Shown one piece after another: positions 1-64,000 of a DNA stretch of 64,000 bases. Position 1 is the stretch's first letter. The number at the start of each line of letters is the position of its first letter. Below the pieces are notes generated by a model. It saw only the letters and a list, made by a program, of their open reading frames with translations, ran no database searches and was not told the DNA's origin. This stretch comes from Spirochaetia bacterium (lineage in GTDB: Bacteria; Spirochaetota; Spirochaetia; WTKD01), in the NCBI GenBank assembly GCA_965243525.1, contig OZ251568.1, forward strand, positions 258,236-322,235, in the 5' to 3' direction. The translations under genes were made by a program, and so were the position numbers.

Positions 1-239
1 TTAAGTGCAGGAATATTCTCTGTCTGAGTGATATCCGCACTAATGCCAAGCGTTTCTACGCCATGGTGTGCAGCAAGTTCAGCCGCATGAGCCTCAGCTC
101 TTTCGCCTCTATCGAGGATGATGATATTTGCCTTGGCAATTGCAAAATTCTCAGAAATACTCGCACCTATGCCCGAAGCACCTCCTGTAATCAGAACTGT
201 CTGTCCTGAAAAATCATAAGCTACGTTAAATGTTTTCAT
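1..239 (-). CDS. SDR-family oxidoreductase, N-terminal part (C-terminus lies beyond the window edge)
   Basis: Reverse-strand translation starts MKTFNVAYDFSGQTVLITGGASGIGASISENFAIAKANIIILD, a Rossmann TGxxxGIG motif. An AAGGAGG RBS sits 4 nt upstream of the ATG at 239. Confidence 0.75.
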   Translation of the reverse strand, partial: MKTFNVAYDFSGQTVLITGGASGIGASISENFAIAKANIIILDRGERAEAHAAELAAHHGVETLGISADITQTENIPAL

Positions 240-263
240 ACGCCCTCCTTTGTGGCCCTAGCC

Positions 264-704
264 CTAGCTTCTGTTTCTATCATAGCTCTCGTAACAAGCG
301 ACCTTTTCCGCGGAGGGAGTGTTAGCCGCATAATCTACGCTGAGATAGGCTTCCAGCAATTCTCCTGCAAGCCCGGTCCCTGTGGTGAAGGCGCCCATGC
401 AGATGATATTCGCCTTATTGCTGCGCACTGCTTTTTTTGCTGAATAAACATCCGATACGAGTGCAGCTATTGCCCCTTTGACTTTATTTGCTGCCACAGA
501 CATCCCTATCCCAGTTCCACAGAGCAAAAGTCCTCTATCATATTTTCCGTCTCTGACTGCTTCCGCAACCGCAATGGCAACCTTTGCATAAATTGGGTCA
601 TCACTGCCAAAGTCTTTCCACTCATGCCCCATTTTTTGGATAAGTGGAATGAGGTATGTTTTCAACGGCGCCGCATTGGGGTCGCAGCCTATAGCAATAC
701 GCAT
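264..704 (-). CDS. RpiB/LacA/LacB-family sugar-phosphate isomerase (copy 1). Candidate erythrulose-4-phosphate isomerase by context.
   Basis: 146 aa, MRIAIGCDPNAAPLK...LLCGTGIGMSVAANK, typical of RpiB. It lies immediately downstream of dhaL-like. Confidence 0.8.
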   Translation of the reverse strand: MRIAIGCDPNAAPLKTYLIPLIQKMGHEWKDFGSDDPIYAKVAIAVAEAVRDGKYDRGLLLCGTGIGMSVAANKVKGAIAALVSDVYSAKKAVRSNKANIICMGAFTTGTGLAGELLEAYLSVDYAANTPSAEKVACYESYDRNRS

Positions 705-713
705 GATTCATCC

Positions 714-1376
714 CTAGGCATCTGATTCTCTTTCTAGCATTTTGCATATAGATTCAGTCATACTCTTAATCAACAAATAGCAAGATGTTGCTCCTGCATC
801 CAAAACGCCACGTGAACGTTCCCCTAGTCGACTTGCTCGTCCAACCTTTGCAATAAGGCCTTCTGTGGATTCATAACCTTTTTTTGCGGCTATCTCCATA
901 TTTTTAAGGGCAACGAAAAAGGATTTGTCTTCCTCGTTTGCTTTTTTTAGAGCTTCTACGGCAGGAATAAGTGTATCAAGTAGTGTTTTATCTCCTAGCT
1001 GAGCATTTCCAAGTGATTGTATTTCTTCAAGACCATTGTGCAACATCGTGAAAAAGCAGGCGCTTCCAATTTCATCCGCTTTGTTGCTTTCCTCATACAG
1101 AGCAAGAAAAAACATTCCATAAAGAGGCCCCATTGATCCACCTATCTCGGTAAGAAGCACTGTCCCTAATTTTTCTATCGCAGTACTGAAAGTGTCGTCA
1201 TCTGTGAGGATCTCACCACAGCGCGTGAACCCTTTATTCATATTGATTCCATGATCTCCGTCGCCTACTGCTCCATCTATCTCGCTCAGATGGGATACGT
1301 TCTGTTGTATTATCGTGATCATATTTTTGACGATACAGGATGATCTCGTGTCGTTTTTAAAACGCTCTGCTGTCAT
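714..1376 (-). CDS. dhaL: DhaL-like ADP-binding subunit of a dihydroxyacetone/ketose kinase (copy 1)
   Basis: 220 aa with the GDGDHGINM motif. It overlaps dhaK-like by 4 nt. Confidence 0.85.
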   Translation of the reverse strand: MTAERFKNDTRSSCIVKNMITIIQQNVSHLSEIDGAVGDGDHGINMNKGFTRCGEILTDDDTFSTAIEKLGTVLLTEIGGSMGPLYGMFFLALYEESNKADEIGSACFFTMLHNGLEEIQSLGNAQLGDKTLLDTLIPAVEALKKANEEDKSFFVALKNMEIAAKKGYESTEGLIAKVGRASRLGERSRGVLDAGATSCYLLIKSMTESICKMLERESDA

Positions 1377-2380
1377 GATTTTTGAAATTGCGTGAGTCCC
1401 ATACTTTCAACATCAAGTGAAATCAGAGGAGCAAGTTCTTCATCAAGTTCCATGAGTGTGAGTGTGGCTCCTCGCATGTCAAGTGACGTAAAATAGTTTC
1501 CCACATAAGACTTGAATACAGACAAGTCATGACGAGAAAGCAAAGCTTCCAGTTTATTGTATAAGATGTACAGTTCCATAACCGGGGTTGCACCAAGTCC
1601 AGAGAGGAGCGCCACAACCTGTTGGCCTTTTTGTATCGGACGATCATCCAATACCGCTGTAATCATCTTCTCTGCAATCTGATCCGCACTCTGCAATGGC
1701 TCGACACTAATTCCAGGTTCGCCATGGTGTCCAATTCCAACCTCCATTTTTCCCTCTTCTATAGAAAAATTTGGATGACCGACTGCAGGAATGCTACAGG
1801 GAGCAAGCCCTACACCAATACTTCGAGTGTTGTCTATCGCCTTTTGTGCAGTAGTAATGACTGAGTCGAGGTTTGCACCCTCTGCAGCTTTTGCAGCAGC
1901 AACCTTCCACATCAAAATCTCCCCAGCAACTCCTCGCCTTTTTTCGCGCTCGTGTCTCGGAGCAGAAGGAACATCATCATTTGCCACAACGCATTTAACT
2001 TCTATCCCCTGTTTTGCAGCCATTCTCATTGCTATCTTTACGTTCATGTTGTCGCCTGCATAGTTTCCATAGAGACAAGCAACTCCATGTCCTGAATCGG
2101 CAGCTTTGAACGCATCAAAAAAGGATTTAGCAGTAGGTGAAGAAAATATCTCCCCAACTGCAACTGCATCAATCATGTTGCGTCCTACATAGCCTATGAA
2201 TGCAGGCTTATGGCCGGATCCGCCGCCTGTCACAATACCAACTTTGCCTGCAATGGGAGCATCTTTATAGCGTATTACTCGTGGGTTTTCAGCAGCCACC
2301 ACAAGATTTCGATGAGCTTTCAAAAATCCCCTAAGCATATCATCTACTACTTGGTCTGTATTATTTACAAAAGTCTGCAT
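1373..2380 (-). CDS. dhaK: DhaK-like substrate-binding subunit of a dihydroxyacetone/ketose kinase (copy 1)
   Basis: 335 aa with the GGGSGHKPAFIGYVG motif of the DhaK family. Confidence 0.85.
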   Translation of the reverse strand: MQTFVNNTDQVVDDMLRGFLKAHRNLVVAAENPRVIRYKDAPIAGKVGIVTGGGSGHKPAFIGYVGRNMIDAVAVGEIFSSPTAKSFFDAFKAADSGHGVACLYGNYAGDNMNVKIAMRMAAKQGIEVKCVVANDDVPSAPRHEREKRRGVAGEILMWKVAAAKAAEGANLDSVITTAQKAIDNTRSIGVGLAPCSIPAVGHPNFSIEEGKMEVGIGHHGEPGISVEPLQSADQIAEKMITAVLDDRPIQKGQQVVALLSGLGATPVMELYILYNKLEALLSRHDLSVFKSYVGNYFTSLDMRGATLTLMELDEELAPLISLDVESMGLTQFQKS

Positions 2381-2414
2381 GCTGTATGCAGTTATGTTAC
2401 ATCATATACACGAG

Positions 2415-2426
2415 TATGTCAACGTA
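2415..2426 (-). promoter_or_regulatory. Candidate promoter/regulatory motif TACGTTGACATA upstream of dhaK copy 1. It contains a TTGACA -35 box and is shared with dhaK copy 2.
   Basis: Reverse-strand TTGACA, then a 17-nt spacer, then TAACAT, 13 nt before the ATG. The same 12-mer occurs upstream of the second dhaK at 11515-11526. Confidence 0.4.
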
Positions 2427-2614
2427 TTAGTTATTAAAATTGACCTGATAGCACTTTTTGTTTTTGTGCAAGAGCAAATCAAATCATGGGTATACACAGT
2501 CGTCCTTCTTCAGTGCGTCTTTTGCGTCTTTTGAAAATACACCTAATCCGATGCAAATGACCCCAACACCGCATGCAATATGCTTATGCAACGATAGCTA
2601 CGTTCCGCAAGATT

Positions 2615-3700
2615 CTAATCCTCAAAGGAATCAAAAATCACCTTGATGGACTTCTTTGCGGGATCCTGCGTAAGATGAAATGCTTCTTCCCAATCCTTTA
2701 AGGCAAATCGATGGGTCACTACCCCCGCTGTTGGCAAGTCCCCAGATGCAATCCATCGTATGACCGGTTCATAGCAATAGGGGCTGAGATGCACCCCATA
2801 GAGATTCAATTCCTTTCTGTCACTGATGATGCTCCAATCCACCGTACACAGGTCTTTGAAGACACTAAACTCAACAAAGGTGCCCATTTTTCGAATGGCC
2901 TGCAGCCCCTGCCCCACACTTGCAGCATTTCCCGTAGCCTCTATATAAACATCACAACCATAACCATCAGTCATCTCCATGATGCGGTCAACCACCTTGT
3001 CCTTGGCCGGATTCATGACTATATCAGCGCCAAATTCCTTTGCAAGTGCAAGTCGATCATCCCTGAGATCAAGCACGATAAGTTTTCGTGGGTTTTTCAT
3101 CTTGATGCACCCCACCATACCCAGACCCAATGGCCCCGCTCCGGAGAGCACCACAAAATCTTCATTGGTCATCTGTGATCGGTCAATACAATGCTTGGAA
3201 CAAGCATAGGGTTCTATGAGCACCGCACTTTCGATGGGGATGTTATCAGGAACTTTGTATACAAGAGCCTCTTTCACAAATTTCATATAGGGCGCCATTC
3301 CACCGTTGACATTGTACTGAAATCCATAGAGATCATGCTTTTGACACATCCAATGTCTGCCTGTTTTGCAGAACATACACTCCCAACAAGGCACAATCTG
3401 CTCAGAAATGACCCTGTCGCCGATTTTGAATCCACCCTTCACCCCCTCACCGAGTGCAACCACATGTCCAATGAATTCATGTCCGGGAATGACCGGCTCC
3501 TTGATATATTTTGGGCTTCCCTCTCCTCCCCAAAAACTTGGAGCTCCTGCATAAGCCTTTATATCACCCGCACAAATACCACAGGCCTCAACTTTCACAA
3601 GAATTTCTTCTCGCTCCACCTGCGGTACGTTGACTTCTTCTAATCTATAATCGCCTGGTCCGTATGCAACCAGTGCCTGCATCTTTGATGGTATCTTCAT
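2615..3700 (-). CDS. Zn-dependent medium-chain alcohol/polyol dehydrogenase (sorbitol/threonine dehydrogenase-like)
   Basis: 361 aa with the GICAGD and GHEFIGHV zinc-binding signatures and a Rossmann GAGPLGLG. Confidence 0.8.
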   Translation of the reverse strand: MKIPSKMQALVAYGPGDYRLEEVNVPQVEREEILVKVEACGICAGDIKAYAGAPSFWGGEGSPKYIKEPVIPGHEFIGHVVALGEGVKGGFKIGDRVISEQIVPCWECMFCKTGRHWMCQKHDLYGFQYNVNGGMAPYMKFVKEALVYKVPDNIPIESAVLIEPYACSKHCIDRSQMTNEDFVVLSGAGPLGLGMVGCIKMKNPRKLIVLDLRDDRLALAKEFGADIVMNPAKDKVVDRIMEMTDGYGCDVYIEATGNAASVGQGLQAIRKMGTFVEFSVFKDLCTVDWSIISDRKELNLYGVHLSPYCYEPVIRWIASGDLPTAGVVTHRFALKDWEEAFHLTQDPAKKSIKVIFDSFED

Positions 3701-3745
3701 CGCTGTTCCTCCAAATATTAGTTATTCGCCAATCACATCCATTGC

Positions 3746-4822
3746 TCATAGATGTAACGACGATGTCATGTCAAAAAAATGAATTCTATCTTCCTTAAAC
3801 GCAATACGAATCGTTTCTCCGCTACCGTACTTCACCTCCTGCAAGGTCGAGATCATAAAATACAATTCTTCTCCCAGTCGTATGCTAATGCGTTTTTCCT
3901 CACCAAGGTTTTCAAATACCGAAACACGCACCGGTGATCCCTCCGGTGAAATGAGCACATCATCCGGGCGTATACCGAAACAAATTGGTGCTCCCTCTGT
4001 CACTTTTTCTGCTGTCTCCTGCGAAATGGCGACCTCGATATCATAAAATCGAATAACATATCCCTTTTTCTGGCGCACCACACAGGCATCAACAATGTTC
4101 ATAGGAGGATCCCCTATGAAATCTGCCACAAACTTGTTGACCGGGTTATTATAGGTGACCGCCGGAGAAGTATATTGCTGCAATCGGCCATGATCCATAA
4201 TCACCAATCTGTCGGCAAGTGACATCGCCTCAAGCTGATCATGGGTAACCAAAATGGTCGTACATTGCATCTCCTTGTGCAGTTTTCGGATCTCCATCCT
4301 CAGCACCTGTCTGAGTTTTCCATCGAGATGCGACATGGGTTCATCAAGCAGCAGTAATTTCGGCCGCCTGACAATCGCACGAGCGATGTTTACCCGTTGC
4401 TTCTGCCCTCCACTGAGCTCAGAGGGATATGCCCGCAGAATATCCTTTACGTGCAACAGTTCTGCAATCTCTTCAACACGTTTCTTCACCACCGACGGTG
4501 TCTCTTTTTTCGCCCTGAGATTAAAGGCGATGTTATCGTATACAGTGAGCGGAGGATAGAGTGCATAATCTTCAAAAGCAAGCCCAATTCCGCGATCCTT
4601 CGGGTCAAGATGGTGAATGTCCTCGCCATCAAGGCTGATCCTTCCCTTGCTGACAGATTCAAGTCCCGCAATCATGCGAAGCGTAGTCGTCTTGCCACAT
4701 CCCGATGGACCGAGTATGGCGATGAATTCTCCACTTTCGCAGGAAAAACTGAAATCGTTGACCGCATATTCTGTTGCGTTTGGATATTTCTTATAGAGTG
4801 TGTGAAGAGCAAGGCTTGCCAT
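3746..4822 (-). CDS. Sugar ABC transporter ATP-binding protein (MalK/UgpC-like), subunit 1
   Basis: 358 aa. Walker A GPSGCGKTT, signature LSGGQKQRV, Walker B LLLDEP, and a C-terminal TOBE-like extension. Confidence 0.85.
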   Translation of the reverse strand: MASLALHTLYKKYPNATEYAVNDFSFSCESGEFIAILGPSGCGKTTTLRMIAGLESVSKGRISLDGEDIHHLDPKDRGIGLAFEDYALYPPLTVYDNIAFNLRAKKETPSVVKKRVEEIAELLHVKDILRAYPSELSGGQKQRVNIARAIVRRPKLLLLDEPMSHLDGKLRQVLRMEIRKLHKEMQCTTILVTHDQLEAMSLADRLVIMDHGRLQQYTSPAVTYNNPVNKFVADFIGDPPMNIVDACVVRQKKGYVIRFYDIEVAISQETAEKVTEGAPICFGIRPDDVLISPEGSPVRVSVFENLGEEKRISIRLGEELYFMISTLQEVKYGSGETIRIAFKEDRIHFFDMTSSLHL

Positions 4823-4824
4823 CG

Positions 4825-5922
4825 TTAATTCTCCTGTATTGCGGTGGTGTCGGTGCTGCGAAAAAACAACAGTTTCGACGTATCAATCTTAAAAAACAAT
4901 TTCTTTCCTATCTGCGGCATGGAATCGCCGGGAAGCAACGTATTAATCTGTACCCCTGAAAAGGAAATCTGCACCACAAAGCGGTTTCCTGTTGAATGAA
5001 AATCGGTGATCTGTCCCTCTTGCCATCCCGCCTGTTTTTGAAAAGAAGAGGCTATGTATATGCCACGTATGCCAACAATAACAGCATCTTCGTGTCCCTC
5101 AAGGAGCTTACGCTGTGTAGTTTGCAAGGGAATGCGAAATTTAGGAGATTCTCTACTCACTATGCTCTTCTCCTTGAGCACACAGTGATATAGATTAATC
5201 TCAGGTTCGCCCACAAGGCTTGCTACAAACGTGTTGCAGGGATGAGAATAGATCGCATCGGCATCCCCCACCTGCACGAGAGAACCTTTGTCTATAATGG
5301 CAATCCTATCTCCAAGGCTTAGTGCCTCCAGATAATCATGCGTGACATAGATGGCGGTGGTGTCGAGTTGCTGCTGGATGGATTTCAATTCTGTACGCAT
5401 GAAATTCTTGAGTTTCGCATCAAGATGCGCCAAGGGTTCGTCCATCAAAAAAACATTGGGATTACGCACCAAGGCGCGCCCCAGAGCAACCCGTTGTCGT
5501 TGTCCATTGCTCATCTGAGAGGGGAGTCGATCAAGCAAATGCCCTATGTTCATCTTCTTCGTGACCGCCTCCACAGCCTGACGGATATCCTTTTCAGATT
5601 TTTTGTACTGAGCACTTCGCAGCGGAAAGGCGATATTATCATAGACAGAAAAATGAGGATAGAGCGCATAATCTTCAAATACCATTGCAACATTGCGCAT
5701 ACTCGGTGCTATGTCAGGATCCATTGCCTTCCCATCAAAGGAGACAATTCCTTCATCACAGTCGATTATCCCAGATATTATAGACAACAGCGTTGTTTTG
5801 CCCGCTCCCGCCGGCCCAAACAGGACAAGAAATTCCTTGTCTCGTATGTGCAGAGAAAAATCATTGAGCGCTCTGGCTTCGCCGTATCGTTTTGAAATAT
5901 GCTCAAGGTGTAGTTCAGCCAT
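4825..5922 (-). CDS. Sugar ABC transporter ATP-binding protein (MalK-like), subunit 2
   Basis: 365 aa. Walker A GPAGAGKTT, signature MSNGQRQRV and FLMDEPLAHLD. Confidence 0.85.
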   Translation of the reverse strand: MAELHLEHISKRYGEARALNDFSLHIRDKEFLVLFGPAGAGKTTLLSIISGIIDCDEGIVSFDGKAMDPDIAPSMRNVAMVFEDYALYPHFSVYDNIAFPLRSAQYKKSEKDIRQAVEAVTKKMNIGHLLDRLPSQMSNGQRQRVALGRALVRNPNVFLMDEPLAHLDAKLKNFMRTELKSIQQQLDTTAIYVTHDYLEALSLGDRIAIIDKGSLVQVGDADAIYSHPCNTFVASLVGEPEINLYHCVLKEKSIVSRESPKFRIPLQTTQRKLLEGHEDAVIVGIRGIYIASSFQKQAGWQEGQITDFHSTGNRFVVQISFSGVQINTLLPGDSMPQIGKKLFFKIDTSKLLFFRSTDTTAIQEN

Positions 5923-5924
5923 GC

Positions 5925-6752
5925 TTATCCCTTTACCGCCCCGAAACTCAGTCCACGCACCAAATGCTTTTGGATGAGTATGGCAAGCAAAATCTCCGGA
6001 AGCACTGCAATGAGCGAGGCGGCTGCCATCTGCCCATAATGAACCGTGTCCGATGCAAGATATTTCAACGAAGATACGGTGATGGTTTCTACGGAATAGC
6101 CACTGAGCAGCAGTCCAAATGTAAAGCTGTTCCAGGCAAAGATGAATGCCAACAATCCCGACGCCACCAACCCTGGACGGATGAGGGGAACGAGTATTTT
6201 GAAAAAAATCTGAATGCGTGAATACCCATCTATGCGCGCTGCATGCTCAAGATTTACGGGTATATCTTCAAAATAACCACGGAGCACCCATATGAGCAGG
6301 GGCAGGGTGATGAGTTGATATACCCAGATGAGTCCAAAATAGGTGTCGTAGAGCCCCATAACTTGATAGATAAGAAAGAGCGGGAGGATAACCAATATCT
6401 CCGGTGCAAATTTAAACGATAAAATCATGAAGGCAAGGTTTTCCTTTGCCTTAAATTCAAATCGTGCCAATGCATAGGCTGCGGGTGTTCCCACTGCAAT
6501 AGAAAGGAGTACCGCTCCAGAACTCACCAGCACATTGTCGAGGAAGGCTCTGAGATAATCGGTTCCCACCAACACCTTTTCGTAGTTCTCCAAAGTCGGA
6601 GAAAAAATAAAGATCGTCCTAAAAATATCCTCATCACTTTTAAAAGATATGAGCAACATCCATAGGATGGGAAAGAGTGAGAATACAACCCAACATCCCA
6701 AAAGGAGTATCAACAAAAGTGATACCGGTGTGATTTGTCGCTTTCCTATCAT
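5925..6752 (-). CDS. Carbohydrate ABC transporter permease (MalG/UgpE-like)
   Basis: 275 aa multi-TM protein containing an EAA-like loop (EHAARIDG). Confidence 0.8.
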   Translation of the reverse strand: MIGKRQITPVSLLLILLLGCWVVFSLFPILWMLLISFKSDEDIFRTIFIFSPTLENYEKVLVGTDYLRAFLDNVLVSSGAVLLSIAVGTPAAYALARFEFKAKENLAFMILSFKFAPEILVILPLFLIYQVMGLYDTYFGLIWVYQLITLPLLIWVLRGYFEDIPVNLEHAARIDGYSRIQIFFKILVPLIRPGLVASGLLAFIFAWNSFTFGLLLSGYSVETITVSSLKYLASDTVHYGQMAAASLIAVLPEILLAILIQKHLVRGLSFGAVKG

Positions 6753-7645
6753 GCCGTCCCCCTGTTCTGTGTCTTGAGACTGATGAGAAACCGCCTCACC
6801 AATACGCTACTTATGTAATAAATAATCATCCACAACACCAAAAGATAGGGGATGGCTGCTGCCATACGTGAAAAGGCAAATCCTATGGTATAGCCCCGCA
6901 GAGAAAGCGTCATGGTGGCGTCTCCCGGACCTCCCTTTGTCAATGCAAAGATGATTGCGAATTCCTGAAAGGCGGCCATGAGACGAAATATAAGAGCTAT
7001 GTAGATGAATGGTTTTAGAAGCGGCAGCAAGAGGCTGCGAAACACAAAAAATGGACTTCCGCCATCTAATTGTGCAGCTTCAAAAGGGGATTTAGGCAGG
7101 GTGTGCAGTCCTGCAAGCACGAGCAACATGACAAAGGGCGTATACACCCAGATGTCGATAAGCGCAACGGTGAGCAAGGCGGTGCTTGGTGATGCTGCCC
7201 ATGGGAAGTTGTATAATCCAAAAAGATTTAGGAACTTTTCCACAATACCCACCGAGGTGTTCAACATGAGCTGCCAGATCAACGTTGCGATCACTGGAGC
7301 AACCATGAGTGGGATAACTAGGGCCACTTTTAGCACACTGATAATCGGCCCAGAAAATTTATAAAGCAGCAAGGCGATCCCAATTCCCAGGATTAATTCC
7401 ATTGCGGTTGTGAGAATCGCATAGATGCAGGTCGTGCCAAGCGATTGCCAAAAGGCCGGATCACTGAACATAGCTGTCCAGTTCGCTAACCCTATAAAAT
7501 TCATGGTCGGACTACGGAATGAATACCCCGTGAAGGACAACACAATGGAAAACACAAAGGGAACAAGAATGCCAATGGTAGTGATAATTGCAGGCATAAG
7601 CACTGCATAGGGTATCCATGTTCGTTTGATTTTTACGGGCCACAT
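6749..7645 (-). CDS. Carbohydrate ABC transporter permease (MalF/UgpA-like)
   Basis: 298 aa multi-TM protein with EAAQLDGGSP. Confidence 0.8.
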   Translation of the reverse strand: MWPVKIKRTWIPYAVLMPAIITTIGILVPFVFSIVLSFTGYSFRSPTMNFIGLANWTAMFSDPAFWQSLGTTCIYAILTTAMELILGIGIALLLYKFSGPIISVLKVALVIPLMVAPVIATLIWQLMLNTSVGIVEKFLNLFGLYNFPWAASPSTALLTVALIDIWVYTPFVMLLVLAGLHTLPKSPFEAAQLDGGSPFFVFRSLLLPLLKPFIYIALIFRLMAAFQEFAIIFALTKGGPGDATMTLSLRGYTIGFAFSRMAAAIPYLLVLWMIIYYISSVLVRRFLISLKTQNRGTA

Positions 7646-7821
7646 ATCGTTATCCTTCCAGTTTGATTGTTGTTCTGTCTCGAGTCATTTGTCTCTGCTG
7701 AACCGTTCGTTTGATTCACCTGTTCGATTCAAGACAGCACGTTTTCTGATTCCAGATTGAATAATTCCTGCCACAGCGAATCCCACTGCAGCAAGAATTT
7801 CATTTCTAAATGTATACTAAT

Positions 7822-9255
7822 CTATTGCGTTTCAACGTCAGCCAAAACTCTGTCCATTTTATCCTTCAATGTGTTCATAGCTTCTTCCACCGATTCATAT
7901 TTTCCAGCAACGATATCTTGCAATGTTGCCGCCCATTCAGTCGTGAGTTCGAAAAAATGTGGTTGTGGCGTGAAGAGTATGGAGGTCCCATCGATGGTTT
8001 TAGCAAAGGATTCAAGATAGCCTTCCGCCTCCCCGACGATGGACTGAAATGCAGGATGATTGAACACCGATGAACGCGGAGGATCTACTGCCTTGTCTTC
8101 GGTCACTGACCACAATTGATATTCCTTGTTTGTGAAATACTGCAAAAACATCCATGCCGCACCCTTGTTCTTAGACGAAGAATTCATCGCGATAGCCCAT
8201 ACCCAAAGGTTAGACTTTCGGTCCGCATCGGCTACACCATCAGGAAGTGGCGCAGGCACCCAAGAGAGATTTCCCGATTCCTGTGAAGATCCCGGAAAGT
8301 TCTGAAAATACATGGTGTTATCAGCTGCAAATCCCATCGCAGCTTTCTTTGCTCCTACATCGGTTCCCACTTGATACCAAGTATAGGTGCTCCAAGTTGG
8401 TGCTCCACCCTTCTGAACAAGCTCTATCCAATCCTCTGTCATGCGTATCGCCTCTGGCGAATTCACCGCAGAAACAAGCCTGCCGTTTTCTTTGACGATG
8501 TCCTGTGCGCCATAATTTGCATAGGTGGTGATGTATTCAGGATGGATCGTAGCCCAGTTACGTGTGCCGCGCAGCGCAACTCCGTAGGAGCCTGGTCCAT
8601 CAAATTCACTGAGTTTTTCAGACGTATCGATGAGTTCGCGAATGCTGGTAGGTGGGGTCAACCCCATCTCTTCAAACACAACCTTGTTATAGGCCAAGGT
8701 ATACAACTCAAACCCAATCGGCAATGCCCACAACGGACCACTGCCTACTGGTTCACCAGGAACAAGATCCCAACGAAGCGATCCAAGTACGCCATCAAAA
8801 AAATCATCAGCATCATAGCCCGCTTCAGTCAAACTATCATGTGCTATATACTGATCAAGTTCCTCGACATACCCAGCGGATGCATAATCCCAAAGTTGAT
8901 AGGCCCCTGTCATAAATATATCAGGTACCCCAGACGCACTTGTCAACGTAGTGCTCACTTTGTCAAAATAATTTTCTTCCGGTGTATCGCTGAATTCCAA
9001 CGTAATCCCAGTAGCATCAGTAAACTCGTCCACCTTCTTGATAATAGCATCCGCATAGGGGTGGTTGTTAAAAAGAATGGTGAGATGTGAACCCTCGTAT
9101 CGTCGCCAATCAAATTCACCGCTTGCCTCTAAAGGATTCTCAGACTCCTCCGGTTGAGCGCAGGAAATGATAAAAATTAAAAGTATACTAAAAAGTATCC
9201 CAATGGCTGTTTTGCCAAGAATCTTTGATATATGTTTCATATATCCTCCTATCAA
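7822..9255 (-). CDS. ABC transporter substrate-binding lipoprotein (SBP family 1) for sugar/polyol
   Basis: 477 aa with a signal peptide plus Cys (FIISCAQP). It sits at the head of the permease/ATPase genes. Confidence 0.75.
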   Translation of the reverse strand: MIGGYMKHISKILGKTAIGILFSILLIFIISCAQPEESENPLEASGEFDWRRYEGSHLTILFNNHPYADAIIKKVDEFTDATGITLEFSDTPEENYFDKVSTTLTSASGVPDIFMTGAYQLWDYASAGYVEELDQYIAHDSLTEAGYDADDFFDGVLGSLRWDLVPGEPVGSGPLWALPIGFELYTLAYNKVVFEEMGLTPPTSIRELIDTSEKLSEFDGPGSYGVALRGTRNWATIHPEYITTYANYGAQDIVKENGRLVSAVNSPEAIRMTEDWIELVQKGGAPTWSTYTWYQVGTDVGAKKAAMGFAADNTMYFQNFPGSSQESGNLSWVPAPLPDGVADADRKSNLWVWAIAMNSSSKNKGAAWMFLQYFTNKEYQLWSVTEDKAVDPPRSSVFNHPAFQSIVGEAEGYLESFAKTIDGTSILFTPQPHFFELTTEWAATLQDIVAGKYESVEEAMNTLKDKMDRVLADVETQ

Positions 9256-9359
9256 TAAGATATTCTACCGCTATATGGCCTTCCTTCTTGAGGCGACCAT
9301 AGTTTAATCGTGAATACTACTCCACCGTTCTTTTTCTTCTTAATCTGGCACGCTACCTC

Positions 9360-9821
9360 TCATCCTCCACGCATGTCGTCATAGTCTACATATCGCTCAA
9401 GCTTCTTTTCAGAGGCTGTTCCAACGATATACGTCGTGCCTAGATAAACCTTCAAAAGATCCTCTGCAAGGCCGGCACCAAGGGTGAATGCACCCATACA
9501 GATGATGTTGGCCTTGTTGCTGGTGACCGCTTTTCTCGCTGAATAGAGATCTGATACCAAGGCAGCAAAGGCACCACGCACCTTATTTGCAGAGATGCTC
9601 ATCCCAATGCCGGTTCCGCAAAGCAGAACCCCCCTGTCGTAATGACCGAGGGCAACTTCTTTGGCAACTGTAATCCCTACATTGGCATAGATGAGGTCAT
9701 CGCTTCCAAAATCTTTCCATTCATGACCAAGATCTTTGATCACTGCTATCAAGGTCTGTTTCAAGGCAGCTGCATTGGGGTCACAGCCTAGGGCAATCCG
9801 CATGACTTGCTTTTCATTCAT
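9360..9821 (-). CDS. RpiB-family sugar-phosphate isomerase (copy 2)
   Basis: The paralog of 264-704 (MRIALGCDPNAAALK...LLCGTGIGMSISANK). The start is chosen at MNEKQ so that it abuts the dhaL stop; the longer ORF extends to 9887. Confidence 0.75.
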   Translation of the reverse strand: MNEKQVMRIALGCDPNAAALKQTLIAVIKDLGHEWKDFGSDDLIYANVGITVAKEVALGHYDRGVLLCGTGIGMSISANKVRGAFAALVSDLYSARKAVTSNKANIICMGAFTLGAGLAEDLLKVYLGTTYIVGTASEKKLERYVDYDDMRGG

Positions 9822-10480
9822 GACTGCATCTTCTCTTCCAAGAGTCGACCCATGGCCCTTGCCATACTTTTCAAGATGAAATAGCAAGAGGTTGCCCCTG
9901 CATCAAGCTTTCCCCGAGAGCGTTCGCCTAGACGACTTGCCCTCCCCACCTTTGCAACAAGATTCCTCGTTGCTTCATGACCTGTCTTTGCTGCAGCTTC
10001 CATTTTTTGCAGAGAAAGAGCAAAAGATGCACCATCCTCTTGCGCATGAGCGAAGGCCTCGTAAGCAGGAATAAGCGTATCAAGAAGCGTTTTATCTCCC
10101 AACTTTGCATTTCCCACCATTTGTATTTCGCTTATGCCCTTTTCCAGCATGGTTTTAAAGCATTCAGCATCTATCTCTTCTCTGTTTTCACTCACTTCAT
10201 ACAAGGTAAGGAAAAACATCCCATAAATGGGACCCATGGATCCCCCTATCTCTCCAAGCAAAATATTCCCCAATGTCTCGAGTCCTGTGCTTAAAGAATC
10301 ATCATCAGTGAGTTGTTCTGTACAGCGAGTAAATCCTTTGCTCATGTTGATTCCATGATCACCGTCACCGATAGCACCATCGAGTTCGCTGAGATAGCCC
10401 GTCTGCTGCTGAATCTCCGAAATCATCTCTTTCACCACAAAAGATGAATGATTATCGTTTTTGAAAGAATCCGCACTCAT
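9818..10480 (-). CDS. dhaL: DhaL-like kinase subunit (copy 2)
   Basis: 220 aa with the GDGDHGINM motif. It is the paralog of 714-1376. Confidence 0.85.
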   Translation of the reverse strand: MSADSFKNDNHSSFVVKEMISEIQQQTGYLSELDGAIGDGDHGINMSKGFTRCTEQLTDDDSLSTGLETLGNILLGEIGGSMGPIYGMFFLTLYEVSENREEIDAECFKTMLEKGISEIQMVGNAKLGDKTLLDTLIPAYEAFAHAQEDGASFALSLQKMEAAAKTGHEATRNLVAKVGRASRLGERSRGKLDAGATSCYFILKSMARAMGRLLEEKMQS

Positions 10481-11484
10481 ACTAGTTTAAACTGAGAAAA
10501 TCCCATGCATTCGCTTTCAAGAGAAATAAGTTTCTTTAACTCAGGATCAAGACTCATGAGACTGAGCGTTGCTCCCTTCATCTCAAGCGATGTAAAATAA
10601 TTTCCCACAAAGGAAACATATACAGATAGTCCCTGTGCCGAAAGGAGTTCTTCTATTTTTTGATACAGAATATAGAGTTCCATCACCGGTGTTGCACCAA
10701 GCCCTGAAAGCAATACTGCTACTTCTTGTCCAGATTCAATCGGTCTGTCGGCGAGTACGCATTCGAGCATCTGTGTTGCAATGGTGTTGGCATCTTGCAG
10801 GGATTCCACTCTGATTCCCGGCTCTCCATGATGACCTATGCCAAATTCCATGCTTCCTTCTTCGATAGAAAAATTCGGATGCCCTATTTCAGGAATGCTG
10901 CATGGCGCAAGACCGACTCCCACACTTCTTGTGAAATCGATTGCTTTTTGAGCAGTCGCAATAACCGCATCAAGATCCGCACCCTCTGCAGCTCTTGCTC
11001 CGGCGACCTTCCACATGAATATCTCTCCTGCAACACCACGCCGCTTTTCACGTTCTTCCCTTGGTGCTGAAGGAACATCATCGTTGGCAACCACCGATGC
11101 AATCTTGATCCCCTGTGCAGCCGCCATTTTTGAAGCGATCTTCACATTCATAGTATCACCAGCATAATTTCCATAAAGACAGGCGACACCACGCCCTGCA
11201 TCGGCAGCCTTGAAGGCATCAAGAAAGGATTGAGCAGTAGGTGAAGAGAATATCTCTCCAACTGCAACTGCATCGACCATGTTGCGTCCAATATAGCCTA
11301 TGAAAGCAGGCTTATGCCCAGATCCACCGCCGGTAACGATACCCACTTTGTTTTGTACAGGAGCTTTTCGGTATCGGAGCACTCGTGGATTCTCAGTAGC
11401 AACCACAAGCCTTCGATGTGCCTTCAGAAATCCCCTAAGCATATCATCTACTACTTGCCCTGGGTTATTTACGAAGCACTGCAT
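10477..11484 (-). CDS. dhaK: DhaK-like kinase subunit (copy 2)
   Basis: 335 aa with GGGSGHKPAFIGYIG. It is the paralog of 1373-2380. Confidence 0.85.
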   Translation of the reverse strand: MQCFVNNPGQVVDDMLRGFLKAHRRLVVATENPRVLRYRKAPVQNKVGIVTGGGSGHKPAFIGYIGRNMVDAVAVGEIFSSPTAQSFLDAFKAADAGRGVACLYGNYAGDTMNVKIASKMAAAQGIKIASVVANDDVPSAPREEREKRRGVAGEIFMWKVAGARAAEGADLDAVIATAQKAIDFTRSVGVGLAPCSIPEIGHPNFSIEEGSMEFGIGHHGEPGIRVESLQDANTIATQMLECVLADRPIESGQEVAVLLSGLGATPVMELYILYQKIEELLSAQGLSVYVSFVGNYFTSLEMKGATLSLMSLDPELKKLISLESECMGFSQFKLV

Positions 11485-11514
11485 GTTTGTCGTATGGTAT
11501 ATCGTATTTGTGTA

Positions 11515-11526
11515 TATGTCAACGTA
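11515..11526 (-). promoter_or_regulatory. Candidate promoter/regulatory motif TACGTTGACATA upstream of dhaK copy 2
   Basis: Reverse-strand TTGACA, then a 17-nt spacer, then TACCAT, 9 nt before the ATG. The 12-mer is identical to the one upstream of dhaK copy 1. Confidence 0.4.
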
Positions 11527-11610
11527 CTATTTGTTACCATATTGTAAGAATTCATCGACACAGCATTCCCTGTTTCACTACCGCGGCTCTCGATGCGCAT
11601 CTTTACGTAG

Positions 11611-12504
11611 TTGTGTTATTTTCTGTATTTTCCTACACTGGCGTATCAAATGAATAACCGATTCAAACATTTCTGCCCGGTGATATTTTTGTGCATCTTT
11701 TTCAGCACTTGTGTGAACCTCGAGTATTCACAGTATTCCGTGAAAGATTCGCCCTGGCAGCTCGTTTGGCAGGATGAGTTTTCGTATACTGGCCTGCCTG
11801 ACGAGGAAAAATGGAGTTATGATACGGGCGGACATGGTTGGGGAAACGGTGAATCGCAGTATTATACCTATGCAGATCCACAGAATGTCTGGGTAGAAAA
11901 TGGATTGCTCACCATAACGGCAAAGCACACCGATGATCAGCTTCCGCCTGATACTTGGGCGCTGCACAAGAATTACACCAGCACGCGCTTGACCACCAAA
12001 AACAAAGCCACTTGGACTTACGGCAGATTTGAAATTCGCGCGAAGGTTGCTCCTGGTAGGGGGCTCTGGTCTGCTGCCTGGTTGCTTTCACACGATAATC
12101 CCTATGGCGTTTGGCCAGGCAGTGGTGAGATAGACATCATGGAATATGTTGGATTCAATCCTGAATACACGCATAATGCCATCCATACGCGAGCATACAA
12201 TCATTTGAGAAACACCCAAATTGCCATAGAACATCATGTCGGGGATCCTGCAACGAGTTTCCACACCTATGCCCTAGAATGGCATCCTGATAGACTGCTG
12301 TTCTTCGTCGATGCTGTTCAAACGATGGAATTCAGAAATTCTTTTTCCCAGGATACCCGTGAATGGCCCTATGATCATCCTTTTTATCTCATCCTAAACC
12401 TAGCAGTGGGCGGCAGTTGGGGCGCCTTGCAAGGCATCGATGATGCTGCATTCCCCTCTTCGATGCAGGTTGACTTTGTTCGCGTGTTCGAGCTGCGCCA
12501 ATAG
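11611..12504 (+). CDS. GH16-family beta-glucanase (laminarinase-like), secreted
   Basis: Contains the GH16 catalytic motif EIDIMEY plus WPGSGEIDIMEYVG, and an N-terminal hydrophobic signal with Cys. The true start may be the internal Met at 11650. Confidence 0.8.
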   Translation: MCYFLYFPTLAYQMNNRFKHFCPVIFLCIFFSTCVNLEYSQYSVKDSPWQLVWQDEFSYTGLPDEEKWSYDTGGHGWGNGESQYYTYADPQNVWVENGLLTITAKHTDDQLPPDTWALHKNYTSTRLTTKNKATWTYGRFEIRAKVAPGRGLWSAAWLLSHDNPYGVWPGSGEIDIMEYVGFNPEYTHNAIHTRAYNHLRNTQIAIEHHVGDPATSFHTYALEWHPDRLLFFVDAVQTMEFRNSFSQDTREWPYDHPFYLILNLAVGGSWGALQGIDDAAFPSSMQVDFVRVFELRQ

Positions 12505-12614
12505 CATTACATCGGTTATTTCACGTCAACAAACATTGCATCCTTGCACACAGGCAATCCTGATATAGAGAGAAATGCTCACATAGCGCAGTTGCAGAAT
12601 AAGTGCAAGATACG

Positions 12615-14312
12615 TTAGTTAATCGCTTCCTGAAAAGAAAACAACAAAAAATCGGCATATTGTCTTCTGCCTGTTTGATCGTGACAGGCCATTCCCACAA
12701 AGGTACCGGTGAATCCCTCAGGCCAGGTCCCTTCGTCCGCCAAGAGGCTCATGTCGAGATCAAGCGGAATTGCACGCAAGGCCTCTCCTGCTTGTGCCCA
12801 CAAGAACCGCCCCTTGCTTCCCTGCACATCCAGTGCAAGCTTGCACGAACCACCGTCTAAAATGATCTCTTCCTTAAGCGGCAGCACAAGCTTACCCCCG
12901 ATAAATTGAACAATCCCAAGTCGCCGAGTTTGCGTTTTGTCATCATAACTGATACGCAAATAGTATTGATTTCTCTCATCATAGTGCACCAAAAGCCCCG
13001 CCATTTGCTGGAAGGAATCAGGATGGAAGTCCAATTCGACGATCACTTGGTAGTTTTCAAAGGGCACCGACACCGCAACATAGGTTTGTCTATGCACCGA
13101 TACCATCGATTCACGCCCAAAAAGTCTCAACTTCGATTCATCGGAACGCAACTGCATATCCGCTCCGGGATCACGCCGCAGAAATCGAAAATGGTGATGT
13201 ATTCCCGATGCCTGATCAAATCTATCAACAAAGGAAAAATTCTCACGAGGGCTGGGCACTCCTTCCCAAGAAAATGCAACGAGGGTTTCTGCAAGCGAAG
13301 ATATCTGATCTTGCTTGTTCAGCACATAAGGCCAATCGTCTGATCTCCACACAATGCGCTGTATCGAGGTTTCTCTTCCACGCGTGCAAGAAGTCGTATC
13401 TTTCAAAGGCCTCCCTGAAAGGTGAACAAGCGCCCATTCCGTATCCGTCAGTGGGCAGATTGAACCATGCCCGGCCCGTTGTGGTCGCATATAAAACCCT
13501 GCAGGCATCGCCGTCTTTTTTGTAGGATCAGAAAGGCCTTGCATGAGCAGGGGCAGATCTCGTTTTCGATCTTCAAAGCTATGCAAGAGAGGGTTCTCAG
13601 GATGTACTTCATAGGGACCATCGATCTTTTTGGACCGTGCGAGGGTAACTGCATGCTCGTAGCTCGTTCCCCCTTCGGCGGTCATCAGATAATACCATCC
13701 GTTGCGCTTGTATAGATGGGGTGCCTCAGTGCGATCAAGGCTCGTTCCCGTGAATATCTTTTTGATATCCCCAACAAGTTGCTTTTTGTCTCTGTCGTAT
13801 TCCTGGAGGAGAATGCCCGAAAAATAGGATGGATCACCGCGATAATCCCATTCCATGTTCACCAACCAAGAACGGCCATCATCATCGTGAAACAATGAGG
13901 GATCAAATCCGCTAGAATTGAGATAGACTGGATCAGACCAGGGTCCATCGATGCTCGCAGCGGTCACCACATAGTTGGGCGTATCCTTAAAGACACCGAA
14001 ATCAACAGGAGTTTCTCCCCGCCAAGACAAGACCACCGTATACACCAAATAGAACAGCGAGTCGCTTTCAGAATAGCTTAAACAGGGGGCCCAAATGCCG
14101 CCCGAACTCTGGACTCCTTCCAGACGCAGCAGACGTTCTTCATTCAGTGGTCGGGTGCGCAATGTCCAATCTTTGAGGTTGCGAGAGTGCCAGACCTGCA
14201 CTCCTGGATACCATTGGAATGTCGATGTTGCGATATAGAAAGAATCACCAACTCTGCAAATCGAAGGATCCGGATTGAATCCTGGGAGTATCGGATTGGT
14301 GATCTCGGTCAT
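12615..14312 (-). CDS. xynB: GH43 beta-xylosidase (XynB-like, GH43_11 with a C-terminal beta-sandwich domain)
   Basis: 565 aa. The N-terminus NPILPGFNPDPSICRVGDSFYIATSTFQWYPGV and later blocks closely resemble characterised XynB-type beta-xylosidases. Confidence 0.85.
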   Translation of the reverse strand: MTEITNPILPGFNPDPSICRVGDSFYIATSTFQWYPGVQVWHSRNLKDWTLRTRPLNEERLLRLEGVQSSGGIWAPCLSYSESDSLFYLVYTVVLSWRGETPVDFGVFKDTPNYVVTAASIDGPWSDPVYLNSSGFDPSLFHDDDGRSWLVNMEWDYRGDPSYFSGILLQEYDRDKKQLVGDIKKIFTGTSLDRTEAPHLYKRNGWYYLMTAEGGTSYEHAVTLARSKKIDGPYEVHPENPLLHSFEDRKRDLPLLMQGLSDPTKKTAMPAGFYMRPQRAGHGSICPLTDTEWALVHLSGRPLKDTTSCTRGRETSIQRIVWRSDDWPYVLNKQDQISSLAETLVAFSWEGVPSPRENFSFVDRFDQASGIHHHFRFLRRDPGADMQLRSDESKLRLFGRESMVSVHRQTYVAVSVPFENYQVIVELDFHPDSFQQMAGLLVHYDERNQYYLRISYDDKTQTRRLGIVQFIGGKLVLPLKEEIILDGGSCKLALDVQGSKGRFLWAQAGEALRAIPLDLDMSLLADEGTWPEGFTGTFVGMACHDQTGRRQYADFLLFSFQEAIN

Positions 14313-14322
14313 AGATGAATCG

Positions 14323-15198
14323 CTATTCTTTTATTGCTCCAAAATTAATACCACTTATCAACTGTCGAGAAAACAGTACAAAAGCAATCAACACGGGAAC
14401 AATAGACACCGCTACTCCGATGTACAGTGCTCCCAAATCCCGGTTATATGCTGTGGTATTCAACTGCTGAATGATCAAGGGAAGGGTATATTTTTTCTGA
14501 TCTTGCAAAAGTATGAGCGGAGTGACATAGCTGTTCCACTGCGCAAGAAATCCAAAAATAGACATCGTTGCAATACCCGGAAGGATGAGTGGAAAGGCAA
14601 TCCGGTGAAAAATGCCGATTTCGCTTGCACCGTCGATACGCGCTGCTTCAAGCATATTTGGGTGCAATGCCGAACTGATATAGCCCCTTAAGAAGAACAC
14701 CGTATACGGACTTGCAACCGCCGGAAGGATCAATGCCCAATGCGTATTGAACAGTTTCAACCCTAACATCAATTTGAATATACCAACAAGTGTTATTGTC
14801 GGAGGAAGCATGATCACCGAGAGCAAGATGCCAAAGAGTATACGTTTGCCCTTGAACTTGTACATACTAAATCCATAGGCGGTCAGCGCAGAAAAATATC
14901 CCGCAAGAATGGTTGCAACACCTGCAACGAAGAGTGAATTCCAAAATCCCTGCAGAACATTCAACCCACCAGAGCGGGTTCCACTGCTTGCATCCAAACG
15001 ACCAAGCGTCAATGTATTAAAGTTATCGACAGTACTCGTGCTTGGCAGAAAACTAGGCCCTCGGTTTATTTCTGCATTTGACCGGGTTGCGTTGACGAGC
15101 ATGAGATAGAAGGGAATTGCACAGAGCACCATCAACACGATCAGCACAATGTATATTCCCCCTCCTAGAAATATTTTCTTTTTTATATGGTCTTGCAT
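14323..15198 (-). CDS. Carbohydrate ABC transporter permease (MalG-like)
   Basis: 291 aa multi-TM protein with an EAARIDGAS loop. Confidence 0.8.
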   Translation of the reverse strand: MQDHIKKKIFLGGGIYIVLIVLMVLCAIPFYLMLVNATRSNAEINRGPSFLPSTSTVDNFNTLTLGRLDASSGTRSGGLNVLQGFWNSLFVAGVATILAGYFSALTAYGFSMYKFKGKRILFGILLSVIMLPPTITLVGIFKLMLGLKLFNTHWALILPAVASPYTVFFLRGYISSALHPNMLEAARIDGASEIGIFHRIAFPLILPGIATMSIFGFLAQWNSYVTPLILLQDQKKYTLPLIIQQLNTTAYNRDLGALYIGVAVSIVPVLIAFVLFSRQLISGINFGAIKE

Positions 15199-15232
15199 AG
15201 GTTGTCCTCTTTCATTCCACTAGCCCAATAGA

Positions 15233-16129
15233 TCATCCTTGACTCCGATACGATCGCATGAATTTCAAATAGAACACTGAAAACACCACCGTAAAGAAAA
15301 ACAAAATATACGAAACTGCAGATCCTGTTCCCAACTGATACCACCGAAACGCTCGGTTGTACATATAGACGACCGCAGTGGTGAGTGATTGTTCAGCACC
15401 GCCGGTCCCTTGGCTGAGTACCCAGGGAAAATCAAAGATATTCAACCCCCCTATGAAGGAAGTCACCGTAACATAGACCATCACCGGCGCAAGCAATGGG
15501 AGGGTAATATGGCGAAACATACGCCATGATCCACAACCATCGACCACCGCTGCTTCAAAAAAACTCTGCGGAATGGTCTGTATCCCTGCCATAAACAAGA
15601 TCATTGTGTATCCAAACCACATCCAAGTCTGCACAACCGACACAATCGTGCGACTCGCAACCGGGTTATTGAGCCAATACACATAGTTCTCGATTGCCTC
15701 GGGGGTGGTGCCAAAAATCAACTGGTTCAGAGATCCCCGTTGCCAATCAAGCACTGCATAGGCAAGAATCGCAATGGATGCCACGGTCACAAGATTCGGG
15801 AAAAAATAAACCGCTCGAAACACCCCTATCCCTTTTATGCCTATTCGCTTGTCCGTAAGAATCACCGCAAGAAACAAGGCAATCCCAAGTTGTGCAATGA
15901 TGTTGGGAATCCAAATAATAAACGTATTTGCTACTGATTTCCAAAATATTGGACGAGCGAGCTCATCTAGATAGTTTTGTATTCCCACGAAGGCTGTGGT
16001 CGGAAGGGTGAAATCTTCGTTCGTGAGACTAGTGATAAACGTGTTGATGACCGGATAGATCCAGAACATCAGAAAGGCAATAAAGAATGGCAAGATAAAC
16101 AAATATCCCCATCGTTCAAAAGATTTCAC
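15233..16129 (-). CDS. Carbohydrate ABC transporter permease (MalF-like)
   Basis: 298 aa multi-TM protein with EAAVVDGCGS. Confidence 0.8.
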   Translation of the reverse strand: MKSFERWGYLFILPFFIAFLMFWIYPVINTFITSLTNEDFTLPTTAFVGIQNYLDELARPIFWKSVANTFIIWIPNIIAQLGIALFLAVILTDKRIGIKGIGVFRAVYFFPNLVTVASIAILAYAVLDWQRGSLNQLIFGTTPEAIENYVYWLNNPVASRTIVSVVQTWMWFGYTMILFMAGIQTIPQSFFEAAVVDGCGSWRMFRHITLPLLAPVMVYVTVTSFIGGLNIFDFPWVLSQGTGGAEQSLTTAVVYMYNRAFRWYQLGTGSAVSYILFFFTVVFSVFYLKFMRSYRSQG

Positions 16130-16195
16130 GGTATACCCCTTTTCTTATAAAAGAATAGGGTGCGAATGATTCACACCCTATTGATGATTTAACCC

Positions 16196-17479
16196 TTATC
16201 GAGTGGTAAGACGAGGAAAAGCCTCTAATACACGATCGGTAAGTGTTTGTAATGCTGCGTCATAGCCAAGTTCCCCTTCCAGGTATTCATTCATAACCGG
16301 TGCGAGAATTTGGTTGACTTGATAATCGTATCCCTGAATTGCAGAGCCGTCGATGTCTTCAGCCTGACTAGCAAAATACTCAAAATGATTCTGGCCGGCA
16401 AGTGTTGGGCTTGAAAATCCCGGAGTTGCCTCTGCCATTACCTTTCTGTTTGCAAGAAAGTCTTCCGATTTACGCGTATAATACGCCATGTATTCTTCAT
16501 CTTGGGTGAGCATATTTATGAATGCCCAGGCTGCTGCCTTATTAGGTGAATCCTTGTAGATTCCGAGCCATGTTCCTCCCCAGAAGAATGGACCAGGTCC
16601 AGTAGTGACTGCCCAGTCTCCAGAAGAATTTGTCTGACCGCTGAGCACAAACTGCAATCCCCAAGTTGGCCATCCATAGACGAATACATTTGCATCTCCA
16701 GGCACGGTGTTCATTTCTTCAAAGAACGGTCCTGACCAATCGGCGAGTTTTGCGTCAAATTCAGAGTCACGAATTGTCTTTGCAATGCGAAAATAATCCT
16801 TTATCTGGTCGTCGATAAAAAACTCATCGTTTCTGTTTACCCATGGGTTTTCGCGGTTTGAATAGAAAATTCTGAATACCGTTTCTCCGATACCAGAAAA
16901 CATGGTGTATCCACTGTCTTGCAATCGCTGTGCAGTATCAAGAACCGTATCCCAATCTGCAAACAACTTGCCAATTTCAGCAGGATCATCGGTGCCAAAG
17001 ACATCTTTTGCAATGCTTCTGCGATAGAACCACCCACCAGGTGTGGTCTGCCAGGTCAAAGCAACAACTTCACCTGCCTCATTGGTTCCCATTGCTGCTG
17101 CATAATCGTACATGCCGGTTACATCAGCGTTATAAGGAGCCTGAGAAAGGGTTTCCCAATACCCTGCTTCTACGAATTGTCGAACATAGGCTGCTTCGCC
17201 AACAAAGATGTCAGGAACTTCTTGGTCGGTTGCCAACAATGGACGAATCTTTGCTTCGTAGTTTTCAATAGGGATGATCTGAAGATCCACTTCTATGCCA
17301 GTACGACTGGTGAAATCTTCTACAATGCCCTGCTCGTTGAACTCTCCCGTGAAGGTAAGAATAGATATCTTACTTCCCCTCAGAGATTCCATATCCATAG
17401 TTGCTTCGTCCTCGCCTCCTGCAAAAATCAGCATACTGCTGCAGATAAGACAAGTGAGAAAAAATAATACTTTGTTCAT
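16196..17479 (-). CDS. ABC transporter substrate-binding lipoprotein (oligosaccharide)
   Basis: Signal peptide plus Cys. The start is set at MNKV because an AAGGAGG RBS sits 5 nt upstream. It is adjacent to the two permeases and GH43. Confidence 0.75.
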   Translation of the reverse strand: MNKVLFFLTCLICSSMLIFAGGEDEATMDMESLRGSKISILTFTGEFNEQGIVEDFTSRTGIEVDLQIIPIENYEAKIRPLLATDQEVPDIFVGEAAYVRQFVEAGYWETLSQAPYNADVTGMYDYAAAMGTNEAGEVVALTWQTTPGGWFYRRSIAKDVFGTDDPAEIGKLFADWDTVLDTAQRLQDSGYTMFSGIGETVFRIFYSNRENPWVNRNDEFFIDDQIKDYFRIAKTIRDSEFDAKLADWSGPFFEEMNTVPGDANVFVYGWPTWGLQFVLSGQTNSSGDWAVTTGPGPFFWGGTWLGIYKDSPNKAAAWAFINMLTQDEEYMAYYTRKSEDFLANRKVMAEATPGFSSPTLAGQNHFEYFASQAEDIDGSAIQGYDYQVNQILAPVMNEYLEGELGYDAALQTLTDRVLEAFPRLTTR

Positions 17480-17789
17480 ATAGTCCTCCTTATGCGTGAA
17501 CATATCATTATGTATAGTATTTAGATCACTCTAGTATTGGTCGCATATTCTGTCAACCCGATCTTGCTCTGTGTTGATTTCTCTAAAAGAATAGGTGAAA
17601 CGTCGTATGATGACACGCATACATCGCGCTTGTTTCTTCTTCGATCAAGCCTAGCTAACAGGGTTTTTAATTCCCCAGCTTTAATAGATCCTTTAAAAAT
17701 TCTTAGACCCTTGCTATGGCGGTTGTATCGAGAGCTGCTACGTGGATCAATGCTGTTCTATCGAATGAACTTCGAATGAACTGTGGCCT

Positions 17790-18953
17790 TTAGAAATATC
17801 CTTGTGCAGTCAGTATATCAATAACCTGGGAGAAAAATTTTCCTGACAACGTATTAGATTGATTCAAAGTAAATGCGATGACCATGTTGTTCTCTGGGAA
17901 GACTGCAAGGAGTACCCCTCCCCAGGGACCGAGTTGAAACAGATACCGCGTGCCATTTGCAGTTTCTGCCCAAAAAACACCAAATCCTTTCTCAAATGAT
18001 GGGGAAGACATAAACAGCTTCTGTGTTTCACTGTCTTTAAAAACTCTCTCTTGAAGAATGGCATTTCCCAGGATGATCAAATCATTGGTTGTCGTCACGA
18101 ATCCTCCGTCTGCAAATTCAAAACTTGGATGCAATTTTGCAAGGTCTCTCTTGCTAAGATAGTGGTGTGTGGTCCGAAAATCGATGGGTAGTTCTTGATT
18201 GCTCTCATACGTATCCTTCATTCCAAGTGGTTCAAAAACTTCGCGCCGCACGACTGAATGATAAGGCTCCCCAGTAACACTCTCAATTGCCAATCCAAGA
18301 AGAAAATATCCTATTGAGCTATACGCCCACCGTTCATCAGGTTCTCCAACGGGACACAGTTTTCTTGCAAAGTCGATGAGTTCTTCTGGAGTTCGCACCC
18401 GCTGTGGTTGCAAAAGCACCCAAAATCGAAAACGCAACGAGTTATCAGTGTTGGGCAATCCACTTCGATGGGTGATAAGTTGGCGAAAGGTCAGCTCAGA
18501 TGAGTAATCTTTTCCCTCGACAACCAAGAGTTCAGACAAAATATCTTCGCTCACATAGGGAGCAATGGGTTCATCCAATGACAGCAGTCCCTGTTCGTGC
18601 AGAGCTAAAACGCTTATCGTCGTAAAAATTTTCCCGGTGCTTGCTGTGTGAAACGGAATCTCAGGATCAATCGGTTCATCGCTCTTCAACGAAATGTTAC
18701 CACGTGCACCGTGAAAAATAGTTTCTTGATCCTTGCTTACTTGGAGGACTATTCCCGGAATATTGTTTAATGCCGACCACTCATGCATCAACTGCTGAAG
18801 GGTTTCTGCCTTGTCAAAATGTCCAGATTCATAAAAAAAATCTCGATAGATAAAGAACAGTGCAAGAACAACTACTAGAATCAGGCCAACCCAGATCAGC
18901 CGTCTTGGTCTCCATAAGAAGGCGAGAATATTTCTTGCTTTTTCACGTATCAT
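17790..18953 (-). CDS. Beta-lactamase-family serine hydrolase (class C-like / PBP-related), membrane-anchored
   Basis: 387 aa with an N-terminal TM helix and the S-x-x-K motif ASTGKIFT. Confidence 0.65.
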   Translation of the reverse strand: MIREKARNILAFLWRPRRLIWVGLILVVVLALFFIYRDFFYESGHFDKAETLQQLMHEWSALNNIPGIVLQVSKDQETIFHGARGNISLKSDEPIDPEIPFHTASTGKIFTTISVLALHEQGLLSLDEPIAPYVSEDILSELLVVEGKDYSSELTFRQLITHRSGLPNTDNSLRFRFWVLLQPQRVRTPEELIDFARKLCPVGEPDERWAYSSIGYFLLGLAIESVTGEPYHSVVRREVFEPLGMKDTYESNQELPIDFRTTHHYLSKRDLAKLHPSFEFADGGFVTTTNDLIILGNAILQERVFKDSETQKLFMSSPSFEKGFGVFWAETANGTRYLFQLGPWGGVLLAVFPENNMVIAFTLNQSNTLSGKFFSQVIDILTAQGYF

Positions 18954-19076
18954 ATCAATCTACTACTTATTAAAATAGCATACAAGATTAGGCTGTTCAC
19001 ATACAAGTCTCTCTATAATTACAGCTTCAGATTTTGCATATCTATAATACGCGCCCTGGCCGGTGACTATACCATA

Positions 19077-20486
19077 TTGACGGTGCCTGCACTTCCCTAT
19101 CTGTTAACAGAACGGGCACTCCAGGATACAATGAACGCTATGCAGAGAAGCATTAGGCGCATTTCACCAAGAACGATAGCTATTCATGAAGGCAAGCAAA
19201 TCTGGTTGGGGATCAGCATTGCAGCTTCTGTGAAACCAGCGATGCTTGTTGGCTGGAGCCTCGCTGCTGCAGATCACGGACTCGTTGTTGATGGCAGCAA
19301 AATACGCAACTGGAAGCCAGAAGGCTGCATTGAATATGAAAACGATCTCTACGTGCGCGGCCCTTGGATCGAGGGAAGGAGGCTCAGCGAAGTATTTCTG
19401 CAAGATAAGAGTCCACCGGTTGCAAAACTAATCACCGCGCTAGGTTGCTTAAAAAACAACAATCAACTCCCCTCCTCCGTCCACTGGGATTGCGTAGAAT
19501 ACACCGAACAGGGGCAATTCTTCTTTTTTCCCGATTCTGCAGTTAACCACTGCATCCAATCCCAGAACAACACCGATCCAGATTCTTGGCAGGGACAAAC
19601 CGTATACGTCGGAAGCCCAGTCTTTTGTCTTGCGAGCATCCTCTACCGCCACTATACACAGGTCTATCCTTTTGCATTTCTCCGTGACATTCCCCAAAGC
19701 CATAACTATATTCGGAATGGGTATTGCCTTCCCCCACATCTCAGAGAACCACGTTTACGTGAGGCAGCATCCACGACCATCTCCAAGGGATTGCAAGAAG
19801 AAGCAAGCCTTGAAGATTTTTCCTTGTTTTGTGATGACGCTGCGATATTCCACAGCACCGAGGTCGATGCATCCGAACAGCCTCCCGCAACAACCCTAGA
19901 AGAAATACATCGTCATGAAAAAAAGCTGCGCGCACTGATCGCAAGGAAGGAATTTTTTCGAACACGGTGGCGAATACTTGCAATTCTGGGGGTTATTGGA
20001 GCACTTGTATTTGCTATTGGGCAAACCGTTGTACGTAATCTTCTCAAACCACCGCTAACTCAGGGGCTCTCTGCGGAGGCCATGATACAAGGATATTATG
20101 CAAGCATTAACACACTTGACCATGAATACCTTCGAGATGCGCTTGCAAAGGAACTCCCCGATACTCTCGTCTCTGAGCTCATCCAGTTGTCGGTAACAAC
20201 GAAGATACGAAGTGTTTATGAATCGCAATTTCAGTTTCTCAGCGCACAAGAATGGATCGATGCAGGAAAACCTGCCGTAGATGCGCTAACCCTTGTCTAT
20301 GGCGTTACAGATGTACAGATTCAAAAACTGAGCGCTAATCGTTTTCAAGTAGACTATGAATATTGGAGATCAACAGAAACCGGACTACCCGAAAACCTCA
20401 GAATCTCAGAACTGCTGGTGCTCGAACAAAGGGCCCAAGATCAGTGGATTATCATCGAACAAGAACGCAGCATGGATGCACAATAG
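19077..20486 (+). CDS. Hypothetical single-pass membrane protein
   Basis: 469 aa ORF with an apparent TTG start and one central TM segment (ILAILGVIGALVFAIG). A TATAAT box lies at 19043-19048. No recognisable domain. Confidence 0.5.
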   Translation: MTVPALPYLLTERALQDTMNAMQRSIRRISPRTIAIHEGKQIWLGISIAASVKPAMLVGWSLAAADHGLVVDGSKIRNWKPEGCIEYENDLYVRGPWIEGRRLSEVFLQDKSPPVAKLITALGCLKNNNQLPSSVHWDCVEYTEQGQFFFFPDSAVNHCIQSQNNTDPDSWQGQTVYVGSPVFCLASILYRHYTQVYPFAFLRDIPQSHNYIRNGYCLPPHLREPRLREAASTTISKGLQEEASLEDFSLFCDDAAIFHSTEVDASEQPPATTLEEIHRHEKKLRALIARKEFFRTRWRILAILGVIGALVFAIGQTVVRNLLKPPLTQGLSAEAMIQGYYASINTLDHEYLRDALAKELPDTLVSELIQLSVTTKIRSVYESQFQFLSAQEWIDAGKPAVDALTLVYGVTDVQIQKLSANRFQVDYEYWRSTETGLPENLRISELLVLEQRAQDQWIIIEQERSMDAQ

Positions 20487-20697
20487 GCAGCATCGCCTAA
20501 AAATCAAAGATATCTCAAAAATTCAGTAAATACCCTGGCTCAGAATTTGCAGTGGCCCGTCTATACAAAATGCATAAATTTAGCTAAATATTTCTCAAAA
20601 ACCTTGGTTTTATTGGAGGAATGACATATATTCTTTAGCGTTCCTATGTTGAACAATAAAATTGTTGCAATAAACAAGACATAAAAAGGAAATATTT

Positions 20698-42448: not shown

Positions 42449-44377
42449 ATGAATACACGAAATCTACGTATCGGTTTAATTTTCTTAACACTTTGTTCTG
42501 TAATTCTGTTGGGCTGTCCAGAATCAGGAGTCAGTTCAGACCAAATTGCACAAGGTGAATCTGGAGATCGAGGAGACGACCAAACACCAGACTCAGAGAC
42601 AACACCAGAACCAACAACACCAGAACCAACAACACCAGAGCCAACAACACCAGAACCAACAACACCAGAACCAACAACACCAGAACCAACAACACCAGAA
42701 CCAACAATACCAGAACCAACAACACCAGAACCAACAATACCAGAACCAACAACACCAGAACCAACAATACCAGAACCAACAACACCAGAACCAACAATAC
42801 CAACACCAGAACCAACAATACCAGAACCAACAACACCAGAACCAACAATACCAACACCAGAACCAATAATTCCTGATTGGGATACTCCTTATCATGATGC
42901 GATTTTCAAGGCAACACACGATTCTTATGCTGAATCAATCCCTGCTCAGCTCGATGCTGGCTTTCGCTTGATTGAAATTGATTTCCACGACGATGATCAT
43001 GGTAAATATGGGTATCGAGTTGGACACACAGCCCCTGGAACTGAAATTTTTCTGGGGAGTGGGAACCCTGGTAGTGGAGGATATCGCTTGTGGAGTATTC
43101 CAACCACCGATGCATTTAAACTTCCTACTTGGCTTTCGACGCTTTCTTCATGGTCACAGAACAACCCAGGACATGCTCCAATCACTCTGATCTTGGAACC
43201 CAAAGACTCTCTTGTGGACAACAATGGGTATGATGCACATGATCTATCTCGGTTCAACCAGGAACTGCTCGACGCCTTTGGCCTAGACAATATCTATACG
43301 GCATTTGAACAGGGCCCCTCCAATCACTGGCCATCTGTCGATGATCTGCGCGACAAATTCATCATTGTCATGGTTGGAAATGAAGACAATCGTCATTCAT
43401 ACGTCAGAACTCTTGGAAAGACTCCTGCAGTGGCGGTGAACGACCACGGGCAGGCCATCGCGGTCTATCAAAAACCCAATTCACGAGAGCTTTGGTATTG
43501 GACCGGAGAATGGCAAACCGCCAATTCTGGCAACAAGATGCCTGCAGGAAGCATCCTCTGGTTGCGTAATCAACGCTATGCAGAAGGCTATGATACTGAT
43601 AGTCCTCCTACAGTTGCAATCAACAACGAGGGATGGATCGTCGCAACCCACGAGGGAGCCAATCAAGCAATAGAATATCGATTAGGAAAGCTCACCTCTG
43701 AGCTAGACATAGACTGGAAGGCAGGAGCCACCTCTGTCGAAGCTGGCAGCAACCCAGCTATTCGCTTCGACAGCCTTGACAGCAATGCCGTGACGACAAG
43801 GTATACCGGAGTCGACTCAGACACAACGATCTATGAACAAGCTATCACATTGCATGTGGAGAGATCAGCGCTCGAACCATCAGCTGCAACAAGTTTATCT
43901 ACTGATACAAACGAATGGTGGGAGAACAAGAATAGCGCAGTTTCACAGGCAGGCATTGTCGAGGTGAATTCCAACGAAAACAAAGGAAATCTCTTGACCT
44001 ATACCGCCGATGGAAGAACCGGGCGCATCCGCTTGTTTCAGCTTGCATTTATCGAAGTCGAACCAAGCGAGATCAACAGTGATCTGCTATATGCCGAACT
44101 ATACACCGAAACAACGGGCAGGTTTTATTCTGCGGGAAAATTTCCATATCTGGAATTTTTTAATCCTCGTGCAAATTTTGATTCAACCGTGGAACACAGG
44201 ACCGACACAAATGGCAATCCCTTTTTGATAACTCGATATCGCGACTTTGAAGAAGTCAATGCGAGAGAAATCAACGATCCCAGTGCATTGCCTAATTTTC
44301 CTACGCTTCGTCATCCTCGGAACTATCAAGCACAGTGGTATGCTGATATGTTTAATCGAATCCAACACTTTGAATAG
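42449..44377 (+). CDS. PLC-like phosphodiesterase lipoprotein, paralog 3, with a Pro/Thr-rich stalk
   Basis: Lipobox LLGC, then roughly 90 aa of (TPEPT)n repeats, then the same catalytic blocks (ATHDSY, IEIDFHDDDH, YRVGH). Confidence 0.55.
   Translation: MNTRNLRIGLIFLTLCSVILLGCPESGVSSDQIAQGESGDRGDDQTPDSETTPEPTTPEPTTPEPTTPEPTTPEPTTPEPTTPEPTIPEPTTPEPTIPEPTTPEPTIPEPTTPEPTIPTPEPTIPEPTTPEPTIPTPEPIIPDWDTPYHDAIFKATHDSYAESIPAQLDAGFRLIEIDFHDDDHGKYGYRVGHTAPGTEIFLGSGNPGSGGYRLWSIPTTDAFKLPTWLSTLSSWSQNNPGHAPITLILEPKDSLVDNNGYDAHDLSRFNQELLDAFGLDNIYTAFEQGPSNHWPSVDDLRDKFIIVMVGNEDNRHSYVRTLGKTPAVAVNDHGQAIAVYQKPNSRELWYWTGEWQTANSGNKMPAGSILWLRNQRYAEGYDTDSPPTVAINNEGWIVATHEGANQAIEYRLGKLTSELDIDWKAGATSVEAGSNPAIRFDSLDSNAVTTRYTGVDSDTTIYEQAITLHVERSALEPSAATSLSTDTNEWWENKNSAVSQAGIVEVNSNENKGNLLTYTADGRTGRIRLFQLAFIEVEPSEINSDLLYAELYTETTGRFYSAGKFPYLEFFNPRANFDSTVEHRTDTNGNPFLITRYRDFEEVNAREINDPSALPNFPTLRHPRNYQAQWYADMFNRIQHFE
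42598..42866 (+). repeat. Coding 15-nt tandem repeat (about 18 units) encoding TPEPT/IPEPT
   Basis: ACACCAGAACCAACA units with A/G and T/C variants, lying inside paralog 3. Confidence 0.9.
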
Positions 44378-44450
44378 CCGCTAAGACGACCCATGCAGGC
44401 AGCCTCTAAAAATAGAAGATTGCCTGCATGATGCTCTATTCCGTATAGAT

Positions 44451-44580
44451 TTCAATAACCCTGTTCATCTGTGGATCGATGATTTGATCTGGCCACCGCA
44501 TCCTCCTAACAAGGAGTATATCTGTTGTATTCCTTGTCCTTCTTTGCGAGACTTGACGACATTGCCGGTGCTTGAAGATG
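44451..44580 (-). pseudogene. Second remnant of the S24 repressor 3' end (duplication scar)
   Basis: CCGTATAGATTTCAATAACC...GGATCGATGATTTGATCTGG... aligns with 46400-46530 (...GGATCGATGATCTGGGTGCG...). Confidence 0.6.
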
Positions 44581-44762
44581 CGCCTCTGTTGATTCTGGAT
44601 AGCACATCAAGCATCAAACAATTCATACAATACTATTCATGCATAGTCCTCGTACGAAGTTTTTTAGCAAGCCTGAACAGCATCAAAAACCCACGAATAC
44701 TTGCAGAAATAGAACAGGCACGCTATCATATTTACTAAAACTCCCTATTTGTTATTGGATGT

Positions 44763-46331
44763 ATGAATACACAGAATCTACGGATTGGCTTGATTTTCTT
44801 AACTCTTTGTTCTCCACTGCTGCTGAGTTGTCCGGGACTAGGGGTCTATACTGGATTTCGCATAGGTGCTTATCCACCGGTCTCTCCATCAGATCCCTAT
44901 TGGAATACTCCCTATCATGACGCGGTCTTCAAAGCAACGCACAACTCATACACTAGATCAATTCCTGCTCAGCTTGACGCTGGGTTTCGCTTGATTGAAA
45001 TCGATTTCCACGATCAGGCACATACTAATTATGGGTATCGCGTTGGACATTGGTGGCCAGGGCATCAGGTTTCTTACGGCTATGGAAATCCTAACACCAC
45101 CAGGCTCCCTGCCTGGCTTTCGATGCTTTCTTCATGGTCACAGAACAATCCAGGACATGCTCCAATCACTCTGATTTTGGATACCAAGGATCCTATTGCA
45201 GATGCAGATAACGACGGGTACGCCGGACACAATCTATCTCGATTCAATCAAGAGCTACTCGACGCCTTTGGTCTAGACAACATCTATACGGCAGCTGAAC
45301 AAGGGCGCTCTTATCACTGGCCCCCTGTCGGTGATTTGCGCGATAAATTCATCATCGTCATGGCTGAAACTGGAAGGAGTGTAAATCGTCAGGCATATGT
45401 CGGAACCCTTGGAAAGACACCCGCAGTGGCGATGAATGACCATGGCCAGGTCATCGCAGTCTATCAGAAACCTATTTCACGTTGGCTTTGGTATTGGACC
45501 GGAGAATGGCAAACCACCAGCTCTGACAACAAGATGCCTACAGGAAGCATTCTCTGGTTGCGCAATCAGCGTTACGCTTGGGGATTCGATTACGAAAGCC
45601 CCCCTACAATTGCAATCAACAACGAAGGATGGATTGTTGCAACCCATCAGGGAATCAATCAGGTAATAAAATATCAATTGGGAAAGCTCACTCCTGAGCT
45701 AGACATAGACTGGAAGACAGCACCCATCTCGGCTAATTCCGGAAGCAATCCAGCCATTCGCTTCGACAGCCTTGACAGCAATACTCTGACGGCAATCTAC
45801 ACCGGAATCGACTCAGATACAACGATCTATGAACAAGATATTACGTTGCATACAGAGAGATCAACGCTCGAGCTGTCGGCTGCAACAAGCTCATCCAATG
45901 ATCAAAACGAATTATGGAAGAACGTGAACAGCGCAAATTCAAATACAGGCACTGTCAAAGTTAGCTCTGATAGAAAAAATCTCTTGACTTATTCTGCCAA
46001 CGGAAGAACCGACCGCATTCGCCTATTTCAAATCTCTTTCGTCGAAGCTGACCCAGTCAGGATCGGCAGAGACTCCTCATATGCCACGCTACTCACTGAA
46101 ACAACAGGCAGGTTTCATTCTTCAGATAGCCCTGACTCAACTGTTCGCTACAGAACCTCAACAAATGGGGATCCTTTTTTGATAACAAGAAATTTTATGT
46201 TTGGATTAGACGATGCGCATAGAATCAGCGATCCCCGCGCATTACCTAATTTCCCTGCACTTTACAATGCTCATGATTATCGAAGACCATGGTATCACGC
46301 TCTGTTTGGACAATTCAAACATTTCGAATAA
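44763..46331 (+). CDS. PLC-like phosphodiesterase lipoprotein, paralog 4
   Basis: MNTQNLRIGLIFLTLCSPLLLSC. The ATHNSY/IEIDFHDQ/YRVGH blocks. Confidence 0.55.
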   Translation: MNTQNLRIGLIFLTLCSPLLLSCPGLGVYTGFRIGAYPPVSPSDPYWNTPYHDAVFKATHNSYTRSIPAQLDAGFRLIEIDFHDQAHTNYGYRVGHWWPGHQVSYGYGNPNTTRLPAWLSMLSSWSQNNPGHAPITLILDTKDPIADADNDGYAGHNLSRFNQELLDAFGLDNIYTAAEQGRSYHWPPVGDLRDKFIIVMAETGRSVNRQAYVGTLGKTPAVAMNDHGQVIAVYQKPISRWLWYWTGEWQTTSSDNKMPTGSILWLRNQRYAWGFDYESPPTIAINNEGWIVATHQGINQVIKYQLGKLTPELDIDWKTAPISANSGSNPAIRFDSLDSNTLTAIYTGIDSDTTIYEQDITLHTERSTLELSAATSSSNDQNELWKNVNSANSNTGTVKVSSDRKNLLTYSANGRTDRIRLFQISFVEADPVRIGRDSSYATLLTETTGRFHSSDSPDSTVRYRTSTNGDPFLITRNFMFGLDDAHRISDPRALPNFPALYNAHDYRRPWYHALFGQFKHFE

Positions 46332-46381
46332 ACCACCATCATACAGGCGACCACTAAAAAATAGAGCACATTGCACAGTCT

Positions 46382-47374
46382 CTATCCTTCGAGCCTTCCC
46401 GTATAAACTCCGATGATTGTGTCCATCTGCGGATCGATGATCTGGGTGCGTCCGCTGCCATCCTCCCAACAAAGGGTATATCTGCTGTATTGCTTGTCAT
46501 CCTTTGCAAGACCAGGTGATATCGTCAGACGTTTGAAAGTGCAGCCCTCGAAATCGTGGACATAGGCAACGACCAAGTTATTGTGTTCAGGGATGCGATC
46601 TTGCACGGCAAAAACGATATCCCCGTCGTGAAAACCAAGATTTGACATGCTCTCACCCTTGAGTTTGAAAGCAATAAGGGCATTAATCGAAGCATGTGCG
46701 GGCAATTGTGCAATCGGCACCTCAATTTTTTTCATTTCTTCCGGAATGAGACGAGGATTTCCTGCGGCAAGATCCTCCACAAAGCGTATGCTCACTCGTG
46801 AATCGTCCACCGAAGACTCCCCCTGCTTGTTTGCAGCACGCCCCTCTCTCTCGAACGAAGCAGCCTCCAAATACCCATGCCCATCGACCTTCCCATCTTC
46901 CATAGATTCTTCCTTCCTTTTATGATCAACGCCGTCAATCTTGCTCATTCGTATCGGTGGAGAATGCATTTCAGAATCACGCACAGGGTCTGCATCAAGT
47001 CCAGAATCCTGATGCACAAATCCAGGATCCACCTCCTGCAACAATGCCAGCGTCGTGGCAGCAGTGTCCCGTGTGTCTTCAAGCGCCCTGATCAGCGCCG
47101 CATGCTTCACCGAGGTCATCCATCCTTCCCCTGCCTGCTGTTCAAACACCTCGCTGAGACCAGCATCCAGAGCGCGACACAGACGATGCGCCGTATCGAT
47201 ACGCGGAATCTTGCCTCCATAGAGGATGCCCGAAATGGTGCCAAAACTGACCCCGCTCTTCTGTGAAAGCCAATTCACCGACTGCCCCTTCTTGAACAAA
47301 GCCCTCTGTAATGCCCGTGCATACCTATTCATACGATCACCGGGATATCTGCCATCAAAGTGTTGACATATCAT
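46382..47374 (-). CDS. cI/LexA-like autoproteolytic repressor (XRE HTH plus S24 peptidase domain)
   Basis: N-terminal HTH (QSVNWLSQKSGVSFGTISGIL). Candidate Ala-Gly cleavage site (LAAGNP). C-terminal S24 domain with a Ser (KGESMSN) and a downstream Lys. The start could be the internal MNRYARAL. Confidence 0.7.
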   Translation of the reverse strand: MICQHFDGRYPGDRMNRYARALQRALFKKGQSVNWLSQKSGVSFGTISGILYGGKIPRIDTAHRLCRALDAGLSEVFEQQAGEGWMTSVKHAALIRALEDTRDTAATTLALLQEVDPGFVHQDSGLDADPVRDSEMHSPPIRMSKIDGVDHKRKEESMEDGKVDGHGYLEAASFEREGRAANKQGESSVDDSRVSIRFVEDLAAGNPRLIPEEMKKIEVPIAQLPAHASINALIAFKLKGESMSNLGFHDGDIVFAVQDRIPEHNNLVVAYVHDFEGCTFKRLTISPGLAKDDKQYSRYTLCWEDGSGRTQIIDPQMDTIIGVYTGRLEG

Positions 47375-47407
47375 CCTTTAAGGTATATCCTAAAGAATAT
47401 AGGAGTT

Positions 47408-47428
47408 TTGTCAAGTACTTTTTGACAA
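47408..47428. promoter_or_regulatory. Perfect inverted repeat TTGTCAA-N7-TTGACAA, a candidate operator between the divergent repressor gene and the phage-like regulatory genes
   Basis: Palindrome in the 84-bp divergent intergenic region. The half-sites double as TTGACA -35 boxes in both orientations. Confidence 0.5.
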
Positions 47429-47458
47429 TATCTACTATTTCTTGCGGAGAAAATCGAT

Positions 47459-47818
47459 ATGTTCAACCGTTTTCATAAGAAAGAGGATTCTCGATCCCCT
47501 TCAAAAACAAAAAACCAAACCAGAACTGCACAGGAGACGCAACTAGCTTTAGCCGTGGATTCCCCAATTGATAGGCAGACCGAAAAACAATCCACCGCCG
47601 ACACAGATATTGCTGTTTTTTCTCTTGGAATGAACAAAAAGCAGAGCAAAACAATCGCGCGATTATGGCAAGCCTGGGTGCAATCCCATCCAACCACGGC
47701 TCTGCATGCCTTCATTTGGCGATGCTTTCACAAAAACCCAATGCAGTTAACCAGGCGGGAAAGAAAAAACCTCATTAAGATGTTGAAAAAAGGAAGAATC
47801 CGCAGTGTCGCGACGTAA
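47459..47818 (+). CDS. Hypothetical protein (phage-like regulatory region)
   Basis: 119 aa ORF with a basic C-terminus. It overlaps the next gene by 14 nt. No recognisable domain. Confidence 0.4.
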   Translation: MFNRFHKKEDSRSPSKTKNQTRTAQETQLALAVDSPIDRQTEKQSTADTDIAVFSLGMNKKQSKTIARLWQAWVQSHPTTALHAFIWRCFHKNPMQLTRRERKNLIKMLKKGRIRSVAT

Positions 47819-48083
47819 TTCAGACTTGGATGATTATGAATATCTCTGCACCCTCATCGGGGAGGATGCAGCCCGCAAAGTTTATACGGCATTTGCAGGA
47901 TCAAATGTCTATTTTCCGCTGAAAAAGCAATTTCCAAGTCATCGAAAGATCGTCGAACTCCGCTCACAGGGGTATACGATGGATCAAGTCGCTCGCATAC
48001 TCAACACACCGCGCTCAACACTCTATCGAATTTTGAAGATTGAAAAGCAAAAAAATGTGAAAAGTTCGACAACAAACGTATAA
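47805..48083 (+). CDS. Mor/C-family transcriptional activator-like protein (Mu middle-operon-regulator type)
   Basis: 92 aa. AFAGSNVYFP...GYTMDQVARILNTPRSTLYRILK resembles the Mu Mor blocks GGGQVYIP and the C-terminal HTH ...LTTRYGVTFNTVYKAIRR. Confidence 0.5.
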   Translation: MSRRNSDLDDYEYLCTLIGEDAARKVYTAFAGSNVYFPLKKQFPSHRKIVELRSQGYTMDQVARILNTPRSTLYRILKIEKQKNVKSSTTNV

Positions 48084-48130
48084 AGACAGACTCTCCCATC
48101 GATAAGAAATACAAATCACGACAGATCTCT

Positions 48131-48155
48131 GCAGGTCCTCGGATGGAAGACCTGC
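48131..48155. terminator. Candidate bidirectional hairpin between the convergent Mor-like gene and the tail module
   Basis: GCAGGTC-N11-GACCTGC 7-bp stem. It has no strong U-tract, so it is weak. Confidence 0.3.
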
Positions 48156-48217
48156 ATCTAATAGGAGCCACGCAATCGACATGCTAGAAAATCGCATGCC
48201 TCCTGTGGTCATCAGGC

Positions 48218-48679
48218 CTATTCAGCTGGAGATTCGCCGGAACTTTCCGCATCCCTCGTCGACGCATCTGTCTCAGGGGCTGCATAATCAGACCAATCTT
48301 GCGACTCGACCCGACGATGTGATTCTGCTCGCACCGCCTCAACATAGGCGTGATACTCAAGAAAAGCCTGCGTTCCTTCTCCACCCGTCATGATCGTCGA
48401 CATATTTTCACGAACCAGCTCGCTCTCTCTGTTCTGGTCATAGCGCCGTGAAATCTGATCGACAACCCATGCCTTGCGTCGTGATTCAAGCTGTCTCGCC
48501 TTGGCTTTCTGCGGTGCCTGAACAATCACACCGTCTTCCAGTTTGAACTGCAGGTTGCCGTTATCATCCACCAAATCTTGAAATAATCCCTCTGGCATAT
48601 CCTCTTCTGAGAATGCGCCAACATCGTCCGCATAGATAGTGTGAATATACCCTTGCCTATTTGTTTCTATTGTATACAT
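48218..48679 (-). CDS. Hypothetical protein, possible tail-fibre assembly chaperone (Tfa-like)
   Basis: 153 aa. Its start overlaps the stop of the giant fibre gene (ATGA). The call rests on position and size only. Confidence 0.3.
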   Translation of the reverse strand: MYTIETNRQGYIHTIYADDVGAFSEEDMPEGLFQDLVDDNGNLQFKLEDGVIVQAPQKAKARQLESRRKAWVVDQISRRYDQNRESELVRENMSTIMTGGEGTQAFLEYHAYVEAVRAESHRRVESQDWSDYAAPETDASTRDAESSGESPAE

Positions 48680-51600
48680 TATGCAAAACCTCCTTGCAAG
48701 CGAATATTTAGGTATGCACTCGCGTTTTCGTTTTCTTGGATATAATCCATGATACCAAAGCTTGTAAAAAGAAAGCCGCCATCACTTCCTTGTGAGGGGT
48801 TATTCCTACAAAATAGATGTCGGTCCAAAATTCTATGCCCAACAACTCCACTACTATCAATATATCCAGGAACAGGGTACGTCAAAGTACTGTATCCAAT
48901 ACCCCAACCAGGATTGAATTTCAATCCACCTCTAAAGTTTCCGGGAAAATTAGAAAGAATAAAATACACGTGCAAGCAAACCACACGATAATATCCTACT
49001 TTTATTCTCTGATACCACTCAGATCCCCACTGCTGATTTTCTGGTTGTTGTGTCCAAATGTTTGATGGTCCAAATTCTGTATTTGAATTAATTAATGTGA
49101 AAAAGATACTTTTTCCACCTTCAGTGGCTGATCTGTGAACATAAAAATGTCCTCCATAGTGATTCTCAAATGCACCTAAAGGATGTATAGTATCATGCAT
49201 TACACCGGTGCTATTACCACTTGTAATGGTGTGTTTAATTCCCGTGTTCGCAGAGATACGAAGATCCCGACGAATGGAGGGCCTTCGATTCGGAGGAAAG
49301 ATTCCTTCCAAGTGAATGCCGTATTCAGCCGCACCATAGGGACTGGACATCGCAAGCCCCAATGCATCGAGCCTGGTCTTGCCAATTGCGGGAATTCCAA
49401 AGGAATAATAGTGTCCAATCGAACTCTCTCCCACATCTCTTCCAACACCTCGATTCAGTCCAGTTAATTCCATATCAAAATAGCTTGTCTGAATCTCTGC
49501 GTCGGCTAAATTTTTTCCTACCAAATTGCCCCCATAACCAACGCCGCTGACCGTTCCGATTGCATAACATCTCTCGATGCTTTGTTGATTCTGCCCCGCC
49601 AAGCCACCCATATCGTGGAAACTGCCAATTCCTGTGACTGCTCCGCCCGCTGTACAATCTTGAATAGTTCCGCTATTATTGCCTACGAGTCCACCCAGAT
49701 CTCCTGTTCCATTGACTGCCCCGCTCGCTGCGCATAAAGTAACACTCGTATCCACATCGTTAAATCCAACTAAACCGCCAACGTGTATCGATCCATTGAC
49801 CGTTCCGTTCGCTGCACTACGCGTTATGCTGTTTTTGTTTTCCCCCACTAGGCCGCCGACATGAACATTGTCTCCAGTTCCACTGATCGATTCATTGACA
49901 TCACCACTTGCAACACAACTCGCAATGTTTCCTTCATTCCAGTTTACTCCCACCAATCCCCCAACAGAAAGATGATTATCCTCACTCGCAACACTCCCTC
50001 TTCCAGTGACAGCTCCATTTGCTCTGCTCTGCAAGATACTCCCTCCGTTCCAACCCACCAAACCACTGAGATACAAATATGTACTATTTACATTTTCTGC
50101 ATTCATTTCGCATCTTGCATTCGCAGTGCTGTTTGTGATGCTGCCTGTTGCGTTGTTTGTTCCTGCTAAACCACCGAGACAGGTGTCTCTGTCAACCTCT
50201 GTAATACCCCCGCTCAATACAACAGATCCACGGGCGGCGGTAGTACTATCCGTGATACTACCGCTATTCGCTCCTACCAAACCACCAAGATACAGATACC
50301 TACTCGTTATGATGCCCTCATCCAAGGTGACTGCTCCACTTGCAATGCTGTCGGAGATACTGCCACGACTAGTTCCTGTCAAGCCACCGAGATTCAAATA
50401 AGTACTCCTTACGGTGCCATCACGCAGGGTAACTGCTCCACTTGCACTGCTCTTGGTGATACTGCCAGTATCTCCTCCTATCAGGCCTCCAAGGCGCAGA
50501 GAGTTACTACTCGTACTGGTTCCAGTTAGTTCGACTGTTCCACTCAGCGTGATTGATTTGTTTGCGTTGCTCTTGATGATGCTGCCAGAACTCCCGCCTA
50601 CCAATCCACCGAGTTGCAGAACGTTACTACTTTCACTGCTTCCATTCAGCGTGACTGACCCACTCAGTTTGATTGGTCCATTCAGTTCAGATGCTTCAAA
50701 TACGCTGCCATTGACGATGCGAGCATTATCGTAATTCCTACCCACCAAGCCACCAAGCTGCAGATAATTGCTATCTTCAACGGTTCCACCCAATGTCACT
50801 GATCCAGTCAGCTCAACCCCTCCACTTGCAATGTCATTAATGATGCTCCCAGAATTCGTTCCCACAAGACCACCAAGGCGCATGTAGATAGTATCCTCGG
50901 TAATTGTTCCAGATATCTTAACTGAAGCACTTGCGTGGTTCGCGGTGATCTTCCCATTATTCCACCCCACTAGACCACCAAGACGCAGTCTATTGTGCCC
51001 TTCAGAGCTTCCATTCAGACTGACTGATCCGTTTAGATCGATTTCCCCACCTGCACTACTGTTGCTAATCCTGCTATCCTTGTTCGAACCCACCAACCCA
51101 GCGAAGTCTAGATAGGTGCTATCCTCTGCGTTATCTGCACTCAGCTCAGTTGAATCTCCCATCGTGACTCCTCCACTCGCCTTGCTGTTGGTGATGCTGC
51201 TATCTGCATTCCGTCCTGTCAATCCACCAGAGTACAACTCTGTATACTGTACAGTGTCTCCAGATAACCTTACAGATCCATAGGAAACGCTGTTCTTGGT
51301 CCTACTTTCCGAATTCCATCCTACCAGACCTCCAAGATTCAGAGATTTGCTGCGTACAGTGTTCCCTTCCAACAAGACATCCCCCCCTGCAGTGCTGTTG
51401 GTGACACTGCTGCTAGCACTTACTCCCGCCAAGCCTCCGAGATACAACCGATGACAATTTACCGAGTCTCCGCTTATCGCTACGGATCCATTTGCTTGAC
51501 TGTTGATAATGCTATCATGGTTCAACCCTGCCAAGCCCCCGAACCTCAGAGCAAGATTATCCCTTGTGAGGCTTCCACTCAGTTCGATTGATTCATCCAA

Positions 51601-54600
51601 TTCGATTGAACCATCAGCCTCACTGTTGGAGATGCTGCCATTATTATCTCCCACGAGTCCCCCCAGAGTCAGATTGATTAGCTCTATATTCTCACCGGTC
51701 AACTCGATTGATTGATCCAGATAGATTGATCCATTTGCATAACCGTTGGTGATGCTGCCAGAAAAATTACATCCCACTAATCCGCCAAGACACAGATAAC
51801 TCTTATTCTCATTGTTTCCGGTCAACTCGATTGATTCGTTCAACTCGATTGATATATCTGCACTGCTGTTGGTGATGCTGCCAGAAGAATTCAGCCCTAC
51901 TAATCCGCCAAGTCTATCATTTCCTCTGATAACTCCTCGTTCTGCACTGCAGTTTTCGATGCGACCACGGTTAGCTCCTGCCAATGCCCCTACATATTTC
52001 TTCCCTGTAATGCTGGGATTCCTGCCATTGCCATCAATAAGCTCGAGCTTGAGATTGCGCACAAGGCCATTCGCTGCTGCATCATAGTCTTCGTCAGATC
52101 CTGTGCGACCTATCTGAACAAAAAATCCCACATAGTCTTCATCTGCCTGTGCTATCTGCAAGCCAATGATTGTATTGCCATTCCCCTCGAGGATACCTAC
52201 AAAGGGGTCATCCTTGCTGCCAATAGGATCAAATACGCCACTCAAGATGATGTCGTTTGCAAGTTTGAAGGTGCCCGCAAGATTGTCTCGAATCTTCTGC
52301 AGATCCGCTCCATTGTTAATTAATTCATAGGTGATGTCTGCGGCTTCAATATTCGATCCGATGAGCACGTCGGTGAGTTCTTGACCGTCCCGTTCAAGAC
52401 TTCCACTGAAAGTTGAACCGTTTATATCCCCTTCGTTTTCTCCAGCAACACCGCCAAGGACAGCATCTGTTTCATCTCCGATGATGCTTCGGACTACTCT
52501 TCCCTCATCGATCTGTCCACTGTTTTTCCCTGCGATGCCTCCAAGAACAGACTCTGTTCCGCTCGCCGTAATGTTACCAGTCTCTCCAGACACCATATCT
52601 CTCAGGCAACCACTGTTTTCTCCGGCGATACCGCCAAGAACAGACCCTGTTCCACTCGCTGTGATACCGGCAAAAACCCGTCCAGAATTTATATACCCGG
52701 TGTTTTCTCCCGCGAAGCCACCAAGGACGGCATTTGTCCCACTGCTGATGATAGTGTCACCTCTCACTGTTGAGTCATTGATGTACCCTCCGTTCTTTCC
52801 AGCAATCCCACCGAGAAAGACGGATTCTCCACTTGCTGTAAGGGTGCTTTCAGCATTTGCGGTATGTACATAACCAGTGTTTTCCCCAACGATCCCACCA
52901 AAAATGATGTTCGCTCCACTTCCCGTGATATCCTTGATGGTTCTTACATCATCTATGTAACCACTGTTTTTTCCAGCGATTCCACCCAAAACAGTTCTTG
53001 CTTTACTCACTGTCATGTTGCTGTCAAACCATGCATAATATAGATGTCCACTGTTCTCTCCGACGATTCCACCAAGAATGGCTGCTTCTTCATTCGTTGT
53101 AATACTGCTATAAACTGTCACAGAATCCACATATCCGCTGTTTTCTCCAACAATACCACCAACACGACTCTCTTCCGCACTTCCTTGGACGCTGCCTCCA
53201 CTCACCTCGACTGCTTCGATGCGACCATAGCTTTGTCCTGCCACTGCACCGGCAAACGCACTGCCTGCAATGCTGGGATTCTCAGCATCTCCATCCACCA
53301 ATACAAGATTCAGATTACGTACAACTCCTTGCTGATAAACGCTGACATCACCAACTTCTGGCGCTCCAATCTGAGCGAAAAAGCCTGCCTTGTCGGTTTC
53401 TGCTATCTGCAGACCACTGATTGTCTTGTCATTGCCGTCAAAAACTCCCACAAAGGGATTCTCTTCACTGCCGATGGGCTCAAATGCACCACTCAGTTCA
53501 ATGTCATTTTCAAGTCTGAAGTTTCCATCAAGCTCATCTCGAACCTTCTGCAAATCTGCTGCACTGTGAATCAGCGTATACGCCCTCTGCTCTTCTTCTG
53601 TGTTTCCAGCATCTGTCTGTCTCGATTGCCATTGCAGCTTCGGCCATGCTCCTTCTCGCATCTCCCACGTATTCTCAAAATCCCAACCTGGAAAATTTTC
53701 CTGGGTTATGATATCACCATCTCCAGTTCGAACCGGATGGAAGGGTGGCTTGCCTTCAACGAGCTTATCCTCCACCGCGACCCCGTGTTCAACAACACCG
53801 CCGCTCGCAAAATCATCTCCAATGAGCACCTCAGAAACAGTGTCATCTCGACGCTGTGTTCTGAACTTTGCCGATCCAGTCAAGAGGTTGAACTTGCTTC
53901 CTTCAGTGACTCCTGAATCATCAAATTGCTGCACCCCACCGACAATCACCGGATTGCCATCAGCATCTCGGAGTGGTGGTCCCTTCTCCCAATTCGTTGA
54001 TTTAAGCGTCATCGATTCCAAATGCGTTGCATCAATCTGATAAGCACCCAAATGATAGGCCTCAATTGAATTTGCCTGGATATCTTCACCCCTCCACGGA
54101 CGGATCTCAACATCCAGTGAATCAGACCATGGACTTTGTGCATGAATATTAGTTCTACTGTCCCAGTTATCGGGATCTTCGATGTTCACCTCGTCAAGAT
54201 TATCTGATCCATCTCCTCTGATAACTACTGGACGTGATTCTCCATACACCACGACACGCACACGAAAACGATATCGCTTGGGTACCGGTGTTTCCTTTAT
54301 GCTCGTGGAATTACCAACCCCACCTTCTGCAGAATCATCCTCTGCACCTTCTGCAATTGTCCCTGAGGAGTTATTCTCGACATCTTCTAAGGTTATTTCT
54401 GCAGAATCATCCTCTGCACCGCCTAAGATTGTTTCTGCAGAGCCATTCTCAACACCGCCTTCGCCTGTCTCTGTTGAGTGATCCGAACCCTGCGTGATCG
54501 TCGCCACACCGAGATCAAGTTTCGAAAAGGTAATAGGAATCTCTGCAGTCGCCGTATAATCCTTTTCCTCGTCTTGAGGGTTTTCCGGATTGAACCAAAC

Positions 54601-56604
54601 TCTGTCTTCATCGGCGAGATCATCAGCAGCATTTTCACTTGCTTGCACATGATAGATCAACTGCGAACCCTTGGGAAAATCATTGCTCAATGAAACCGTT
54701 TGCCAAGAGAGCACCACGGCGCGACCGTATTGGTCCACTCGAAGGTTATCGATTTCCCCCAGATGAATCGCTGGAAGAACATAGTTTCCCTGCTCGTCAA
54801 ATCCTTCCGCGGGGTCCTCGAAAGATTCATCTATTGCGATGGGCTGCAGACCTTGTCGCCTGGGCAATTCCTCAATGATTTGTTGTCGCTGCGCCTCAAG
54901 CATCTCTTCCATCCGACGCAACACCGCATCATCCCTGTTCAACACTGCTTTGGCTTCGCTGACAAGAACTTGATGCACATGATTAGTTGCAATCGGCTGA
55001 ACGATCTCAGACTTGTACGAATACATCGTCTCTGCACGCAAATCCTCGCTGTCAGGGGCCAAAAAATCGCGTATCTTTTCTTTTCGCTCACAAATCCGCA
55101 CCCGAAGCACCTTGTCTCGTTGAACTTGCTCGTTTCTGTCAAAGGAAACACGAAGGGTATAAACACCACCCAATTCCAAAGGTTTCCTGTTCTCAAAACT
55201 ACAACTCCGCTTGCCATAGCTTTCTATCTGATAATACGTCTCTGCAACTTTGGTGAGTATTCCAGAGCGCCTCTGCTCATCGCTTGGCAAAAAGAGTCGA
55301 TCTGCCTTTATCGTTTTTGGGTTTTTCGGCGCAACTCCTTCTGGCTTATAAACAAAGCGTTTATCGACTTCATGTTCAAGAGTAATATCTCCCCGTACTT
55401 CTACTTCCCATTTTCCCTCCCATTCATTCCAGTGAATTGCATAGAGATCATGTCCTAGCGTCAGCTTGATTGATTCAGGTTTTAGTTCATGAGAAAGGGA
55501 GAGATTACAACGCTGAGAAGAAACTCCTCTGTAATCTTCATGGCGAAACGTTCCCTCGTTAGTTTCGAACCAAGAATCAGATCTTTCCGTATGATGCCCT
55601 GATCCCCAAATAAATTGTCTAGTGGAAAGCTTCTTATAGGTTCTTATATTAGAAAATCGAGTGATCGTTGGATTTTCCAGCGAGGTTAATTTATCAAGGT
55701 CTGGGTCAAATTCAATTTCTTTTTCCTCTGTTTCATTACTCACTCGTGTTTTGATATCATCATAAAAATCCTCAACAAGAGGCACGTCTTCAAACGTGGT
55801 TATATCGCGATAAGAAAGATAGATTCCATCGTGTTCATATCCAGTATAGTTCACCGAGGTCTGTCTATCGAGCACCTCGCAATCCTCTGCTTGAGTTATT
55901 GCTTCAGTTGAAAGATGCAGATCTGCGAAACAAATATGCCCGCGTTCATCGGCATACATCGTGTGATGATGTGATTTGAGCACCTCAGTGATCGTCTTTA
56001 ATATCGTTTCATCGCCATCAAACTCGTGATAGGGTGCATCGTAGTCAATTGCCTGATCGGTGGGTGCAAGATTGATCAAGCCACGCAAATTCGAATCTAA
56101 ACAATCGAGCAATCCATGGATGAGTGATTTTCCTGGGTTATTTGGAAGAAAAACCTTGCGCTCTGAATCGTATTCAAAATATTTTGTATCATCTGCATCC
56201 TCATCCTGTGATGCTTGCACTATGTTGTTCTTCAGCAACCACAGTGAATCGTATATCCGAAAATCAGTTTCAGAATAGCCTTTTCCTCCAGAATTTTTCG
56301 TAGGAGGATCAAGAAACCCTGTGAATATTATTTTGTCAGAATATTCCCTTGTATGTGGATTATAATCCCCTTGGATCATAAAAACTTCTGCGCGAATCCA
56401 ATCGTAATCACCCAGGCGGATTTTTAAATCTTCCTCGCTAATCCACCCCTTGAGACGAAAACTGCAGGTCCCTATTTTTGCTCCACCTTGTTGGTGAAAC
56501 GTACGCTGTATTCTAAGCGTTTTTTCCCTGATGTCAACGGTATATCCAGCATACTGCGTGCCAGGATTCCCATCTTTGATAGCTGTTAAAAGTAACTTAT
56601 GCAC
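48679..56604 (-). CDS. Giant (2641 aa) phage tail tip/fibre-like protein with GLUG modules and long GGLVG-type beta-helix repeats
   Basis: It lies immediately downstream of the TMP-like gene. N-terminal roughly 550 aa of tail-tip-like region. WDFENTWEMREGAWPKLQW at about 53.6 kb. Two GLUG N-modules (DLQKVRDELDGNFRLENDIELSG... and DLQKIRDNLAGTFKLANDIILSG...). Roughly 2.8 kb of GGLVG.N repeats. A C-terminal domain of about 400 aa of unknown function. Confidence 0.7.
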   Translation of the reverse strand: MHKLLLTAIKDGNPGTQYAGYTVDIREKTLRIQRTFHQQGGAKIGTCSFRLKGWISEEDLKIRLGDYDWIRAEVFMIQGDYNPHTREYSDKIIFTGFLDPPTKNSGGKGYSETDFRIYDSLWLLKNNIVQASQDEDADDTKYFEYDSERKVFLPNNPGKSLIHGLLDCLDSNLRGLINLAPTDQAIDYDAPYHEFDGDETILKTITEVLKSHHHTMYADERGHICFADLHLSTEAITQAEDCEVLDRQTSVNYTGYEHDGIYLSYRDITTFEDVPLVEDFYDDIKTRVSNETEEKEIEFDPDLDKLTSLENPTITRFSNIRTYKKLSTRQFIWGSGHHTERSDSWFETNEGTFRHEDYRGVSSQRCNLSLSHELKPESIKLTLGHDLYAIHWNEWEGKWEVEVRGDITLEHEVDKRFVYKPEGVAPKNPKTIKADRLFLPSDEQRRSGILTKVAETYYQIESYGKRSCSFENRKPLELGGVYTLRVSFDRNEQVQRDKVLRVRICERKEKIRDFLAPDSEDLRAETMYSYKSEIVQPIATNHVHQVLVSEAKAVLNRDDAVLRRMEEMLEAQRQQIIEELPRRQGLQPIAIDESFEDPAEGFDEQGNYVLPAIHLGEIDNLRVDQYGRAVVLSWQTVSLSNDFPKGSQLIYHVQASENAADDLADEDRVWFNPENPQDEEKDYTATAEIPITFSKLDLGVATITQGSDHSTETGEGGVENGSAETILGGAEDDSAEITLEDVENNSSGTIAEGAEDDSAEGGVGNSTSIKETPVPKRYRFRVRVVVYGESRPVVIRGDGSDNLDEVNIEDPDNWDSRTNIHAQSPWSDSLDVEIRPWRGEDIQANSIEAYHLGAYQIDATHLESMTLKSTNWEKGPPLRDADGNPVIVGGVQQFDDSGVTEGSKFNLLTGSAKFRTQRRDDTVSEVLIGDDFASGGVVEHGVAVEDKLVEGKPPFHPVRTGDGDIITQENFPGWDFENTWEMREGAWPKLQWQSRQTDAGNTEEEQRAYTLIHSAADLQKVRDELDGNFRLENDIELSGAFEPIGSEENPFVGVFDGNDKTISGLQIAETDKAGFFAQIGAPEVGDVSVYQQGVVRNLNLVLVDGDAENPSIAGSAFAGAVAGQSYGRIEAVEVSGGSVQGSAEESRVGGIVGENSGYVDSVTVYSSITTNEEAAILGGIVGENSGHLYYAWFDSNMTVSKARTVLGGIAGKNSGYIDDVRTIKDITGSGANIIFGGIVGENTGYVHTANAESTLTASGESVFLGGIAGKNGGYINDSTVRGDTIISSGTNAVLGGFAGENTGYINSGRVFAGITASGTGSVLGGIAGENSGCLRDMVSGETGNITASGTESVLGGIAGKNSGQIDEGRVVRSIIGDETDAVLGGVAGENEGDINGSTFSGSLERDGQELTDVLIGSNIEAADITYELINNGADLQKIRDNLAGTFKLANDIILSGVFDPIGSKDDPFVGILEGNGNTIIGLQIAQADEDYVGFFVQIGRTGSDEDYDAAANGLVRNLKLELIDGNGRNPSITGKKYVGALAGANRGRIENCSAERGVIRGNDRLGGLVGLNSSGSITNSSADISIELNESIELTGNNENKSYLCLGGLVGCNFSGSITNGYANGSIYLDQSIELTGENIELINLTLGGLVGDNNGSISNSEADGSIELDESIELSGSLTRDNLALRFGGLAGLNHDSIINSQANGSVAISGDSVNCHRLYLGGLAGVSASSSVTNSTAGGDVLLEGNTVRSKSLNLGGLVGWNSESRTKNSVSYGSVRLSGDTVQYTELYSGGLTGRNADSSITNSKASGGVTMGDSTELSADNAEDSTYLDFAGLVGSNKDSRISNSSAGGEIDLNGSVSLNGSSEGHNRLRLGGLVGWNNGKITANHASASVKISGTITEDTIYMRLGGLVGTNSGSIINDIASGGVELTGSVTLGGTVEDSNYLQLGGLVGRNYDNARIVNGSVFEASELNGPIKLSGSVTLNGSSESSNVLQLGGLVGGSSGSIIKSNANKSITLSGTVELTGTSTSSNSLRLGGLIGGDTGSITKSSASGAVTLRDGTVRSTYLNLGGLTGTSRGSISDSIASGAVTLDEGIITSRYLYLGGLVGANSGSITDSTTAARGSVVLSGGITEVDRDTCLGGLAGTNNATGSITNSTANARCEMNAENVNSTYLYLSGLVGWNGGSILQSRANGAVTGRGSVASEDNHLSVGGLVGVNWNEGNIASCVASGDVNESISGTGDNVHVGGLVGENKNSITRSAANGTVNGSIHVGGLVGFNDVDTSVTLCAASGAVNGTGDLGGLVGNNSGTIQDCTAGGAVTGIGSFHDMGGLAGQNQQSIERCYAIGTVSGVGYGGNLVGKNLADAEIQTSYFDMELTGLNRGVGRDVGESSIGHYYSFGIPAIGKTRLDALGLAMSSPYGAAEYGIHLEGIFPPNRRPSIRRDLRISANTGIKHTITSGNSTGVMHDTIHPLGAFENHYGGHFYVHRSATEGGKSIFFTLINSNTEFGPSNIWTQQPENQQWGSEWYQRIKVGYYRVVCLHVYFILSNFPGNFRGGLKFNPGWGIGYSTLTYPVPGYIDSSGVVGHRILDRHLFCRNNPSQGSDGGFLFTSFGIMDYIQENENASAYLNIRLQGGFA
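49680..52480 (-). repeat. Coding GGLVG.N.GSI.NS.A.G repeat array (beta-helix-like) inside the giant protein
   Basis: Dozens of imperfect repeats of about 20 aa. The plus-strand shadow ORFs read PTKPP, the reverse complement of GGLVG. Confidence 0.8.
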
Positions 56605-57787
56605 CGATCAACTCCTCTGTTCTCTGCACAGAATTAACCATGCTCGCAAATTCATTTGCCACATCGGTTTCAATCACCGATCCCTGCACCGTAATATTGT
56701 AATTGTGGTAGGTATACACTATTTGATACCCTTTTCCACCCCCTCCTGTATAATCGTCAAGACGATCCAAGGGAATAATCGCCTCAGATTGAACTTCACC
56801 CACTCGATACAACCCACCATAAGGGGGTTGTGCTGGAATGATGCCTCCAAAGGCTGCCCCAGGATATGGTTGACTTGCAATCATGGCTATTTGTGTTGCT
56901 CCTATCGCCGTAGCAATCAGAGCAGTAGCTATAGCCACTGGGAGCGGATTGGTTGCAAATGCAGTCAGAACTGCAAGGCTCGTTTGAATAACTGCATTGG
57001 CAATAGCCACTTTCTTCTTTTGCTCAAATTTTCGTTTGTCAAGATCTTCTTGCCTTGCATCAATATCTTCTCGATCTTTCTGCAACTTTGCCATCTCTGT
57101 TCTTTCATATTCAACCCATTCTTCATTTGCTGCCTTGCGACGCTCAACCTCTTCCTCCAAAGTGCTTTGTTTTTCGTCAAGCCCTTCCGTATCCTCATCA
57201 ATCTCACTTTGTTCCTCTTGAAATCCCTCAGCAGCTGCTGCATCTACCATTGAAACAATTGCCGAAGAGAGTCCTCCAATGGCTGCTCCGATAGCCATGG
57301 CCTGTTCTTGCCATGTATTGCTTTTATCCTTCACTACTTTCGTTTGTTCACTATCATAATCTAAAAATGTATCAAGAATACCTACGACACTTTCAATAGA
57401 TGCCTGGATCCCCGAAGAAAATACGCCTGCTTTCTCTTCAGTTTCACCAAACATTTTCATTATTTCACCAACAACGGGACCCACAGCACTGGTGATACCT
57501 CCCGTCACATCAGAAAGATTCTGGACCCCCTCTGCCTTAGGTATCGTCGCAGCTGATCCGCCAGCGTCTTTTTCGGGAAATTCATGCCCAAAATAAGAGA
57601 GGACACTCGTGATCGCTGATCCTATGTCAAATGTTTTTAAACTAGAAAAGGCCTGTTCAATTTCACCAATACTTGTAGCACCCTCCTTAAAGAGACCAAC
57701 AAGATCCTTAACGGCTCCGCCAAATTCAGAAAATCCATCGATCATTGCATTTGTATCTGTTGTTTTATCCGCCATTTTTTTCTCCAA
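56597..57787 (-). CDS. Tail tape measure protein-like (short, 396 aa)
   Basis: Coiled-coil acidic central segment, a hydrophobic Ala/Ile-rich stretch (VAIANAVIQTSLAVLTAFATNPLPVAIATALIATAIG) and a Gly-rich C-terminus. It follows the G/GT chaperone genes. Confidence 0.6.
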   Translation of the reverse strand: MEKKMADKTTDTNAMIDGFSEFGGAVKDLVGLFKEGATSIGEIEQAFSSLKTFDIGSAITSVLSYFGHEFPEKDAGGSAATIPKAEGVQNLSDVTGGITSAVGPVVGEIMKMFGETEEKAGVFSSGIQASIESVVGILDTFLDYDSEQTKVVKDKSNTWQEQAMAIGAAIGGLSSAIVSMVDAAAAEGFQEEQSEIDEDTEGLDEKQSTLEEEVERRKAANEEWVEYERTEMAKLQKDREDIDARQEDLDKRKFEQKKKVAIANAVIQTSLAVLTAFATNPLPVAIATALIATAIGATQIAMIASQPYPGAAFGGIIPAQPPYGGLYRVGEVQSEAIIPLDRLDDYTGGGGKGYQIVYTYHNYNITVQGSVIETDVANEFASMVNSVQRTEELIGA

Positions 57788-57891
57788 TTTTCAATTTCTG
57801 GTGTACATACGCGTCTACAGCATCTTTGTGTAGGTTTCATTCTCTTCTCATAGTTTCCCAACAATGTATGATTAATCCCTGCAGGAAATTG

Positions 57892-58176
57892 CTAGTTTCT
57901 TTCTGCTTTTTTTTGCAATTTCCAATTTTCAACGCGTACATACGCGAGATCAATGATACGTAATACCGTAAGAACAATTGGCTTTTCATGAACATAGCCA
58001 CGCCCGTGGGGAAGTCCGAATTGTTTCCAATCTGACCAGAGTTTCATCGCTGAATAATACGTCTGGTCAAAGATTTTTCGCATCTCCTCAACTTCTATAA
58101 TCCCATCGGGGGTGATAACTGCCACATCGTCATCACCCCGACAGAATCCGCACAGGGCAGCCCGTATCAGTTTTTT
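57892..58176 (-). CDS. T-like extension of the tail assembly chaperone (GT fusion by a -1 programmed frameshift)
   Basis: The -1 frame is open from the slippery site through the 77-aa ORF (…KKLIRAALCGFCRGDDDVAVITPDG…) with no stops. Confidence 0.55.
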   Translation of the reverse strand, partial: KKLIRAALCGFCRGDDDVAVITPDGIIEVEEMRKIFDQTYYSAMKLWSDWKQFGLPHGRGYVHEKPIVLTVLRIIDLAYVRVENWKLQKKAERN

Positions 58177-58535
58177 TGTTGTTTCTCACTCAATTGCTCA
58201 CCTTGTGTAACATAGCGAGCAAGTTCCTGAACCAAGCCCATAATAACGGGGGTCTTGGCTCGTGCAAGCTGCAGCCCCGTTTCAATCTCTGTCTCTTTTC
58301 CATCAACAACTAATGAAAGATTGTTAATTGCTCCAACATGTTTTTCAAGAATTTCCTTGGTATCGAATCGAAATCCAATCGTGCCGTCCATTTGATAATT
58401 AATTTTTTGCAACTGCTCAGATTCCAAAACCGTCGGCATTGAAATATTCACTGTGATTTGTTCATCCTCATTCAGTTTTCGATTGCCATTCCACTTTGGA
58501 ACATAGCGAACCTTTGTATTGGTTGCGATTTTCAT
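58167..58535 (-). CDS. Tail assembly chaperone, G-like
   Basis: 122 aa, between the major tail protein and the TMP. It ends …EKQQKN* with A AAA AAC three nt before the stop. Confidence 0.55.
   Translation of the reverse strand: MKIATNTKVRYVPKWNGNRKLNEDEQITVNISMPTVLESEQLQKINYQMDGTIGFRFDTKEILEKHVGAINNLSLVVDGKETEIETGLQLARAKTPVIMGLVQELARYVTQGEQLSEKQQKN
58170..58176 (-). other. Slippery heptamer A-AAA-AAC (programmed -1 ribosomal frameshift site)
   Basis: Canonical X XXY YYZ heptamer immediately before the stop of the G-like ORF. The -1 frame continues into the downstream ORF. Confidence 0.6.
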
Positions 58536-58544
58536 GAACTACTC

Positions 58545-59249
58545 CTAAATCTTATGCTTGTACACGTGAGGATGTGCGCCACCAACAACCGTAAAATTAT
58601 AGTTGAAAGTCTGCATCCCACTTGCTGGCTTGTCTGTTGTGATTGAATCAACAATCATCGGCAAATACATCCAGATTTCATACCCACTTGCGGAGCTGCC
58701 CTTTTCTTTTCGAGAAAGCAATGCGTGGATGGTTCCAGCGCTTGATTTCCTCTTTTCTGTCAGACTACTACCTTCGTTCGTGACAATTGTCCAAAACTTG
58801 TTGAGCAGACGATCTTGTGCATCTGATCCATCAACAAAATAGCCATTGACTGCGCCAGAGATTTCTGGTCGCTCGCTGAGCACATAGGTCTTTGCCTCAT
58901 CAAGCTGAGTTGTTGCGTCAATCTTTTCAAGGGTGCTCCCCAATGTAATATCAAGCACATTGGCAAGCTTGACCAAGGTGAACTTTTTCAACTCATCACC
59001 TGCAGTCAGTTTTGTTCCAGCTGCAAATTCCGATGGAGTTTTGAAAACTCTGCCGGGGGTCATTCCGGCGGGAATGGGATAAATGTCAGTTCCAGTCGAA
59101 TCTTGAGATCTCAAAGACAACACTTGGTACCATGAATCTGCTTCCAAGGTGCTTCCACCGGTTAGGTTGGCCCCATCTGCAAAATCCAATTCATACAGGA
59201 GCCCTCGTTGTCCTGTTAAACGAATATCACTTATATCTCTTTGTGTCAT
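58545..59249 (-). CDS. Major tail (tube) protein-like
   Basis: 234 aa. It is called by conserved position, immediately upstream of the G/GT chaperone pair. Confidence 0.4.
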   Translation of the reverse strand: MTQRDISDIRLTGQRGLLYELDFADGANLTGGSTLEADSWYQVLSLRSQDSTGTDIYPIPAGMTPGRVFKTPSEFAAGTKLTAGDELKKFTLVKLANVLDITLGSTLEKIDATTQLDEAKTYVLSERPEISGAVNGYFVDGSDAQDRLLNKFWTIVTNEGSSLTEKRKSSAGTIHALLSRKEKGSSASGYEIWMYLPMIVDSITTDKPASGMQTFNYNFTVVGGAHPHVYKHKI

Positions 59250-59262
59250 ATATACTCCTTTT

Positions 59263-59607
59263 TTAGCCTGTACTTACCAGGCATTCTATCACCGCACGAA
59301 ATGCATGCCCTTGATCACTTACATTAACTTCAAGAAATTCAACTTCCTTTATATTCCATTCCGCAAACGATATTTCATTCCGCGAAAGTTCAGTAAGCGC
59401 CGAAAACAGCGTATCGCACGTTTCTATTTGTTGTACGCCAAAAATCGCAATACCATAGGTACGTAATTGTGTTTTTAGGTCGGTTTCCATGGAACTCGGG
59501 ACAATTCGGATCTCACTTTGAATACTGTATATATCTTTGTATCCTTGCTCCACCGTATATCCTTTGCCTTCCAGAAATTCAACCATTTTTGTTACAAGTT
59601 CATTCAT
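59263..59607 (-). CDS. Hypothetical protein, possible tail terminator/completion protein
   Basis: 114 aa. It is the first gene of the minus-strand tail module, with AAAGG 8 nt upstream. Confidence 0.3.
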   Translation of the reverse strand: MNELVTKMVEFLEGKGYTVEQGYKDIYSIQSEIRIVPSSMETDLKTQLRTYGIAIFGVQQIETCDTLFSALTELSRNEISFAEWNIKEVEFLEVNVSDQGHAFRAVIECLVSTG

Positions 59608-60147
59608 TGGTATACCTTTATGTGTAGATTATGCGATACTCCTCATGCATATTTTTCTTTGCTCACAAAGCACAGGAACCTTCCAGCAAGAATGCCTTCG
59701 TCTCTAAACCATCATGAAGAGGTGCACCTCTTTGTGATGTGTCTATTGCGCTCTGTAATGATTGCATCCGGATCTCCGCAATGTCCTGCCATAGTGTTGC
59801 ATGGTGCTTTGCATGTCCTGGTGTTGCTGCTTTTTCGTTCTATTTTCTGCAGCCTTTGGTGCGCCAGACATGGGTATCTGCATACATCATTGCCTATGGT
59901 CAACTGGTGCGGATGTTCGGTGCATCTCAATGTTTGCATTGCGATGAGAAATCATCTCACAGTCTTCATTTCTTCACCGTCTTTTCAGACGATATCTGCG
60001 CTGACATTCAACAAGCCAAGCTCGGTGTCTGCCATCACTGTGTTATTCTCGCATGACTGAGCGTACAAAATACAATCTCATTGGTACGGTGTTGTGGACG
60101 TTCTGAGCAGGATATTGTGTAGTGGAACATACAGACGTGTTCCTGGA

Positions 60148-60266
60148 GGCTGTTTGTGAAATCTTGTGTGTGGTTTAAGGTCAGTTTGTGAAATGGAACA
60201 ACCAAGATGCAGAAATGCCACTGCTTTGCGGAAAGCTTCACGGATGGGCGTCTGCACCTTGGTTAT
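60148..60266. repeat. Intergenic repeat, copy C (related to the distal part of copy B)
   Basis: GGCTGTTTGTGAAAT...GATGCAGAAATGCCACTGCTTTGCGGAAAGCTTCACGGATGGGCGTCTGCACC. Confidence 0.6.
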
Positions 60267-60287
60267 TGATTAAAAAAGCGAGCTATC

Positions 60288-60536
60288 TCACGGAGTCGCC
60301 AAATATATTTCATCGAGATAGATCGTTCCTGTATTCACGTTTTGTCCTTGAAAGGCGAAGTCAGTGATTTGGAACCCTGTGGTCTCTGCTAGAGTTAGAT
60401 CAAACATAGAAGGAGGAATCTCGACTCGAGTCCAACGATTGGACCCTTTAATAAAATCAGCAATCTCAATCTCTACGAAGCGGCTACCGTCATTATCTTG
60501 AAAGTTCACTAGGGCTACAGCAAATGTGTCAATCAC
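60288..60536 (-). pseudogene. C-terminal fragment of the paralogous lipoprotein family (truncated copy)
   Basis: 82 aa ending GTIYLDEIYLATP, matching the C-termini of the family at 60694-63501 (GTVYLDEVYLYMR). It has no signal peptide. Confidence 0.5.
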
Positions 60537-60693
60537 TGCAGCATCATGGTTATACTAATGATCAAAAAGATTCGTTTCTTTGTTGATTCTTTGATTTTGC
60601 CTGCTGAACAGCCCGCACATGAATATTGATACCCTTTGAAACTAGGATTCCTAGCAGGTGGATGGATCTCTGAATAGAAACCCATCCTTAGGA

Positions 60694-61338
60694 TCATCTC
60701 ATATACAAATATACTTCATCGAGATAGACCGTCCCTGCACTCACAGGTTGACCATTAAGCGTGAAATCCTTGATTCGAAAAAATCTGAACTCATCGTAGA
60801 CTTTCTCGCTAAGAAGGTAGTATAAGTCAATTTCAAATCGATTCCAAACGCCAGACCCTGCTATCCACCTGATCTCTGCTACACTATCAGTCCAATCATC
60901 GTTCACATTGTCCTTGCTTCTCACTCCTACTTCAACCGTAAACCCGTCAATCAGCGCAGTATCAGTAGCAAGAGAAAACACTAGTGTTCTAATAAGATCA
61001 TTATCTCTAAATGCGATGGACTTGAATGGTTCTGCTCTTAATACAAATCCTGCACCTAGATCAATAATCTTGATCTCATACATCGCTGCGCCATCCATTG
61101 GGTCTAGCTGAACTGCACCCACTACCCCTGCATTCACCTCGGCAAGAGTTGCAAAACTAGGTTCTTCACGAAAAGTTACAACAGAAGGATAAGTCTCTGA
61201 ATAGATAGCTGCCCGTTGGAGATTACTCGTACTCGCCCCACCAGATACGATCGAAGCTCCCGCACCACTTGGCGTACAGGCAACAAAAACTATAGCCACA
61301 AGGCCTAGACAGATCAGATATATTCCATATTTTTTCAT
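60694..61338 (-). CDS. Paralogous family lipoprotein L1
   Basis: 214 aa. Signal plus lipobox (FVACTPS). C-terminal VYLDEVYLYMR. Confidence 0.6.
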   Translation of the reverse strand: MKKYGIYLICLGLVAIVFVACTPSGAGASIVSGGASTSNLQRAAIYSETYPSVVTFREEPSFATLAEVNAGVVGAVQLDPMDGAAMYEIKIIDLGAGFVLRAEPFKSIAFRDNDLIRTLVFSLATDTALIDGFTVEVGVRSKDNVNDDWTDSVAEIRWIAGSGVWNRFEIDLYYLLSEKVYDEFRFFRIKDFTLNGQPVSAGTVYLDEVYLYMR

Positions 61339-61621
61339 TTCATACCTCCAGTATGTATATAAATTCCATGAGAGCTCCCATGGTTTGTAGATCTCCCACT
61401 GCTACAGTATGCAATGCTGTATCGATTACACGTTGCACATACAGCATTGCTCTTAGAATATAATACATGTTGACTAAAAAGGCTAATTTTTTTACTGATT
61501 TTTTTGATTTTTTTTGCTTGCTCTAGCTCATCAAATGTTTTTTTTTGCTTGAATGTTGTGAATGTTTTCTATGCGAACATGCTCGCAGAATAGTTGCGGT
61601 CTGTATGGAAGATCGTGGTGC

Positions 61622-62425
61622 TTATTGTAGTCTCGGAGGATCGTTTAAAATAACCGAACTATACCAAATATACCATGGGTCCTCCACGGGAGTCGAATCA
61701 AAGTATATATTATCGAGATACACTATTCCCCGCGAAGCCCAAGGAATAGGTGCAGGTGCATTTTGACCGTCTCTTCTTTCTCCAGGAGAGTGGATATTAA
61801 GGTATTCTGTGATATCAGCAAGGTCTAGATCAGGGGTAGCAAGTTTAAATTCGAACAATGGAATTCGAACCGTGTGCCAATCACCGTCTGATTCAGAGAT
61901 ATAATCAGTGAAGCCACGGGCACCAACATTGTCTTCTTCATCAAGAAATTCTATTGTAGCACTTACCCTATTCGTCGCAGTACCTGAGGTCAATACAGCG
62001 TAGAAACGAGTGGGGTCCGGGTCTAACCCTTCATAATTGATAGAAAACACCAGTGATCCATGTCTAAACTTTCTCATGTCGACAGAACTTGCTCTTGTGT
62101 TAACCTCGAATTTGATACCCCCATAGACCGCCTGTTGGAAATCAATCTTATACATACTATTTCCATCTACTGGATGTACACCATCATCAGGGCCGGCAAC
62201 TGTCTCATAAGACACCGTTCCATCTGTTTGTCCTGTATTGTCCGCAAAAATTGTTGAATAATGAACAATAGGCTCAATCATCTCGTTTTCCATAGAAGGA
62301 TAGGTCTCTGAAAACAAACCTCGCTGAACAATCTCTATTGGACCACTTGCATTGTTCGGTTCACACGAAACAAGGAAGATACCTACAAGACCTAGAAAAA
62401 GTGGGTATACTATATTTTTTCTCAT
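61622..62425 (-). CDS. Paralogous family lipoprotein L2
   Basis: The start is set at MRKNIV. Lipobox LVSCEP. ...DWHTVRIPLFEFK...ADITEYLNI...VYLDNIYFDSTP. Confidence 0.6.
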   Translation of the reverse strand: MRKNIVYPLFLGLVGIFLVSCEPNNASGPIEIVQRGLFSETYPSMENEMIEPIVHYSTIFADNTGQTDGTVSYETVAGPDDGVHPVDGNSMYKIDFQQAVYGGIKFEVNTRASSVDMRKFRHGSLVFSINYEGLDPDPTRFYAVLTSGTATNRVSATIEFLDEEDNVGARGFTDYISESDGDWHTVRIPLFEFKLATPDLDLADITEYLNIHSPGERRDGQNAPAPIPWASRGIVYLDNIYFDSTPVEDPWYIWYSSVILNDPPRLQ

Positions 62426-62673
62426 TGCATACTTCACTATATATTAACCCGTTTCTTGAGAATTCTCAAGATTTGCGGAGCTCCATCACCACACCATGTG
62501 GTTTGCTGTGTCTATAATACAGCGCGTCGCATACATGGCTTTATTATACCTATAGAGTATAATACAGAATATTCCACATAGCCAATTACATTATGCATTT
62601 TTTTTGTCTACTGAATAGCCATCAGAGCTCCTCGCCTTGATCGACGACCTCAGAATCTCCCTTTCGGCATTTT

Positions 62674-62729
62674 TGCAGAATAAATGTGATTTAGCGTGGA
62701 GTTTATTGCTATTTTAGGAGTTTGATTGC
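62674..62729. repeat. Intergenic repeat, copy A (TGCAGAATAAATGTGATTTAGCGTGGAGTTTATTGCTATTTTAGGAGTTTGATTGCC)
   Basis: Near-identical to copy B at 63752-63807 (about 90% identity). Confidence 0.8.
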
Positions 62730-62856
62730 CCTGAAATCGAGATTCTTCACCCCTATTTTGCAGGGGATGTAAGACGATGTTCTTTCAGAAACACACCAAA
62801 GAGCAGTCCCCCATCCTCAATTTCTTGCTTAAAAAGTCAAACTATCTCAAAAATTC

Positions 62857-63501
62857 TCACTGTGTCATATCAAAATATACGTTATCGAGATAAGCTTCTC
62901 CATTCAAGAGTACACCAGTGCCATACCCAGGACGCCCGATTTCAAAATATCTTGTAATATCAGCAAAATCTAGATCGCTATTCTGAGTCTTAAAATCCGC
63001 CAGAGGAATTCGATACGTGTGCCAGTCATCCTCCTGGTCAGAAGTATAATCAAACATATTTAAAGTAGCTGTGTTCTCTTGATTCATACCTGTTCCTGAT
63101 TGCATTATTATTGAAAACTGAGTAGGTTCTGGATTCAGATTTTTATAGTAAATAGAAAACACAATGGACCCATTTCGATAACTCGTGATATCAATAGGAA
63201 CTGCATCTTGTGTGTTAGTGAAATAAAGGCTGCTCAACTTGCTTAGTTGCTGAAAATTTAGTTTAAGCATCTTCGACCCATCTATCGGATTCACCCCTCC
63301 CCCAGGACCAATCTCTGCAATACCTTCTAGGAGTCCTCGATTAGAAAGGTATACAATTGTATTTGCTAGAGCTGTATAACTACTTGAATACAAACCCACT
63401 TGAGGCCTTTCGACTGCATCACCTGCACCGTTCAGCCCACAGGCAGCAATAACAACACCCAAAAGCCCCACACAAACTACATATATTCTATTTTTTTTCA
63501 T
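62857..63501 (-). CDS. Paralogous family lipoprotein L3
   Basis: The start is set at MKKNRIYVV. Lipobox IAACGL. ...DWHTYRIPLADFK...ADITRYFEI...AYLDNVYFDMTQ. Confidence 0.6.
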   Translation of the reverse strand: MKKNRIYVVCVGLLGVVIAACGLNGAGDAVERPQVGLYSSSYTALANTIVYLSNRGLLEGIAEIGPGGGVNPIDGSKMLKLNFQQLSKLSSLYFTNTQDAVPIDITSYRNGSIVFSIYYKNLNPEPTQFSIIMQSGTGMNQENTATLNMFDYTSDQEDDWHTYRIPLADFKTQNSDLDFADITRYFEIGRPGYGTGVLLNGEAYLDNVYFDMTQ

Positions 63502-63751
63502 TTCATATCTCCAAAATATGTATATTTCTTTCGTGGAAACTGTCAAGACCTGAAGCCCCCATTCATTACACTATATAGCCCGTTGCATATATAATTGCGA
63601 ATCATATACACATCTTGACCATCAGAATATAATGCGTATTTTTCGAGGAAACCAATTTCTTTATTGTTATTTTAGATTTTTTGCTTAATGCCTGCCATCA
63701 AGATTCTTGTCTTGCTTGAATATCGTGAAAATCCTCTGTGTGGAATATTTC

Positions 63752-63890
63752 TGCAGAATAGATGTGATTTAGCGTGGGATTTGTTGCTATTTTAGGAGTT
63801 TGATTGGCTGTGAAATTAAAAATCAGGGATGCAAAGGGCCGCTGCTTTGCAGAAATGCTTCACAAGGTGGGCAGCTGCATCCCAGTTTTA
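63752..63890. repeat. Intergenic repeat, copy B, with a distal part related to 60148-60266
   Basis: The first 56 nt match copy A. The following GGCTGTGAAAT...GGATGCAAAGGGCCGCTGCTTTGCAGAAATGCTTCACAAGGTGGGCAGCTGCATCC matches 60148-60266, including a GGATGCA/TGCATCC stem. Confidence 0.7.
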
Positions 63891-64000
63891 AGTAAAGGGT
63901 CGAGTTATGTCGAGAAATCGCTATCGAGTCAAAAGATATTTCATCAAGACTTATTCATCTGAAGATTAGCCGGAGCTTCCCTCATCTGTCGTCGGTCCAT

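Follow-up and report, generated by a model that had tools for sequence, protein, structure and literature searches.

In an otherwise ordinary bacterial chromosome, 13 kb are taken up by intact genes for a non-contractile phage tail together with those for an SOS-type repressor and a small activator. We tentatively favour the reading that this phage-derived, headless tail module encodes an inducible tail-like particle resembling an F-type tailocin, a reading to which we give somewhat less than even weight; as a tailocin-like candidate the locus is credible but unproven. It would be either a domesticated tail-like particle of this type or a well-preserved prophage remnant, and the choice between the two lies beyond what sequence can decide. 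All open reading frames (ORFs) that a first-pass annotation had placed in the window, i.e. the whole 64-kb stretch of DNA analysed, were found at the positions given there (Table 1).

Table 1. Features of the tail module and its control region in window coordinates.
Feature	Position	Strand	Basis
CI/LexA-like repressor, 330 aa	46382–47374	−	Pfam, PHROG, LexA alignment
Perfect palindrome TTGTCAA-N7-TTGACAA, candidate operator	47408–47428		divergent promoter region
orf119, basic protein, 119 aa, opens rightward regulatory operon	47459–47818	+	ORF listing
Candidate late activator (Mor/C-like), small HTH protein of 92 aa	47805–48083	+	PHROG, Pfam
Hairpin between convergent Mor-like gene and tail operon	48130–48156		inverted repeat TGCAGGTCCTC/GAAGACCTGCA
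orf153, last gene of the operon, 153 aa	48218–48679	−	overlap with giant ORF
Giant tail-distal protein, 2641 aa	48679–56604	−	position, Pfam Glug
Short tape measure protein, 396-aa ORF	56597–57787	−	PHROG matches
T extension, −1 frame	57892–58169	−	frame open from slip site; phmmer
Slippery heptamer A-AAA-AAC, −1 frameshift giving G-T	58170–58176	−	read from sequence
Tail assembly chaperone G, 122 aa	58167–58535	−	phmmer to relatives' post-tube ORF
Major tail (tube) protein, 234 aa	58545–59249	−	homologues, gene position, AF2 model, Foldseek
orf114, 114 aa, opens the tail operon; candidate tail terminator/tail-completion protein	59263–59607	−	position
30-nt near-perfect palindrome, putative regulatory site or upstream-gene terminator, ~100 nt ahead of orf114	59710–59739		sequence

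Genes of the tail operon

The predicted leftward operon comprises, in this order, orf114, the tube gene, G with its frameshift product G-T, the tape measure protein (TMP) gene, the giant gene and orf153. All six ORFs are intact and tightly coupled by Shine-Dalgarno sequences and overlapping stop and start codons, giving about 11.4 kb of uninterrupted coding sequence with one ORF of 7.9 kb, and the module contains no pseudogenes. In GC content and codon usage the module resembles the host. Every protein encoded by this genome is a singleton, a point that weakens the tailocin reading. CysS reaches no more than 50% identity to any match, with MAGs of Spirochaetaceae and Bacteroidota tied, so that it fixes no taxon. 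The siphovirus tail-assembly order claimed for these genes held for the tube, the TMP and the frameshifted G/GT chaperone. The labels "terminator" (114 aa), "tip" (N-terminus of the 2641-aa protein) and "Tfa" (153 aa) denote gene position alone.

The 234-aa ORF, previously described as major-tail-like, encodes the tail tube protein. An exhaustive phmmer search yielded 48 homologues with at most 36% identity, which occupy the tube-gene slot in nine metagenomic siphophage morphogenesis loci; those looked up reside on phage contigs, with head-tail connector genes on one side and G, T and TMP genes on the other. The AlphaFold (AF2) model of the protein has a pLDDT of 90.8, and its best 50 Foldseek matches are all tail-tube-fold proteins, including those of T1, phiXa, monocin and lambda (gpV). 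The PHROG family phrog_158 "major tail protein" was matched with E = 0.008.

The chaperone G, preceded by an AGGAG ribosome-binding site, matched the ORF that comes after the tube gene in the uncultured siphophage loci L007–L009 (phmmer, 2.5e-21), and L001–L006 and L091 were matched as well. Its ORF ends with CAA AAA AAC TGA, the heptamer being read in the zero frame as CAA AAA AAC directly before the TGA. An identical heptamer lies immediately 5′ of the G stop codon in two distant relatives, L007 and L004, and the RNA 3′ of the heptamer folds with z = −3.2. The T extension, whose distal portion is the 77-aa ORF at 57892–58125, matched, in L007 and L001, ORFs in the −1 frame that overlap the end of G (phmmer, 5.5e-8 and 7.8e-8). 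The proposal of a G-like chaperone with a T-like ORF reached by −1 frameshifting is thus confirmed by the homology of both parts to phage proteins and by the conserved heptamer.

Starting from the ATG at 57775 (GGAG-N6-ATG), the TMP comprises 392 aa with hydrophobic segments at residues 159–182 and 256–301. It matched phrog_9483, 25337 and 1506, all "tail length tape measure protein" (6e-8 to 6e-6), and weakly the TMP of L003, so that its earlier description as a short tape-measure-like protein is well founded. It is about half as long as the TMPs of most relatives (usually 697–858 aa), one of which has a 418-aa gene in this slot; a deletion could be the cause.

The genes at both ends of the operon are less readily assigned. 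With a gap of 13 nt, orf114 precedes the tube gene and occupies the slot which in relatives holds a Tail_completion_gp17-like gene. It showed no family match in Pfam, PHROG and further profile searches, aligned with the pre-tube proteins of relatives at an hhalign probability of 0.1% and gave a failed AF2 model (pLDDT 44); "terminator-like" therefore found no support. The giant gene starts with a GTG overlapping the TMP stop codon (GTGCATAA), with GGAG 7 nt upstream, and its product consists of an orphan N-terminal part of ~1000 aa, GLUG-repeat modules (Pfam Glug, 1.5e-49) and an orphan C-terminal part of ~310 aa. It is 30–37% identical to host GLUG proteins encoded at 35197–38101; these are lipoproteins with lipoboxes, whereas the giant protein has neither lipobox nor signal peptide. 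Sequence and family searches returned no homologue of its N-terminus, and the tip identity suggested for it was not upheld. The ATG of orf153 overlaps the stop codon of the giant ORF (TAATG) behind a GGAGG ribosome-binding site, and all its Pfam and PHROG matches are sub-threshold; the Tfa-like label found no support. Altogether, three module proteins are orphans. Since the hairpin downstream of the operon lacks a T-run, it is only a possible bidirectional terminator.

Repressor, candidate operator and Mor-like protein

The 330-aa protein combines a Cro/C1-type HTH domain, a long acidic linker and an S24 autoprotease domain (Pfam HTH_26, 2.9e-5; Peptidase_S24, 1.1e-6; phrog_4 "transcriptional repressor", 1.6e-16). 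In an alignment with LexA, its motifs LAAG, GESM and FKRL correspond to the cleavage site Ala204-Gly205 and the catalytic dyad Ser242/Lys281, in agreement with the earlier view of a putative cI/LexA-like autoproteolytic repressor. The perfect palindrome reported beside this gene is present and is the sole copy at fewer than three mismatches in the window. It lies in a divergent promoter region, overlapping the −35-like hexamer of a leftward promoter-like site (47414–47387); a rightward promoter-like site is located at 47363–47391.

The rightward operon begins with orf119, which has no match in Pfam, PHROG or further profile searches and overlaps the start of the Mor-like gene. Assignment of the latter to the Mor family was not confirmed: its product matched phrog_836 "late transcriptional activator" (7.7e-8), but scored 22.0 bits against Pfam Mor, below the cut-off of 24.9, and a phmmer comparison with Mor from the PDB gave no match. 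As in the Mor/C system of Mu and in CI/LexA-type switches, a small protein with a C-terminal HTH is encoded downstream of a divergent promoter, here with predicted repressor control; in contrast to Mor/C, its best Pfam match is the resolvase-type HTH_7 (4.4e-8).

Surroundings, age and relation to prophages

Profile searches of the 64-kb window revealed no head, portal, terminase, integrase or lysis families; packaging and replication genes and remnants of the relatives' head genes were likewise absent from it. The "tail-only" description, and with it the previously claimed absence of these genes, covers 46 kb on one side and only 4.4 kb on the head-proximal (upstream) side. The first-pass annotation had already noticed lipoprotein paralogs filling this upstream side; they are of cellular type, stand in tandem and have conserved leaders and a terminator of their own. 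The 670 nt preceding orf114 are non-coding and contain no clear promoter, and a truncated lipoprotein paralog marks the head-proximal boundary.

Decayed copies of the 3′ end of the S24 gene (74–76% nucleotide identity) were found downstream of two PI-PLC paralogs, and the PLC paralogs are 63–72% identical to one another at the nucleotide level. The PLC–S24 junction therefore existed before PLC duplicated at least twice and diverged substantially, and in this time an unselected 7.9-kb ORF should have closed. This speaks for a long residence of the repressor gene in the chromosome, an argument which strictly covers the S24 gene and not the tail genes.

A serious competitor, rated slightly lower and likewise below even, is that of a cryptic prophage: after integration here, a siphophage would have lost the genes for head, packaging, lysis, replication and integration, leaving as its remnant a tail operon and immunity switch without function for the host, or a repressor retained alone for superinfection immunity. 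Like defective prophages, the locus keeps only part of a phage gene set in a chromosomal setting and lacks integrase and packaging genes. Defective prophages are far commoner than tailocins. Decay would also account for the missing lysis cassette, integrase and distal tail protein (Dit)/hub genes, the TMP that is short beside those of most relatives, the orphan proteins, and the non-coding gap and truncated paralog at the boundary. Against it, the coupled ORFs are still open despite the ample time for decay indicated by a repressor older than the divergence of the PLC paralogs, the frameshift heptamer is exactly preserved, the composition is fully host-like, and the deletion edge would fall precisely at the first tail gene; so clean a boundary, the lack of pseudogenes and a demonstrably old regulator set the locus apart from typical defective prophages.

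A complete, possibly rearranged prophage, with its head and packaging module past the window end or at another genomic site and lipoprotein genes inserted between, appears improbable. The short visible upstream side would allow for it, and a repressor with a late-activator switch is typical of temperate phages. The uncultured siphophages (L001–L009, L090, L091), which share homologous tube, G and T genes in the same order, differ in exactly this respect, however: terminase, portal, protease, capsid and connector genes lie directly upstream in each locus reaching that far, and connector and head genes adjoin the tube gene in nine of nine, where here the lipoprotein array takes their place. They also carry two to four separate tip genes of ordinary size after the TMP instead of one orphan giant ORF. 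Near the module, neither an integrase nor an att-like repeat nor a tRNA junction was detected.

Least likely, the module could supply tails for the tail-less capsids of another element, a mirror image of capsid-forming satellites, or form an adhesion or delivery device built on the GLUG protein rather than a bacteriocin: its host-adhesin-type modules without a signal peptide, a gene in the terminator/completion position needed for head joining, and the missing lysis gene, by which release may depend on a partner element, would fit, but no partner is visible, orf114 is placed in this role by position and the idea is pure inference.

A possible tailocin-like particle

The favoured reading, a tailocin-like particle, draws on comparison with known headless clusters. 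F-type pyocins of P. aeruginosa (pyoF, PrtR/PrtN) likewise combine tube, G/GT, TMP and tip genes in a headless non-contractile cluster, with a small orphan ORF in the tail-terminator slot and an S24 CI-like repressor and small activator for control. They differ in a lysis cassette and lambda-type M/L/K/I/J tip genes, both absent here where a single GLUG protein replaces all tip genes, in being kept across strains at a fixed site, and in their proteins, to which those studied here have no sequence relationship; the activator is Mor/HTH_7-like and not PrtN. Of the pyocin-like architecture proposed earlier, the headless organisation within the window and the PrtR/PrtN parallel remain, whereas the lysis cassette and a recognisable Dit or hub are missing. 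The accompanying statement that F-type tailocins are not described outside Proteobacteria is contradicted by the monocin of Listeria and the efagins of Enterococcus, which are F-type. These share with the present locus the order terminator, tube, two chaperones, TMP and tip, adjoining regulators and the lack of a head, and Foldseek matched the 234-aa protein to the monocin tube, among others (8qhs/9j1j). In monocin, however, Dit (FtbK), hub (FtbL) and side fibres are separate proteins, the TMP has 622 aa and a holin-lysin cassette is present; here none of these can be recognised. All three kinds of cluster, F-pyocin, monocin and efagin, have a lysis cassette.

Accordingly, the absence from the locus of holin, endolysin and spanin genes, and of a recognisable distal tail protein or baseplate hub, counts against the tailocin reading, as do the short TMP, the non-coding 670 nt with no clear promoter, the limitation of the age argument to the S24 gene, the mere 4.4 kb covered on the upstream side and the lack of a related genome for assessing selection. 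Conversely, the intact coupled ORFs and the old repressor gene argue against plain decay, and the host-like GC content and codon usage, with GLUG modules common to host lipoproteins, would count for host adaptation.

If the locus does encode such a particle, the repressor bound to the palindrome would shut the rightward promoter of orf119 and the Mor-like gene in uninduced cells. Upon DNA damage, active RecA would trigger self-cleavage of the repressor at Ala204-Gly205, residues retained in its sequence, and the Mor-like protein would turn on the single leftward operon. The tube protein, with its tail-tube fold, would polymerise around the tape measure, aided by the phage-homologous G and frameshifted G-T, into a short tube of roughly 60 nm, as estimated from ~1.5 Å per residue. 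Release of the particle has no explanation at the locus, as a lysis gene is absent. The giant protein, lacking a signal peptide, would tip the tube, and its GLUG modules, captured from or common to host surface lipoproteins, may bind target cells.

The tail operon and its phage relatives

The tail operon consists of six closely packed ORFs, each preceded by a Shine-Dalgarno sequence, which in the ORF listing run on the minus strand from 59607 to 48218. The genes for the tape-measure-like protein (TMP), the 2641-aa giant protein and orf153 are joined by overlapping stop and start codons, GTGCATAA at the TMP/giant and TAATG at the giant/orf153 junction. The 670 nt 5' of orf114 are non-coding, contain no Rfam family and are otherwise featureless; a 30-nt near-perfect palindrome (CATCATGAAGAGGTG/CACCTCTTTGTGATG) lies in this gap about 100 nt upstream of orf114 and may serve either to bind an activator or to terminate transcription. 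Just upstream of the gap we found a truncated C-terminal fragment of a small lipoprotein family, followed by a terminator-like hairpin. The module is not flanked by att-like direct repeats.

Features of the tail module and of the surrounding chromosome
Feature	Position	Strand	Remarks
Dak1+Dak2 operon, first copy	714-2380	-	77% and 64% aa identity to second copy
Dak1+Dak2 operon, second copy	9818-11484	-
GLUG-repeat lipoprotein	20698-22188	+
Two adjacent ankyrin-repeat proteins	25467-28395	+	437 and 552 aa
5S rRNA	34662-34771	-
tRNA-Pro(CGG)	34966-35039	-
GLUG-repeat lipoprotein	35197-36366	-
GLUG-repeat lipoprotein	36506-38101	-
Four tandem PI-PLC-like lipoprotein paralogs	38478-46331	+	53-72% aa identity
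Decayed copy of S24 3' end	42084-42204		74% nt identity
Decayed copy of S24 3' end	44441-44552		76% nt identity
HTH+S24 protein	46382-47374		330 aa; divergent from orf119 and 92-aa HTH gene
orf119	47459-47818		converges on tail operon from the left
HTH protein	47805-48083		92 aa; converges on tail operon from the left
orf153	48218-48679	-	153 aa
Giant ORF	48679-56604	-	2641 aa
TMP ORF	56597-57787	-	396 aa (392 aa from the ATG after GGAG)
G ORF	58167-58535	-	122 aa
Tube ORF	58545-59249	-	234 aa
orf114	59263-59607	-	first ORF of tail operon
30-nt palindrome	59710-59739
Small lipoprotein fragment	60288-60536	-	82 aa
Terminator-like hairpin	60291-60278
Tandem array of small lipoprotein paralogs	60.3-63.5 kb
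60-nt element, two copies	62669-62728; 63747-63806		92% identical

The putative tube protein has no Pfam match, and its match to phrog_158 'major tail protein' is marginal (E = 0.008). A word-indexed protein search returned only the query itself, tblastn against GenBank phages gave nothing for the tube protein and the TMP, and PDB sequence searches gave nothing for the tube protein, the giant protein and the repressor. An exhaustive phmmer search of 1.8 billion representatives revealed 48 homologues of the tube protein with identities of up to 36%, and those looked up are located in siphophage morphogenesis modules. Six homologues led to the eleven metagenomic loci inspected here (L001-L009, L090 and L091). 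L008 and L009 start at or just before the tube gene and give no upstream reading; in all nine loci that extend upstream, small connector-sized genes precede the tube gene, and the longer ones also carry portal, protease and capsid genes, with terminase genes in L001-L003. Two of the pre-tube genes match Tail_completion_gp17 weakly. Except in L090, where the contig ends just past the tube gene, two small ORFs come next and behind them a long ORF of 697-858 aa wherever complete, the one exception being a 418-aa ORF in the TMP slot of L091. PF06791 TMP_2 matches the long ORFs of L004 and L005.

The head modules of these relatives belong to three types (lambda GpA/portal_2; HK97 portal/S78/capsid; SPP1-portal/MuF/SU10), and the tube-G-T block, being combined with all of them, thus travels as a unit. 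The eleven loci cleanly illustrate how modules are exchanged where head and tail genes meet. An AlphaFold2 model of the 234-aa protein, built from an alignment of 76 sequences (pLDDT 90.8, pTM 0.85), matched exclusively tail-tube-fold proteins in a Foldseek search of the PDB; the best full-length matches were the T1 and phiXa tubes, and the monocin tube, lambda gpV and the 80alpha and GTA tubes were also among the matches. Judged by its predicted fold and the genomic slot of its homologues, the protein is a siphovirus-type tail tube protein.

The G ORF and the 77-aa T ORF in the -1 frame are homologous to the first and second small post-tube ORFs of the relatives, respectively (phmmer, 2.5e-21 and 5.5e-8). 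The end of G reads CAA AAA AAC TGA, placing A-AAA-AAC in the zero frame directly 5' of the stop codon, and from this heptamer the -1 frame is open into T. The same heptamer occupies the same position in L007 (GTA AAA AAC TAA) and L004 (CGA AAA AAC TGA), whose proteins are only about 30-35% identical to those of the window. Its conservation in such distant relatives gives good support to the G/G-T frameshift site predicted from the sequence being functional. The RNA 3' of the slip site is more stable than all 200 shuffled versions (z = -3.2); this fold carries little weight because its main hairpin begins about 22 nt past the slip site.

The C-terminal half of the TMP matches five tape-measure PHROGs, with E-values from 5.9e-8 to 1e-3, and the protein matches the TMP of L003 weakly. 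Its hydrophobic segments and gene position also fit a tape measure. With 392 aa it is short compared with the long ORFs of most relatives. As a tape measure specifies about 1.5 Å of tube per residue, it would give a short tube of roughly 60 nm. Thus, three readings of the first-pass annotation, namely a major-tail-like gene, a G/T pair with a -1 frameshift site at A-AAA-AAC and a short tape-measure-like protein, have been confirmed by these homologies.

The giant protein and its neighbours

One ORF, encoding the 2641-aa giant protein, lies between the TMP gene and orf153, and the module contains no recognisable separate Dit or hub genes, unlike the relatives and the monocin of Listeria. Searches of Pfam, PHROG, the PDB, the word-indexed protein database and viral contigs found no homologue of the first approximately 1000 residues; the last approximately 310 residues likewise gave none. 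The middle part is composed of GLUG modules (Pfam, 1.5e-49) which are plausible binding domains and share 30-37% identity with the GLUG lipoproteins encoded as three separate genes elsewhere in the window. The modules of these host lipoproteins, a short C-terminal W-rich motif among them, recur inside the giant protein at 30-50% identity. All three host proteins carry a lipobox, and the giant protein has no signal peptide, in keeping with a protein that is assembled onto a tail in the cytoplasm instead of being exported by Sec. We rejected the alternative of an ordinary exported GLUG adhesin whose gene happens to adjoin the tail genes, as the giant protein has no lipoprotein signal and its start codon overlaps the TMP stop codon.

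The proposal that orf114 is a small tail terminator was not confirmed by similarity searches. orf114 occupies the slot in which the relatives carry a tail-completion gene, and position alone fits a terminator: we obtained no Pfam or PHROG match at E < 0.1, no match in the viral-contig scan and an hhalign probability of 0.1% against the pre-tube proteins of the relatives, and the single-sequence AlphaFold2 model was unusable (pLDDT 44). F-type pyocins similarly have an orphan 95-aa ORF in the terminator slot. No support was found for orf153 as a Tfa protein.

Regulatory genes and age of the element

The 330-aa protein combines a Cro/C1-type HTH domain with an S24 domain, Pfam HTH_26/HTH_3 and Peptidase_S24 both scoring above their cut-offs. 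In an alignment with E. coli LexA, its LAAG motif (204-205) matches the cleavage site Ala84-Gly85, while GESM (Ser242) and FKRL (Lys281) match the nucleophile Ser119 and the base Lys156. With its HTH domain, cleavage site and Ser/Lys dyad, it is predicted to be an autoproteolytic S24 repressor of the LexA/CI type. The 84-nt divergent intergenic region contains the palindrome TTGTCAA-N7-TTGACAA, which overlaps promoter-like hexamers in both directions and is the sole copy with fewer than three mismatches in the 64 kb. The S24 repressor and perfect palindrome noted in the first-pass annotation are thereby corroborated, and its Mor-family activator is a plausible candidate. This protein, 92 aa long, has matches in phrog_836 'late transcriptional activator' (7.7e-8) and in HTH_7; its Pfam Mor (PF08765) score of 22.0 bits, over model positions 25-101 of 107, is below the 24.9 cut-off, and phmmer found no Mor match in the PDB. 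'Mor-like' is a reasonable but unproven label. We infer that the adjacent S24 repressor, the palindrome and the activator-like HTH protein control the tail operon, a pairing of repressor and small activator which parallels PrtR/PrtN of pyocins.

The four PI-PLC-like paralogs beside the S24 gene all contain a PI-PLC-C1-like domain and have near-identical signal peptides and lipoboxes. The last approximately 120-200 nt of the S24 gene are present in two further copies, both decayed and frameshifted, each 60-80 nt downstream of a paralog just as the intact gene lies behind the fourth. This arrangement indicates that tandem duplications of the PI-PLC-like genes copied part of a pre-existing S24 gene. 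Divergence among the paralogs has meanwhile reached 63-72% nt identity, so that the repressor has apparently long been resident here and under selection. Should the tail operon be of the same age as the S24 gene, its intact 11.4 kb would imply purifying selection. The genome is almost without codon bias, so codon usage cannot discriminate residence time.

Chromosomal context and nature of the module

Outside the module, the window carries ordinary chromosomal genes, among them sugar ABC transporters, two Dak operons, GH16/GH43-like enzymes, CysS, ankyrin proteins, TctABC and a lone 5S rRNA. Each Dak operon copy adjoins sugar-transport genes, and the ankyrin-repeat proteins are unusual in free-living bacteria. 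The 5S rRNA gene stands alone beside tRNA-Pro(CGG) with no 23S or 16S gene nearby, which points to unlinked rRNA genes and is a hint for taxonomy. Two of the small lipoprotein paralogs are preceded by a 60-nt element, far better conserved than the two genes themselves (35% aa identity), which may act as a common leader or in regulation. CysS has no match above 50% identity, its best ones being tied between MAGs of Spirochaetaceae and Bacteroidota/Balneolaceae, and all proteins checked are singletons at 90% identity; the lineage is therefore essentially unsampled.

There is no doubt that the locus is a non-contractile tail module of phage origin which includes a CI-type switch, and it is headless within the visible sequence. 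Families of head, portal, terminase, integrase, replication and lysis genes are absent from the window at 1-46 kb and 59.6-64 kb. All ORFs of the relatives' head modules were used as tblastn queries and gave no remnants in the window, and no ORF between 46.3 and 60.7 kb has a Pfam or PHROG lysis match or a holin-like transmembrane profile. The earlier statement that head and integrase genes are missing thus holds within the window, which covers 4.4 kb upstream of orf114.

So far, few genera are known to make F-type tail-like particles, namely Pseudomonas, Listeria, Enterococcus and one alphaproteobacterium, and their killing mechanism is still unresolved. The claim that they are not described outside Proteobacteria was wrong, as Listeria monocin and the Enterococcus efagins were already known. 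The F-pyocin, monocin and efagin clusters all include a lysis cassette, whereas the module described here does not; this and the lack of recognisable hub proteins count against membership of the canonical tailocins. Our best guess, a tentative one, is nevertheless a working tailocin-like particle. That the module is a well-preserved prophage remnant is an almost equally likely alternative; the integrity of the ORFs, their tight coupling within the operon, the conserved frameshift site, the clean module boundary and the old junction of PI-PLC-like and S24 genes speak against mere decay. We regard a complete prophage whose head module has been displaced as very unlikely.

A more specific form of the tailocin-like reading, which we consider rather improbable as a whole, is a long-domesticated, SOS-inducible non-contractile tail particle of a lineage (possibly Spirochaetota) that branches deeply and has hardly been sampled, a particle without sequence relationship to pyocins, monocins and efagins, with a whole tip formed by one 2641-aa protein bearing captured host GLUG surface-adhesin modules and released without a dedicated lysis cassette. 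If true, F-type tailocins would here have arisen independently for a fourth or fifth time, and with a tip built in a new way. Independent origin in so distant a lineage would show how repeatedly flexible phage tails become domesticated, and the very short TMP, the single giant tip of host adhesin modules and the missing lysis cassette would test which parts are required. Even as a remnant, the locus illustrates cleanly how an A-AAA-AAC frameshift site is conserved in the chaperone genes and anchors an unannotated tail-tube/G/T family, without Pfam match, in diverse metagenomic siphophages.

Follow-up and report, generated by a model that had tools for sequence, protein, structure and literature searches.

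The window analysed here, a stretch of 64,000 nucleotides from a Spirochaetia bacterium, carries towards one end a row of reverse-strand genes in which two small reading frames, hereafter G and T, lie between a major-tail-protein-like gene and a tape-measure-like gene, the position in which G/GT tail-assembly-chaperone pairs are found. The reading frame of G (58535-58167, reverse strand) starts with ATG and encodes 122 aa (~13.9 kDa). Its 3' end reads AGT GAG AAA CAA CAA AAA AAC TGA and contains the heptamer A_AAA_AAC (58176-58170, reverse strand), which stands in the X_XXY_YYZ phase of a canonical -1 slippery site with respect to G, with the Lys codon AAA as the P site and the Asn codon AAC as the A site. 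The 0-frame stop TGA (58169-58167, reverse strand) follows immediately 3' of the heptamer. The sequence-only reading of this stretch had proposed that the 122-aa frame ends at a canonical A AAA AAC slippery site, and the site is indeed there and in phase; in the 3' end that it quoted, the heptamer and the TGA are right, but the codon given as GAA is GAG.

The -1 frame is bounded on its 5' side by a TGA at 58188-58186 (reverse strand), the last stop in that frame before the heptamer, so that only shifts 3' of it can yield a fusion; the frame then stays open from position 58185 until the stop codon 57894-57892 (reverse strand). The 0 and -1 frames are thus jointly open for only 19 nt, and A_AAA_AAC, which lies inside this interval, is the sole canonical slip site there; by our own estimate, the chance of meeting an in-phase XXXYYYZ heptamer at the ~5 possible positions is ~2%. 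The -1-frame extension T (57892-58170, reverse strand) comprises 92 codons and a stop (LIRAALCGF...KKAERN*), including a conserved FGLPHGxG..E motif, so that a second frame overlaps the 3' end of the first at -1 across a slippery sequence, as in known G/GT pairs. The predicted GT fusion consists of the 122 residues of G followed by the 92 of the extension (LIRAAL...AERN), 214 aa in total (~24.6 kDa). The earlier claim that a -1 slip runs without a stop into the downstream frame therefore holds, and the fusion exists as an open frame, but its length is 214 rather than about 213 aa. No promoter-like or terminator-like signals above expectation were found around the junction.

The gene directly upstream of G (58545-59249, reverse strand) encodes a protein of 234 aa that has a weak match to the major tail protein family phrog_158 (E 0.008) and is similar to the product of the ORF directly upstream of G in the related loci described below (BLASTP E 1e-35 to 1e-38). 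In these relatives, the major-tail-sized ORF is in turn closely preceded by HK97-gp10-like and SPP1-gp17 tail-completion genes. Downstream of T in the window, the tape-measure-like gene (57787-56597, reverse strand) encodes 396 aa if translated from TTG at 57787 or 392 aa from ATG at 57775; the latter start, which is preceded by a GGAGA ribosome-binding site, is the more likely one. Its product matches several tape-measure PHROGs (best E 6e-8) and aligns (E 1e-17) with the C-terminal portion of the 800-aa tape measure (phrog_9959, 5e-55) that is encoded downstream of T in the related locus L041. The sequence-only reading had placed the pair upstream of the tape measure gene, which stands as far as this adjacent ORF is concerned; a 2641-aa ORF further downstream was rejected as a candidate, since it contains GLUG motifs only and matches no tape-measure PHROG. 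A repressor of the CI type, with an HTH and an S24 peptidase domain, is encoded at 46382-47374. Together, these gene matches indicate the tail module of a siphovirus-type prophage.

The same neighbourhood raises the question of whether the frameshift signal, even if intact, is a relic of a defective prophage and no longer serves tail assembly here. The tape-measure-like ORF is about half the length of the ~800-aa proteins of the relatives and aligns to their C-terminal part only, and an imperfect repeat of ~40 nt of the 3' end of T is located just before its start (score 36 vs 16.6 +/- 2.7 in shuffles), which suggests a rearrangement. Moreover, the tape measure gene is followed by only two ORFs, the 2641-aa GLUG ORF and one of 153 aa, before the CI-like repressor and genes that do not look phage-derived are reached. 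Against this, all ORFs of the module are open, with G, T and the slip site undegraded, short tape measures do exist, and the head side of the element falls outside the window. On this evidence a relic appears rather unlikely.

Homologues of the pair are distant. A word-indexed protein search with the fusion returned only the window's own G protein, and neither blastn in distant mode nor tblastn found a match among 50,697 phage genomes. An exhaustive HMMER protein search yielded 96 proteins, none of which covers both the G and the T parts of the query, the pattern expected of frameshifted pairs that have not been annotated as such. The G-like homologues are ~120 aa long and share 27-45% identity with G of the window, as do the 28 of them that were aligned; they mostly end in ...E-K-N, and K-N is found at or near the C-terminus in 16 of 29. 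The T-like homologues (77-121 aa), which are listed as separate proteins, have in common the motif F-G-L-P-H-G-x-G-x-x-x-E. This motif was employed to collect loci at the DNA level, by running a degenerate pattern for FGLPHGxG...E over contigs from viruses, genomes and metagenomes and filtering the hits with HMMs. Such a search is biased toward loci that keep the motif, and the result was therefore cross-checked with three loci reached via G alone. In these, the junctions read GAA AAA AAC TGA, GAA AAA AAC TGA and GTA AAA AAC TCC, and a -1 T ORF follows each of them, in one case with a variant of the motif.

The frame relation between the two ORFs is kept throughout this collection. Of the 71 loci that encode the T domain, 60 carry a G-like ORF relative to which T lies at -1, and in no locus is there a G-like ORF relative to which T would lie at +1; a +1 frameshift was accordingly rejected. 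After removal of redundancy, an in-phase canonical heptamer is present in 34 of 52 loci, compared with a mean of 6.6 and a maximum of 14 when the overlap regions are shuffled 500 times, an enrichment of ~5-fold. The heptamer of the window, A_AAA_AAC, accounts for 27 of the 52, and the remaining canonical sites are A_AAA_AAA (three loci), C_CCA_AAC (two loci, L121 and L187), A_AAA_AAG (one locus, L041) and a doubtful C_CCG_GGA (one locus, counted among the 34). A further 15 of the 52 carry a GGGGGA-type sequence (GCG GGG GAR), and three have no obvious motif in the overlap. That the substitutions are confined to shifty heptamers is the mark of selection for slipperiness, as opposed to selection for the Lys-Asn that they encode. 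The stop codon is located directly 3' of the heptamer in 22 of the 34 loci with a canonical site, and slow termination may accordingly have a share in the shift. When the conceptual fusions are aligned, the junction residues K-L stand out by at least 90% conservation within an otherwise variable linker. The check that the sequence-only reading had itself proposed, namely whether the heptamer and the two-ORF layout recur in related genomes, is thus clearly positive, and the layout together with its slip site persists in well-diverged homologues.

The relatives also have RNA structure where a stimulator of frameshifting would be expected. The 50 nt that begin 4 nt after the heptamer fold with a mean z of -2.06, and z is below -2 in 49% of the loci, whereas control positions in the same loci give mean z values of ~+0.4 to -0.5. 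Many loci have a long hairpin 6-8 nt 3' of the heptamer. In one clade (n=8), a 16-bp hairpin separated from the heptamer by a 6-nt spacer is 95% paired, far above controls in slid registers, and compensatory double changes are seen at three of its base pairs.

Slip sites and hairpins together bear on the possibility that the fusion arises at transcription, by RNA polymerase adding one A to some transcripts on the A7 run formed by 58176-58171 and the preceding A. The product would be a fusion of the same length that has Lys at residue 122, where ribosomal frameshifting gives Asn. The homopolymeric nature of the site speaks for this mechanism, as do the A7 to A9 runs of relatives such as those with GGG AAA AAA AAC or GAA AAA AAA ATT. 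Efficient transcriptional slippage in bacteria typically employs runs of ~9, and seven A is shorter. In the C_CCA_AAC loci and in the GGGGGA-type clade, moreover, the -1 layout is kept with no long homopolymer at all; the phase of the heptamer is conserved, to which a polymerase would be indifferent; and the covarying hairpins 6-7 nt downstream in the relatives suit a ribosomal stimulator. Slippage on A or T runs is known from IS elements and from Thermus dnaX (PMC5009743), yet for the present locus we consider it very unlikely. Slippage of the ribosome remains the explanation favoured by these comparisons.

The window itself departs from its relatives in the structure that follows the heptamer. 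Spacings of 5-9 nt are those at which structures stall the ribosome on a slip site, and no significant structure was found at this distance in the window, where the proximal small hairpin has z = 0.06; in relatives, structures at such spacing are present. What the window does have is a strong 20-bp hairpin (58148-58099, reverse strand; -27.7 kcal/mol, z = -5.3, with none of 200 shuffles folding as well) that starts 21 nt 3' of the heptamer. Canonical stimulators lie closer to the slip site, which leaves the role of the hairpin in frameshifting uncertain. A pseudoknot between CUGCC (58160-58156) and GGCAG in the hairpin loop was considered as well and is not claimed, as it would comprise only 5 bp and is sterically doubtful. 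The stem contains the SD-like sequence GGGGUGAU (also given as GGGGTGAT) and the loop contains a GTG codon in frame with T; the hairpin may mask this internal SD-like sequence and the GTG, a role as plausible as one in frameshifting.

The GTG in question (58125-58123, reverse strand) is the start of a predicted 77-aa protein, P0003. According to the sequence-only reading, the 77-aa frame had no independent start codon; given this in-frame GTG and the separate prediction, that statement is a deduction rather than something seen in the sequence. If T were translated from the GTG by means of the partly SD-complementary GGGGTGAT ~10 nt upstream, there would be no recoding at all, and the heptamer would be incidental or a by-product of the encoded Lys-Asn. 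This possibility gains some credit from P0003 having its own entry in the protein data and from the T-like ORFs being listed separately for many relatives. Amino-acid conservation in the -1 frame, however, begins at the slip site itself (KKLR.A..), 15 codons upstream of the GTG in the window, which argues that T is read from the shift and not from a start of its own. In addition, the called starts of the T genes are not conserved, and in L260, a locus found via G alone, the gene caller predicts no T gene. The sequestration of the GTG and the SD-like sequence in the loop and stem of a hairpin of this stability is unfavourable to initiation there, and neither the constant -1 relation with its short overlap nor the ~5-fold excess of shifty heptamers over shuffles fits an incidental site. 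The GTG is probably not the real start of T, and expression of T with no recoding is very unlikely.

Taken with the gene order, the evidence on frame and slip site leads to the conclusion that G and T very probably constitute a G/GT tail-assembly-chaperone pair of a siphovirus-type prophage, predicted to be expressed by programmed -1 ribosomal frameshifting. The tail-assembly-chaperone interpretation that had been put forward from the letters of the window is in this way strengthened by the conserved slip site, the frame relation and the synteny.

Membership in a described chaperone family is another matter. Searches of Pfam and PHROG at E <= 0.01 with G, GT, 29 G homologues and 20 T homologues gave nothing but isolated unrelated matches, and neither Phage_TAC in Pfam nor any chaperone family in PHROG includes these sequences. 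G and T were also compared at the level of structure, each modelled separately with AlphaFold. The model of G has a pLDDT of 85.5 and is disordered at its C-terminal end (residues 114-122); that of T has a pLDDT of 87.4. A Foldseek search of the PDB with the model of G gave no match at E <= 0.001. Among the predicted structures of BFVD, its top match (E 2e-4) is unnamed, and several weak matches with TM 0.39-0.49 are annotated as tail assembly chaperones, among them the chaperone of Haloarcula hispanica tailed virus 2 (HHTV-2; probability 0.75, TM 0.42, E 0.12), an archaeal virus with which sequence similarity was not detected. The model of T has only weak, unnamed viral matches in BFVD. The pair is filed as an analogue and not as a family member, since position and recoding signal agree with G/GT while no described chaperone family is matched; by these two properties, it would be a functional analogue of lambda G/GT that derives from an uncatalogued sequence family. 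Tentatively, and with somewhat less than even confidence, we suggest that this is a chaperone family with the T motif FGLPHGxG..E that is missing from Pfam, PHROGs, the PDB and cultured phages, that the usual abutting stop and the G_GGG_GAR sites of a sister clade (15 of 52 loci) are unusual for such pairs, and that the copy in the window is a minimal version consisting of heptamer plus stop.

By the proposed mechanism, the majority of ribosomes would synthesize the 122-aa G and terminate at the TGA. A minority would slip back by one base on A_AAA_AAC, with the tRNA-Lys and tRNA-Asn that are paired to AAA and AAC re-pairing to AAA and AAA, and would continue in the -1 frame at CTG ATA CGG... 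to give the 214-aa GT. By analogy with lambda, the G part may bind the tape measure protein, recruitment of the major tail protein may fall to the T part, and the frameshift would set a low ratio of GT to G. The strong hairpin of the window begins 21 nt downstream of the heptamer, too far for a classical stimulator, and the signal is therefore probably a bare heptamer with an adjacent stop, of low efficiency. The adjacent stop may lengthen the pause during which the slippery tRNAs are on the ribosome; an effect of stop codons 3' of heptamers in E. coli was reportedly described by Horsfield et al. in 1995. In the same host, A_AAA_AAC is much less shift-prone than A_AAA_AAG (PMC5009743), and this lower shiftiness fits a low proportion of GT. 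What the comparisons show directly is the anatomy of the sequence, the gene order, the constancy of frame and slip site, and the hairpins of the relatives; frameshifting as such, its efficiency and the functions of the two proteins are inferred.

The frameshift in tail-assembly-chaperone genes is conserved in long-tailed dsDNA phages (Levin 1993; Xu, Hendrix, Duda 2004, 2013, 2014; reviewed in PMC5009743), and the pair of phage lambda is one of the systems closest to the present one. As in lambda gpG/gpGT, two overlapping small ORFs are flanked by the genes for the major tail protein and the tape measure and specify a short product and a C-terminally extended fusion with a common N-terminal domain, and, as among lambda-type pairs in general, the layout is kept despite divergence of the sequences. 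In lambda, the ratio of G to GT is 30:1, and ~1 GT per 30 G is sufficient (PMC5009743). The window pair differs in lacking detectable sequence similarity to lambda G/T, in its heptamer (G_GGA_AAG in lambda, A_AAA_AAC with an abutting 0-frame stop in the window) and in the conserved FGLPHGxG..E motif of its own T.

The heptamer of the window has precedents in other systems. A_AAA_AAC is a proven bacterial -1 site in a cluster of IS elements, with no established stimulator (Sharma et al. 2014, PMC4066793). That cluster resembles the window in the heptamer, in being translated by bacterial ribosomes and in having no established stimulator, just as the window has no properly spaced structure; it differs in that its product is a transposase fusion and its proteins are unrelated to phage tail chaperones. 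The cluster is, we take it, IS1 insA-insB', and its frameshift efficiency is low. Among tailed viruses, the haloarchaeal HCTV-2 expresses g-t by means of this heptamer (PMC5009743); it is again an archaeal virus with which no sequence similarity was detected. E. coli dnaX, with A_AAA_AAG and a downstream stem-loop, has an A-rich heptamer of the same class as that of the window; some of the relatives likewise have a stem-loop, 6-7 nt downstream, and L041 shares A_AAA_AAG. The window differs from dnaX in having AAC and no structure at the right spacing, and dnaX is further set apart by its high efficiency, its upstream SD-like element and a recoded product that is truncated rather than extended.

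The practical consequence concerns annotation. In the public protein data, the pair is represented by separate predictions of 122 aa (with no name given) and 77 aa, which should be joined as a frameshifted tail-assembly-chaperone gene. The same correction is due for the relatives, that is, for 52 non-redundant loci on viral, genome and metagenome contigs. Once joined, G/GT provides an anchor for identifying the neighbouring genes as those of the major tail protein and the tape measure, within an element that otherwise matches almost nothing. With this family, frameshift predictors could also be trained and benchmarked on a wider range of sequences. The mechanism is a textbook one, and knowledge of it is unchanged by this locus; what it adds is the corrected annotation, a newly defined G/T family with a conserved T motif, and a natural series of slip-site variants, comprising A_AAA_AAC, A_AAA_AAG, A_AAA_AAA, C_CCA_AAC and the non-canonical G_GGG_GAR, with and without an adjacent stop or a hairpin.

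Among relatives of the locus, the stretch downstream of the slippery site is marked by a hairpin of 16 bp with a 4-nt loop (95% paired), lying 6 nt 3' of A_AAA_AAC in eight loci (L003, L008, L009, L012, L015, L021, L177 and L108) and showing compensatory changes at three base pairs; its role as a frameshift stimulator in these relatives is well supported. No hairpin of this 16-bp type was found in the window at 6-nt spacing from the heptamer (58176-58170, minus strand). An exceptionally stable hairpin (z -5.3) is present at 58099-58148 on the minus strand, with the Shine-Dalgarno-like GGGGTGAT within its stem and GTG 58125, an in-frame codon of T (the -1-frame extension of the chaperone-like ORF G), within its loop. 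Rather than acting as a frameshift stimulator, this structure may mask an internal start of T.

In a sister clade of the G/T family, no X_XXY_YYZ heptamer was detected in the G/T overlap regions (loci L002, L005, L011, L013, L023, L024, L145, L146, L158, L174, L207, L222, L227 and L232). The short overlap carries in the heptamer's place a conserved NNG GGG GAR (GGGGGA) motif, often adjoining the stop, which may represent a non-canonical chaperone frameshift site employing single-tRNA slippage on G_GGG.

The tape-measure-like protein encoded downstream of T (56597-57787, minus strand; 392 or 396 aa) aligns to residues ~620-770 of its 800-aa relative from locus L041 and lacks the conserved N-terminal tape-measure region, so that such a short protein could specify a short tail, or the element could be a deleted, defective one. 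In relatives, the start of the tape measure gene is overlapped by the end of T. In the window, the 3' end of T (CGCGTATGTACGCGTTGAAAATTGGAAATTGCAAAAAAAA) is repeated directly 5' of the tape measure ATG, forming an imperfect direct repeat of ~40 nt (57947-57908 and 57813-57776, minus strand) with an alignment score of 36, compared with 16.6 +/- 2.7 for shuffles, which looks like a scar of recombination or duplication.

A 2641-aa ORF (48679-56604, minus strand), starting 8 nt upstream of the end of the tape-measure-like gene, is rich in GLUG motifs (Pfam PF07581, E 1.5e-49), with no match in PHROGs; distal-tail, fibre or adhesin roles might be combined in this one protein. Between this ORF and a CI-like repressor with HTH and S24 peptidase domains (46382-47374, minus strand; phrog_4, E 1.6e-16) lies a single ORF of 153 aa. 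Ten large ORFs, eight from 26737-46331, beside the prophage end, together with 47459-47818 and 48218-48679, were compared with NCBIfam, and nine had no match; ORF 26737-28395 showed weak matches to models of Dot/Icm Ank-family effectors. The host genome (1.79-Mb contig, ~45% GC) looks poorly characterised. The repressor is located near the tail end of the element, an unusual position relative to the tail genes, and its placement may mark a prophage boundary or a rearrangement.
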